This document shows, piece by piece, positions 1 to 64,000 of a stretch of DNA of 64,000 nt. The position numbers were made by a program, and so were the translations under genes. How positions within the stretch are numbered: position 1 is the stretch's first letter; each line of letters starts with the position of its first letter. The notes below the pieces were generated by a model. That model searched no databases, was not told the DNA's origin, and was given only the letters and a program-made list of their open reading frames with translations. The DNA comes from Paragordius varius (taxonomy: Eukaryota > Animalia > Nematomorpha), in NCBI GenBank assembly GCA_964247055.1, contig OZ176054.1:6820001-6884000 (forward strand), in the 5' to 3' direction.

Positions 1-981
1 TTTGTAAACGTTTTCGTTCTCACCCTCTACATTTTATCAATCAATTTTAAACGCGACAAAAATATATTTTTGAAGAGAGGGAAAGTAAATTTTTACACCA
101 ATATTAAATAATTTTCGAAATGAAATGGTATATTTTCAATGACTGGGGATGAAAATAATTTTCTATGTTATTAATATTTTTGATTTCACCCAAGGCCAAA
201 CACATTCTCGTTTGGGATTGCCACGTTTTTGGCGGCGAGATTGCGTTTAATCTAATGTGATATATATAATTGGTAATATTCAATTTTGCCGCGATATGGT
301 ATACAGATAACAAGTTATAGGAACTAAATAAACATTTTTGAAATCGATTAAAATGAAGAGATGAGTTCAAAAACGTTTACTGAATTCCTGTCAAAGGTAA
401 TGCAAAGGTCATTCACTGCCGGTTCTCGTCTAACATTGACGAATACATCCGGGTTAAACAATAAACAGTGGAGGTTAAATTCACACGGTCTCCTGATGCC
501 TTAAAAAACAAAGTTTTTGTATTATTAAATTCATCGCCCTATCGCATGAAAAGGCGCGAAAGGGAATCGCAAATCTACACAAGCGTTGGCTCTTAGTAAA
601 TAACAATATCTTAGGTTATCATAATAAATGTATTTTATGTATCCATAAAACTACCGTAATTTGTAGCGGTGTATACTATTGAGAGTACACGATGGTTAAA
701 GAAACTGACTGGTATGTTTTAATTAACAATCGCCCCACGCAAAAATAGATGAGTTGAAAAAAATTGAATTTAACATGACTCGTTTGTAATTTTTACTGTC
801 ATCCAGTGTACCTGGAAAATAGAGGCAACTCTATATATAGCATATAAATGGATGGATGTTTTGTTACAGTCGAGGTCGACATTTTGCCATATTTTATATA
901 AACTTCTCCATAAAGTTTGGTTTTTAGTTTAAGTGAATTATGTTTTGTCAAGAATAAATATCTTTTGTTTATATATATTAG

Positions 982-1193
982 ATATCCAACGTATCATTTT
1001 GCAAACGTTATCGATGATCATGAGATGGGTATAACTCACGTTATACGCGGCAGTGAATGGATAAGCTCAACAACAAAACATTTAATGTTATATGAGGCAT
1101 TTGGTTGGACCAAACCTAAATTTGCTCATTTACCCCTCATATATACTGCCGATGGAGCTAAACTTTCCAAACGAAGGTCCGATCTACAGGTAC

Positions 1194-1230
<37 letters not shown>

Positions 1231-4200
1231 TTTTCTGGTTTTACACCGAAAACTAACTATTTGTACTAATACGCGCGTTTTCGACTAGATTAAATAAATT
1301 GATTTTTAATAATAATTTTGCGTCGCTTATATCAAATTCTACCGTTAATTCAATATTTATATGTTTATCTTTTTGGCCATCGATAGTTATGTTTGTTATA
1401 TATCTTGTTTATTTATTTTATATCATTTAACTGCAGAAAGTTATTTTGAATTAATATTTATCAATGATTTTAATATATATATATATATATATCTAATCTT
1501 TATATGTTTTGTTTTTATAACTGATACTCCAAACATATCTAGTATACTTCATATTCGCTAAATTATTCGGCTTCTTGATGTTGCTTATAGTTGGGATATT
1601 GAGTATAATTAACATTTTTTCTTCCATATTGTCTGGCAAACATTTGTGATAATCTTTAAAAATTTTATATATTAATCAGCTGAGAGATCCTCCTTATTTT
1701 ACACGAACCCACAGATGATCCGTTAATAGTATCTAAACACGTGATCAACTTTATATATTTTATAACTGCCTTGAACATGATACCCCATAAATAACATTAA
1801 AAGAGCAAACAAAAATTAATTTATTTGAGTGGGTAACAACGGGAGTTTATAATGTAAATGATGTGGAAATCGTCCTAAAATAACGGGAAATAAAATATAA
1901 TTTATTGGTTCTCAATTTTTCACCATAGGCATTATCAGGAGATACAGTTAAGAAAGTCTTATATTATAATTATTTACAAAAATTAATATAATTTATCTAC
2001 TGCAGAATATATAAAAGAGTCAAATAAATATTTTTAAATGTAATGTTATTATTAGCTACATTAAGGTGTTAACTAATAAAAGAAAATTATGTCATATTAA
2101 CCAAACCACCATTTTTCTGGCAGATATTAATATTTAAATATCGGACCTTTAGATATCATTTAATTTTGCATTCATCCATGATAAATATATCGATATAGCT
2201 ACTTATTTTTGAATGGACATACACACCTTCAAAAATACAAAACAACATAAATGGTTGGTAAAAAATATGGCAGATGACCGAATCACAAAATATTATACCT
2301 ATAAATGATATTTATGATATATTAATATACTACTTAGTTGATGACAATCAAATTCGTTGAATATTACAAAAAACATATTGTTTTTATATTTTGTTTAATG
2401 ATATTTTAGCTGGAAGAAATGCTTAAAATATATGAACCTATGACCCTATTAAACTTCATAATACTCGGAACGGGTGGTTTTACCAAAGTCAATTTATCCA
2501 CGATAGGGCATTCAGAATCAGAAGAACAACAATCAAATGCTAAAATTAAAAATGCACCCTTAACTATTTACAGAGATTTAAATGAAATGATAGCCAAATT
2601 TCGTGGCCTTAAATACATTCAAAATATCCCTATTCGCCTTAATTTTGAAATTTTAGCCCGTATAAATCAACGTATCCTTACACAAAAAATAAATGAATTG
2701 GATAAAGAAATTACCATACAAACTACTAAAAGTAGAGATAGTCATACTTTAACAAACACGCAGACTCAAGATGAAATTTTTGAAAATAATGAACTTATGC
2801 AAAAGTTTATAAAATTGCTCAATGAAAAGTAAATTTCTTTGCTCGAAAACAAATAAATGATTGTCAAATTTACCAAAATATATAATAAAGATTTAATATG
2901 ATAGTCTTTTAATGGAACTTAAATATAACAAACATTTCATTTAAAACTATATATATATATATATATAATATTAATTTAACATAAATATTTTTTTGTTTCT
3001 TAACTAATCAAATTTTATTGTTTTTAAAGCGTAATGACATTTGATTGCATACAGGAGTATACCCATACCAAAATCAATATATAATCCAAAACAATCTTTT
3101 AGCCCTACAAAAGAACAATCATTTATAGATTACAATTATCTTTACCGCATTTTACATTGGGCGAAATTGCGTATTCATTTACTTCAAGATTTATTGCCAG
3201 ATAGTTGTAACCCTAACATCCATAATAGTCAAAAAAGACCTGTTTCATACAATTTTTTATGGTTTGATGATTTTCGAATATCAGAAGCTGAATATAAAAC
3301 CATTCATCCTAACACAGGTTAAAATATTATTTAAAAACGATTTGGTTCTTCTTTTTAGCGATATATTGAGGGTTGTATTTTTAATTTTTTTATATATTTG
3401 TGTTTACATTTAGTCAAAATAAGGTAAGTATTGTCGCCTTTTAAGGTCCATCTATAAAATTTGGTTTTGATTTTCAAAAATATGTATACCGTTAATTTTG
3501 TTTATAATCGAGAGGAAATACCTCTTTGTTTAAACAATTTGTTGTTATCCTTCAATTATTTATCCAATATTAAATATATTATATCGCTTTATTAAATGGC
3601 TAATAATTTTAATAAAAAATATATAAATCGGATTTTAAATATTTGATTAAAAATTTTAATTTTTGAAATATAAAGATAAAATAATTTATACACAGACATT
3701 ATTAAGTCAAAATGACCCTTTTCAAAAACTCCTATATGTAGTTGGCAGTGTTTTTAAATTCAAAATTACGACTTTTTTGTGATTTTTGTTACAATAACCT
3801 TATTTTTTATATTATAAATAATAAAATCATTTATTATACCCTAATTACAGTAAAAATTACTTTGAATATAATGGAGTCATCAACTTTACCAAACAACAAT
3901 GTATTTGAAAGATCTTTCATTGAATCCTATCTACACAACAATAGTAAAGAATCAATTTTGCAACCCCTAACTTATGAAGCTTTAATGCAACAACTAAGAT
4001 ATCTAATTACAGGAAATACAGTAGATATATATACCCTTAATATTAATTATATATTTAAAGGTATATAGATTAATTGTTTTATTTTATACAATCAAACTAA
4101 TTCATGGGATGAAAAAAATTATTTTTTTTAATTTTTAGAGTGGTTCATTGGTTAGCCGAAAAGCGGTAATAAAAACAATATTTTTTAAAAAAAAACTTGC

Positions 4201-4476
4201 TTAAGTCATCATTAAATATTATAAAGTTTGGTTCTTAAAATTCTAAAATCTCCAATACATTGTATAAAATAATTTTTTTTTAATATTTTCTCATATAATT
4301 GAAGGAAAAATCTAGATAAACTGCTTTCTCTTTATTAATCTATTTCACTAATTATGTATTTCTGCTAGATGGGCCCCTCAATCAAGGAATTGTATGAAGT
4401 TTTGGGACGCCAACGATTTATCCATCGTGTTAAATTATATGAAACGGAATCAAACTATGCTAATATTGCAATATAA
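982..4476 (+). CDS. EARS2: Mitochondrial glutamyl-tRNA synthetase, 3' part (5' exons lie upstream of the window)
   Basis: Predicted exons 982-1189, 2410-2828, 3055-3317, 3851-4020, 4369-4476, all GT-AG and phase-consistent. Motifs [38 protein letters not shown] (KMSKS-type), [16 protein letters not shown] and [22 protein letters not shown] match GluRS. Confidence 0.92.
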
Positions 4477-5868
4477 AATTTTACATTTCATCAAAAACAA
4501 TATTAATAAATGTGCTATCTCCCCTCTTAACAATAATATTTGTTTTAGTGTTTAGTTTTAGATATTTCTTTTATTACACAGTGTGCAAAATTGGGGGTAT
4601 TTTTTCTCAGGATATCATACCTAGCTTGAAATGACCGTTGTGACATTCTCATCTCAAAAATATAAGGATGAATAAAATTGTCTATGTAGAAAATTTTTTT
4701 TCCCATTTTTTTATAATATCCGGAAAACTCAATTTATTTGCATAATACTTGATCTAAAATTATAAAACTTATATATAATACAAATAATATTGATTAATAT
4801 TATTTCCAAATTTTGGCTCAATATGAATGGATTAAAATAAACCTAAATTTAGTAAATCCAACTAAATTTAGCCCTTTATATTAGTAATATAAATAATACT
4901 AGATGAAAATCAATATAATATGCGCCAAAATTAAAGTTCAACTTTATTTGTTAATATTAACATTAAATAAAATTCGCAAAGTTATAAATTTTTGAAATTT
5001 TTTATTCTACTAAAATAAAATTAAATTTTTTTAATATAAATATTCGTATGATCATGTCTAGTGATTAAAAATCTAGTCATGAATGTTTTGCGTAGATTAT
5101 TGAATTGTGGATACTGATATTGGAGTTAGTTGTTTTACACTGATACTGATGGTATATTTTATAATAATTTTAGATATATAAAATCTTGTCTAATTTATAT
5201 TATTAAAATAACATCAAACAATGAAAATCAACAAATATAATTATTCCTCTTCGACAAGGATGTATATGAAATTCCTTCATATATATTGGATAACAAAAAT
5301 AATATAATTTGAAATATTTTTAGGTAAAACAAGAAATTGCAAGTTCTCACGAGAAATATTTTGCTACGTCTTTGGTAATATTTATAAAAAATGCAATTTA
5401 CCAATCAACTCTAATCTAATCCATTGTGAGAATCATATTTTAAAGACAACTTGCTGGTTACAAACAAACATCCATCATAAAAATATATATATTGTTTGAA
5501 GCCCTTTAAATTTTTTGCTGAGCCATTTCTTTAAATACTTATATTTGAATCTATTGAAAGGTGTTGATATTTATCTTATAAACTATTTTGATCAGGTATT
5601 TCATGTGATTAATATTTTGGCAAAATTTTCCGGATATAACCCTATATGGATAAAGTGGAAAAAAATATTTTTTACATCGACAATTTTTTTATCCTATTTT
5701 TGAGATGTATATGTCATAACGGTCATATTAAGCTAGGTGTGATATTTTGAGAAAATTTGTTGCACACTGTATTATAGGATATATAATGACTATATCGGCT
5801 AAGACAGTATATAACTCAACAAAGCAACTCCCTACCTTATCACTCTTATTATGAATAGAAATACGAAA

Positions 5869-7663
5869 TCTACATATTTATAAAAATGGAAAGTGGTGGC
5901 TTTGTGATCTGTTTCCGCAAACCCGGTAGACCCATTCAAATCCAAATATCGAAAAAATATAATCATTAATGGATGCCCCGACTATAGCTTCGCCCTTTTT
6001 TGAATTAGGCTCCCAGTTCGGGCCGGTTTTTTTGAAAACAGAAGTCCACAAAAATCGTGTCTTCGAGACAATTTTCCGGAAAACGTGTTGAACTATTCGA
6101 TTTCAAATATGATTTTTTTAATTATTTTCGATTGCGCCGAACATAGTAGGCTTTTTTTTAATTTGGGCCCTCTTTTTACCCGCTTCCCCCGTAAAATGCC
6201 ATTTTTTCTAAAACAAAGTCCACAAAAATAATTTTTTGAAACTATTTTTCGCCCAAATTATGAGACCGTAAAAATTCAATAAGGATTCCAGGTATTCCCT
6301 GTTAAAAGGCAAAAATTTTAGTCAGGCGTTTCTTTGATGATGGCTGGGGGTGAGGAGATACCCGCTAAAAACTGACCCGTCATACCGAAATAGCTAGCTT
6401 TTGGGGCTAAATTTCAAAAAACCTTTCAGGCCATATGAGTTCAATAACTTCTTAAAATATTACCACAAGGCAAAAATTTAAATCGTGCCGTTTTTTATAG
6501 CCGATAATTAGGCCCTTCATGCCCTGAAAAATGCCCCACCATAGAATAATTTTTAAGTTTAAGGCATTTCCGAAAACTAATGAGAGCATATGGAATCAAT
6601 TATGATTCCAGGTATTCTCCGTAAAAAGGCAAAGATTTTAATCAAGCGCTTTTTTGTATCAGCCTCTGGGTAGGGAGCTACCCGCCTATAACTGCGCCAC
6701 CATAAAATTGCGTTGTTTAGGATAATTTCAAGAAAACTTATCTGGCCATATAAGTTTTATAAGGGCCTGAAATATTACCCGTAAAAAGGCAAAAATTTAA
6801 GTCGAACGAATTTTTTAAATTAGCGGTTAAATAGGCTCTGGGTAGGGGCTTACCCTCGTAAAAATGCTTCACTATATCGATACAGCATGCCTTTGGAGCC
6901 AAATTTCAGAAAACTTATGAGACTATGTGAGTTCAATAAGTATTACCCCCTAACAAATATTTTAGTTTAGGGGGTTATTTGAAGGAGTCGCTAAGAAAAG
7001 TTTTATGCCCTGAAAAATTCGCCGCCATAGAACAATTTTTTTGTTTTGAAGCAATATTTCCAAGAATAGGAACATATGATTATAATTCCAGATATTCCCC
7101 ATATAAAAACAAAAATTTTGCCCGACGCTTCTTTATACCTGCCTCTGGGTAAGAAGCTACCCGCCAAAAACTGTGCCAATATATAGAAATTGCGTTTTTT
7201 GGAACTAATTTAAAACTTATGCCATATGAGCTCATTTAAAGTTCAAAATATTACCCGTAACTAGGTAAAAATTAAGGTCAGGCAACTTTTTTTAGCCGTT
7301 AATTTGCGGCTTTTATGCCCTAAAAATAAGCCATCATATAACGATTATTTAGTGTTGAGGTATTTTTTCGAATAAGCCACGAGACGATGGTCTTAAAGAT
7401 GATTCCAAATATTTTCCCTATAAGGGCAAAAATTTAACTTAGCGCTTTTTTCATATAGCCTTATGGGTAGGGGTCTACCGGTTTAAAACTGAGACGCCAT
7501 ACAAAAATGGCGTTTTTGAGCTGATTTTCAAAAAACTTAAGAAGCCATACGAGTTCAATAAAGGCTTTAAATATTACCCATAAATGGGTAAAAATAATAA
7601 TATAGCGGTCCCCCCCCCCAGTCCGAAGGACTTCCTCGGGCTGCGTAGCAGCACTTACGCTAG
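5869..7663 (+). mobile_element. Non-autonomous Helitron, full-length copy 1
   Basis: 5' A|TC(TACATATTTATAAAAATGG), 3' GCTGC-GTA-GCAGC hairpin followed by CTAG|T, inserted in an AT dinucleotide with no TSD. Homologous to 28342-28917 and 43959-45324. Interior is a degenerate ~160-bp tandem repeat. Confidence 0.85.
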
Positions 7664-8366
7664 TATTAAAATAAAAATGCGTCTGGCTTACATAAATTAC
7701 ACAATTTCATCACCAGATCTGGTCAGGCAAAACATTCCTGCGTCCATCAAGACAATATAAGAACTTATCCTAAAAAAGAGGGAAAAAGAGTTTACCTTTC
7801 CGCTAAATTATTATATATTGTGAATTCGAATATGTAGTCACTAGTTTAAGCAAAATAGCAGGGAATGGGAATGAGGCAATTAGTTTGCAATTATCAAATT
7901 TCAATTAAATAAATAAAAAATAACATCATTAATATGGATTTTAAATAAACCAATTTTGGGGTGATCATATACCATACAACAATTTATGCTTGATATATAT
8001 AGTCCACAAAAATACTCTGATATGTATATATTTTGATAAAATGTATCAGGGTTCATAGTCTTTTATGTTCTGACTTACGAGTCATTTAAGAAAATACATT
8101 GTAGTGGTAATGAATCCATGAAAAGTCGTAAAATATGAAGCACATTATATAAATATTTTTTTTAAAAAAGCTTTAAAATTAAAATTTTTTGTTTGGTAAA
8201 ATATATAATAAATTATAGATTTTAGAGTTAAATTCTAAAACTCTTAAATTTTTGGCCCCTCTGAAACGTACAATAACATTTAAAATATAATAAAACCAAT
8301 CTTTTCATATAAGTTGCTGGCGAAGATATCTATAATCTCAGAATTCATTGACTTTAGAATTCGGTT

Positions 8367-8596
8367 CAGAGGCGTAGCTTGCATTTCTGGAGCCTGGTGC
8401 ATGAATCCATGATGGCGGCCCCCTCCCTTCCATGTTTAAAAAAATCAATTTAACCGTGGTCATGACCCTTATGTATTTAAAATTTAACTTTTAAATACCT
8501 ATTTTTTGCATTTTAAAAATTATAAAATCCGCCCCCCCTTAAACTATGGTACCCGGCGTATCAACACCCCTTTCCTCCCCTCTAGCTACGCCATTG
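8367..8596. mobile_element. hAT-like MITE
   Basis: Imperfect TIRs CAGAGGCGTAGCT ... AGCTACGCCATTG and GC-rich subterminal patches. No 8-bp TSD recognisable. Confidence 0.55.
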
Positions 8597-8625
8597 GATA
8601 CAAAAAAGCAACATTTATAACATCA

Positions 8626-11600
8626 TTATTTAATACAGTAACAATATTTTCGCAATACATCATGTTTGATACAATCAGATTGGTGTCCATAAGTGTTGAT
8701 GCGTTCAATTTCTTTGTCCAATTGGGTGAAGGCGTGTGTCGTTTCATCCCAGCCTAAAGTTGCCTCAAAAAGTGCTTTTCCTGGCATTGTTTTTATAATT
8801 AATCTGAGCCATAAATCGGAAAGTAATGATTTTTTACGTATATTCACCATTTTATCACCACTGGTGATTTTGGTCTTAGTAATCAAATCAATTTTAGTAT
8901 CGTTTGAAATATCTGGTAGTATTTTAGCAGTTTTGGCCAATATATATTAGGATGATATAGTTTTTAACCTTAATTCATGGCATTTATATTTTGTTTCATT
9001 CGTTGATTCCAACATGAAATTCAGAGCTTTAATTACTCGTTGACCACTAACCTGATATATCGTATGATTTATATTTATCCGGCTAGGTACAATATTACAT
9101 GGACAAAATGCAGATCTGATTCCCACATCTTCACACTTGACATTATTAGGAATGAACTTAAACAAACTCTGAGACCGTTTAAAATTGTTATTTTTGCCAC
9201 TGTTTGTCTTGTTGAGGTCAGAAATTTGGCTATTATAAAAAACAAATCGTTCCATTAAATCATGGAGAGTGGCATGTAAATTTAGCGGAGTTACGAGATT
9301 TTTGGTATTCCATCGCAGATTTTTTTCAACGTTTTCATCTTGGAGAGACAGGAAATTCAAGATTGATTTCGGAATAGAGATCTGTAACAAGGGTAATCTA
9401 TCGGCCATCATACCTTTATTGCATACATCAAAATTTATTTTACACCAACAAAAATATGTATTTATTATGAAAAGACACAGCCTAAGATGTAATTTTTTGT
9501 AAAATAGAAATATTTTTTATTCCTGATACTTTCTACATTGGCCATATGATTACGGTTATGAAAATAGAATGTGCTCCACAGTTTTTACATTTAAGTTTTG
9601 AAAGCCAGCATATTAATTTTTATGTTTATACCGTCTAAACCGTTTCTGGATCCGCTATTAATCGAAATAAATTATACTTGCTTTAAAAGGCAAAAAGTGA
9701 GTGCATTTAATTACTTCTAACATTAATTGTTTAAAAAATAATTGCTCTACCGAGCCTTTCACGGCCTAAGTTGATGAATATTTATCTTTTTCTTTTTATG
9801 TTTTGGCTTTATAATTTTAATTTTTACTCTTGACCAAAAAACTTAAACCGTGAGAGGAAAATTGGCATAAGGTTTGGACTAATTAATAAGGTATTTAGAT
9901 TGGATAGTTTTATTTTAGCGGTCTTCGATAAAAAATTGTCTCTGCTAAATCGAAAAAATCGCAAAATACGCCATTAATTAAATAAGTTTAGTTAGAAGTA
10001 ATCTACAAAACAATAGTTTGTTTAATTTAATGTGGCCTCTAATAAGACGATGTAATGGTACGCTCTTTTTTGGATTAACGCAAAAAACTGGGTTAACGCG
10101 ATAAAATTAAACATATGATAATATATGTGGTAAAAATTGGATTTAAAAAAATTTAAATTGATATTTATTATATTTTAAATAAATCTTTTCTTAATCGCTG
10201 AATTATAGCATGATGATTACAATTTTTATGATCGGTAAAAAAATTGCCTTAAGATTTATTTTGATTTAATATATCATACAGCATCTAAATGTTAAGAAAG
10301 CATGTTTAAAATTAATAATGTTTCCTCCAGCTTTTAAAATTATATAATATTAATTTCAAATAAAAATTGGTAAAATACTGTAATATAAACATTTGTTAAA
10401 TTAAATAAAATATTAATATTGGATGAATAATTTTGTTTGCTGTCATATATATTCGAATCACTTACCCGTAAAACTGTTTCTATTTGCCCCGTGTCTTATA
10501 CCATGGTTCCCAAACAAAATTACAATGGTATTTGTAAGATCTCCCCTTTTATGCATACGCGACAGCACATCATGAATTAAGCTTTCTATTTGATCGAATT
10601 CATAGGGGGCATTGTGGGTTAAGCGGCTTGTAAAAACAAATGCAAAATACGGATTTTTTCGTAAAGCGTTTCTTATTCCCGTTAAGGTATATTTAAATAT
10701 GAGCTTGACTTCAGACAAATGTGAAATGCAAGGCATGGAATCTAGAATTTGAGCAAACATTTTATATCGTTTTTCTGGGAATTGAATAAAATTAATTTTA
10801 AGAAAAAATATTTTCAGGGAAATGGGCTATAATTTAAGATTATATTAATTTTTTATTGTATTATATCCCTATAAACTAATGTACCCCGTCTTATCGGAAG
10901 TTTATAAATATAACTTATTGAGAAACTGAGATAGACATTACTGTGATCAAGGAAATAAACGTTAACCACTGAAATAAGGAAACTTGATTACTAGATTTTC
11001 TCAATTTGCGGAGTGCAATGGCCAGTGGTCTAAAGTAGTAATGTATTGGTGCTTTGTAAAATCCATGTTTATGATAAGTGAATGTTCCCAATTCAGAGCT
11101 ATCCTCAATGTACATTGTCAGATATTTTAATTGGGATTCATAATTTTTCCACATAAAGTGTCGTGGATCAAAAAAATTGTCCCTAAAAGCAATATGCTGT
11201 TCCATTGATTCTGATGATATTGGCTTCCCTGTCAACAAGGGATATAAATTGGGAAAAGTGTTATCACCAATTTTAACATAACCATCAAATAAAAAGGTAG
11301 AATGTGTTCGGGAAAATGAGCTATTCCTTGAGAAAAATGTTTGCATTACTTTCATGTGTGATATATAATGTGATTTGGAGAGAGAATCAACACCAAGCAT
11401 TAGTATGTTTGGTGGCTGGATTTTGGAGACGACAGAATCTACCGAAATTAAATTATTGAATGTTCGTTGATTTACAGTAAAAATTGAAATTATACGGACA
11501 AAACGCAAAAATATATCGACAAATATTTTTTTCTAAAAGAGAACCATACTTTTTAAATTTTCATTTTTTTGAATATAACTCTAAATGTTGAGTGAGAAGT

Positions 11601-12913
11601 AGATAATTACAAAAACAATCAATTTGGTTTTTTTCCATCGTTATTGAATAGCTTGTAGAGTAAAATTAAGGTTTGAAAGAGTATGGTTGTCTTTTGGTAA
11701 AAAATATTTGTCTTTATTTAAGTTTTGTCCGTATTATTTCAATATTTACTGTGATATTTTTAAAAATATTTTTCTAATGATATTACCTAATGGTTACAAT
11801 AATAATATATTTGGCGATTAAAAAGGAAAATATAATCCTATCAGATAAATATTTTGTAGTAAAAATTTAAATTGACAAAGTTATTTTTACAAAGGACCGT
11901 TGTACTTTTTTAAGCATAACTTATTATATCAAATTGAAAAGTATGGCAGAGAGATGTAAATTGGTAACACATTCTATAATATATTTTAGAATCGTCAAAT
12001 AATATATATAGGATATATGGAGGTTTAAATAAGTATAGTTGTCTTTTTAAAAAAAATTGATTCCTAGTTTTTTAATTTAGTCTGTATAATTTTAATTTTT
12101 AGAGTAATATATAACCAAATTTTCCAACAAAAACTTACATTACCTTCGGTGATAACTGGTTTTAGAGTACACGGAGCTCTTCGAATAGATATCATTAAAA
12201 TGCACATGCCTGTAAAAAGGGTTAACTGCTTTAAGAGCATTTTCATCCTTAAAACAACGGACTAGTATAAATTCATCCAGGATTTTAATATGTGAATCTA
12301 TTGTCATTGAACCTCTTAAAACAAACCTAATCATTTTATCAGGTTGTTGAGTTGTCATATCTCTTACAAGTTTCCCATATGTGCAAATTGGATTCGACAT
12401 TGAAATATTTGGGGTTATGGGAAAGTTTTTTAAGTAGTATTTCAATTGGTCTTTATTTATCCTCAAAATACCGTTTTTTACATTGGTAAATGGTTTAAGA
12501 TTCATTTTTCCAGCACATTCCGAATACCGTTTTGAACTATTAGGTTTCGGAGCGGGCTCAATTAATTTAGGAATTTTACAGTAGGGAAGATTAATATCAT
12601 ATTTGACAATACCATTACTGTTGTATAACCAACCTTGAGACAGGGGTGTTAATAACTTTATATCCTGCCTAAAATACTTTTTAATAGGCATGTTTTTAAC
12701 AACAATACCATTTTGTAGTTTATTATTTAGGTGTAAAAATATTTTTGGAGTTGATACATTATTGCAAAGTTGTAAGATATATCGATACGTTTGCCATGAA
12801 ACCATATATTTAACTGATAAATATTTGTCTGTGAATATTATCAAAATTAGAATCATAAAAATTAACGTAATCCATATAGATATTATTTGATTTTTTTGGT
12901 GTGTTGAAAACAT
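8626..12913 (-). CDS. DUF229-family (alkaline phosphatase/sulfatase-like) membrane-anchored protein; possibly a pseudogene
   Basis: Predicted exons 12913-12157, 11438-10992, 10741-10466, 9413-8626. N-terminal TM segment and motifs NILMLGVDSLS, GDNTFPNL, IEDS, TIVILFGNHG, DRLPLL, TPLNLHATL, FEAT and RINTYGHQSDC...CYC. In-frame TAA at 8949-8947. Confidence 0.85.
11475..11751. mobile_element. Tc1/mariner-like MITE
   Basis: TA|CAGTAAAAATTGAAATTATACGGACAAAA ... TTTTGTCCGTATTATTTCAATATTTACTG|TG, with imperfect TIRs of about 80 bp. Confidence 0.7.
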
Positions 12914-13741
12914 AATATATTTTAATATGCGTTATCTTTTAAAATAATTTATTTTATACAAATGAAATCCAAAAAAAAGGTATTTAACATTATTAAAAAA
13001 TACAAATAAAAAAAATATTTTAAGGTTCAGTTAGCACATTATTAAATAAATTTAACATCATGACGTTCATAATTTATTATGCTTTATATTTTACAGATTT
13101 TAAATTGACAATTATTTTTATTTTTTTATCGAAATGCCTAACTTTGCAAAGAACAATATTAAATTGGAAAATATATTATAATTGAAATTATAACGACAAA
13201 ACGTAAAAAGTAAAAGACATTTTTTTATAAACACAACCATATTTTTAAAATTTTTTAGTTTAATCTTACCTATCACTTGCCCTACAAAAGGACTAGTGAT
13301 ATAAAATCAATTCCATTAAACTTTTTTAACTTAAACCAAAGCCTAATTTACAAAAAACAGCTTTCACAATACGTTTTATAATACATATTTACACACTTAA
13401 ATTCTATTCAATACTTTTATATATATTGGTGTCAACTCTCCCACTTATTACAGGAATTAATATTTTATGATTGATACCCTAAAAATCGTATAATTTACCA
13501 TTAAAACTTCAATCACGCTTTATTATTTAAAATTTAACCAATAACAATTGAAAATGAACGATTCACATTGCTTTTCACTATTAAATCTCCTCAAAACATT
13601 TGTGGTAAGAAAAATGGTACTAAATAATTAAAACTCAATCCACCATTTTAGACCTTAATTTACTAATTATGTAAATAATTCCACTTAAAAAATTTGAAGG
13701 GCCATCCTAGAAGTTTTGCCTTTTTTATGAGTTTGTTAATA

Positions 13742-14025
13742 CAGTAAAAAAAATTATGCGGTTAAAATGTAAAAATATATAGACAAGTATTTTTTCTAAA
13801 AGACATCCATTCTTTTTAAAACTTGACTTTTTAAATATAGCTCATTGTTTTAAACTTTAAAATTTAAAATAAATGATATATACTGATAACAATCAATCAT
13901 ATCTCTATTGTAACTAAATAGCTTATACGGGAAACATTAAGGATTTAAAAAGTATGGTTGTCTTTTAGAAAAATATATTTGTCTTTATATTATTACATTT
14001 TATCCGCATAATTTCAATTTTTGTT
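13742..14025. mobile_element. Tc1/mariner-like MITE, same family as 11475-11751
   Basis: TA|CAGTAAAAAAAATTATGCGG ... CCGCATAATTTCAATTTTTGTTG. Shares TTTTCTAAAAGA..CCAT and AGTATGGTTGTCTTTT blocks with the first copy. Confidence 0.6.
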
Positions 14026-14267
14026 GGTGTCGAAGAACCAACTATGTCACTCGCGAAAATGCAAATAAAATGGTTTTCAATCTATGAGTTTTACCGAACC
14101 TCCGGTATCAATTATAAAAAATAGATGACAAAATCGTCAGTTTTCTTGATCACGAAGAATCGTTCTGTTTTTAAAAAGCGTTTTTCTAATATGACCAAAT
14201 TAAATTATTGCAAGCTCAAAAGGGTCTCAGCCTTTTTTTCACCTTTATACGCTATAATATCTTTTAA

Positions 14268-15360
14268 AGTTGGTAAGCGAGTTATAGTTTTCCATTCCTT
14301 TCTGTCTACTGCTTGTTCGATTTTAATATTGAGAAAATCTAGGTCTTCTTGTTTTGTTATTAGTTGAATAAGACTGTATAAGCTTTATTCAGTTTGTGCC
14401 TTGAGCTCTGTGGATGAGTCCAACGCAAACAAGGATAGCTGTATTAATTGGTTTAATTTTAGGGTTTGATAGGGACAATATTTGGCTTGGAAATTGTAGA
14501 TGTTAAGGTTATGTGCCAAAAGAATGGCGTTTTTTTCGCTCACCCTTTTGCAGTGATATTAGATTTGATTTAGTCATAGGCCATGTTTTTCCGTACCATA
14601 TAGTATAGCAGGACATATAACGGTCGTAAAAATTTTTGCCTTTTAACTGAGTAAAACCTAGGTAGGTAAATTTGTCTACGAATTCGAATAAAGTGGAGAC
14701 TCGGCGCGAGATACTATGGTTATTGTGTTTATTGTATTGCACGCTATGTTAAAAATTGGATTTGTCCTCTTATTGATTTTATTATATCAATCTTGAGCGA
14801 TTATTGCCGGTATATATATGTTAACATGTTTTTACCATTTTTTATAAAAAAAAGTTATTAATGATGGATAATTATTATTACTTGCGAAATCTAATAATAC
14901 TTTACCATTTTCATTCTAGTACTGATATAACGATATTTTACCAAAATGTGAGTTTTGGTCACCCCCGATAAATATGAAATCATTGTGGAATAGCAGTGAC
15001 TTTTTCGCATAGAGCTAACCAGAATAAAATATTTACATTCTGAATAACAACTGATTTGTGGAGCGTAAACGGATAAAATATGATAGATTTTTTTAGTGAG
15101 TTGAATTTTTAATACTAATAATCTTACTGATGAGTTATCAATCGATATAATATTGGGTACCATGAAGTTTTTGACATAAACTCCACCACCTGATGAACGG
15201 CCATAGGACCAGACCAGAATAATTTATAATCCAGAATGCTTTTGGAACCATTCTTCCAGCGAGTTTCTTGGACGCAATAAATTTCGATGTCTTGAACAGC
15301 AAAGCTGCTATTTCCTGGCTTCTTCTGGTTAAAGATGTTATATTCCATAAAGGTCAAATG
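14268..15360 (-). mobile_element. Decayed RTE-clade non-LTR retrotransposon with a large internal deletion
   Basis: Frameshifted fragments: APE domain IYCVQETRWKNG...YKLFWSG and ILSVYAPQISC; post-RT EFVDKFTYLG and WYGKTWPMTK; C-terminal DLDFLNIKIEQAVDRKEWKTITRLP. Confidence 0.8.
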
Positions 15361-16309
15361 AATTATATGATTAGTATGGTGTGCGGGATTTGAATGAATC
15401 CTTATGTTTTGTTAGAATGTATTGAAATAAAAAGAACAAGCAAATAGCGAGAAATAAAAGTGAATTAATACTGAAATAAATTATGGAGAAACCGTTTATT
15501 ACGTCGTGTATGATGCCCTTACATCTCCGGCAACCAGACTGCAGAAAAGTAAATTAACGTTGTAAAAGAAGATGGCGGATTTCAGCAGTTAAAACGCATG
15601 TAAAAAAATTCTCATTCGGTAAAATTATTTATTAAACAGAAATTTATATTTAACATAAATTTAAAGAGAAAGATATTTAATTAAACTTTTTAGCTGAATA
15701 TCGTCTAAAAATAAATAAAAAGGTAATTATAATTATAAAGTATGTTTACATATCATTTCCGTCATGCTTTTGAGATACAATAATTCGCTTTATGAAAATT
15801 CCTTTAAGCAAAGTATGCATTTTCAAAAATATTTTTATATCATAATCTAGCATAAACACTGCGACAAAATCGGGGAACAAAAATATTTATATATAAATTT
15901 TGATACAATGTTTCCGGATTAACATAATTAAGTTTAGGTATTACGAGTGAAAGTTGTCAATACTTTTGTGGTAATTTCTTCAATCAGAAAATGGCAAAGT
16001 TTGCGCACATTTTTTTGATTTATTGGTGAAAGTGAAATGATATTTCAAAAATATCACTTAAATATATAACAAACTAAATATAATAAATCAATGACGGATT
16101 TGCACCACCCCATTTTGCATTTTCTGTTACCTAATGGCATGGAAAGGCCAAAAGAATTTGAGGCGCCCAATAGGATTTTTTTAAAATTTAATTTTAAATT
16201 TTGTATTTATTTTAAATAACAATTATTCCTCGTGTACATATATTTAAATATTTATACAAGCAAGTCAATACAATTTTATTCCAAAGCCAGGTTTTTCATT
16301 AGAATTTTA

Positions 16310-17020
16310 GAACGAAAATGCAAAAATGATCCAAATAAACCAGCCCCAGTATACGATACCACAGAAGATTTTTTTTATTAACGAAGACTCTGCAGAAAAT
16401 GTTATTGATGATCCATATAATAGAACTTTATAAAAATGTCGTCGATCTTTATATTAAAATATAAACTGCCTAAAATAGCTGCTGATGGTTTGTTATTCTT
16501 CTGCACGAGAAATACGTCTTATCGAGTGGGCTTGTTATTTACAAAAAATAGACAATAAATAAATATTAAATTCAATATGTTACAAAATATATGCAATAAA
16601 TAAAAAAAATTTTAAGAATATAGAATTAAAATATATTGCTAAGAGCCAAGGAGTATTAAAAATCAAAAATATTAATCGAGGGATAATATATGGTGTGTGG
16701 TATGATATCCCGGCGGTTTGCACAATCTCTGCAAAAATCCCCCAAGCAATCCTATAATCATGCCAGATATGGCAAAGGTATACAATAATGAGGTAATTAA
16801 AGCCTGGTAGGAGAGACTGCAATATGTAGTTAACTTAAGGAAAATCTAAAATTGACATGTCAAATTATTCCGAATAGAGTTAGACAGATTTAACCATGTG
16901 ATCGGATAAGAAGATTAGATAAGTTTAAATCTTTTCATAAAATTATGGTACTATATTATCCATAATCCAGGCAATTAAAGTTGCTGCTTATCATCCATCT
17001 GAAATTCAAATTCACCACAG
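16310..17020 (+). mobile_element. Highly decayed Ty3/gypsy-like reverse transcriptase remnant
   Basis: Ordered fragments across frames resemble gypsy RT: QPQYTIPQ, KYKLPKI (YPLPRI-like), PGGLHN (PFGLKN-like), KVYNNEVI (VYLDDII-like), FNHVIG (LGHVI-like), IQAIK. Many stops; recognised by eye only. Confidence 0.35.
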
Positions 17021-18110
17021 CCTATCATTTTAAAAATAAATAATATCTAGGTATAAGTAAGAGAATTTTGTAAGAATCAAGCTAAGAGAAAATCCTAATA
17101 AGTACTAGAAATAACGAAAACTAGCAAAATAAATATAGCTTATCTAAAACGAAGGTTTAAACCATAGAATGCCTCTTTTAGTATATTTTAATATAAATTT
17201 ATACGTGTTTATAATTAATAAAAAAAGACTATATTTTGACGGTTATATCCGTACTATTTTTTCTACCTCATATTTAAATGACATATTTATATTCAAAAGA
17301 TAGAGTTTAAAACGCTTTAATAAATGTTATTAATTTTATAATATAAACTTTTTATGATAAAGTTATATTTAATTTTCTCTCAAGTTTCTTTTATTTTTGA
17401 AAAATTGAAAAACCTATAATATCTCAAAATTCTGATTTTTTTATCAGATTCGGTTTAAGAACACTCAAATTAGCCATAATTTAAAATTTTGAGTGATGGT
17501 GCTCAAAAATGTCCAAATTCGGTATTATATTTTGTAATAACAGTTGTTTATGATAATGATAAACCAAAAGTAATTAATTGAAAGATATATTTATCACAGA
17601 AATTATATATGTGAAACGCTTTCGTCAATAGTAATCGCAGACTAGTTTCGTCCTTGTTAGCACTCATCAGTACAACACAACTATTTTTGGGGTGACATAT
17701 CAATTTCGTATATATATCCAACTTTGCAATCTTGGTATAATGCAATCGGTTATACGAATTTAAATTAAATTTAATTGATTTTTCATGAAAATTAATCTGA
17801 AATTTAAAATATACTAAAATTTAATGTTTAACCCTAGAGAAAATAGCTACTTAGTAATTTCAGAGAAATTAATTTAAGAAGCACAAGCACTTTATTTTGT
17901 TAAGAATAAGATAAAGATGTTATTGTAATGGAAAATGACGTATTATATATCGTTTATAATTCCTGTAGATAAATATAACTTTAATTATCACTATCTTACG
18001 GATTTAACAACTGTTATTATAATAAATCCATATTTCCAAAAAAAATAATTTTTATATATGGCCTACGAAAATCCCAAATTTTCCTCTCCTAAAATGGGCT
18101 CATTCTTTAA

Positions 18111-18657
18111 CACTTTAATTCAAATTTGGGTATCTAAGACTAAATTTAAATGAAAATTTCTGAAAAACTACTGAAGGAAACAGCCCCAATTTAAATTTAT
18201 GCTTTTATCCTAATAAATAATATATAAAAAAGCCAAATATCTAAATAAAGTTTTGAAAAAAAAGTTCCATGTCAATTAAACGCCATTTTTAATCAGCAAA
18301 AATTTTGCAAAATATTGTGTTTATTTGATTCTAACGTTAAAATTAAAGCTACTTTTTTATTTAAATTACATCTAACATTGATAATAGAAAGTTTATTTTG
18401 TATTATTTTTCAATTAAGCTAATGCAGATATGTTACGTTAACTAAATTTTTACCTTTGGGTTTTACATTAAAAAAAGAAATATCAAGTATTTTTGGATAA
18501 AATTTTTTATATATTTCGGTTTATTAATGTTTGATGGCAATATTTGCCATGGTTTCATTTCCTTCCATATTTTTTAAAGTATTAAATTTTAAAAAGGCCT
18601 GGGGTATCCAACTACCCCTGAATCGAAGGACTGAAATGAATGTGTTGTATTTAAGCG
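18111..18657 (-). mobile_element. TTAA-flanked (piggyBac-like) MITE, copy A
   Basis: TTAA|CACTT...AAGCG|TTAA. Reverse complement of copies at 20591 and 52173. Confidence 0.75.
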
Positions 18658-18938
18658 TTAATAAATAATCGCAATACCTATATCGATAAAAATATAATCT
18701 AAATTTAATATCAATTAAAAATATATTAAAAAACGAAATACGCTCCATTTATAGCAAAATTTTATTGAAGCATACTTCAAAATAGTTTGAGATGATGGAA
18801 ACGGTATAGAAACACTTTAAGATATTTTAATATTCTATGACCTTTCCGGGTAGTTTTGTATCCCAGATCGATTTAAAATTCAAATATCTTGAAACGTATT
18901 TAAGCTATTAATCCGAACTTAAAATAGGCTTTCTTTAG

Positions 18939-19446
18939 CACTTGAATACAACACATTCATTTCAGTCCTTCGATTCATAAATTCTAAAAATACGGAGGGA
19001 ATCAAAATTACGGCAAAATTTTGCACATATATAACATTTATAAACCGAAATATATATTAAATTTTATTCCTTGATATTACTTATATTAAGCTAAAAAGGT
19101 AAAAATTTAGTCAATGTGACATGTGTGCAATGGTAAAATCAAAAAATAATGCAGAACCACTTTTTCTATTTCTATAAATGTTAGATGTAATTAAAATAAA
19201 AAATTAGCTTTAATTTTACCTTTGAAATAACATAAAGACGATGCAGAGATTTTATAAAATTAAAATGGCGTCGAAGTAGTTTGACATGGATTTTTTTTAA
19301 ACGAAATATTTAGATATTTTGGCTTATTTATATAATTTTTATTAGGATAGAAGCATAAATTAAAAGACCGTTTCTTTCAGTAGTTTTTTATAAATCCTAA
19401 CTTAAATTTAGTCTGAAGTATTTAGATACCAATTTGAATTGAAGTG
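18939..19446 (+). mobile_element. TTAA-family MITE, copy B, with TTAG target duplication
   Basis: TTAG|CACTTGAATACAACAC...TTGAAGTG|TTAG. Small internal deletion near the 5' end. Confidence 0.75.
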
Positions 19447-19665
19447 TTAGGCTAGGCGCATTCTACAAAAGATTTTCATAATATGTAAAATTGTAAAATG
19501 ATCCTTATCTTAAACTTTTTTTGCCATTTTTTTCTTTGGATTAATCTATTATGGACAAGCAAATAAATGTATATTATCTTTTGTTTTAGTTAATCCATTG
19601 ATAAAGACACTCCCATGTATCGAAAATTTTGGATATTTAATTTAATAAATTTTACGAAAATTTAA

Positions 19666-20452
19666 CACTTGGATACAACACACTCATTTTAGTCCTTCGA
19701 TTCAAATTGGGGTAGTTAAATACCCCAGGCCTGTTTAAAATCTAATATTTTAAAAAGTATGGAAGGAATCAAAACCATGGCAAAATTTTGCACTTATGTA
19801 ACATTAATAAACCGAAATATATAATAAATATGATTTAAAAATACTTGATATTACTCCTGATAAATATTATATAAATATGCCAAAATATCTTGATCAAATT
19901 TTGTTTTGAAAAAAAAGTTCCACCTCAAACTACTTCGACGCCATTTTTATTTTACAAAAACTTTGCAAAATATCATCTTCATTTAATTTTAAGGGTAAAA
20001 CTAAAGCTTATTATTTATATAAATTACATCTAACATTGATAGAAATAGAAAAAGCGGTTTGTTTTGTATTATTCTTTAATATTACAATTTGACACATGTC
20101 ACGTTGACTAAATTTTTACCTTTCGGTTTTAGCTCAAAATAAGTAATATCAAGTATTTTTGAATAAAATTTTTTATATATTTCGGTTTATTAATGTTATA
20201 TAAGTGCAAATTTTGCCATGGTTTCGATTGCTTCCATACTTTTTAAACTATTTGATTTTAAACAGGCCTGGGGTATCCAACTACCTCAATTTGAATCGAA
20301 GGACTATAATGAGTGTGTTGTATCCAAGTGTTATATAATTTTTATTAGCATAGAAGCATAAATTTAAATTGGGACCGTTCCCTTCAGTAGTTTTTTAAAA
20401 ATTATTTAAAACTTGTCTGCGGTATTTACATACCCCAATTTGAATCGAAGTG
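19666..20452. mobile_element. TTAA-family MITE, rearranged composite copy C
   Basis: TTAA|CACTTGGATAC forward to ~19855, an inverted 5' ~475 bp (19856-20330), then the forward 3' end to GAAGTG|TTAA. Confidence 0.7.
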
Positions 20453-20590
20453 TTAAATTATTATTTTAACATAAAATATTCGTTCTCGTTGACAGTATTA
20501 ACAAATAAATGTATATTATATTTAGACAATGTAAATAATTAACTAAATGCTCTCCGACATTTTATCAAACTTGATATAAGATTACTTTAA

Positions 20591-21157
20591 CAGTTGGATA
20601 CAAGACATTCATTTTTGTCCTTCAAAAATTAGGGTAGTTAAATACCCCTGGCCTGTTTAAAATTAAATTCTTTAAAAAATATGGAAAGATCAAAACCATG
20701 GCAAAATTTTGCACTTATATAACATTAATAAACCGAAATGTATAGAAAATTTCATTAAAAAATACTTGTTATCACTTATTTTAAGCTAAAACCGAGAGGT
20801 AAAAATTTAGTCAACGTGACATGTGTGCAATAGTAAAATTAAAAATAATACAAAATAAACCGCTTTTTCTATTTCTATCAATGTTAGATGCAATTTAAAT
20901 AAAAAAATAGCTTTAATTTTACACTTAAAATTAGATGAAGACGATATGCAAAAATTTTGTAAAATAAAAATGGCGTTGAAGTAATTTGAGATGAAACTTT
21001 TTTTTTCAAAACAAAATTTTATCAAGATATTTTGTTTAAAAATTTTTTATTAGGATAGAAGCATTTTAAATTGGGACCGTTTTCTTCAGTAGTTTTTTAA
21101 AAATACTAATTCAAATTTAGTCTGGGGTATTTAGATACCCCAAATTAAATCGAAGTG
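20591..21157 (+). mobile_element. TTAA-family MITE, copy D
   Basis: TTAA|CAGTTGGATACAAG...AATCGAAGTG|TTAA, 567 bp. Confidence 0.75.
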
Positions 21158-24100
21158 TTAATATTGTTCGTTTTAATCTTGCGGTTTTCCCCATATAAAA
21201 ATCTAAAATTCATAAAAGTGTAAAAAAATATGAGCTTTTGATATAATACATACAAAGTTTGACAATTAAAATTTAATCAAAACATTATGAAAAAATATTT
21301 AAGGAGACTGAGCTCTTTAATATAAAAATACCCAATATGTAATCGCGGACAAAATTGCAAAAAGGTAATGAATTGTTAAATATTTTTATATAATAATTTA
21401 ATGTTAAACATTTCTATCACCTCCATATTTTGCCCTCGTCTTCAAATATATTTCAATATAAATTGTATTACAAAAATTCAGCATAACTAAACAAACCTTT
21501 AAAATTTTAAAGCGGAACCGTTCAGTATTCAAATATAGATAAGTGTTTATACTAAAAGCCTTTTGATACCGTTTCCACGATGCCTCAAAACGGTATACGC
21601 TTTTAATTTTGCTAAAAATAAATTGGTGTAAAAAGTGTGCATTTTTCCAAAATATTTTTTTTGATGTCAAAATTTAGTATATATTTTTTATTCAAAATCC
21701 CGGCATTTTTACATTTATTTAAAGAAAAGGCCCTTTTTGAAGAGCAAAAACATTTGGAACTTTTGAAGTGTTTTTTGTGGGTATGATAAACTAAGTGATA
21801 TTTCTGAAATAAAGCATTTATCATTCACTAAAAAATTTGCGGTAACTATAACATTTTCTGATATAGAGCACTTACCACAAGAGTATAAATTACTTTTTAT
21901 ATCACTCTGTAGGTCCAAAAAAGCATGATGATCCTGAAACATTTTCCTATCATAATATAAATATTTCAGGTTTTTTACACAAACTTTTCAGATGCAGTTT
22001 ATATATCAAGATTATTTTTTACTCCCCGATTTTGTTCACTGCATATGTAATGAATGTTTTACATGGTCATTTAATCTTTTGTCAAAAAATTTTAGTAAAA
22101 TGTGCGCATGCGTTTTGTGATATTTTAGGTTTAAGAAATTAAATCACTGGTAGGCCCCAAATAATAATCACTGTTTCAATCCTCATATATTAATAACCGA
22201 TTATCTATGTTTTATCAGAGTTTATAAAGGTCCCTTTGCACGGTAAATAAAAGCTTTAATCAAGGGTTTATAATATTTTTATTTAAATAAAATTAAATTT
22301 TTTGCAACAACAGATATTCTAAGACAATTTTAATTAGATTTTAGCTATCTTTTGACTAGTTTCTAAAACTCTTATGTATAAACGAAACGACTCACATTAT
22401 AAAAATATATGGATTAACTTTTCTACACTCATAGGTGCCTATGATGATTTAATTTTTTTATAATGATATTGATATTTGTCCATATACGCTGCAGAAACCC
22501 AAACTATTCAGGATATATTTTTTCCAAATAATTAGATGAAAATAAATAATAATTTGCTAATATTCTATACTCACATTTGTTTGAATATCATATTTTCTTA
22601 AATCGCATACCTGTTAAAAATCAAATAATTTAATAAAAACGGTCGTTTATATTTTGCATGCATTTATCAGCTGGTAAGTTTTGCTTAGCCACAACGATAA
22701 TTTTTTAATAACTTAACTAATTATCGCTAAAACACGTTTTTAAACCAAATTTTAGTAACAAATTTCATTGAATCTTGATTCAACCATAATTTTTACATAT
22801 ATTACCATACGGCATTTTATACCAGAATTCTCGATTCTAACGCATTTTCAGGTAAAAATTACATAATTTATATTTTTTGTTCAAAATTGTTTGGTATTTT
22901 TTATATCGTGTGCATAATTTTCCCACAACTGTTGTTAAAATTTATCACGTATTAAATTATTTTCAATTATTTTAAATTTTATGAAATGGCAAATTTTTTA
23001 TGGTGTAAAATTTTTTTACAATTTTATTTTATGTAAGATAATTACAACGTTAGATTGATGTAAATTACAATACATTTTCATGTAAAAAAATTCGTTTTTA
23101 CACTATTGACTAAGATATTTACGGTTTTTTGTAGAGATAATTTATATATAATTTTAAATGACTCCAACAACACTGTAATTCTTAATATAAATATGAATGT
23201 AGCTTTTAAAATTCCAATATTTTTATCATTTAAAATCTTAGAATTCTCTTTAACTTTAATTAACATGTAATTAGTATTATTTATATGGTGTCATATTTGC
23301 GGTAATATACATAAGATTTTTGAAAAATTTTATATATATATATATATGTATGTAAAAAAAGTTGTTGAATGTCTTTCTCCCTAGCCTCAAAATGCTATGT
23401 AGTCTAATTTTTTGTCATTTATGTTATAATAAAAAATGAATTTGAATATATGGAACAAACTTGACATCAATGTTTCCTGTCACTTTTTGTATCCATACAA
23501 AATAAGAATATTTTTTCTTTAAAAGAAATTGTACAAAATTTAAATCCGAGTGTTTAATCATAAAAAATAATTCTACAGTGTATTGACATTACTTATTTAC
23601 GGTTAAAAATTTTTGACTTAAATTTTTGTTAAATTAATTTTTAAAATAGTATATATTTGTTATGCAGAGGGAACAAGTAAGTTTTAAGCACAGGTGAATT
23701 GTATGTTTAATTTAGTTTTGTGCATTTTAAAACACTTTTTTGTTAGTAAAATAACGACCAACAAATTTTAGCAAGTCAATTTCCGTTTCCCATAATTCAT
23801 TTTTTATCGTGTGTGGCTTATAATCCTGAAAAATATTTTTTTTATATTCTATTTAATTTTAACCGTATTGATTCCACAATTTTTATGCATGATTTATAAC
23901 CCATATAATATTTGTCAGTTTAAATCGAGAATTTTCACGCATTTTTTCATTTCATCTTATTTCGATTCTTTACATCATAAATTTGAATGACCTGTTTTAA
24001 CGTGCTAATTATAAAAATGATAATTATACATACTAGTTATGGTGCTATCTTTACGCTAGAAGCTATTACACACAAATAAACACATCCTTTTTTGCTTTTG

Positions 24101-27100
24101 ATTTATGTATAATTTTCTTTATCCCGACATTTTGGTCAATATAAACACTTTTATAATTAGCAACGGTCTTTAAAAATGTGAATTATCTATTCTGGCTATT
24201 CATATTTAATAATTTATTTCCTGTTTTTTATATTATACCCTAGCAAGAATAGATTTAAGTTTTTGGTTTTTAACTAATTAAAATATGGTTGATGTCCTTT
24301 TTTCTTATAATACCCCTACATAACATTTAAAGCATGCCATTTTTACACCAATGCAGTTTTTTTTTACAATGGTTATGTAAACTGTTTGATAATATGGACA
24401 CTTACAATTTTATAATGTTTATTTAATTTGATCGAAAAGGGGACCTACGGGGGGCCCCTTTGTCATTTTGAGAGATATTTTTATTTACATGGTGCTTACA
24501 AATTTAGCATATATAATGACAAATATTTATTTTATGTTTGTTTGTAATAACATTGCAACATATTCTATGCTAATAAATAAATATTCTAGGAATAAAATTT
24601 TTATAGCTAATATTTTGATTATAAATATATTGTATCAATCATATTTTTCCCCTAGGAGTTATTTATAACCATCCCTAATTTACATATGTGTTGAAATTAT
24701 TTAAATTTACTATATACACGTTATTATTTATACAATATATCACCACTTTCGTATGGTCATACAAGTTCAAGGGTGGCTAGTTAGAAAAGTTATAACCATC
24801 TAAATTGCATCGTTAATACTAAATTTATATTTAAGAAATTTACATAAATATTGAATACATTTTTTAAATAATGAGATGGTAAATTTTGTTGATTTATGTA
24901 TGTAATTTGTTTTATTTGGCTAGTAACGTGGATAATAAGTTTTTGAAATCTATAAATTTCTGAAGATTCAATTTATTTTATAATATTTGAGCACATAACT
25001 TTTATTTTTTGATTTATATACGGGTAGCGATCTAAACTGCCAAATTACGACAAAAGAATACTATTTTTAAAATATCTGAATTTTTAAAAAACCATTTTTC
25101 AACCAATTCCCCTCCTATGTTTTGTTTTATCAATTTTTTGTGGTTAAATTTTTATTGAGGAATGTAGAAATATTTGCATGCATACATATTAACATAAATT
25201 AAACCATTATGCAATGCTATAAAAAATATATATACAATATAAAAATAAAAAGGGAGGGAGGCAGTAAAATTCTTTCTTTCATCATCATTATTATTCCATG
25301 ATCATATGTGGTTTTTTCTAATACTAAACAAAAATATATAGATAGATAAAAACTTTATTATATAATATATTTAGGTAAAAATAGGATGTTTTAATCACAC
25401 ACAGTATAATGCTGTGGAAATATAGGTAAAATTTTTAATATTAATTTTAATGTTATTTATGTATATACTAAAACTTTCACTTGTTTCACGATGAATGCAA
25501 ATCCACAATAATTAGATCCACTTATTTTTTGCAACAACTGATTAAATAAGGATTTAATAATTATTCTTTGATAAATTATCCATTTTATAGTTAGGGATGC
25601 GATTATTGCTCAACTACGGTTATTATTGCAAAATACAGATTATTTATTGAAGAATCAATAATGAATAAGGGTTTGATTTACATATTTTGAATGTCTTTTA
25701 AACATAATTTGAACATTGTCTGGTGTTACAAAAGTTTCCGTGAAATGAATCGTCTGCTTGTTTCGTATAATTATTGTCTGCTTGTTTGATCATGTCGTCT
25801 TGGCCATTTTTACTTATCTGACCTAACCAATACATGACAAGATTTATTTAGATTAAGCAATCATTTATGGCGAGTAAATTTTGTTTTGTTATAATTTAGT
25901 AAAGGAATTGTAAAACACACCTTAACCACGTTGCGATTTTGTACCAATATGCATTTTAATAATTGATCAACTAATATCAGGGTAACATAAAGTTATGTAA
26001 AATTAGATACCAATATTATGCATGTTGAATCATATCAAAAAATTATGTTGACAATCCTATCTTACTGTCTTGTCTTTTTTTGCTTACTCGTAGTATAAGT
26101 ATATTTTTTAAAATATGTAAGGTGTTTTATTTCACGTATTAAACGTATATATGTATACCTGAAAAATGAAATTTGAGATAATTGACAATAATTTTATTAT
26201 TACGTATAGAGTAAAGTAACGGTATACGCGGTTTATTTTACACAAAAAAGAGTGGTATTTTTTACACCGTAGAATAATGCCTAACAATATGACAGTTATT
26301 ATAATTTTTAAAACGTTTAAATTAGAATTATTTATTATACCTTGTTATAATTTTCTAATATATATTTGGTGAGTTGTTTTGATCTCTATTTACCAATGTT
26401 ACTTTTGTTCACACACTATACTATAGCAAGCATTTGCTAGCATTTAACAGCTAACATCATTTTTAAATGAATGGGTTCGAAATCTAACATAGAGGGTTTT
26501 TGCGTTAATTTATAGCTTATTCATATTATTGACAATGACAAAAGGTATTATTTTAAATATAATGGGCATTGTTATTAATAAAGGTAAATCGCTCTTTATT
26601 TCCCATTTTAGCTTATTTAAAATAAGTCCCAATTTTTTCATTCTGTATAAAAAGCCACGCTTTAGTCATCTCTATATAATAGTAGTTGTGCATGTATTTT
26701 TCTATCCTTAGTTTTGTCTGTAGAGCGCGCACATTTTCGTTAAATCGATAATTTTTTTACTATTTGACACTTTTATTAATATTAAAATATATATAGATAG
26801 ATAAATATAGATTATATAAATGCTTAATGTTATATATATACATATAATATTTCTGAAAAAGTTTAAGCTAAAATCGAAAAGTTTACTTTGGTAAATATAC
26901 ATTACCATTTTTTCCGCTAACTTATAATATATGCCAAAAATTTAAAACTGTGCAACTGAGGAATAATTAACAAAACAAAAGTAATTAATGAATATATATC
27001 TTCTAAGAGAAATTTAGCGATAAAAAACTGAGATTTTATCTTAACAAAATCTGAATTATATTATATACTTAGTTATTCTCGTAAATAATATTTGTTAAAC

Positions 27101-28341
27101 TTTTCCCTAAAATGCCGCCGGTATTTTAAGTATTGTAATATTATTGTAGATAATGCATAGATATGGTTATTTTTAAATTTATCCATCTTATAAGTTAATC
27201 TCTCTTATACATTTTTATTAATAATTTGGCTAAAATTTTAGGCCCAAAAATCTTCCGTGATATATATTTTCCATGTTTTTAATCATAAAAATTGCTAAAC
27301 AGGTTTCAAATACGCTTTAATTGTTAAAATTTTTAAGTTATAACAATCGTATTTTGATTATATTCACATCGCATGATTTAAAATTTTCTCTATTTGAAGA
27401 AATATTTATCATATTTAAAAATATAAGAGCAATTTATACAAATTAAATGTTAATCTAAACATATTTTTGTTTTTTTTAAATATGTATTAAAATAATTTGG
27501 TTTAAAGCACAGTGTCACGCGGCTCGCGAAAATTGATAGTTTTTAATTATAAATTTGCTGAATAAGTTTTTTCAAATTTTCGCTAATGAACTGGTAAAAA
27601 TGATGTTCAAATACTAAAAAATATTTATTTATGCCCATAGTTTTTGAATGCTCGGTTTTTTAAAGTCGAATGCGGTCTATAGAGATTTGTGTGGCCCCTG
27701 GTTTGAAGAAAATAATTGTAAATTTATTATTGTATTTGATAATTGCACTTAAATGACTTATAAGTCCTGAAACCAAAAGCACGATGGGATGCAACTGTTA
27801 TAAAGTTATATCATAACATTAAATATATTTTATATAGGTTAAGCCTTGTCACATTCATTTTTATTTTTGTATCTAATGTAATACTATTACAAAATAGCAT
27901 CTTTTAATCATTTATGATTTAAATATTAATCACCATAGCTAATTATCCTGTTGTATACACAATAAAATGAGTCACAATATGTTTTAATTTACGATTAAAT
28001 CCAATATTAAAAATATTGAATGTTTAATACCAGTAATAGGATGCATATACAATATATCTGCATAGCTAAACATATATTTAACTCTTTCTCTTTATATTAT
28101 ATATTTTTTTATTAATAAAAGGTAGGTAGGTAATTAAAATTTAGAGATTAACCAATCAGCTTAAGCTTATTTAATAAAAAAAGGTAAAAAAAGCGCGCAT
28201 GTATTGAAGATATGTGGTATCTATCATGTTTGAAAACTATTTTTTCATATATTTTTTACAATTACTTAATACTGCACAGCAAGATAGTTAACTAACTAAC
28301 TTTTAATAATATCCCTTTTCTCACGTGCACACTAACTGTAA

Positions 28342-28917
28342 TCTTTATATTTATAAAAATGGAAAGTGGTGGCTTTGTGATCTGTTTCCGGAAAACCGGT
28401 AGACCCATTCAAATCCAAACATCGAAAAAATATATTCATTAATGAATGCCCCGACAATAGCTTCGCCTTTTTTTGAATTCCCCCATTTCGGGCCCACTTC
28501 GTGTCAAAAACGGGTTTTTTGAAAACAAAAGTCCACAAAAATCGTGTTTTTGAGACAATTTTCCGGGTGTTGGACCATTCTTCAAATATGATTTTTGTTT
28601 ACTTATTTTCGATTGCGCCGAACATAGTCGGCTCGCTTTTTTAATTTAGGCCCTCTTTTTACCCGCTCCCCCCGTAAAATGCCATTTTTTTAAAAAAACA
28701 AAGTCCACAAAAATAATTTTTTGAATTTATTTTTCCCCCAAGTAAACAATATATTAGTATGAATGCACCGTTAAATTCCTATGAGATCATAGCTATTAAA
28801 TAATGTTTCGAAATAATCCACATAGATCATTTTATTGTCCCTTTTTTCAAATAGCCCCCCCCCCCAGAAGTCCGAAGGACTTTCTCGGGCTGCGTAGCAG
28901 CACGAGATTTACGTTAG
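28342..28917 (+). mobile_element. Non-autonomous Helitron, internally deleted copy 2
   Basis: A|TC start, same 5' ~400 bp as copy 1, same poly-C and GCTGCGTAGCAGC hairpin, ends TTAG|T. Confidence 0.8.
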
Positions 28918-29594
28918 TACACATATATATCTATATTATTGGTTCTTTAGTATTTTAATATGATTAAAATATGTATTTTGCTTAATGGCTTCACCAATTA
29001 CAAACAACCCAAAGCAACTAATACAATTTTTCTTAACTGTAGTATAGTTGTTAGTGCAGTTAATGGTTAGTTATTACGTAATATCATGCATGTGTATGTA
29101 AAAGTAAAATATATGCATGTATATGATAGATAGCTGTTAGATAAGCGAAAATATATAGATAAAAAATTAGAGAGAGATGGTTTTTATTCACAGTCAAATT
29201 TATACATCTATATATTTAACTATATAATGTTTAATAATGAAATGAATGGTATATCATATATATATTAGCGCGCAATGAGATAGAAAATAGCCTAACGCCC
29301 TTGACCCGAATTGGATATGTGTATGTTTGTGTGTGTGTATATAATATGCACATATGCAATATATATAGATATATATATGTTTCATATGTTAGTTAAGTTA
29401 GTATATGCATATATATATATATATATGTGTGTATGTGTGTTATTGTAATACAGGCATAATGTAATGTTACTTTTGTATAAATTTATTTATTTTATTAATA
29501 ATATTCTTTCATTCAGGCAGGCGCAAGCTTAATTTTTCTTGCACAGTTAACTAAATCCAATGCACATACTAATCTTCTCCTTTCATTTTGACAG

Positions 29595-29704
29595 GCATAG
29601 AAAGCATTTTTTTTTCTTGCTTTGTTAACTAACTGTATATTATGTAAGAGAATAATGAGGGGTTATAGCACTTACTGATTTTTGTAAAATTATGTTTTGA
29701 ACAG
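29595..29704 (+). other. Candidate non-coding (5'UTR) exon of the NR5A gene
   Basis: TACTAAT branch-like motif at 29567, pyrimidine tract, CAG acceptor at 29594 and CAG|GTAAAA donor. Contains only short uORFs. Inference only. Confidence 0.3.
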
Positions 29705-30167
29705 GTAAAAATCTTGGATATATAACTTAACCTTAAATTGTTATTTTAATTAAAATAATGCCTTTAAAAATTAAAAATTAGGCTCGATTATCCTTTCTAT
29801 AGCCTGTTAGGTGCATCGTTTGTAAACAAATGTCAAAACATTTGTGGCCAATTTTCAAACAGCTGAAAAATCTTGGAAATTAATTTTATTCTAAATATAT
29901 ATTTGCGATAGTTAAATATTTATTTAATAAATCAGCTGATTTTTAAAATCGGAGATTTGGAAGCTATCATTTTAGACCTTAATAATTTACAATAATAAAA
30001 AACAAAAGCCTTTTTATCCAATATATATATTAAAATTTTTATAAATTATATTTTGACAAAATAACTTTGTAATTATAGTTTTTTTTACAAGTTACAAAAA
30101 TAATCCCAACATGTATTCTTACAGAAAAAATATGGTGTCAAATAACGAACGCTTATTCAAACAATAC

Positions 30168-30170
<3 letters not shown>

Positions 30171-30201
<31 letters not shown>
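30171..30201. repeat. (AT)n microsatellite
   Basis: About 15 perfect AT units; one of about a dozen such tracts in the window. Confidence 0.95.
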
Positions 30202-30204
<3 letters not shown>

Positions 30205-31781
30205 TCGGAAACAAATAAGTTTTTGGGCCGGATGCAGAAATAGCTAAACGATCGCACATAAGACTCTAGTTACGCTTTATATCAAACTGCTAATTTAAAA
30301 ATATCAATTAATAATTATTTACCTGTAAAATATTGACAAAATATAGGATTTTTAACACATTGGCAATTCGCATACTTTTTCTATTTTTTTATTTATTTTA
30401 TATTTTAGGTCATATATTTTTTACGAATATGTTTGGTTTTATTTGATGCAATAAAGTGATTTGTGTCAATAAATTATTGCGCTCTATACAAATTCTTTCC
30501 TGTCGCAAATTAATTATGAATGTTAAAATGTAAACGCCCTTTTTTAATTGATTATGATACCTGCCTGTTTACTCAATCTATCTATCTATGTTTTTAAATC
30601 AATTATTAATTATGGTAATAGTTGCGAATCGCTATATTGGTAGCTGCATAGAAACTTTCACTTAACCATTAATTTACATCAAAATTAATTATAACAGAAG
30701 TTGATTAAAACGGTAAATTATGTTATTATGATATATCAATTAAACTAACAAATTCACAGAAGTTTTTATAAAAAGTAAGATATATGTGTTTTAGCGTTAA
30801 CCGAATTATGTTACAAACATACGATATTTTGTCATACTCTGGGTATTTAAAATTTAACAGATTTCTAATACTGTTTAAGTTTTAAAATTTATAGGTTTTT
30901 GCTCTATTATTAGGTAGATGACATTGTTTTGTAACAAACAATTTAAGTGCCAATGTTTTATGTTTGGCGATCGATTCAAATGTTTGGAAATTTCGAATAT
31001 ATTTTTGACACCTTTTGTCCCATTAATGTGTACATAGCTATTTTAAATTTTATAAAAAAACAAAAATAATATACAAATAAATATTTATTTTATATCTTTA
31101 CTCTATTTTTTGCTAAATATAGCCTTCTTTAGTCAATACAAACGAATGCCTCATGGAAATTCCCTACTACTTTTTCCATTAACACTTGCAACAAGGATTT
31201 ATATTAGAGCCCAAATTTAAAAATTGAACCCAGGAAACATTTCAATAATTGAAATAAGCCATTTTTGAGCTTAGCTTAGTTTATTTGCAAATCTACCACC
31301 AATAACTAATTTATATATTCACACATTAATAGCTAATAGCAATAATATAACTATTACCTTGATTTTAAAGTAATTGTAACATGGTATTTATGAAAGTGCA
31401 GAAAAAAGCAAGCACCACAAAAATAAGTAATATGAAAATTCAATCACCATTTATTTCTACACCTAGTCTAGATCTTTTCCCCCAACTTTTGAAAGTATTG
31501 GCTAACCCGTCTCTCAATACAATATGGTTGGTTATATTCAATCCAATGGCTTATGCAAAATTAATCTCAAAAATTTGGAGTAATTTAATTTAATATACAC
31601 ACATTTTTATGGCCAGTTAACAGCTTGTGTGTCGGCGCGCTTTTATACACCTACCTTTTTAAATGTGTATGGATCTCCTTTGCATAACTATCCCAACTCT
31701 CTCCTTGTTGTTAAATGGCTCAACATTTTTTGCACATCATATGTCATACCATATCTTAATGCACAATAACCGTTTAATATC

Positions 31782-34700
31782 ATGGCTAGTCGTTTAGATA
31801 TCCATTCCTTTTTAACTTCTGCCGCTATAGCTGTTCATACAAACAATACTAACATTAACCATAATGTAAATCACAAAAGTAATCCCAGTAGCAACAACAT
31901 TAATTATCCCAATTCTACCCCGCCGGGGGATACACCAGCACAAAGCAATAGTCAAGATTCTCCAATTTTGGGCCCCAGTTCTGGGGCAGATTTATTGTTG
32001 AGATCCATTAGTCCTTCATACAGTTTGGATGATACCACAGCCGCTGCGGCCTACACTAAATATCATCGGGAAAATAATAGTAGCAGTGATTGCTTACTCA
32101 ATGACGCTGGTGAGGATAATATAGTTGTTGATAGTAAGTCTGGACTTAGTTTTGATGTTCGCAATCACAACAAGGAACCTAATGGCAGTAATCATAACTA
32201 CATAATACATTCTATCACAGATTCCAGCAATCTCTTGGGTACATCAACTACAACAACATCATCATCGAATGATCGAACGCACAAATATTCGACCAACGGT
32301 ATTAGTGGTTCAATCATGACAAAGGATATTGATCTTGGCGATGAGATTAATATGCATCGTTTATTACACAATATTACACATTATAATGCTATTAGTACTT
32401 CTTCTACTTCACCCACAACTAATCTTGACGGTAGTACCCCACCCAAACACAATGGCATAAAGATGGACCCAGATAGTGAAGAATATAATTCTGTTGTTAA
32501 TTATCAACATCAAACTGAACACCTCCTCAATCTAAGCAGTAATGATAATAACATGAATGGTGGAAGTCATCATCATAATAATAGCAGCAGCTTTCTAAAT
32601 GGGTTAACCGGTTATAACTTGTCATTTAATAATCACCAGCATTTAAATCAAGCAGTTAGCAGTAACAACCACAACAATCCGCTGTATAATCACCATCAGC
32701 AGAGCCACCACCATACTTCAAATCTAAGGTTCTTGGAAAGTCCACCCACTAACCTGCTTCTCCTGGGTTGTTCAAGGTCATCGACGATGACCACCACATC
32801 TAACAATGCTAATTATTTGATGAGTATGGGAACGACCCCTCCTACCATTTCATCATCAACACTCGACGTACTTGCTGGCGAAGATGAGGCTTGTCCCGTA
32901 TGTGGTGACAAAGTGTCCGGATACCATTACGGTTTACTTACATGTGAAAGTTGCAAAGGCTTCTTTAAACGAACGGTACAAAACAAAAAGATTTACACGT
33001 GCATAGCTGAGAAATCTTGCGTTATAGATAAGGCTCAACGAAAACGGTGTCCATTTTGTCGTTTCCAAAAGTGTTTGGATGTTGGGATGAAACTTGAAGG
33101 TAACTTTAATATATTGCAATTTTGCTCTTTTTTTTCACTTATTATAACCTTTGATTTGTCTAAATTGAGTTTTATGGCCGTAGACACAATTAAGCAGAGA
33201 TTTTTTTGCTTACATTAAAATCCGAAAAATGCTTAGATAGGCTCATAATTGGTTAATTATCGTGATTGTTATTTATCTTTTTTAATTTGTAAACATAAAG
33301 TCAAAAAGTTGACTCTTATGTAATAATCAAGAAATTTGACGCCCTCAATAACGCTACTTATTTGATAAAACAAAAAGATGGAAAATGAAATGATTATGTG
33401 ACACTAAAAATGACAAAATTAAAATAGAATTTTAATATATTGTACAGTATATAACAGGTATTCTTAACCGAAAACTTTGCAAAAAAAAGTTGGTTTTACA
33501 TTTTTTCAATTTTTTTACATTCTAAAATACCTTTAGTCATTTTTAAATTCATGATATAAAATATTATGGATATAAATAGCTACAAACTAATCAAAAAGAG
33601 CAAAAACTAGTGTTACGTAAAATAACAATTAAACAGTGTATTTTGAAAAAGTATTTTCTATTTTTTGGAACCGCGGTTCTAATGAACACGAATCCGAAAC
33701 AGTTTTTTAGTTTGTTTATTTTCCCAAACGCTTAATGGTTGGTTTCAGTCACTCTATAAAATAACCGTAAATAGGAAAACAGTCAAATCACAATAATTAA
33801 TCTATGTTTCCACTTAAAGTTTAAATATTCTTTCATACTAACACCCAATTTCTGTAGTAACATGATTGGTAATAAAGCTATCACACGGTGTTTTTAGATA
33901 AAGATTAATCTAAAGACACTTTTTGTAAAAATCGAATGTTTAATGCAATTGTTAGTATATTTTTATAGATAAACTCGATTTATGAGCTTTTTTATATAAC
34001 CGGGCGAAATGGTAAAAATATGTTTAATCATCGGACAAATCAAATTGCGCACAAATTAACCATTAATACCAAATATAAGCTAAATATTATTATGAAAAAT
34101 CTCAATAATGCGTATATCAAAGTTTAAAAAGACGGGGATATTTTAGGGTGTTTCGGCATCAAAGTAAAAATTGATTTATTTATATTATGTGCCGTTGAGT
34201 TATTTTGCGGAATTAATTCAGGCATTAGTTTCTTTCAATTAAAAAATTCATTTTATTAAAATAAAATCTATTATTTTAATCGGTGGATACAGACTTAAAA
34301 GCCATTATGGCGCCGGAATCTCCTAATATGTATATTTAAAACACTTTTTCTTCAATTTATATAAATGAATAAAACACATGACATCGTTTATTATCAGTTT
34401 AGCTAGCTAGCATTTCAAGATTTATTACCTCTTTCTCTATTAAGTATATTCTCGCACCATATAATAAATATGACTATGTCCTTTTTTCTGCTATCTATTA
34501 ACCATGACAATGAAAATTATACAAAATCTAACTAAATTATATAACGATATTAATGGACAAAAAGGCCTAAGGCTAAGGTTTTTACAGTTTTTATAATACT
34601 GTCGTCTTTTGATGTGCAATTTTAGCATAAAAAATGCATAACAACATATAAAGTAATCTTTCCTTTGGTCCCTAATGCATTCTTTCTGTTCATCATGAAT

Positions 34701-37700
34701 AAGTAAATAATGGATATATTGTAGTATAGAATGTGTGTGACATAATTTTAACATTGATATCAGATGATCAGCTGGAACTAGGTCTAAAAGCGAACGTACG
34801 TATTTGTAAAATATTCAATACTACAAACACACATTGTGGTTACTATATTATTTATTGGTATAAAACTATAATCATATATATTGCATGAATTGTATGAGCC
34901 AAAAAATCAATAAACATTGTAACTAATAATTTTATTTATTAATTCTTATAACATTTAGCTGGTGGAGTCTGATAAAAAATTAAATTAATATTTTGGTTTT
35001 TTTAGCGTAGAAGGTGACGAATAGTTTTTCTGTTTTATTTTATATAGAATTAAATATTTAAAAGTATTATTATGAAAATATTTTTTTGTAATTTATTATA
35101 CAAATATATATATATATATATATATATAATTTTTCTTAACATAAATTTAATAGCCATATATAGTATTTTTTGAATGTCTGCCAAAAAATGTCTATTAAAA
35201 CCTAACTAGTATAAAACCTATAAATATTTATTTTCGTATTATAATCCAATTTGCATATAAACACAATAATTATATTCCTTCTGGTCCCATTAGTGTCTTC
35301 TTTTATAATATAAAAAAACTTTACACACCCATTTTTTTTGATAGATGAAGAAGATGCTGTAAAAATATTTTTTCTTGAATAATATTGTATTGGAAAAAAT
35401 TTAAGAATATATAATATAGGGTTGTAAAATGCTTATTAATCAAGAATTTAAAAAAATGATAAAAAGCACACAGGAATGTAAATTTGAATGGGCATAAAAT
35501 AGCGGTGAAAATATTTTGAGATTTATATTTTCGAACGACCATTTATATATTAAAATTAAACCATCATTTATTTAATTTTATACTATATCATTATTCAAAA
35601 ACAGCCTACTTGTATTTTCCTTTTTCTTGTTTTATATTAAATTAAAAAGCAGACGAAAAATGATATAATCTATAGTTTCTACTTTTTTCTTATTAATATT
35701 TATTTATTTTGGGTAATCAACCATATTTTTATATTTATTATACATTTTTTGTTTTTACTGTAAAATTAAAGCTGTCAGAGCTGACAGAATGCGTGGAGGC
35801 CGTAACAAATTTGGTCCAATGTATAAGCGTGACCGAGCTCGTAAGATGCAATCATCTCGCACTCGATTGGGATTGAATGGGAGTACCCTCAGTATTAATG
35901 GTACTAATAGTCACTATACGAATAATACGACAAACCATTCTATCCTGAAGAATAACAACAGCAGTAGTCTTTTCACAAGTGGACTTACTTTTACAGCAAC
36001 CGCTTCTTCAGAGTGTCTTTTATCGACAACGTTTAATTCTTCTGTTGTCACTCCACCTCCTCCTCCTATTATATCGCTCAATCATTCATTACGCAGTAAT
36101 AATATAACATCATCGACTACTAGTTTTGTACCATCTATTACGATGAATAATTACAATAATAGTATTATTGGGGGCAATCGCAATTTCATGCATGATTTAT
36201 CTTTGTCGCACAACCATAATAATAATAATAATATCTTTTTATATCACCAAGCCCAACCTCAACAACAACAACAAAATCAAAATGCTCCTTATCCTGAACG
36301 TCAAACTTTAATCACAAGTCTCAATTACAATAAAGCTACCACAACGAAACACCAAATCAACAATGTTGATGTTGATCATATGAATGATGATACGGAGGAA
36401 GATGCGTTTTGTGGCTCCCGCCATTTTTTGGGTCGAATGTCTGAAAATGATACACTTCCTTCCCTATGTTCAAATATAGCAGACCGGGAAAATAGTAGTC
36501 ATTCTTTAACTTCAAATTATCATCAATACTACGCTAATAGCAATGGAAATGGTATTATTCTTGACGAATTTAACACGTCCGATAATATGAAACATGTTGA
36601 TGAACGAAATCGTACCCAGGTTACTCGAAATAAATTTGGTTTGAATGGTGTTGTTGTCCCTGGATATAATAATTCTGCTTCTGACAACACCCTAATGAGT
36701 AAATCAACCCCTAACAAAACTAGTAATATTCCGCTCAATTTATCTCCCACCACTTTTTCTTCAAGCTAGGGTTAGGGGTTACTCGTTCAAAAATGGTCGA
36801 TCTCACTTATAAATGCATTAATTTACAAACTTAACCAATTACAGTCATGTAGACTTTATATTGTTAAAGATTTACTTTTTTTCGTTAATTGGGTATTAAT
36901 ATTTGGTAAAGAATATAAAAACAAGAGCTATATGGTATTACCATATCATATTCTTTAAAAAAGTAAAAGAAGTGTGGGGGAAGGGCGTCGGAAATCTTTA
37001 GTAAAAAATGAAAATCTTAAAATATTGTTATAGGGGAATGGTAATATTTAATCTTTTAGCAAAATTTATATGTTGATTTTTTTTAAAAATTTATTTCGCA
37101 GTACACATATGAAAGAGGATTGACGTGAGAATTAACTAATTAATTTGATGAATATTTTGTATGTTAAAATTTGAGAATATTACAGCAATTTATGTTAACA
37201 TTAAAATATTGTTTTACGTATTTAGATGCGGAATTTTGTGGGTTTTTATTCTTAATAATTTAATAAATAGTAAAATGGGTATTTTAATATTATTTATGAT
37301 TCATAATTAAATTCAACAATTACTATTTTCAACATGATAAATACCTGTATTAATCAAAATTGGTATTATTATTTTAAATAGTTGTTATTAGTAATTAAAA
37401 TACAGGTTATATATTTGTGAAAATTTAATTAGATTATAGATTGGTTTTGTTTTTATGTTTTTCATGGTTAATTTTTATGTGTTTACATTTTAATCAGGTA
37501 AAAATTGCGGTTTTTAAATTTAGTCACATTTAATTTTTTTTGTTTTTTAGGATTTGCATTGCAAATTGTATTTAATTACTACATATTGGAAATTTTAAAA
37601 TACAGGTAAAAATGGCGGTTAATTTCAAATTTATTTATTTTTCATTGGTAATTGTAATTAATTACATATTGTGGACATTTTAATAACTACAGGTAAAAAT

Positions 37701-40700
37701 TGCAGTTTTTAATAAATTTAATAAAAATTTAGTTTTTGTTTTTTAGGATTTGCATTGTTATTTGTAATTAATTTATTTGGTCATTTTAATAAATACAGGT
37801 AAAAATTGCGGTTTATAGCAAATTTCAAATTTTTTTTTGTTTTATATCATTGTTAATTGTAATTAATTACAATTTTAATAAATACAGGTGGAAATGCCAG
37901 TTTTTAAAATTTAACATGTTTTGTGTCATTGTTATTTGTTTTTAATTAATAAATATTTTGGACATTTAAAAAACAGGTGAAATCCCGTTTTTAATAAATT
38001 AGTAAAATTTATTAATTACTATATATTTTTGATACATTGATATATACAGGTAAAAATTACAATCATTTGAATAAATTAGCAAGGTTGAACAAAATATTAA
38101 AAATTTATTAATTTTATTAAAAACCGCAATTTTCACCTGTTTTTTAATGTCGAAAATATTTGATAATTAATAACAAATAACAATGATACAAAAAAAATTA
38201 AATTTGAATTTTGTTATAAACCGCAATTTTTACCTGTATTTATTAAAATGACCAAATAAATTAATTACAAATAACAATGCAAATCCTAAAAAACAAAAAC
38301 TAACTGCAATTTTTACCTGTAGTTATTAAAATGTCCACAATATGTAATTAATTACAATTACCAATGAAAAATAAATAAATTTGAAATTAACCGCCATTTT
38401 ACCTGTATTTTAAAATTTCCAATATGTAGTAATTAAATACAATTTGCAATGCAAATCCTAAAAAACAAAAAAAAATTAAATGTGTCTAAATTTAAAAACC
38501 GCAATTTTTACCTGATTAAAATGTAAACACATAAAAATTAACCATGAAAAACATAAAAACAAAACCAATCTATAATCTAATTAAATTTTCACAAATATAT
38601 AACCTGTATTTTACTAATAACAACTATTTAAAATAATAATACCAATTTTGATTAATACAGGTATTTATCATGTTGAAAATAGTAATTGTTGAATTTAATT
38701 ATGAATCATAAATAATATTAAAATACCCATTTTACTATTTATTAAATTATTAAGAATAAAAACCCACAAAATTCTGCATCTAAATACGTAACAACAATAT
38801 TTTAATGTTAACATAAATTGCTGTAATATTCTCAAAATTAACATACAAAATATTCATCAAATTAATTAGTTAATTCTCACGTCAATCCTCTTTCATATGT
38901 GTACTGCGAAATAAATTTTTAAAAAAAATCAACATATAAATTTTGCTAAAAGATTAACAAAAATATTACCATTCCCCTATAACAATATTTTAAGATTTTC
39001 ATTTTTTACTAAAGATTTCCGACGCCCTTCCCCCACACTTCTTTTACTTTTTTAAAGAATATGATATGGTAATACCATATAGCTCTTGTTTTTATATTCT
39101 TTACCAAATATTAATACCCAATTAACGAAAAAAAGTAAATCTTTAACAATATAAAGTCTACATGACTGTAACTTATAAATTCAGCTCAGGAAGCTTATTT
39201 TTGAAAAGCGATCACAATTATGAATATTAATAACAGGTCACTTAAAATCGACAACTACTCGATTTAACATTTTAACCAAAAATGTGGGGAAATGCATTTT
39301 CTTTTTAAGTCATTGTGGAAAGCCTAATTGTTTGGAAATACTTATTTAGCAGAGTTTTTTAATTTGATTGTTGAAAAGTGATAGTTAATTTTTAAAATTA
39401 CATATATCAACACAGGTAATATAATTTGATAGTTTCAACAATGTATAAATGTTTGTTTATATAGATTTTTTGGATATAACAAAATGCATTTATCATTTTA
39501 CAGCAATTAATATTACCTATGCTGATTAATCAACTATCACTTTTCAACAATCAAATTAAAAAACTCTGCTAAATAAGTATTTCCAACACAATTAGGCTTT
39601 CAACTATGACTTAAAAACAAAATGAATTTTCCCACATTTTTGGTTAAAATGTTAAATCGAGTAGTTGTCGATTTTAAGTGACCTGTTATTAATATTCTTG
39701 TGATCGCTTTTCAAAAATAAGCTTCCATTTACTTTTTAAAAGTTGCAACATATAATTGAGCTGAATTTATAAGTTAATTGGTTAAGTTTATAAATTAATG
39801 AATTTATAATTGAGATCGACCATTTTTTGAACGAGTCACCCCTACCTTTTAATACCAAACTTAGATAAATGATACGTCCAAAAAACAGAGTGGACTTTTT
39901 TAACATAAAATTTTTTATAAATAACATTTTTTTACACTATAGCCAAATATATATGGTGTCAACTATTTTTTGAAATATTTTGTTATGTTGTTTATTCTTT
40001 AATTTTCGATTAATTTAACATTAATTTTGGCTATTTTTTATTTGATGCCTGATAGGTTCCTTTTCTTCACCACTTTCGACGAATGCACCCCACTCCTCAT
40101 TACTCCTTGCTAATCAAACTATGAACCACAACTCTAATGCTAATATAAATAATAATAACACAAGCAGTTCACTGTTTGATGGGCCCGGTGGTTTACCCAT
40201 GTTAGATGTTTCCGATATCTTTTTGAGTGGTTTAGGTGGTCTCCCTATGCTTGGCGACGATGATGAAGATATCGATCACAATGGTGTACATGATCTTGAT
40301 TGTGAACCCACGAATGATGTGAGATTGAAACCAGCTTCAGCCTCCTCTTTAACCTTTAAATGTTCATCATCTTCTTCAAATCCTTTATACTTTGTTGGTG
40401 GTAATAATGAATACAGCCCTTCAAATGAACATGTGAATGTCGTTGAACAAAAATTCCTTCAAAACAATAACCATAATAACAACAATGCTGCTTTTAATGG
40501 TAATAATTCTACTACTAGTCAATCACTTAGTTGTGACATTTTGGATATGAGTATGGAGAGGAGACCTCTTCTTGAAAGCAACTCAACTATGCACATTACT
40601 AATCATATGGGGAATGGAGTTTTGTTAAATGGAAACAACACCTATGAAAATGGCGCAAAAGTTAATGGGGGCCCTTCATCCAACAACAGTATTAATCATC

Positions 40701-41912
40701 ATCAACATCAGAGTAATTTGGGTTACGATCAATCTCAATTCATTAAACAGCTCGTGAGTGCAAACTCAATCGATGACCAATTGTGGAAGGATAATTTGTT
40801 TGGTTTCATACAGAGTCAAACGTACAATCAATGTGAAGTGGAAAACTTTTCCCTTATTTGTAAAGTGTTGGATCACAGTTTGTTTACCTTGGTTGATTGG
40901 GCACGCCATAGCTATTTTTTCAAGGACTTGGAGGTTAGTTGGATTTTATTTTTGTGATTAACACGAAGCTGTAAAAAGTAAAATGGGGACACATTTAATG
41001 TGTATAAAAGTATTTTTGTGCGAAAATAAAATCGCACAAGCATATTTTTCCCTATCTCAATTATTAAACATCAGTTTATTCCAATTCATGTGTGTAAATA
41101 TTGCTTAGATCAGGTTAAATAAAGTGAATTTTTGACGGAAGGGGGTAAAAAATGGGCTTAATTACATGAATAACGTCGAAAAGAGATTTGACTATTTGAT
41201 GACTTTTATTTTCTTTTTCAGGTTAATGATCAAATGAAACTCCTTCAACATTCTTGGAGTGAATTCCTTATACTGGATCACACATATCATCGCATTTACA
41301 ATGACCTGCCCGAAGAAATGATATTACCAAATGGACAAAAATTTAATTTGCTACATGTTTGTTTGCTTGGGAATTCTAGCATGGCACCTCACTTGCATCA
41401 ATTTATGGATAAATTGGTCAATTCCCTTTCCATGGACAAATATGAATACATTTCTCTCAAATTTTTCGTTCTACTTAATCCAAGTAAGCGTCGTCATTAT
41501 TTTGGGTTAAGGAAGCGGGGGTTTATTTAATAATATTTTTAGAAATGTGAGTATATAGGTTAATGTTTAAACACAAAATTGTTTAATTTAGACCATAGAT
41601 TTGTAGATTATTTTTGTGTTTTTATTCGCTTGGCGGAAGGGATTTTGTTTAATTGTTTTTAAACTACTATTTTTATGGTTATATTTAAAGTGGATTTTTT
41701 TATTTAAATTACCTATTTATAACGCAATTAACTAAAATATTTTTGTAGAATAGAATGAGCCATTTGCTTCAAGTTTATTTAAACAAAGTTTAATTACATC
41801 TGATTTTTTATTATAACAGAAAAAAAACGTGGCTCGCTCGCTATTATTTTTATATTTTTTGATTAGCCTTGAATTGGTATAAAACTAACTACTAACTAAC
41901 TACTCAATCTAG

Positions 41913-41945
<33 letters not shown>

Positions 41946-42767
41946 TGCTATATAAAAAAACTACTACAGCTTAAAAATATAATTATATATTATATATTTC
42001 TCAAAAAAACTGTATAATGAATGAGTGTATTAATAGCAGTTAAAACTATATAGCGCGACGTTAATATACATTACTCATAAATTGATTTGATTTATCGTTT
42101 ATACTTTATTGCGTAAAAAAGGCTAAAATCTTTGTACACTTTATACAATTTTTTAAATAAATCATGATTTTTACCAATTTTACTAGATTATATTATATTT
42201 TTATTATATAAATATTGGTGTTTGCAAACGATTTTTCTTGAAACTTAAAATTAAAAATTTTATTCGATTCAAATATTTTATGATAGAATTAGAAACAAAA
42301 ATTTATGGTAAAATACATTGTAGTCATAAAATTGATAAAACATAAATATTGGACGAATGATTTTCATCCACATTTTCTATTTAATAACTGGCCCTTGTTT
42401 TAACTTTATATGCAATCTTTTATTATAATAAACTAAATCCTTGAATAAAATATTTAAACCTTTAAACAATAGTAGTCTCCCCTTAAAAATTTCTTTATTA
42501 TAATTTTTAGCTGTGAGAGGTCTTCAAAATCGCAAGTTGGTGGAAGAGGCCCAAGATAAAATTCATTCATCACTTATGGTGTATTCGTCTCTTAATTACC
42601 CAGTCATTAAGGATAAATTTAGTCGAATCATGATATGTTTGAGTGAAGAACTACGTCTCATAAGCCTAAAGGGCGAAGAATTTTTACATTACAAACAAAG
42701 CAATGGTTGTTTACCGCCACATACACTCTTGGTTGAAATGTTGAATGCTAAGAAACGCCGTTTGTGA
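31782..42767 (+). CDS. ftz-f1: Nuclear receptor NR5A / FTZ-F1 (about 1221 aa)
   Basis: Predicted exons 31782-33099, 35772-36722 (alternative donor 36698), 40056-40933, 41222-41483, 42511-42767. C4 zinc fingers [35 protein letters not shown]1 box [32 protein letters not shown]...[14 protein letters not shown]-2 LLVEML. Confidence 0.95.
36770..39846. mobile_element. Outer palindromic (foldback) MITE of about 750 bp, split by a nested insertion
   Basis: 36770-36841 joined to 39171-39390 is the reverse complement of about 39528-39846. No TSD found. Confidence 0.75.
36842..39168. mobile_element. Giant foldback element (Tc1/mariner-like ends, TA TSD)
   Basis: TA|CAGTCATGTAGAC...GTCTACATGACTG|TA. 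Near-identical arms of about 1.1 kb; inner arm parts are ~90-105 bp subrepeats carrying CAGGTAAAAATTGCGG. Confidence 0.85.
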
Positions 42768-43027
42768 CTGCTAAACAAAATATACGGTAAAAAGAGAAAG
42801 GAGATGGATAATTTTAAATAGGGTATAAATATTATAATTTTTAGGGTGTTTTATATTAATAATTAAAATGCTGACTATTTATTTAAAAAAGTTATAATTT
42901 GTGGTAATAATTGCTCTATATCAGAAAATTGCTTTGCCCACATTTTGTAATAAAATTTTTTTTGTTTGAAGCCAAATGCCTGATTCAAAAAATAATATAA
43001 CTAATTTTAGATGGACTTCCGAATTCC

Positions 43028-43645
43028 CAAATTTTTGGAACCGTCTAAAATAAACATGTTATCTTAAAACCAACTCAAAAATGCCGATATCGCGCTATAA
43101 ATATTTTTAATGTGGTATTTGATAAAAAAAAGTTTTTTTTTTGAAAAAATGGATATTTTATTCAAAAAATAAATTATAGCATAACATGAAGTGAGTTTTA
43201 GTGTACGTTGCAGCACGGTGAAACCGGTATAACAACATTTTAAGATATCACAAAAACATTTTTTCTTCCTAGTTCGAGGGTGTTGAACATTTCCATTACA
43301 TCAGATATTTAATTAAACGTTTGCCTGCCTTAAGTTATATGTAATTTTGAACGAGAGATTGTTTTTATAAAATAGATTTTTATTTCAAAAATCTGATGTG
43401 ATCGAAATTTTCAGTATCATCATTTTACAGATAAAAATGTATTTATACCATATCCACCATGAATCAAAACACGATAAGATTCGCTAAAATTTTCCTATAA
43501 ATTAAATATTTAAATCTATTCAATTTTTCGGGAAAAAACTTCTTTTGGGTAAAAACGTAGTAAATAATTAAGTTTTTTTATCGCGCATTATCGGCATTTT
43601 TGCGTTTATTCATAAAAGTTTGCTTTCAGACGGGGCCAAAAATTT
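43028..43645. mobile_element. Degenerate inverted-repeat element 3' of NR5A
   Basis: CAAATTTTTGGAACCGTCTAAA...AAAATGCCGATATCGCGCTATAAA mirrored by TTTATCGCGCATTATCGGCATTTT...TTCAGACGGGGCCAAAAATTTG. Confidence 0.45.
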
Positions 43646-43898
43646 GAGACGACCCCCAAATCTAAAATTTATAATTTATATTGTTTTACTTTTATAAATA
43701 GTTTATTATATATTTTTAGTGATATTTTTTGGAAAGCATCTAACTTTCACCAAAAAAATTTTATTTTAACAAAATATGCGCAAACTTTGCTATTTTCTGA
43801 TATGAAGCAGTTACAAAAGTCTTTATAACCTCTCAAAACACTCATAAGGCCGCAACAGCACCATAATAATCTTTATACACTTTTTTATCAGTATAAAT

Positions 43899-45572
43899 CA
43901 AGGCTTCTTAAACTATGGGTCGCGGGTGATAAAATTAAAATTTAACAAAAAATATTAATCTATATATTTATAAAAATGGAAAATGCGGCTTTGTAATCTG
44001 TTTCCAAACCAGTGGACCCATTCGAATCCAAATGTTGAAAAAATATAATCATTGATGAATGCCCCGACAATAGCTTCGTCTTTTTTTGAATTAGACCCCC
44101 AGTTCGGGCCCACCCCTTGTAAAAAACCGGTTTTTTTGAAAAATTGTGTCTTTGAGACAATTTTCCTGAAATCGTGTTAAATCATTCGATTTCAAATATT
44201 TTTTTTACTTATTTTCATTCTCAATTGCGCCGAACATAGTCGGCTCGCCTTTTCAATTTCGGCCCTCTTTTTACCCCCTCCACCCGTAAAATGCCATTTT
44301 TTTCAAATTTTCACAAAAATAATTTTTTGAATCTATTTTTCGCCCAAAGTATGAGACCCTAAAAATTCAATAAGGATTCCAGATATTCCCTGTTAAAAGG
44401 CAAATATTTTAGTCGACGTGGCTTTTGGGTAGGGGGCTACCTGCCAACAACTGGGCCACCATATTGATACAGCGTGACTTTGGAGGCAAATTTTAGAAAG
44501 CTTATCAGGCCATATAAGTTCAATAAGGGCTTGAAATATTACCTTAAAAAGGCAAAAATTTGATTGGAGCGGTTTTATTAAATTACCCCTTAATTAGGCC
44601 CTTGCCCTGAAAAATGCGCCACCATAGAATGACTTTTTGGTTTTGGGGCACCACGAGAGCATATGGAATCAGTCATGATTCCAGGTAATAACCGAATTAA
44701 GGGAAAAAAATCGAGCGTTTTTTTGTTTCGCTCCTGGTTAGAGGCTACCCGCGTAAAACTGCGTCACCATCTCGATACAGCATGCCTTTGGAGCCAAATT
44801 TCAGAAAACCTATGAGTCTAATAGGAACAATGGATTCCATGATAATTCCAGATAATCCCCGTATGAAGGAAAAAATTTTAACCAGCGCTTTTTTATACCT
44901 GCCCTGGGTTAGGAGCTACCCTCCAAAAACTGCGCCATACTATATAGAAATTGCTTTGTTTGGAGCTAATTTACAGAAAATTATGAAGCCATATGAGCTC
45001 ATTAAAAGCTTGAAATATTATCCGTAACTAGGTAAAAAAATCAGGCGTTTTTTTATTATCCGTTAATTTGGGGCCTTTATGCCCTAAAAATACGCCCTCA
45101 TATACGATAATTTAGTGTTGAGGTATTTTTTTCGAAAACCCATGATACGATGGTATCAAAGATAATTCCAAATATTTGCCCTATAAAGGCAAAGACTTTA
45201 ACTCAGCGCTTTTTCCATATAGGTATATGGGTAGGGGTCTAACGGTTTAAAACTGAGACGCCATACAAAATTGGCGTGGTTTTGGAGCTAATTTTCAAAA
45301 AACTTAAGAACCAATACGAGTTCAGTTAAACACATTTCTGGGGAATTTGTATATTGTCATTCTTTCCTTTCCCATTAAAATATCTTTAAATTTACTATGA
45401 ATCAGAAGATGTTATAGATATGTAAATTTATTTTTTTCAATCGCTTAAAACCAAAATAATCCTAAAAAATATTATCAAACAAAATTTCTAGGCGTTTTTC
45501 AAATTGTTGGGTTCGTTAAGAGACTCGCTATCATAAATGGGGTCGGGAATTACAAAAGTTTAAGAAGCCCTG
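43899..45572. mobile_element. hAT (Charlie-like) MITE carrying a nested Helitron
   Basis: 16-bp TIRs CAAGGCTTCTTAAACT / AGTTTAAGAAGCCCTG (one mismatch) and a perfect 8-bp TSD GTATAAAT at 43891-43898 and 45573-45580. Confidence 0.9.
43959..45324 (+). mobile_element. Non-autonomous Helitron copy 3, 3'-truncated
   Basis: A|TCTATATATTTATAAAAATGG start, colinear with copy 1 to about GAGTTCA at 45324. Hairpin and CTAG are absent. Confidence 0.8.
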
Positions 45573-46930
45573 GTATAAATAATTTTTCAAGCCCTCGATT
45601 TTGTGTTGTTAAGTTTTTTTCTCACATACTAGAAGCTTTTTAATTTTGTTTGAAAAAGCGTTTATATGGATAGATTAAATAAAAATTATCTTAAATATTA
45701 CAAACAATTTTATATTAAATATTATTAATGTATTATATTGGTTTATGGATTAATTACGTATGTTTAAAGCAGCGTTAATTTTTTAAACGGTTACTGGCTT
45801 TGATTTTTCATATTAATGTTCATAACATAGTTTTAAGAATATTTATTCAACTCATATTTTATACAAATGCCTATTACAGATAAAATGGAAACAAACTCAC
45901 CTACAAGCATATAAAAAGTGGAGTCAAGCATCTAATATCTGATTTAAAGTTTTTCTTGGGTTTGTTTTCAACAATGCTAAACAGTATTTATTAAAATTGT
46001 TAATTTAAATAGTTAATAATGCATATTATACATTTCCCAACATAATTCACACACTACACACAATAACAAAACAGCAATGCAATTTATTTTATAGATTAAT
46101 CCGATGATATTCTAATTTTTTTCAATATCTTTAGTAAACTACTTTCACAAATACACCAGAATAGTTTGTTTTAAATTTAAACAAAACAAACAACGTTTTA
46201 CCATAATATGGCTACAATGATTTATAACTATATATATGTATGGCATTTATGATATTATAGGCTTTTGATAATTTCTCACCTAGTTACTTATTTTTTACCA
46301 TATTCCAGAGACAATGGAAGCTGGGAAAAGTTTTTTTACATAGTTTAAAGAACAAAGAATTTATTAAAGTAAACGAACGGTGTGTTCAGCATTGTGTGTT
46401 TTATTTTTCAATTAGTTGCTGCACCTAATGTGTGGCTCTTTTGCTCGATTATTTTTTAAAACACTCGTTTTGTTATATTTACCATTTTTACACTAGTCCC
46501 ATTAAATACAACCAACTCTATATATGTATGATATCTACATTTTATTTTAAGTATCTGTAACAATTAATACACATATTTTATATGACTAAAACTTACAATG
46601 CAAAACACTTTTAGGCCGGTTTTTTCGCCCCTCTAGTAAAAAAATATTGATCCGGTTTTAATCCATTTTAATTTCAATGCACGAAATGGCGATTTTACGA
46701 TCATTATTTTGAATATTTAATTCGATTTCATATGATTTTTTAAAATGTTCATTTATAAATAATAAATTTATAATCAATCAATGCATAAAATCACGTTTTG
46801 TATATTTATATACTAAAAATTATTTATACATCATCCTTTATTTTGTTTAACAAATTATTAAATTTACCGGTTTTAAATATATATCATGGCCTGGTGAGTT
46901 TTATCTATAAAATATAATTATTTCAAAGTG

Positions 46931-46934
<4 letters not shown>

Positions 46935-46970
<36 letters not shown>
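46935..46970. repeat. (AT)18 microsatellite
   Basis: Perfect AT tract. Confidence 0.95.
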
Positions 46971-46973
<3 letters not shown>

Positions 46974-48085
46974 TTATTGTGTTGATTACTGATTTATCAA
47001 TAGCATTTTAATCCAATCTATCTATATTATGTAATTACTATATATATATACATATAATATGATCATTAGATTAATATAATTATATAATAACCACCATATA
47101 TATAAAAATTTATATCCAATTCTTATTTATTTTTTTATATTATTAAATTGTATACTTATTTTATATAAAAATATATATATCTATCTATTAAGAGAGTATA
47201 TTATAAAATTATTATATCTGATGGTATTTAATATAATAATAAATTGTATGATTAAATTTATATGCTTTAATTTATTCACCTTAAACAATTTTAATAAACC
47301 TTGAAAATAGGTTTGCTCCAATAGATCATAATTGAACGATAGCGAAAAATGCGCCTCGGACCTCAATGAATATTTTATATTATAGGATAAAAACTGTTGT
47401 TTGGAAATAAAATAACTAACGGCTAACTTATTTATAATATAATATACCCCTCTCGTTTTCTAATAAAATTTAATCAAGATTTTTTAATGTTCAATCCTAA
47501 AAATTTAAATTATAATTTTTTTATTAAAAAGCTTGTCCACCGCTCCATTTCAAGACTGGATGCAGTGTATAACCAAATTACATGTTAAACAAATACTTTA
47601 ATTAAGATAGATTATGTAGTCCATTGAGTCTGATTCACTACATCAGCCAATTATATATGTAAAAAATTGTTGTTTTAGGACAAAATTTCAACTTATGTTA
47701 CTAGCGAAATTAAATTTATTCACTGGCTAAACTTTAAATAAAAATCAGGCTCATCCCATATATATGATCTGAAAAGTCCTAATTATTTTTTGAAAAAAAC
47801 AATAATAAATATCGAATTCTTATTTTTGGGATGTATTGATTTGCAGTATTAATTAACTATGACCGCAAATGACTACATTTAAAAAGCTATTAGGATCGGC
47901 TGTCGAGCACCCACAAAAAATTATATATTTCAAACCTATAATCCATAATAATAATTGTCAAAATTTTATTGTATGTCACAAATAGTTACATATCATCAAT
48001 TATAAAACACATGCAACTATGTATCAACATTATAATGAAGAAAAATATAAAACAAAGCAAGAATATAATTGTCCAAATTAACTAA

Positions 48086-49324
48086 CTACGTCTGATATTG
48101 CACGAATCCGCTAGTGTTTTCAATAAATCGAATATAAAATCGAATCATATCCATATAACTCTTAACACGAATTCGTTCATTTATTCCATGAATGCCTTTG
48201 ATATCCGTCATGGGCATTACAACCGGTGAAAATCTATTAAGGTGTTATTAATATATAATTAATTTATAAGTGTATTAATTAGGAGTTTTTAATTATAAGA
48301 TTTTAATCCACACTCAAATATATCAAATGTTCTAAAAAATAACTTTTAGATAATAACATAAATAGCTCTAAAAGTTTTATAAAAAAATTTGGGAGCTTTG
48401 GAATGTATTAACTTAATATAATATTCTCGATATTAATATAAAAAAATTTTGGCTGTTTAACTCCATATTGTAAAATATCATAGGCAAAAAGCCGATCATA
48501 ATAATATCTCTTAAAACTTTTAAATAATTCCAAATGTATAATGTACATCCTTTACCCTATCCAAAAAATTTGGTCTAGCTAACAAAACGTATAAACTGAC
48601 GCCAAAAATTAGCGCACTACAAAAAAATTTTATATCAACTTATTCAAATGTGTTTACTATAAAAACAAATTTCGGATTATGTTATGTTAGGAAATTTTAT
48701 TGACAAAGTTAATATATTTAACAACAAAAAATATTTCAACTTCCTGAAACTTAAAATATTCTTTAATGAAAGCAGTTTAATTCATTTGATCAAATCAAAT
48801 GCTATCTAATAGGTGAGTAGGTAATGGCGAGGGTTTGTAACGTAAACGATGTGGAAATCGTTGTATTACATAAAAATAAAATATAATTTATAGGTTCTTA
48901 AATTTTCGTCATAGGCAACATCAGGAGTAAAAAATATATATACAACACAATGAAATTTAATTAAAAAATGAACAAAATTTCCCATTTAAGTAGTATCAAT
49001 TATGATTTTGTTCAATTTTTAATCTAATTTTTATTGTGTTGTATATATATATATATATAGATATATAGATATTATGATGCCTATAGCGAAAATTTGAGAG
49101 CGTCTCTGTTATAGATACCTAATAGTATAAATGGGGTCGAGTTAGGCCTATATGTTTTAAAAGTAATTTTATGTATATGGGTATTTGACATGTAAAATAA
49201 AAGTGGATAACTTTTCTACATTATCTTACCTGTATATGTCGAGGGCCAAGTTTATAAAATGTTTAGAATCTGTTCCGCCAGGAAGAATAACTAAAAACAA
49301 AAAATATGTATATTGATTATATTA

Positions 49325-49368
<44 letters not shown>

Positions 49369-52300
49369 CCGAAGGGCCACATTCGTAAAATATGTGTGGC
49401 ATTCACGAATAATTTATTAGAAAAGTATGTTTAAAAAATCAACTTAATTAAAATTCTCGTGAGCCAAAGAAATATTTTGAAGGGCCGCATCCTGATGTAC
49501 AAAATGTTACTAGATAAATATTTACCATATTACAATTTAAAAAATTATAAAATTTAGTAAATCCCCGATCAAAAGCCAATTATAATAAAATCTAACTGAT
49601 TATTATTATCTATTTTAACACCATTTATTTAGTAGAACACACAATGTAAATTTGACTATTTTTTTCAAAAATATATGGACATATATACTTGGAACAACGG
49701 GCGTTTGCTCAAACATATCTCCAATCGTTTTCCGTAAATAATAATATCCCGTATAAAGAAGGGGGATTTCATCATCAGTATGAATGGCAACAGTTTGATC
49801 CGATTTTATAGTAAAAGTATCACAGCAATTAGAAATGGGTATGTGTGGGACAGTTGATTCCGCCTCCAAATGTACTCGTTTATCACCAATGACATTCTCA
49901 CATTCTGTCATAATCTAGCAAAATTTAAAAAAGGAGATGATTAAAAAATAAGTCATAAATGGGCGTCAGAAAAAAAGATAGTTAACAATTTATATAGAGT
50001 TACCAATTTTTTTATAAATATTACAAATAAATATATTGTTTTAAGTTCCATTACTAATTTAATATATTTTTAGGTTTTTAATTTACATTCGACAAATATT
50101 ACTAGTAATAGCCAAAAATTCAGGTTTGATATAAATTCAATTATTTACAAATTTAAATAATTTCAATTATTAAAATTTTCTTTCACTGCCAGTTAGATAA
50201 ATGGAGCTTATTAAAAGACGCATCTAATATGGTTGTCTAAGGATAAATATTCAGTTAAGATTGATTGCTATAAAAATAAAACTCCAAAAATTATAGAAAA
50301 ACAAAAAGAAATTTACATTGGGATAGTCTGTATTTAATGCGAGGACTTTTATTTAGTCAATCTAATTAATTAATAATTAATTTATGTAAATACAATGTTT
50401 GTTTGTAGTATGGGTATAAGTGTAAATAACTGCATTGACAAATGCAGCCAGGTCAGTCCAATATTAAAAAATAAAAAAAATGTTGATTCAACGAAAATTG
50501 GGAAATATTATGATTTTCTAAATTGGCCTTTAGTTATAAATGATTAAAATTTGCAATGTATCCTGCGAGGCCATGTATTTTATTACATCAATTAGTATGA
50601 TGATTTCAATTTATAAAAACCAAAAATAATAAGTTTCAGCCAAATACCTCAAAAGAGTCTATACGCATTTAAAAATATTAAACAATAATATTTTGGCGAG
50701 ATACACAAGATTAAAGTTTTTTATCATTTTAATTCTACCTCAGAAATAGTTTGAGTTGGATAGACCCTAATGTTAACGGTGGCCTGAGCCTCACTTGGGA
50801 CAATGTTATCTTTGAGACCTCCTTTGATCATGGTTATACAAGCTACTGTCCCAAATAAACTTGACACCAAGGAATTATATTTACATGCAAATCTATAATA
50901 AATATATAAAATTTTGAAAAATTTATATATCTTTCGTATATACCAACTAAAATTAAAAATTAATTTAGTTTTTTTGTAAAAATTACATGTCAACAACTAG
51001 TTGTGTCGTACTGATGATCAGTGTTAACAAGCAAGAAAATAGACTATGATTACTATTGAGAGGAGAATCAACGTATCAGTTATATTTTCTGTTTAAATAA
51101 CAGTTATTAATTTAAAGTTTATCCTTACATCACGGATTTGATGATAGAATTTTTATTTCCCCATTATGCCACATATACACAACCAAATATATTAATAGTT
51201 ATTTTTTATTTCTTTTGTTATTTAACACTTTTAAGATAGAAGCTTATTTACTTTTTTTTCGAGCAATATAACTTGACAATATTAATCACAAATTAAATAT
51301 TAATTAATTTATATCTTTTATCTTTCCATTTATTTAATCATGTAATTTATTAAATAAAAAATATTTCCTTGCCTATTATCAGAGACTATAGTAACCCCTT
51401 AATATATAATTATCCCTTCGAAAACTTTTATGTATTTCAATAACATAATACACAATATAACTGGTATATAAAAAAACAATATATTCCCAAAAAGATAAAA
51501 ACAAATTTATCTAAAAATAAATACTTGATTATAAATCCGGAACAAATATCACAATTAGCCAAAAAGATTGGCAAAAGAAGTGCTTTAACACGCTCAAAAA
51601 TACGTTGAAAGAAAGTACAATTAGTTATTTTCGATTTCGTACCACCAATATAGGGTATAAAGGAATCAAAAATGTGAGAAAGTGAAAACCCCCAACGATG
51701 TGGTCTAGCAAAAGTATGGGCATCGAGTCTGGCCAATGCAGACGACAAAATGGCGATCGCATTCGTTGATGAGGAGAGTGGAAAAATCTAACATATAATA
51801 ATATTATTTAAACACTTGAAAACAAACTATGTTCACATATCCTTTGACACCGATTGGGATGTATGAAACAGATACGTTATAAAATAAGGCTGGAGAAATC
51901 ATTTTCAAAATTTGCACACATATGTATATAACATTGGTGCATTTAAAAATAAAAAGGTATCTGTCTAAAATGACTTCATTATTTTACATTATATAGTATA
52001 ACTTAAAGCAAAAATTTATAGAACATTTTATGAATGCTAAATAAAATATTGCTAATTACTATTTTCTGTATTTTGCCTAAAAATATCCTATCAAATATAA
52101 AATACTTTATAATGATAAAATATTATTAAATGAAAATAAAAATTTAGATTATATGTAGCAAGCATGTGTTAACACCTAGATACAACATGTTTATTTCAGT
52201 CCTTCGATTCAAATTGGGGTCGTTAGGCCCAGGGTTTTTATTTAAAATTAAATATTTTAAACAATATGTAATAAATTTATACCACTGCAAAAGTTTGCAT

Positions 52301-55300
52301 TTATATAGGAATAATGAACAGAAATATACCAAAAAATTTATTTAAAAATATTTGATATTGTTTATTCAGAAATAAAACCAGGTAAAAATTTAGCCAACAT
52401 GAGTGTGCATGAGCTAAATATAAAAATAATGCAAAACCATTTTTTCAGTTTATATCAATGTTAAAAGGGATATTAATAAAAATATAAACTTAATAGCCTT
52501 AGAATCAAATGAACATGATATTTTGCAAAAATGTTGTGAAATAAAAATGGCGTCCAAGTAGTTTGATACGGAACTTTTTTTCCAAAACTATAATCTATAT
52601 GATAATTTGGCTCATTATAATTTTTATTAGGATAAAAGCATACATTTAAATTGGAACCGTTTCCTTCAGCAGTTTTTTAAATATCAATCTAAATATTGTC
52701 CTGGGTATTTAGATGTCCCAATTTAAATCAAAGTGTTAATTACAGAGCGCATTTTAATGGTTGCTTATTTCACTCTATAGTATGGCAATTTGCCACATAC
52801 ATAGTAGTGTATGGAAAAAAACATAATGATGAATAAACAATTATCCTTTCCTTACACTCCTGTGTTGCAAATTGCCATACTATAGAGTGAAATAAGCAAC
52901 CATTAAAATGCATACTGTAAAAATTAAGCTAAATAAAAATTTGGCAGGAATCCTTTCATAAAAAAAATTTTGTATAAAATTAGACAGAATAAGAAAAGTA
53001 CAAATACTAAAGAGTAAACTCGGTCACATGTTTAACTTTTAATAAGATGTTCTTTTATAAATAGAAAATTATATGATTTACCATTGATATAGTTATTATT
53101 AAATAATTAAATTTTTCATATACAAATTAACGCCAATGATATTTTAAACCACAATGTTTGATTAATAAATTATATATCATTAAATATTCTTAAACTTAAT
53201 GTAGATCGATCGCAGAAAATTGCCAAACGGTATAAAAAGATAATATAATCTTAAAATTATTTTAGAAAAACCTTATTAGCGTTTAATGCTTTTTGTGGTT
53301 GCGACGTTGATAGGCTAGAATGGCCTGGTTCAGTTTTTACCGTCATTTTTAACATACAGCTAATTTTTTCTGATATTCCGATTCTATAAAGTGCGTATAA
53401 GGACATTAATCTAAAGCTGTAAATTTTTTTATGATACAAATGATCCATAAAAAATTTGAAAACTTTTAACAACAAATTGAGTATATTAAAACTTTAAATG
53501 CTAATATTTCCATCAGAAAGATAAAACCATTATTGATTTGACATTTATATATAATTAAAGGATAAGGCTAAAATCTTATTCATGGATATAAAAATTATGG
53601 TAATATATATATAAGGTGAATTACGTAAAAAATATTAATCTAAACTTATTTTGTAAAAAACCCCAAGTATTTTAGAAATTCCTTGCTTATAATAACCCTT
53701 TTTTATATTTTGTTAAAAAATGTTAAATCTTATTTTATAATATTTAATGTTTTTAGACGAATTAAAAATAATTGAATATTGCGTTTAATGTTTTTAATTT
53801 GCTACGATATATCAAGAATATCCGCAAACTAGGTAGTGTGAAACGATATAAAAATTAAAAGGCTTGTATTTTAATAGATCCTTTTAAAGAAGTGCATGTT
53901 AGTTAGCATGAAGCCACTGTTAAATAAATATTATGGGATTACTAACAGTAAAAATTAACAAAAATTATTTATAAAATGGAAAACTTATAATGTATAAGTT
54001 AATCTATGTTAAAAAAATATTAACAATTTTACGTTTTTTTCATATTTTTTAATTTAAAGTGTAAATAATAAATTTCATGATATATGAAAATAAATCATAC
54101 ACTCCAACTCTAAGTTGTGGCATAGATTTGAAAACGTCGCAATATATACTCGTCCCTTCATCTACAATAAAGGCCAATGGTTTTTTCCATATATTTTCTT
54201 CGGTAATTTCTAAATATTCGTATTGTTATCCATTATTTAAAATGGCAGAAAAAATAGTGAAATATATACATTTTAGCCTATAACTTAGCTTTTATAAACA
54301 TTTTCAACTCCAAGCCATTTTAAATAATTATAAATTGTAAACTAAAAAAATATTTAATAATATTTACCGTGGTCATTTGGAATTTTATATTGCGTGTGTA
54401 AAAATTTTGAAATGTTTAAAGCACCATCTAAACCATTAACCTAAATACAATATTGTACATATATATATATATATATAAACGCATTTTTTGTGGCGTACAA
54501 AATATCTTGCAATAAAAAATTGCAAAAAAAGGTTGTGACAATGTGTTTGCTTAAATGCATAACGATTAATTATATAAAATAATTTTTTAATCAATTATGC
54601 CATTTGCATTTCAAATTTCTCAAACATTGGTTGCGTATCATAATTTATTGCATTTGTATATATTATCAATTGCTAATTATATATTTTGCTCTCTAAATTT
54701 AAGATTTTGTTGGAAATAATTTTTTCCGATTCAAAGGCATTTTACGTTTTACTGTTTTTAAATTTCAATATTTAGATCAGGCGTCAATCTGATAAAAATA
54801 AATTTTGGTAAGCTTTTAAAAAAATGGCTATTAATAAACTGTTTATAAGTATATTAGTTACAAATGATAGGAAGATGTATGATACAATAGATGATTAAAA
54901 TAAAAATGTCACAGGACCATGTCAAATATTAAAGGAGTAACTTGAAATATTTTGACATAAGGTGCAAACGATATCATGGTTTTAAAATTTAAATGCTACC
55001 TCTTCGTCATGACCAAAAGCTAAGAAAAATGATCTATATTTAGGTCTTAGACCATGTTCTATCATATATTCTAGTGTGGCAAAAAGTGAACACATAATGT
55101 GTTTGGCATCCAACGTTCCACGTCCATAAATATATGCGATTTCATCTATGTCATCTTTAAGATCTAAGGCAGTTTAATTATGAAATATGAAAATATATAT
55201 AAATTTTTTTGATATAAAAACAGGAATAACTGTACGTCATAATCAAAGACAATATTTAATCGTGTCTCCGAAACTGTACAGTTTTTATTCCTGTTTTTAT

Positions 55301-56151
55301 CCGGACATCCTACGAAAGAATTTATATTCATAATATTTATACATCGTGGTAATCTGAGGCGATTTTTTTACGTCACACATGCCCTTGTGTATAAAACTAA
55401 TGATTTTACAGATCATTAGAAAACTGGCCTTTGCTGTTAGCGCATTTTCATGCCCCAGCCAACACCGCAGGGGATAGGATCCGGACACGTAAGTATATAT
55501 ATCATATGTCGAAAATAGATTAGATATTCTAAAAAATCGTTTAAAGATTGGTTTAATATCGGTTTTACATATTTTTGGGGAAAAAACGTTTCCGGTTTTG
55601 GTTTAAAGATTTTTGCAAAATAAATTGTTTTCGGTTCTGGTTCCATCGTTTTTTTTTTGAGGAATGATTTTGCCAGTTATATTATTTAAAATTTAGAGAT
55701 TGCCTAATCATAACCGAAAAATATTAAATCACCGTATTATTATTATAAATTTAAATATAATAATTTTATAAATGCTAAATTTTTTAAAAAACCATAAAAA
55801 TAAAAAACGATATTTTTTAAATTAGTTAAAATCAGCAGTTTAAGTTCATAGCGGTTTACTCTGCAATTTTTAGAAAATTATTAATATTGCCTAAATATTT
55901 GAATGCATTTAATGCAAAAACCTCCATCATTTGATGATTCTTGGACCGTTTTCTTGACATTAAAAATTTTGGAAGCATATGGATTGCATTTCCATTCCTT
56001 AGAATTATTTTTGTAAGTTAAATTATCGTTTGGCAAATTATTGTTGTTATTTTTAATGCTTTTATCATTTTGGTCTTGAAAGGGTGCGGGGACGACGTCA
56101 GAATGTGCAATAAACATATACGGCTTATATTTCATATCGTTTATAAAATCT

Positions 56152-56192
<41 letters not shown>

Positions 56193-56614
56193 CTAAATTT
56201 AAAAAACCATGATCCGGATTCCGTTCTTCAAAATCTGAAACACATTTGAAAAGTAAACTGTAATTATTTATAGTATGAAATTGGATCCATTGTGTATTAA
56301 AAAGTAAAGGGTGATCTGACGTTAATAAATAAAAGCAAACTTTGTTTCACAACCTCAATAAAATGAGCCAATTCATCAATATTATATTTATGTTGCGAAT
56401 GTGATTCGGTTTTAATATTTATAATATCCATAAAATTTTTTAAACATTGCTCTTCATTCAGATCTGTAAAATTATAATTAAACTAACCTATTGGTTTTAA
56501 GAGAGTCTTGCTATTGGTAATTATCGAAGATATTTTTTTGTTAGCTTTAAAGATTAGGTAAATAATTGGTTGGAGTATCAATAAAAAGATTGCACTAATA
56601 ATATTGCCAATCAT
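48086..56614 (-). CDS. PM20D1: M20A-family peptidase, PM20D1/carboxypeptidase-S-like (about 631 aa, N-terminal signal or anchor)
   Basis: 13 phase-consistent GT-AG exons: 56614-56488, 56463-56341, 56315-56208, 56149-55922, 55163-55000, 54440-54368, 54209-54101, 53383-53272, 51787-51525, 50892-50739, 49914-49689, 49290-49230, 48233-48086. Motifs AHSDVVP, IYGRGTLDAK, AFGHDEE, IVDEG, GHSS, GGLKDNIVP, GGTDSKH and IHGINERI are present. Orthology to PM20D1 is inferred. Confidence 0.9.
48897..49098. repeat. Imperfect inverted repeat, part of a dispersed family also at about 1825-1945
   Basis: AAATTTTCGTCATAGGC...TACAACACAATGAAA mirrored by TTTTATTGTGTTGTA...GCCTATAGCGAAAATTT. Segment 48795-48925 resembles 1825-1945. 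Confidence 0.5.
52173..52735 (+). mobile_element. TTAA-family MITE, copy E (PM20D1 intron)
   Basis: TTAA|CACCTAGATACAAC...AATCAAAGTG|TTAA, 563 bp, homologous to the copies at 18-21 kb. Confidence 0.75.
52743..52917. mobile_element. 175-bp Tc1/mariner-like MITE
   Basis: TA|CAG...CTG|TA with perfect 44-bp inverted arms (52750-52793 and 52867-52910). Confidence 0.75.
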
Positions 56615-56692
56615 CGTAAAGATAAATTTATTAAATAAACCAGAACATTCACGTTTTCATGTCATGCTTTTCAAATTTTTAAATTTGGTTGT
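56615..56692. promoter_or_regulatory. Putative bidirectional promoter / 5'UTR region between PM20D1-like and TERT
   Basis: 78 bp between the two predicted divergent ATGs. No promoter motif was identified; the call rests on gene geometry. Confidence 0.5.
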
Positions 56693-59231
56693 ATGAACAA
56701 TAATAAGGTTAATATCCCTGTCATACCAAATTTTAAGTTGATTTTCATTTAATTATTATAGTTTTAATAATTTTCACAAAAATTCAACCTACAATGAGGC
56801 TCTTGATAACTTTTCTAAGCAAAAGTTGGGGGATTTTAATCATAATCATTCTGTACACAATATCAAAAAACTTATTGATAAATATTTTAAAAATCAAAAA
56901 GAAAATGGTGTCAAAATAATTTATCTACATAAAATTGCTAAAGTTATATTTAATTTACTGCAAATATTTGTCCCCCTTGATGCATGGGACTATATTAAAC
57001 CTTTTCGATTGCGTAAAATAATTTTTTATCATATTAAATACATATATTCCGATAAAAACTTTATTATACCAAATTATATTTGGAATAAATGCCGAGATTA
57101 TAATATGCAACGAAATTTATATGCCCCTTTTTGGCAGCATTTTTGGATCTGGATCATTTGTGATTACATACCCAATTTTATTCTGAAAAAATATTTTTTC
57201 ACAATGTTTGAACAACGCTTCGTGCCAAATAACTGTAAAACCGATTTTAAACTTAATTACAGCACATATTTTTTCCGTAAAAGAAGCAATAATTCCTCAA
57301 TTTTAGCCCATAATTCATTTTTGATTCATCAAAAACGGATAAAAATGTTGCCGGATAGGCAGAAACTTCACAAAATTCAAAATTATATTCTTCATCGACA
57401 AATACTTTTGCCCAAATATTCGTTTTGTAAAGCGCGCAGCCTAGTAAAAATAACTTCCTATCGAACTATTTTAAAACATATCCGCACTTCAATCAATTCT
57501 CCGCCTCGGTTATCACACATTCCTGGGACCTCTCACAATAAAATTTCATTAAAATGCCTTTTGGCCTTATTAAAATACATGTTTACAGATTATTTAAATT
57601 ACAGACAAAATACTTTTTACATATTTAAAAAATCTCTAGTAAAGTATGTCACATCTTATCGCGACTTTCATAAACATTGGTTTCCATTTATATCCAATCT
57701 CACCTCGTCATGTGATTTAAGCGAGAAATCCAATAATGAAAAATGTTCTTCAAACATACCATTGTATATGTTTAAATGTGACATGGAGCAATGTTTTGAT
57801 AACATTAATCAAACAATCTTGTTTGACTTGTTGAACAAAGTTTTAGTTGAACCTTGGTCTGGTTTAACGATTTATTGTGTCCCCTACACCCTTAAAAGAT
57901 ATATCAATACCTCCTCAATTATTTCTTCTTTAAACAATCACAAAAAATCTGTGGTGCGGCGACGACTTCAAAAATACTTTTTCTTCCCTTCAAGTTTACT
58001 CTCTGTGTGGCAGGCTGAATTAATAAATACCGTTAAAAGAAATAACTCTATGACCACAAATAATTATGAAATTGATCTGCATGCCAATTCAAAACGAAAA
58101 ATGGTACCTTTTCCCATTGATTGGATGAATGTTAAAAGTATGTTGCATACTTATATTTTTTGTTCAATAATGCAAATACAAGCACATGCGCAATCAAAAA
58201 TTTTGAAATGTCGTCTGCCGTTTCCAACAACACTCAAAAGTTATGACCTTTACCAATTGAAGTGTGGGATACCCCAAGGGGGTGTTTTATCAAGCTTTCT
58301 TTGTGATTTTTATTACACTATGATAGATTATACCATAATTGATCATATCAATGAGTATCTATTATTAATGTCCGAAACATATAAAAATAATGCTACCGAA
58401 AATGCAACACAATTACTTTATTGTCGACATATGGATGATTATTTGTGTTTTAGTCCGGATAAACATATTTGTCTTTGCGTACTCAATATCTTTTTACGGG
58501 CAAGCGAAACTCTTGGATTCAAGGTAAAACCTACAAAATTACAACATAATTTATTTCCCAGTTCAAAGATGAATACAGAGTCCGAAATTTTGTCAACCTC
58601 CTCTTATCTTACATGGTGTGGAATTTCTATCATGACCCAATACCCATACGCTATTACAAGCTCCCGAGCTAGAAAAATGATTTTTACTGACATTTTTAAA
58701 TTTGATTATGCATATACAATGTCTGAGAATGGCGGCGAAATCCAATGCAAAAGTAAAACGGAACACTTTGAAAAATATTTTAACAGTTTGTCTAATCAAA
58801 TCACGCGTTACCTTCAAGGTAGCCTTAATGAAGCAATGTTATTTACCATAGAGACACAACATCAATCATTGTCTGATTCAAAACCAAATATTTTACTTGA
58901 TTTAAATTTAGCCTCCATATATGATATATTTTCCATTTGTGCCCTTAAATTTTGTAATAATTTTTATGATAGAGCTATGAAGCAAAAAATAAGTATATAC
59001 CTTAATCTCATAATGCAAAAACTTGTACAAATTGTATGCAAACGTATAGCTAATAGTTGGGAAATTTGTCATGGTTTATATATGTCGACTGATAAATATA
59101 TCAGCTATATAACTTTAATATGTGTTTGGGCTTTCGCATCCGTATACAAAGCAAAAAAATGTCCGTTACGCCGTACAGTTATGAATGATCTCAATACCCA
59201 AATATCACATTTAAAAAAATGTTTAGCATAG
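56693..59231 (+). CDS. TERT: Telomerase reverse transcriptase (about 837 aa)
   Basis: Exons 56693-56736 and 56762-59231 (25-nt intron). QFP-like VIFNLLQIFVPLDAW, T-motif-like KKYFFTMFE...YFFRK, motif 1 LLPK, motif A YMFKCDMEQCFDNI, B' GIPQGGVLSSFLCDFYY, C RHMDDYL, D GFKVKPTK, E TWCG. Confidence 0.93.
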
Positions 59232-59706
59232 TTTTTTTATATTTATTGAAGATTCACATTATTAAAATATATAACAAGAATTATTTTATGTAGCATTTAG
59301 GTTGTTAAATAAATTTGCTTGTATATATTATTTTGTAATACACTCTGGGGCGAAAATGGATGATTAAAAATGCTTTATTTATGATATATTGTTTGATAGC
59401 TAAAAGCTTCAGGATAATGAATTAATATGAGTGCGTTGACAATGTAAAAAAATCTTATTTCAAATTTTCTCCTATTAACTAAAATCAAAAAATCGCGTTT
59501 TTGTCGGAAATTTGGTCTAGTAAAATTAAATACAACGGACAAAAACGTATCAACAAAGTTTTATTTAATATAATATACCATAAGGATATTCCTAAACGGA
59601 AAATATGATAATTCAGACGGTCCTTAAATGAATACTAAAAAATTGCACTTTGTAAGGTATATTATCAAATAAAATTTCGTTGACGCGTTTTCCTCCGTTG
59701 TATATA

Positions 59707-60476
59707 CCATTTACACTTCAAGAGTGTCCTTGAACAATTCAAGTTGGTCCTTGAACAATTCAAGTTGGTCCTTGAACAGTTCAAGTTGGTCCTTGAACAA
59801 TTCAAGTTGGTCCTTAAACAATTCAAGTTGGTCCTTGAACAATTCAAGTTGGTCCTTCAAATTTATAAATTTTGATTTAACCAAAATTTTTGCATTTATT
59901 TATTTATTTTATTATTTATTTACCTAATTTTCTTTATTTATTATATATTTATTCTTTTAAAAATAAATTTTTTTATTGAAAAACACTTTTTTTGTTTCAA
60001 ACTATTTTTTTCAATCAACAAAATTATTGACTTTTAAATGTTTTTAATAAAAAATTTTAATTAATAACCCAGAAAACTTATATAATTTTTCATTTCATGT
60101 TAAAATCTTATAAATATCCAAATTTATTTAAAGAAATTAATAAAGATATACGGTTTTTCAAAGATTAAAAGTTGATATCGATTTAAAATTTATGTTAAAT
60201 AATAGAAAATGGTTAAAAACAATAAAATAGACGAATTATTTTCGATTTGATTGATAAAAGTTAAAAATAAAGCAAAAAAGTTAAAGGACCAACTTGAATT
60301 GTTCAAGGACCAACTTGAATTGTTCAAGGACCAACTTGAACTGTTCAAGGACCAACTTGAACTGTTCAAGGACCAACTTGAATTGTTCAAGGACCAACTT
60401 GAATTGTTCAAGGACCAACTTGAATTGTTCAAGGACCAACTTGAATTGTTCAAGGACACTCTTGAAGTGTAAATGG
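59707..60476. mobile_element. TIR element whose arms contain tandem 21-bp arrays
   Basis: TATATA|CCATTTACACTTCAAGAGTGT then 6 x CCTTGAACAATTCAAGTTGGT (59728-59853). The mirror arm has 8 units (about 60288-60455) and ends ACACTCTTGAAGTGTAAATGG|TATATA. Confidence 0.85.
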
Positions 60477-62417
60477 TATATAATATTAAACATGATGCGC
60501 GACAAGGATGCATTTTTTTGATTTTGGCCTATAGAAGAAAAATTAAAATAAGCTTTTTTCTATTGTTAATCACTATCCTATTAGCTTTTAGCAATCAAAT
60601 GATTATAACTAAGCGATTTCCTGGATTATGATATACTATATCAATAGGTATACCCCCTGTCACATGTCGGTGTGATTAATTTACATTTAGCGATTTGGTT
60701 TGATGAGAATTCCGAAATTAACTGAGGATAAAATGCAACTATAGTTTAAATCACTGAAAAATTTGTCATTAACCATGGGTTTTTTTACGTGCAAACTATT
60801 AGTCATTAATCAAATTTGCTTATAATAAAAGTTTCTTATTTAAAAAATTTAAATCTATGAAAAACATTTTAAAAACTTAATATTTATGGGTTTATTTTTA
60901 GAGGTGATCCAAAAAAGTAGCTTGACCATGGTTGAAAAAGAAACTGTAAATGCTATCGATAGAATTCATAATAAATCAACACATTTTCAAAGACGTATTT
61001 AGAAGATTGTTTTTTAAAAATGCACTTTATACATAAACTGGAGCTGAACAAACTATGCATTTTAATAAGTAAATTGATTATTTATTCATATGAATAAAAA
61101 ATATGAAATTTTGTGTATATATGGGCGCAACTGTGCCTTGAAAAATTCCTTCTGATGCAATAGTTAACAATTTTTGCAGAGGATAATGGCAGGATTAGAA
61201 TCGAATGCATTTTGTGTTTGGATTCTGGTTAATTTCAATTTTTTTAACTCAAGTTTTTGTTTTAGAATGCAATTTTTAGTAATACAACTGTTAAGGAAAA
61301 AAATGGGGATCCCTAATGGTTTTAATGCAGTCTCATTGTCGCTAGTGTATATTGATTGATATAATTTGAAAAAAATGCCACGAAAATATATGAAACCTAA
61401 AAAATGTATGCAACTCACTGAATAATTATATTAGTAAATGTAATTATAAATAACGTTAAATATTAAAAATTGAAAAAAAATAATAAAAAAAATATTTTTT
61501 AAAACCGTTTAATTAGCGCTGCGTAAGATTTTAAGCCAATGTTTTTGCTTTTCCAAATCCAAAACACATATATTCTGGGTAGCTAGTGGAAAAAGGATAA
61601 TACAAAAAATCTTAAGAATAGCTCAAAATTTTTATATATAGCCCATTCTGGAAGAACATGCGAAGTTTACATACTATGCTTCTGTGCTAATAACAATTTA
61701 CGGGTTGGGTTTGTGAAATTTAAAATATACTATACGACGATGATTTTATGAGAATAGATTAAAATTGCTTCAAAATAACTTTTATTCACATATTAACGGG
61801 TTTTAATTTACTAAATCTACTATTAACTACGACTTATAAGGGTAAAATTTGGTAGCCAAGTTAGGCGAGCCGGAAAGCTAATTTGAATTGGACTGTTGTA
61901 AGCGCATTTATAAATGTATTCAACTTTTATATTTAAGCATAGTCTACACGCTTTCTGAAATATTACCTAAGCCAACATTCTAAATTTTAATTTCACATCT
62001 AAAAAATATTTTTTAGCGTAACAATTAATTTGTTATTCCTTTTTGACATAAAGGTAACCGGAATTACCTAGTTCTTAAGATTTAAGCAAGTTGATGGCAC
62101 TAACTGTGGTTTCAATTTTTTGATAATCACCCTGAGATTATATAAACGGTCGCGGAAACATTTGATTTTTTTAAAAAAAGTATTTATTTCATTAATACAC
62201 AGAATCCGTTGATTCTGATTACAAATTTCTAAACCCTGATTAAATTGTGGAGATTTGATAAATCACCAAACATTTGTCTAGCAAAATCTAGGTCTGAAAA
62301 TATTGACATAAGAAGACTCCTAGTTTAAAATGAAACTGGAATGGGCCGATTTTTTGAAGAGTTAATCAGGATATAAGTTGGTTCTTACAAAATAAATTAT
62401 TAAAAAAAATAAAAAAT

Positions 62418-62499
62418 CGACGAGGATGGGATTCGAACCCACGCGGGGAAACCCCAATGGATTAGCAGTCCATCGCCTTAACCACTCGGCCACCTCGTC
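62418..62499 (-). tRNA. tRNA-Ser(GCT)
   Basis: GACGAGGTGGCCGAGTGGTTAAGGCGATGGACTGCTAATCCATTGGGGTTTCCCCGCGTGGGTTCGAATCCCATCCTCGTCG: cloverleaf with long variable arm, A and B boxes, and a downstream T-run terminator. Confidence 0.97.
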
Positions 62500-62572
62500 A
62501 TGCCAACATGGTTGGAGATAATAATTTAATAAAGCGTAAAATGTCTACTTTGGTAAAATAAAATTTATTTAA

Positions 62573-63106
62573 TTAAAATGCCAATTTTTTCATTAGTAAA
62601 TAAACATGATCATCAAGTTCAAATCCATGTAAATTATTTGCGTCTCCCTGTAATCGCATCAAAAGTCCACCAAATGAAACATAGGCGGACAAGCGTGAAC
62701 CTGTGGATACATTATAAGAGTCAGGTGCGTATGATGTGTCATCAAACCCTTCTATTCGATAAATTTTTCCATACATGACATATTCAAAAGCATCAGCTTT
62801 ACTTCCTGTCATCTTATGCATTGACAAATCAGTGTTTCTATCACCTATAATTAATTTTAATTTACCAAATGCCAAAGGGTCGTATTCACCATCATCTAAT
62901 AAACCGTCTTCACGTAATGTATTTGCAATTACTAATCGAAATTTATCTCCCAGATCTATTGGGTATATTTGAGAATAAACATCTAAGATTAAATCCATTT
63001 TAAAGCTTTCGCTTTCGCAAAAGATTCGGGAAACTTTGTCAAATTTTTTGCCTTCTGGATCAATATCCTTGACATTAAAAATATCCTCGAATAAAACTCC
63101 AGACAT
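62573..63106 (-). CDS. POLR2H: RNA polymerases I, II and III common subunit RPB8 (RPABC3)
   Basis: [27 protein letters not shown]...[22 protein letters not shown]...YLLMKKLAF closely matches RPB8. May contain an in-frame intron at 62865-62845 or 62865-62806. Confidence 0.97.
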
Positions 63107-63444
63107 GCTTTATTTATGACATTATGAAAAATTGGTGGGTACAAAAATGTTTTTCGGAAATATTACATCAATTAAACCATTATTTTTTTGTAAAAATACA
63201 ACATATTAAATAATTTATAAATTGCAAAAACTTTTAGCCATATAAAATAAATTATCCAAAAGTTGTAAAAATTTATTCAGTTACTCAAAGGATGGCGTTT
63301 ATGTGTTACAAACATATAAAACCACTTTTCTTATCTCTTGAGTTCAAAGAAATTAAATGGATAATGCTAAGGTGTAACTTAACTGATTTGTTTCTGTCTA
63401 TATCATTATAACATGTCAGAAATAAATTTAATGTATTCATGTAA

Positions 63445-63980
63445 CACTTATATACAACACATTCATTTCAGTCCTCCGATTCGAATTTAGGGTCTTTGAG
63501 GACCCCAGGCCTATTTAAGACAATATATAAAAATACATGGAATAAATTAAAACTATTGCAAAAGTTTGATAAAAACCAACCATTGATGCCCCGAAAATAA
63601 GTAATATTTCTTTTAAGAAGACTCGATATAATAACCATTTAATTGATAAACCTCAAGGTTAAAGTTTTTTCAATATGACATCTGTGCATAAGCTAAGTAT
63701 AAAGAAAATGCAAACCATTTTTTTTCAGTGTTAAATGTGATCCAAATAAATTAGTTTGAATTTGGCGTTAGTCAAATAAACACTATTTTGATAATGTTGT
63801 AAAATAAAAAGACGTCGATGTAATTTGTTATGAAATTTTTCTTAAAAACTAATTTTATTTATCTAAACTTATTTATATATTTTAAAATTTGAAGCTTAAA
63901 TTTAAATTAGGGCTATTCTATTCGGTAGTTAAATAATATTTTGAAAAAATGGGTTTATACCCCAATTTGAATCAAACTCT
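63445..63980 (+). mobile_element. TTAA-family MITE, degenerate copy F
   Basis: GTAA|CACTTATATACAACACATTCATTTCAGTCC...CCCAATTTGAATCAAAC; both ends are mutated. Confidence 0.6.
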
Positions 63981-64000
63981 TTGTAGGATAACGACTAAAT

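Follow-up and report, generated by a model that had tools for sequence, protein, structure and literature searches.

The horsehair worm Paragordius varius appears to encode a compact telomerase reverse transcriptase (TERT) that has no TEN domain in its polypeptide but carries, within its insertion in fingers (IFD), a likely diverged TRAP. We favour this reading, that of a genuine and probably functional gene, with reasonable rather than strong confidence. If the gene model is right and the middle of the IFD is indeed a TRAP, the enzyme separates TEN from TRAP and would provide a natural test of what TRAP contributes when no TEN is covalently attached to it. It would also be the first TERT described for its phylum, no published report on telomerase having been found for horsehair worms. 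The features of the locus are collected in Table 1, with positions counted in the window, by which we mean the whole 64-kb stretch of DNA that was analysed.

Table 1. Features of the TERT locus, in order of position in the window.
Feature	Positions	Strand	Basis or remark
PM20D1-like M20 peptidase gene, head to head with TERT	48086..56614	-	context, not TERT
TERT exon 1 (proposed)	56693..56736	+	ATG, 14 codons and two bases of the next
Predicted micro-intron (GTTGAT...TTATAG), 25 nt, GT...AG	56737..56761	+	needed to join exon 1 to the frame
Main TERT exon, 822 codons and stop	56762..59231	+	TRBD, RT with IFD, C-terminal extension
Compact TRBD core: QFP-like helix (HKIAKVIFNLLQIFVPLDAW) and later helices, up to T motif	56912..57191	+	TERT alignment
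T motif YFFTMFE, divergent	57192..57212	+	Glu kept, Thr replaced by Phe; lengthened hairpin after it
RT motif 1 (LLPK)	57405..57416	+	P217, K218; motif 2 Arg (R225) a few residues on
RT motif A (KCDMEQCFD), catalytic Asp at 57780	57774..57800	+	D340, C344, D346 invariant
IFD, 164 residues between motif A Asp and motif B' Gln	57783..58274	+	profile match
TRAP-like segment, central 93 aa of IFD	57852..58130	+	AlphaFold2 prediction, structural neighbours
RT motif B' (GIPQG), Gln at 58275 (aa 520)	58266..58280	+	G502, Q505, G506 invariant
RT motif C (HMDD), catalytic Asp pair	58428..58439	+	R555, D558, D559 invariant
RT motif E (WCG), TERT hallmark	58614..58622	+	W618, C619, G620 nearly invariant
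C-terminal extension (thumb), all-helical, ~180 aa	58680..59228	+	model helices 665-821

A divergent telomerase reverse transcriptase

The TERT frame is open from 56742 to 59231 on the plus strand, with its stop codon at 59229-59231, and an open frame of 2.5 kb at about 28% G+C is far beyond chance. Searches and folds were made with the exon-2 translation (56763-59228, plus strand), which lacks the first 15 residues of the 837-aa protein, and there are accordingly two numberings: the motif A aspartate is aa 355 in the spliced protein and D340 in the exon-2 translation.

The protein is a TERT with an intact set of catalytic motifs, albeit one that shares only 16-20% sequence identity with any TERT compared. 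All invariant columns of a 39-TERT alignment are kept (D340, C344, D346, G502, Q505, G506, S510, R555, D558, D559 and K592), as are the nearly invariant P217, K218, R225 and W618-C619-G620, and RT motifs 1, 2, A, B', C, D and E are present together with the catalytic Asp triad. When 1.84 billion representatives were searched, every one of the 52 matches carried TERT RT motifs (best E-value 5e-9), and all nine of the database matches scanned with Pfam were TERT-type; the ESM Atlas neighbours of the protein are TERT clusters (0.97). Other searches returned less. Pfam matched RVT_1 in the main exon (1e-9) and found neither Telomerase_RBD nor TERT_C in the exon-2 translation, while NCBIfam gave one weak group II RT match and nothing else. 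Against solved structures, phmmer had no match for the whole ORF; the RT fragment alone found Candida TERT (1e-4), with the motif A stretch aligned to the motif A of that enzyme. Word-index protein searches with the whole ORF, the RT region and the 39-TERT alignment yielded nothing, or a single fungal TERT. Neither a telomere repeat nor a known telomerase RNA was found within the 64-kb window.

The predicted structure points the same way as the motifs. The AlphaFold2 model of the full-length exon-2 translation (pTM 0.68) superposes on solved TERTs from Candida, human, yeast, Tribolium and Tetrahymena with Z 20-26 over 450-590 residues, as against Z 13-16 for the R2, LINE-1 and group II RTs, and the superposition of the thumb extends to human TERT 1108 and Candida 869, where those chains end. 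The first 57 residues, which make up the CP region, have pLDDT < 50; model residues from 53 superpose on the RNA-binding domains (TRBD) of human TERT from 456, Tribolium from 48 and Candida from 248 onward. The TRBD fold superposes and its QFP-like helix aligns, yet Pfam Telomerase_RBD is unmatched. The T motif, which the earlier note had described as divergent, is so, and is recognisable: YFFTMFE ... YFFRKRS aligns to the consensus FYxTE ... YYRK, the Glu being kept and the Thr lost, with 18 residues rather than the usual 8 between the T motif and the YFFRK strand, an insertion of about 10 aa. The protein would probably be enzymatically active.

The gene model and the short N-terminus

The only ATG near the opening of the frame that can be joined to the long TERT frame is that at 56693, and it reaches the frame only by removal of a 25-nt GT...AG segment, which gives the 837-aa product. 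Both this start codon and the micro-intron we infer from the DNA. The putative 5' splice site, GTTGAT, does not match the consensus strongly. Two ATGs further upstream (56659 and 56664) were considered as starts and rejected, stops being reached within about 10 codons. Across a gap of 78 nt from the TERT ATG, on the opposite strand, lies the ATG of a gene that by-eye reading of its minus-strand M20-type segments (e.g., MFIAHSDVVPAP and FLAFGHDEE) suggests to be PM20D1-like. Its first exon occupies 56483-56614, and its first micro-intron (56464-56487, minus strand) is also GT-AG, with a length of 24 nt. Within the TERT ORF itself there are two candidates for hidden in-frame micro-introns, at 57581-57604, in a confidently predicted helix, and at 58954-58974; as neither falls inside the IFD, hidden micro-introns were rejected as the cause of its length.

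In the local gene model the N-terminus is short. Some 67 residues lie ahead of the position that in the superposition is equivalent to human TERT 456 and Tribolium TERT 48, and since a TEN domain comprises about 180-200 aa, there is no room for one, as the earlier note had claimed. A profile of TEN and linker built from 23 TERTs was run over all six frames of the 64-kb window and found nothing (best E 1.9); the same profile recovers the TEN ORF of another TERT locus, P0015, at 1.5e-30, although the scan has low power for a protein so divergent and the lineage of this positive control is represented in the profile. Truncated N-termini without the TEN/GQ motif have been reported in protostome TERTs, including those of many arthropods and nematodes (PMC5405514, PMC11892584, PMC1361356), and a TERT lacking TEN is in this respect ordinary for a protostome. 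We infer that TEN is truly absent. The suggestion of a new TEN-less architecture therefore has to be narrowed: the loss of TEN is already published for protostomes, and what is potentially new is its combination with an IFD of TRAP length. Two database TERTs that looked like precedents for this combination were rejected. P0015 proved to have been called too short as a gene, its TEN being encoded by an ORF further upstream (E 1.5e-30), which shows how easily a false TEN-less appearance arises, and in P0017 a Telomerase_RBD is present and another ORF lies upstream.

The insertion in fingers and the TRAP question

The earlier note had also drawn attention to a very long IFD. Its coordinates and count were right, with 165 aa from the motif A Asp (57780) to the motif B' Gln (58275), and the figure of about 120 aa that it gave for human TERT agrees with the 121 aa from D712 to Q833 (Candida has 125); for the TEN-less Tribolium TERT it gave about 57 aa. 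The IFD is long but not exceptional, and lies within the known range of lengths, which takes in about 155 aa in Tetrahymena and 154-177 in several database TERTs. It aligns to a leave-one-out IFD profile from end to end (profile positions 2-143, E 8.6e-18), filling 141 of the 143 match columns, while 45 of its residues fall in insert columns; the insertions are four in number and measure about 10, 5, 12 and 15 aa. The IFD-A and IFD-C helices and a near-invariant His are kept.

For the middle of the IFD, AlphaFold2 predicts two strands (376-386 and 397-407), a helix (415-425) and a further strand (429-433) at pLDDT ~55-78, a confidence that drops under 50 over residues 368-371, 388-394 and 435-450. 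The same hairpin-helix-strand arrangement is found in the full-length model and in a separate model of the IFD only. The nearest structure to the latter is human TERT 715-843 (Z 7.5, 119 residues aligned, rmsd 6.6), and the next neighbours are the TERTs of yeast, Candida and Tetrahymena, all of them IFD-TRAP regions; these values of Z, at most 7.5, are modest, and the alignment that guided the fold prediction was made up of TERTs that bear a TRAP. Aromatic and beta-branched residues are frequent in the segment, which is not of low complexity. Its sequence resemblance to known TRAPs is not significant. A TRAP-only profile did not match the 93-aa middle, and a Smith-Waterman comparison of the middle with 42 TRAP segments gave a non-significant z of 1.3, 20 of 200 shuffles scoring at least as well, where four of five control TERTs gave z 6-17 and the fifth, the divergent long-IFD TERT P0016, gave 1.9. 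An ESM Atlas search with the TRAP part alone returned nothing meaningful, and an Atlas fold search with the IFD model nothing informative. Such a failed sequence test is to be expected of a surface element when the whole protein is so divergent, as P0016 also illustrates. Predicting the structure of the IFD, as the earlier note had proposed, has brought a partial answer: a hairpin-helix-strand nearest to TRAP regions, from a prediction guided by alignment and with a segment whose sequence test is not significant. We think it most probable that the middle has kept the fold of a TRAP, in diverged form.

Proposed mechanism and alternative explanations

We suggest that the P. varius enzyme would consist of a Tribolium-like N-terminus of about 67 residues, a trimmed TRBD with a divergent T motif, a complete RT and a thumb, and that its IFD would retain both conserved flanking helices around a TRAP-like middle enlarged by four lineage-specific insertions. 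The ring formed by TRBD, RT and CTE would bind telomerase RNA and copy the template. The TRAP-like hairpin would project beside this ring and may help to hold the template-flanking RNA and the DNA-RNA duplex, acting alone or against a separate partner rather than against a TEN that belongs to the same polypeptide. Solved structures of the human and Tetrahymena telomerases show TEN and TRAP joined in a single composite unit, which is credited with repeat-addition processivity and telomere recruitment. We know of no natural enzyme in which the two are separated, because the TEN-less enzymes studied so far, those of Tribolium and Spodoptera, are without both. For the statement in the earlier note that TEN and TRAP co-occur, the published basis that could be verified consists of only these two insects. 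A natural telomerase without TEN and with a working TRAP could mean that TRAP has a role independent of TEN, in holding the template RNA and the DNA duplex, or that it docks a separate TEN-like partner, and in evolution the enzyme could stand between the canonical TERT of four domains and the minimal one of insects. We put this forward tentatively, as somewhat less likely than not.

Several other explanations have to be set against this reading, and the most probable of them is that the middle of the IFD is not a TRAP at all. It would then be a fast-evolving or partly disordered lineage-specific insert between the IFD-A and IFD-C helices, and the enzyme would be functionally a minimal TERT of the Tribolium type with extra loops. 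We consider this unlikely, though to be taken seriously: the middle has no significant similarity to TRAP (z 1.3, where four of five controls reach 6-17) and no match to the TRAP-only profile, three stretches of it fall below pLDDT 50, the language-model search with the middle alone gave nothing meaningful, and the topology predicted by AlphaFold2 may come from the alignment. Against it, 141 of 143 IFD columns are filled, which means that the canonical length is present besides the insertions; two models agree on a long hairpin, a helix and a strand, the structures ranked nearest to the IFD-only model are without exception TERT IFD-TRAP regions, and the composition, aromatic and beta-branched rather than low-complexity, also speaks against it. 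That the frame might encode a TERT-like RT of another kind, such as a Penelope-like element, and no telomerase is to us scarcely credible. Pfam does see RVT_1 alone, with Telomerase_RBD and TERT_C unmatched, and the gene is almost intronless; yet features specific to TERTs are all present, namely the T motif, the Cys-x-Asp of motif A, WCG, the IFD and the folds of TRBD and CTE. TERT RT motifs occur in every significant match, those scanned with Pfam, nine in all, being TERT-type; the Z of 20-26 to TERT structures stands against 13-16 to retroelement RTs; and there is no endonuclease domain, no element-like flanking repeat and no further domain after the thumb.

The remaining alternatives accept a TRAP and look for TEN elsewhere. 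TEN exons could lie upstream, in or beyond the antisense PM20D1-like gene, and be spliced to the frame, for instance through the AG at 56643 that the earlier note had singled out, in which case this would be a normal four-domain TERT with TEN and TRAP together. The frame of the ATG at 56693 is open back to about 56641, the 5' end of TERT is a gene prediction made from DNA alone, the seemingly TEN-less P0015 has a TEN ORF about 1.3 kb upstream, and a TRAP that has been kept is easiest to explain with TEN present. We nonetheless regard upstream exons as improbable, and the proposal is disfavoured by the neighbourhood of the gene: the preceding 8.5 kb are filled by an opposite-strand gene with its ATG at a distance of 78 nt, the open segments that the plus strand does have from 42.8 to 56.7 kb are short and AT-rich and do not resemble TEN, the (low-power) TEN and linker profile is blank on both strands of the window, and no pyrimidine tract precedes 56643. 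The N-terminal extent is, moreover, the same as that of Tribolium TERT, which was crystallised as a TEN-less enzyme, and N-terminal truncation has been reported as general in protostome TERTs (PMC5405514). TEN, or a functional substitute for it, could also come from a separate gene and dock in trans on the retained TRAP, a split telomerase that the earlier note had likewise entertained. A precedent of sorts exists in human TEN: produced as a protein of its own, it complements a TERT from which TEN has been deleted, and it binds the IFD (PMC9958494). For insects, it has been proposed that accessory proteins offset the missing TEN and TRAP (PMC11892584), and a TRAP-like element with no covalently attached partner does invite a partner in trans. 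We have met with no positive evidence for one, nor with a candidate, and there is no TEN-like coding within the 64-kb window; since TRAP touches the CTE and the T motif in TEN-truncated Candida TERT (PMC8096264), its retention could be independent of TEN, and we hold a split telomerase to be very improbable. Should TEN exons be found upstream, or should relatives share the layout, the finding would become that of a very divergent but ordinary TERT. We continue to favour a compact TERT without TEN and with a diverged TRAP.

Comparison with known telomerases

Measured against the canonical four-domain TERT, the local gene model lacks the N-terminal TEN. TRAP has been structurally defined in the TERT of Tetrahymena thermophila. 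There (PDB 6D6V, 7LMA), the 143-position IFD profile spans 174 residues (610-783), with about 155 aa from motif A to B', so that the IFD of P. varius is similarly long; the Tetrahymena enzyme has a TEN paired with its TRAP, and its identity to P. varius TERT is about 14%. Human TERT (e.g., PDB 7QXA, 7TRD, 9SHZ) is the best Foldseek match (E ~1e-18), has all RT motifs in common with the P. varius protein and superposes with a VIA Z of 24 over 572 residues, from human 456 to 1108. It differs in having 455 residues, comprising TEN, linker and the first part of the TRBD, before the equivalent of model residue 53, as compared to about 67 here, and in having 121 aa rather than 165 from motif A to B'; the two sequences are no more than about 14-18% identical.

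Nematoda is the sister phylum of horsehair worms. Caenorhabditis elegans TRT-1 and other nematode TERTs are compact and truncated at the N-terminus, and their T motif is unusual in that conserved residues are missing (PMC1361356, PMC5405514), in all of which P. varius TERT is similar. In contrast, TRT-1 has 540 aa and has lost most of its C-terminal extension, whereas P. varius TERT, at 837 aa, includes a complete thumb about 180 aa long, and nematode TERT genes have 9-14 introns (PMC5405514) where our model has a single micro-intron.

A close parallel for the absence of TEN is found in the insects. The TERTs of Tribolium castaneum (PDB 3DU5/3KYL) and Spodoptera frugiperda, like P. varius TERT, have no TEN, form a TRBD-RT-CTE ring and belong to Ecdysozoa. 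Residue 48 of Tribolium TERT corresponds to model residue 58 (Z 20.3, 454 residues aligned), and the two proteins are alike in N-terminal extent. The fit of the model to Tribolium TERT in Foldseek (E 1.8e-9) is nevertheless weaker than that to human TERT (1.2e-18). The Tribolium and Spodoptera enzymes are also without the TRAP part of the IFD (PMC11892584, PMC12920920, PMC8096264), whereas in P. varius an IFD of 165 aa occupies the canonical IFD profile over its whole length; with Tribolium TERT this profile gives no match at E <= 1e-3. P. varius TERT thus resembles the minimal insect type in the absence of TEN from its modelled 5' end, and departs from it in not having the short, TRAP-less IFD. 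A TEN-less enzyme with an IFD of TRAP length is plausible, because the profile match runs from end to end and the predicted hairpin-helix fold is nearest to solved TRAP regions, and it is this combination that, set against the insect enzymes of Tribolium and Spodoptera, is potentially new.

Results

Gene model and identity of the TERT

The candidate telomerase is read from one long plus-strand frame that opens at 56742 and closes at a stop codon at 59229-59231. Its first in-frame ATG does not occur before codon 94, and the sole nearby ATG able to feed it (56693) sits in a different frame; removal of a 25-nt GT...AG segment (56737-56761) fuses both frames into a predicted TERT of 837 aa. Two upstream ATGs (56659 and 56664) were rejected as starts, each reaching a stop within about 10 codons. 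The neighbouring PM20D1-like gene also has a GT-AG micro-intron of 24 nt (GTTAGT...TTACAG; see table). A further in-frame 24-nt GT...AG segment inside the TERT ORF, 57581-57604 (+), GTTTACAG...ATTACAG, is micro-intron-like; it is probably coding, since the helix into which it falls, between motifs 2 and A, is predicted with confidence. Searches and folds used the exon-2 translation (the query; window 56763-59228 (+), 822 aa), and the joined 837-aa protein serves for numbering only.

The frame 56742-59231 encodes TERT. Pfam returned RVT_1 alone (1e-9) and word-index protein searches with the query gave no match; HMMER, run exhaustively over 1.84 billion representatives, gave 52 matches (top E 5e-9), with TERT RT motifs in 52/52. 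Nine of these were scanned with Pfam, yielding Telomerase_RBD in seven, TERT_C in one and RVT_1 alone in one. The query retains all invariant columns of a 39-sequence alignment (D340, C344, D346, G502, Q505, G506, S510, R555, D558, D559, K592), together with the nearly invariant residues of motif 1, motif 2 and the motif E WCG. In the ESM Atlas its neighbours, at 0.97, are clusters of TERTs, headed by two from arthropods. The AlphaFold2 model (pLDDT 65, pTM 0.68) has human TERT as top Foldseek match (E 1e-18). Superposed on the TERTs of Candida, human, yeast, Tribolium and Tetrahymena, it scores Z 20-26 across 450-590 residues; with retroelement RTs the Z values stop at 13-16. The protein is extremely divergent, at 16-20% identity to any TERT compared and with no close relative in the libraries searched. 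This is a real TERT of compact type, and the predicted enzyme is probably active.

The N-terminus

The earlier note saw no room for TEN, the usual N-terminal domain, and for the local gene model we agree. Structural superpositions begin at model residue 53-58, matching human TERT 456, Tetrahymena 371, Candida 248 and Tribolium 48; about 67 residues precede that point in P. varius, as against 455 in human TERT and 47 in Tribolium, and a TEN domain therefore cannot fit.

The missing domain might instead lie in hidden upstream exons or act in trans. A TEN + linker profile, made from 23 TEN-bearing TERTs, detected no TEN in the six frames of the 64-kb window (top match E 1.9, <5 bits). The profile works, since at the locus encoding P0015, a database TERT of 871 aa as called, seemingly TEN-less and collinear with the query, it recovered a TEN ORF 1.3 kb upstream (E 1.5e-30). 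P0015 thereby shows how readily a truncated gene call mimics a TEN-less TERT. Its lineage has members in the profile and the query diverges much more, so that the negative scan of the window is weak evidence. Nothing positive points to such exons, and we consider them unlikely; a trans-acting TEN, equally devoid of positive evidence, seems more improbable still. We favour as likely the reading in which the 5' end of the model is right and TEN has been lost.

At the P0015 locus, which comes from a compact eukaryote genome, TEN and linker occupy two upstream ORFs, each of them called as a gene of its own (E 1.5e-30 and 0.0015 with the TEN/linker profile).

The insertion in fingers

The T motif YFFTMFE (starting at 57192), the motif A Asp (57780) and the motif B' Gln (58275) were confirmed at the positions first read, as was the 165-residue separation that delimits the IFD. 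The same distance is 122 residues in typical TERTs of the hit set, 121 in human TERT (D712 to Q833; put at about 120 in the earlier note) and 125 in Candida tropicalis. It is about 155 in Tetrahymena and 154-177 in several database TERTs, so that the P. varius IFD, described previously as very long, is long yet inside the known range. The query occupies 141 of the 143 match columns of a canonical IFD profile and carries 45 extra residues, with four insertions of about 10, 5, 12 and 15 aa; no in-frame micro-intron candidates were found within the IFD. A leave-one-out IFD profile matches the query from position 2 to 143 (E 8.6e-18). The profile also aligns over its full length with human, Candida and Tetrahymena TERT; Tribolium TERT gives no match at E <= 1e-3, in agreement with the published absence of TRAP, an element within the IFD, from Tribolium and Spodoptera TERT (PMC8096264, PMC11892584, PMC12920920).

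Whether the middle of the IFD folds as a TRAP is less clear-cut. Full-length and IFD-only AlphaFold2 models, both steered by alignments of TRAP-bearing TERTs, agree on a long hairpin (376-386, 397-407), a helix (415-425) and a strand (429-433), at pLDDT of about 55-78. The best structural neighbour of the IFD-only model is human TERT 715-843 (Z 7.5, 119 aligned, rmsd 6.6), followed by yeast Est2 and then Candida and Tetrahymena TERT; these Z values, none above 7.5, are modest. Sequence similarity to TRAP did not emerge: a TRAP-only leave-one-out profile did not find the query, and Smith-Waterman comparison of the 93-aa IFD middle with 42 TRAP segments stayed at shuffle level (z 1.3; 20/200 shuffles as good), where controls gave z 6-17 in four of five TERTs and 1.9 in the fifth, the divergent long-IFD P0016. 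On balance we lean towards a TRAP-like fold.

Neighbourhood

The TERT and PM20D1-like genes stand head to head, their ATGs 78 nt apart. Beyond the peptidase gene, a by-eye reading of long open segments gives an NR5A/FTZ-F1-like receptor with a zinc-finger DNA-binding domain, a Ftz-F1-box-like segment and ligand-binding-domain exons, its frames holding very long Asn/Ser/His-rich low-complexity stretches. The open segments between these two genes contain an internal repeat (…RGYPRKTASPSRY… / …RSYPPKTAPYY…) and look like repeated or transposon-derived DNA. Past the TERT stop, by 0.5-1.2 kb, come two arrays of 21-bp tandem units; the unit of one is the reverse complement of the other's, making a large inverted pair with about 420 bp between. 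Rfam matched nothing in the window apart from the tRNA gene.

Features near the TERT gene, and the split call of the database TERT P0015
Feature	Position	Strand	Remarks
NR5A/FTZ-F1-like nuclear receptor gene	31770-42764	+	
Overlapping open segments, 60 and 108 aa	44633-45024	+	
PM20D1-like peptidase gene	56614 down to about 48086	-	upstream of TERT
PM20D1-like first exon	56483-56614	-	signal-anchor-like
PM20D1-like micro-intron	56464-56487	-	directly after first exon
21-bp tandem repeat arrays	59726-59857 and 60280-60457		6.3 and 8.5 copies, 96-98% matches
tRNA gene	62418-62499	-	Rfam RF00005, 66 bits
P0015 TERT, split gene call	L001 3458-4354, 4405-5352, 5618-8233		Logan contig SRR24390597_24075

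Discussion

Horsehair worms (Nematomorpha) are the sister phylum of nematodes, and a short N-terminus with an odd T motif is therefore expected here. The 540-aa TRT-1 of C. elegans is shortened in both its N- and its C-terminal domain, and its T motif is unusual (PMC1361356). Of the new TEN-less architecture proposed in the earlier note, the loss of TEN would not by itself be novel; the possible novelty lies in a TEN-less TERT retaining a TRAP-length, probably TRAP-like IFD, in contrast with two insect enzymes only. The published pairing of TEN with TRAP rests on these two, Tribolium and Spodoptera (PMC8096264, PMC11892584, PMC12920920), whose TERTs are without TRAP, whereas that of P. varius has kept an IFD of TRAP length.
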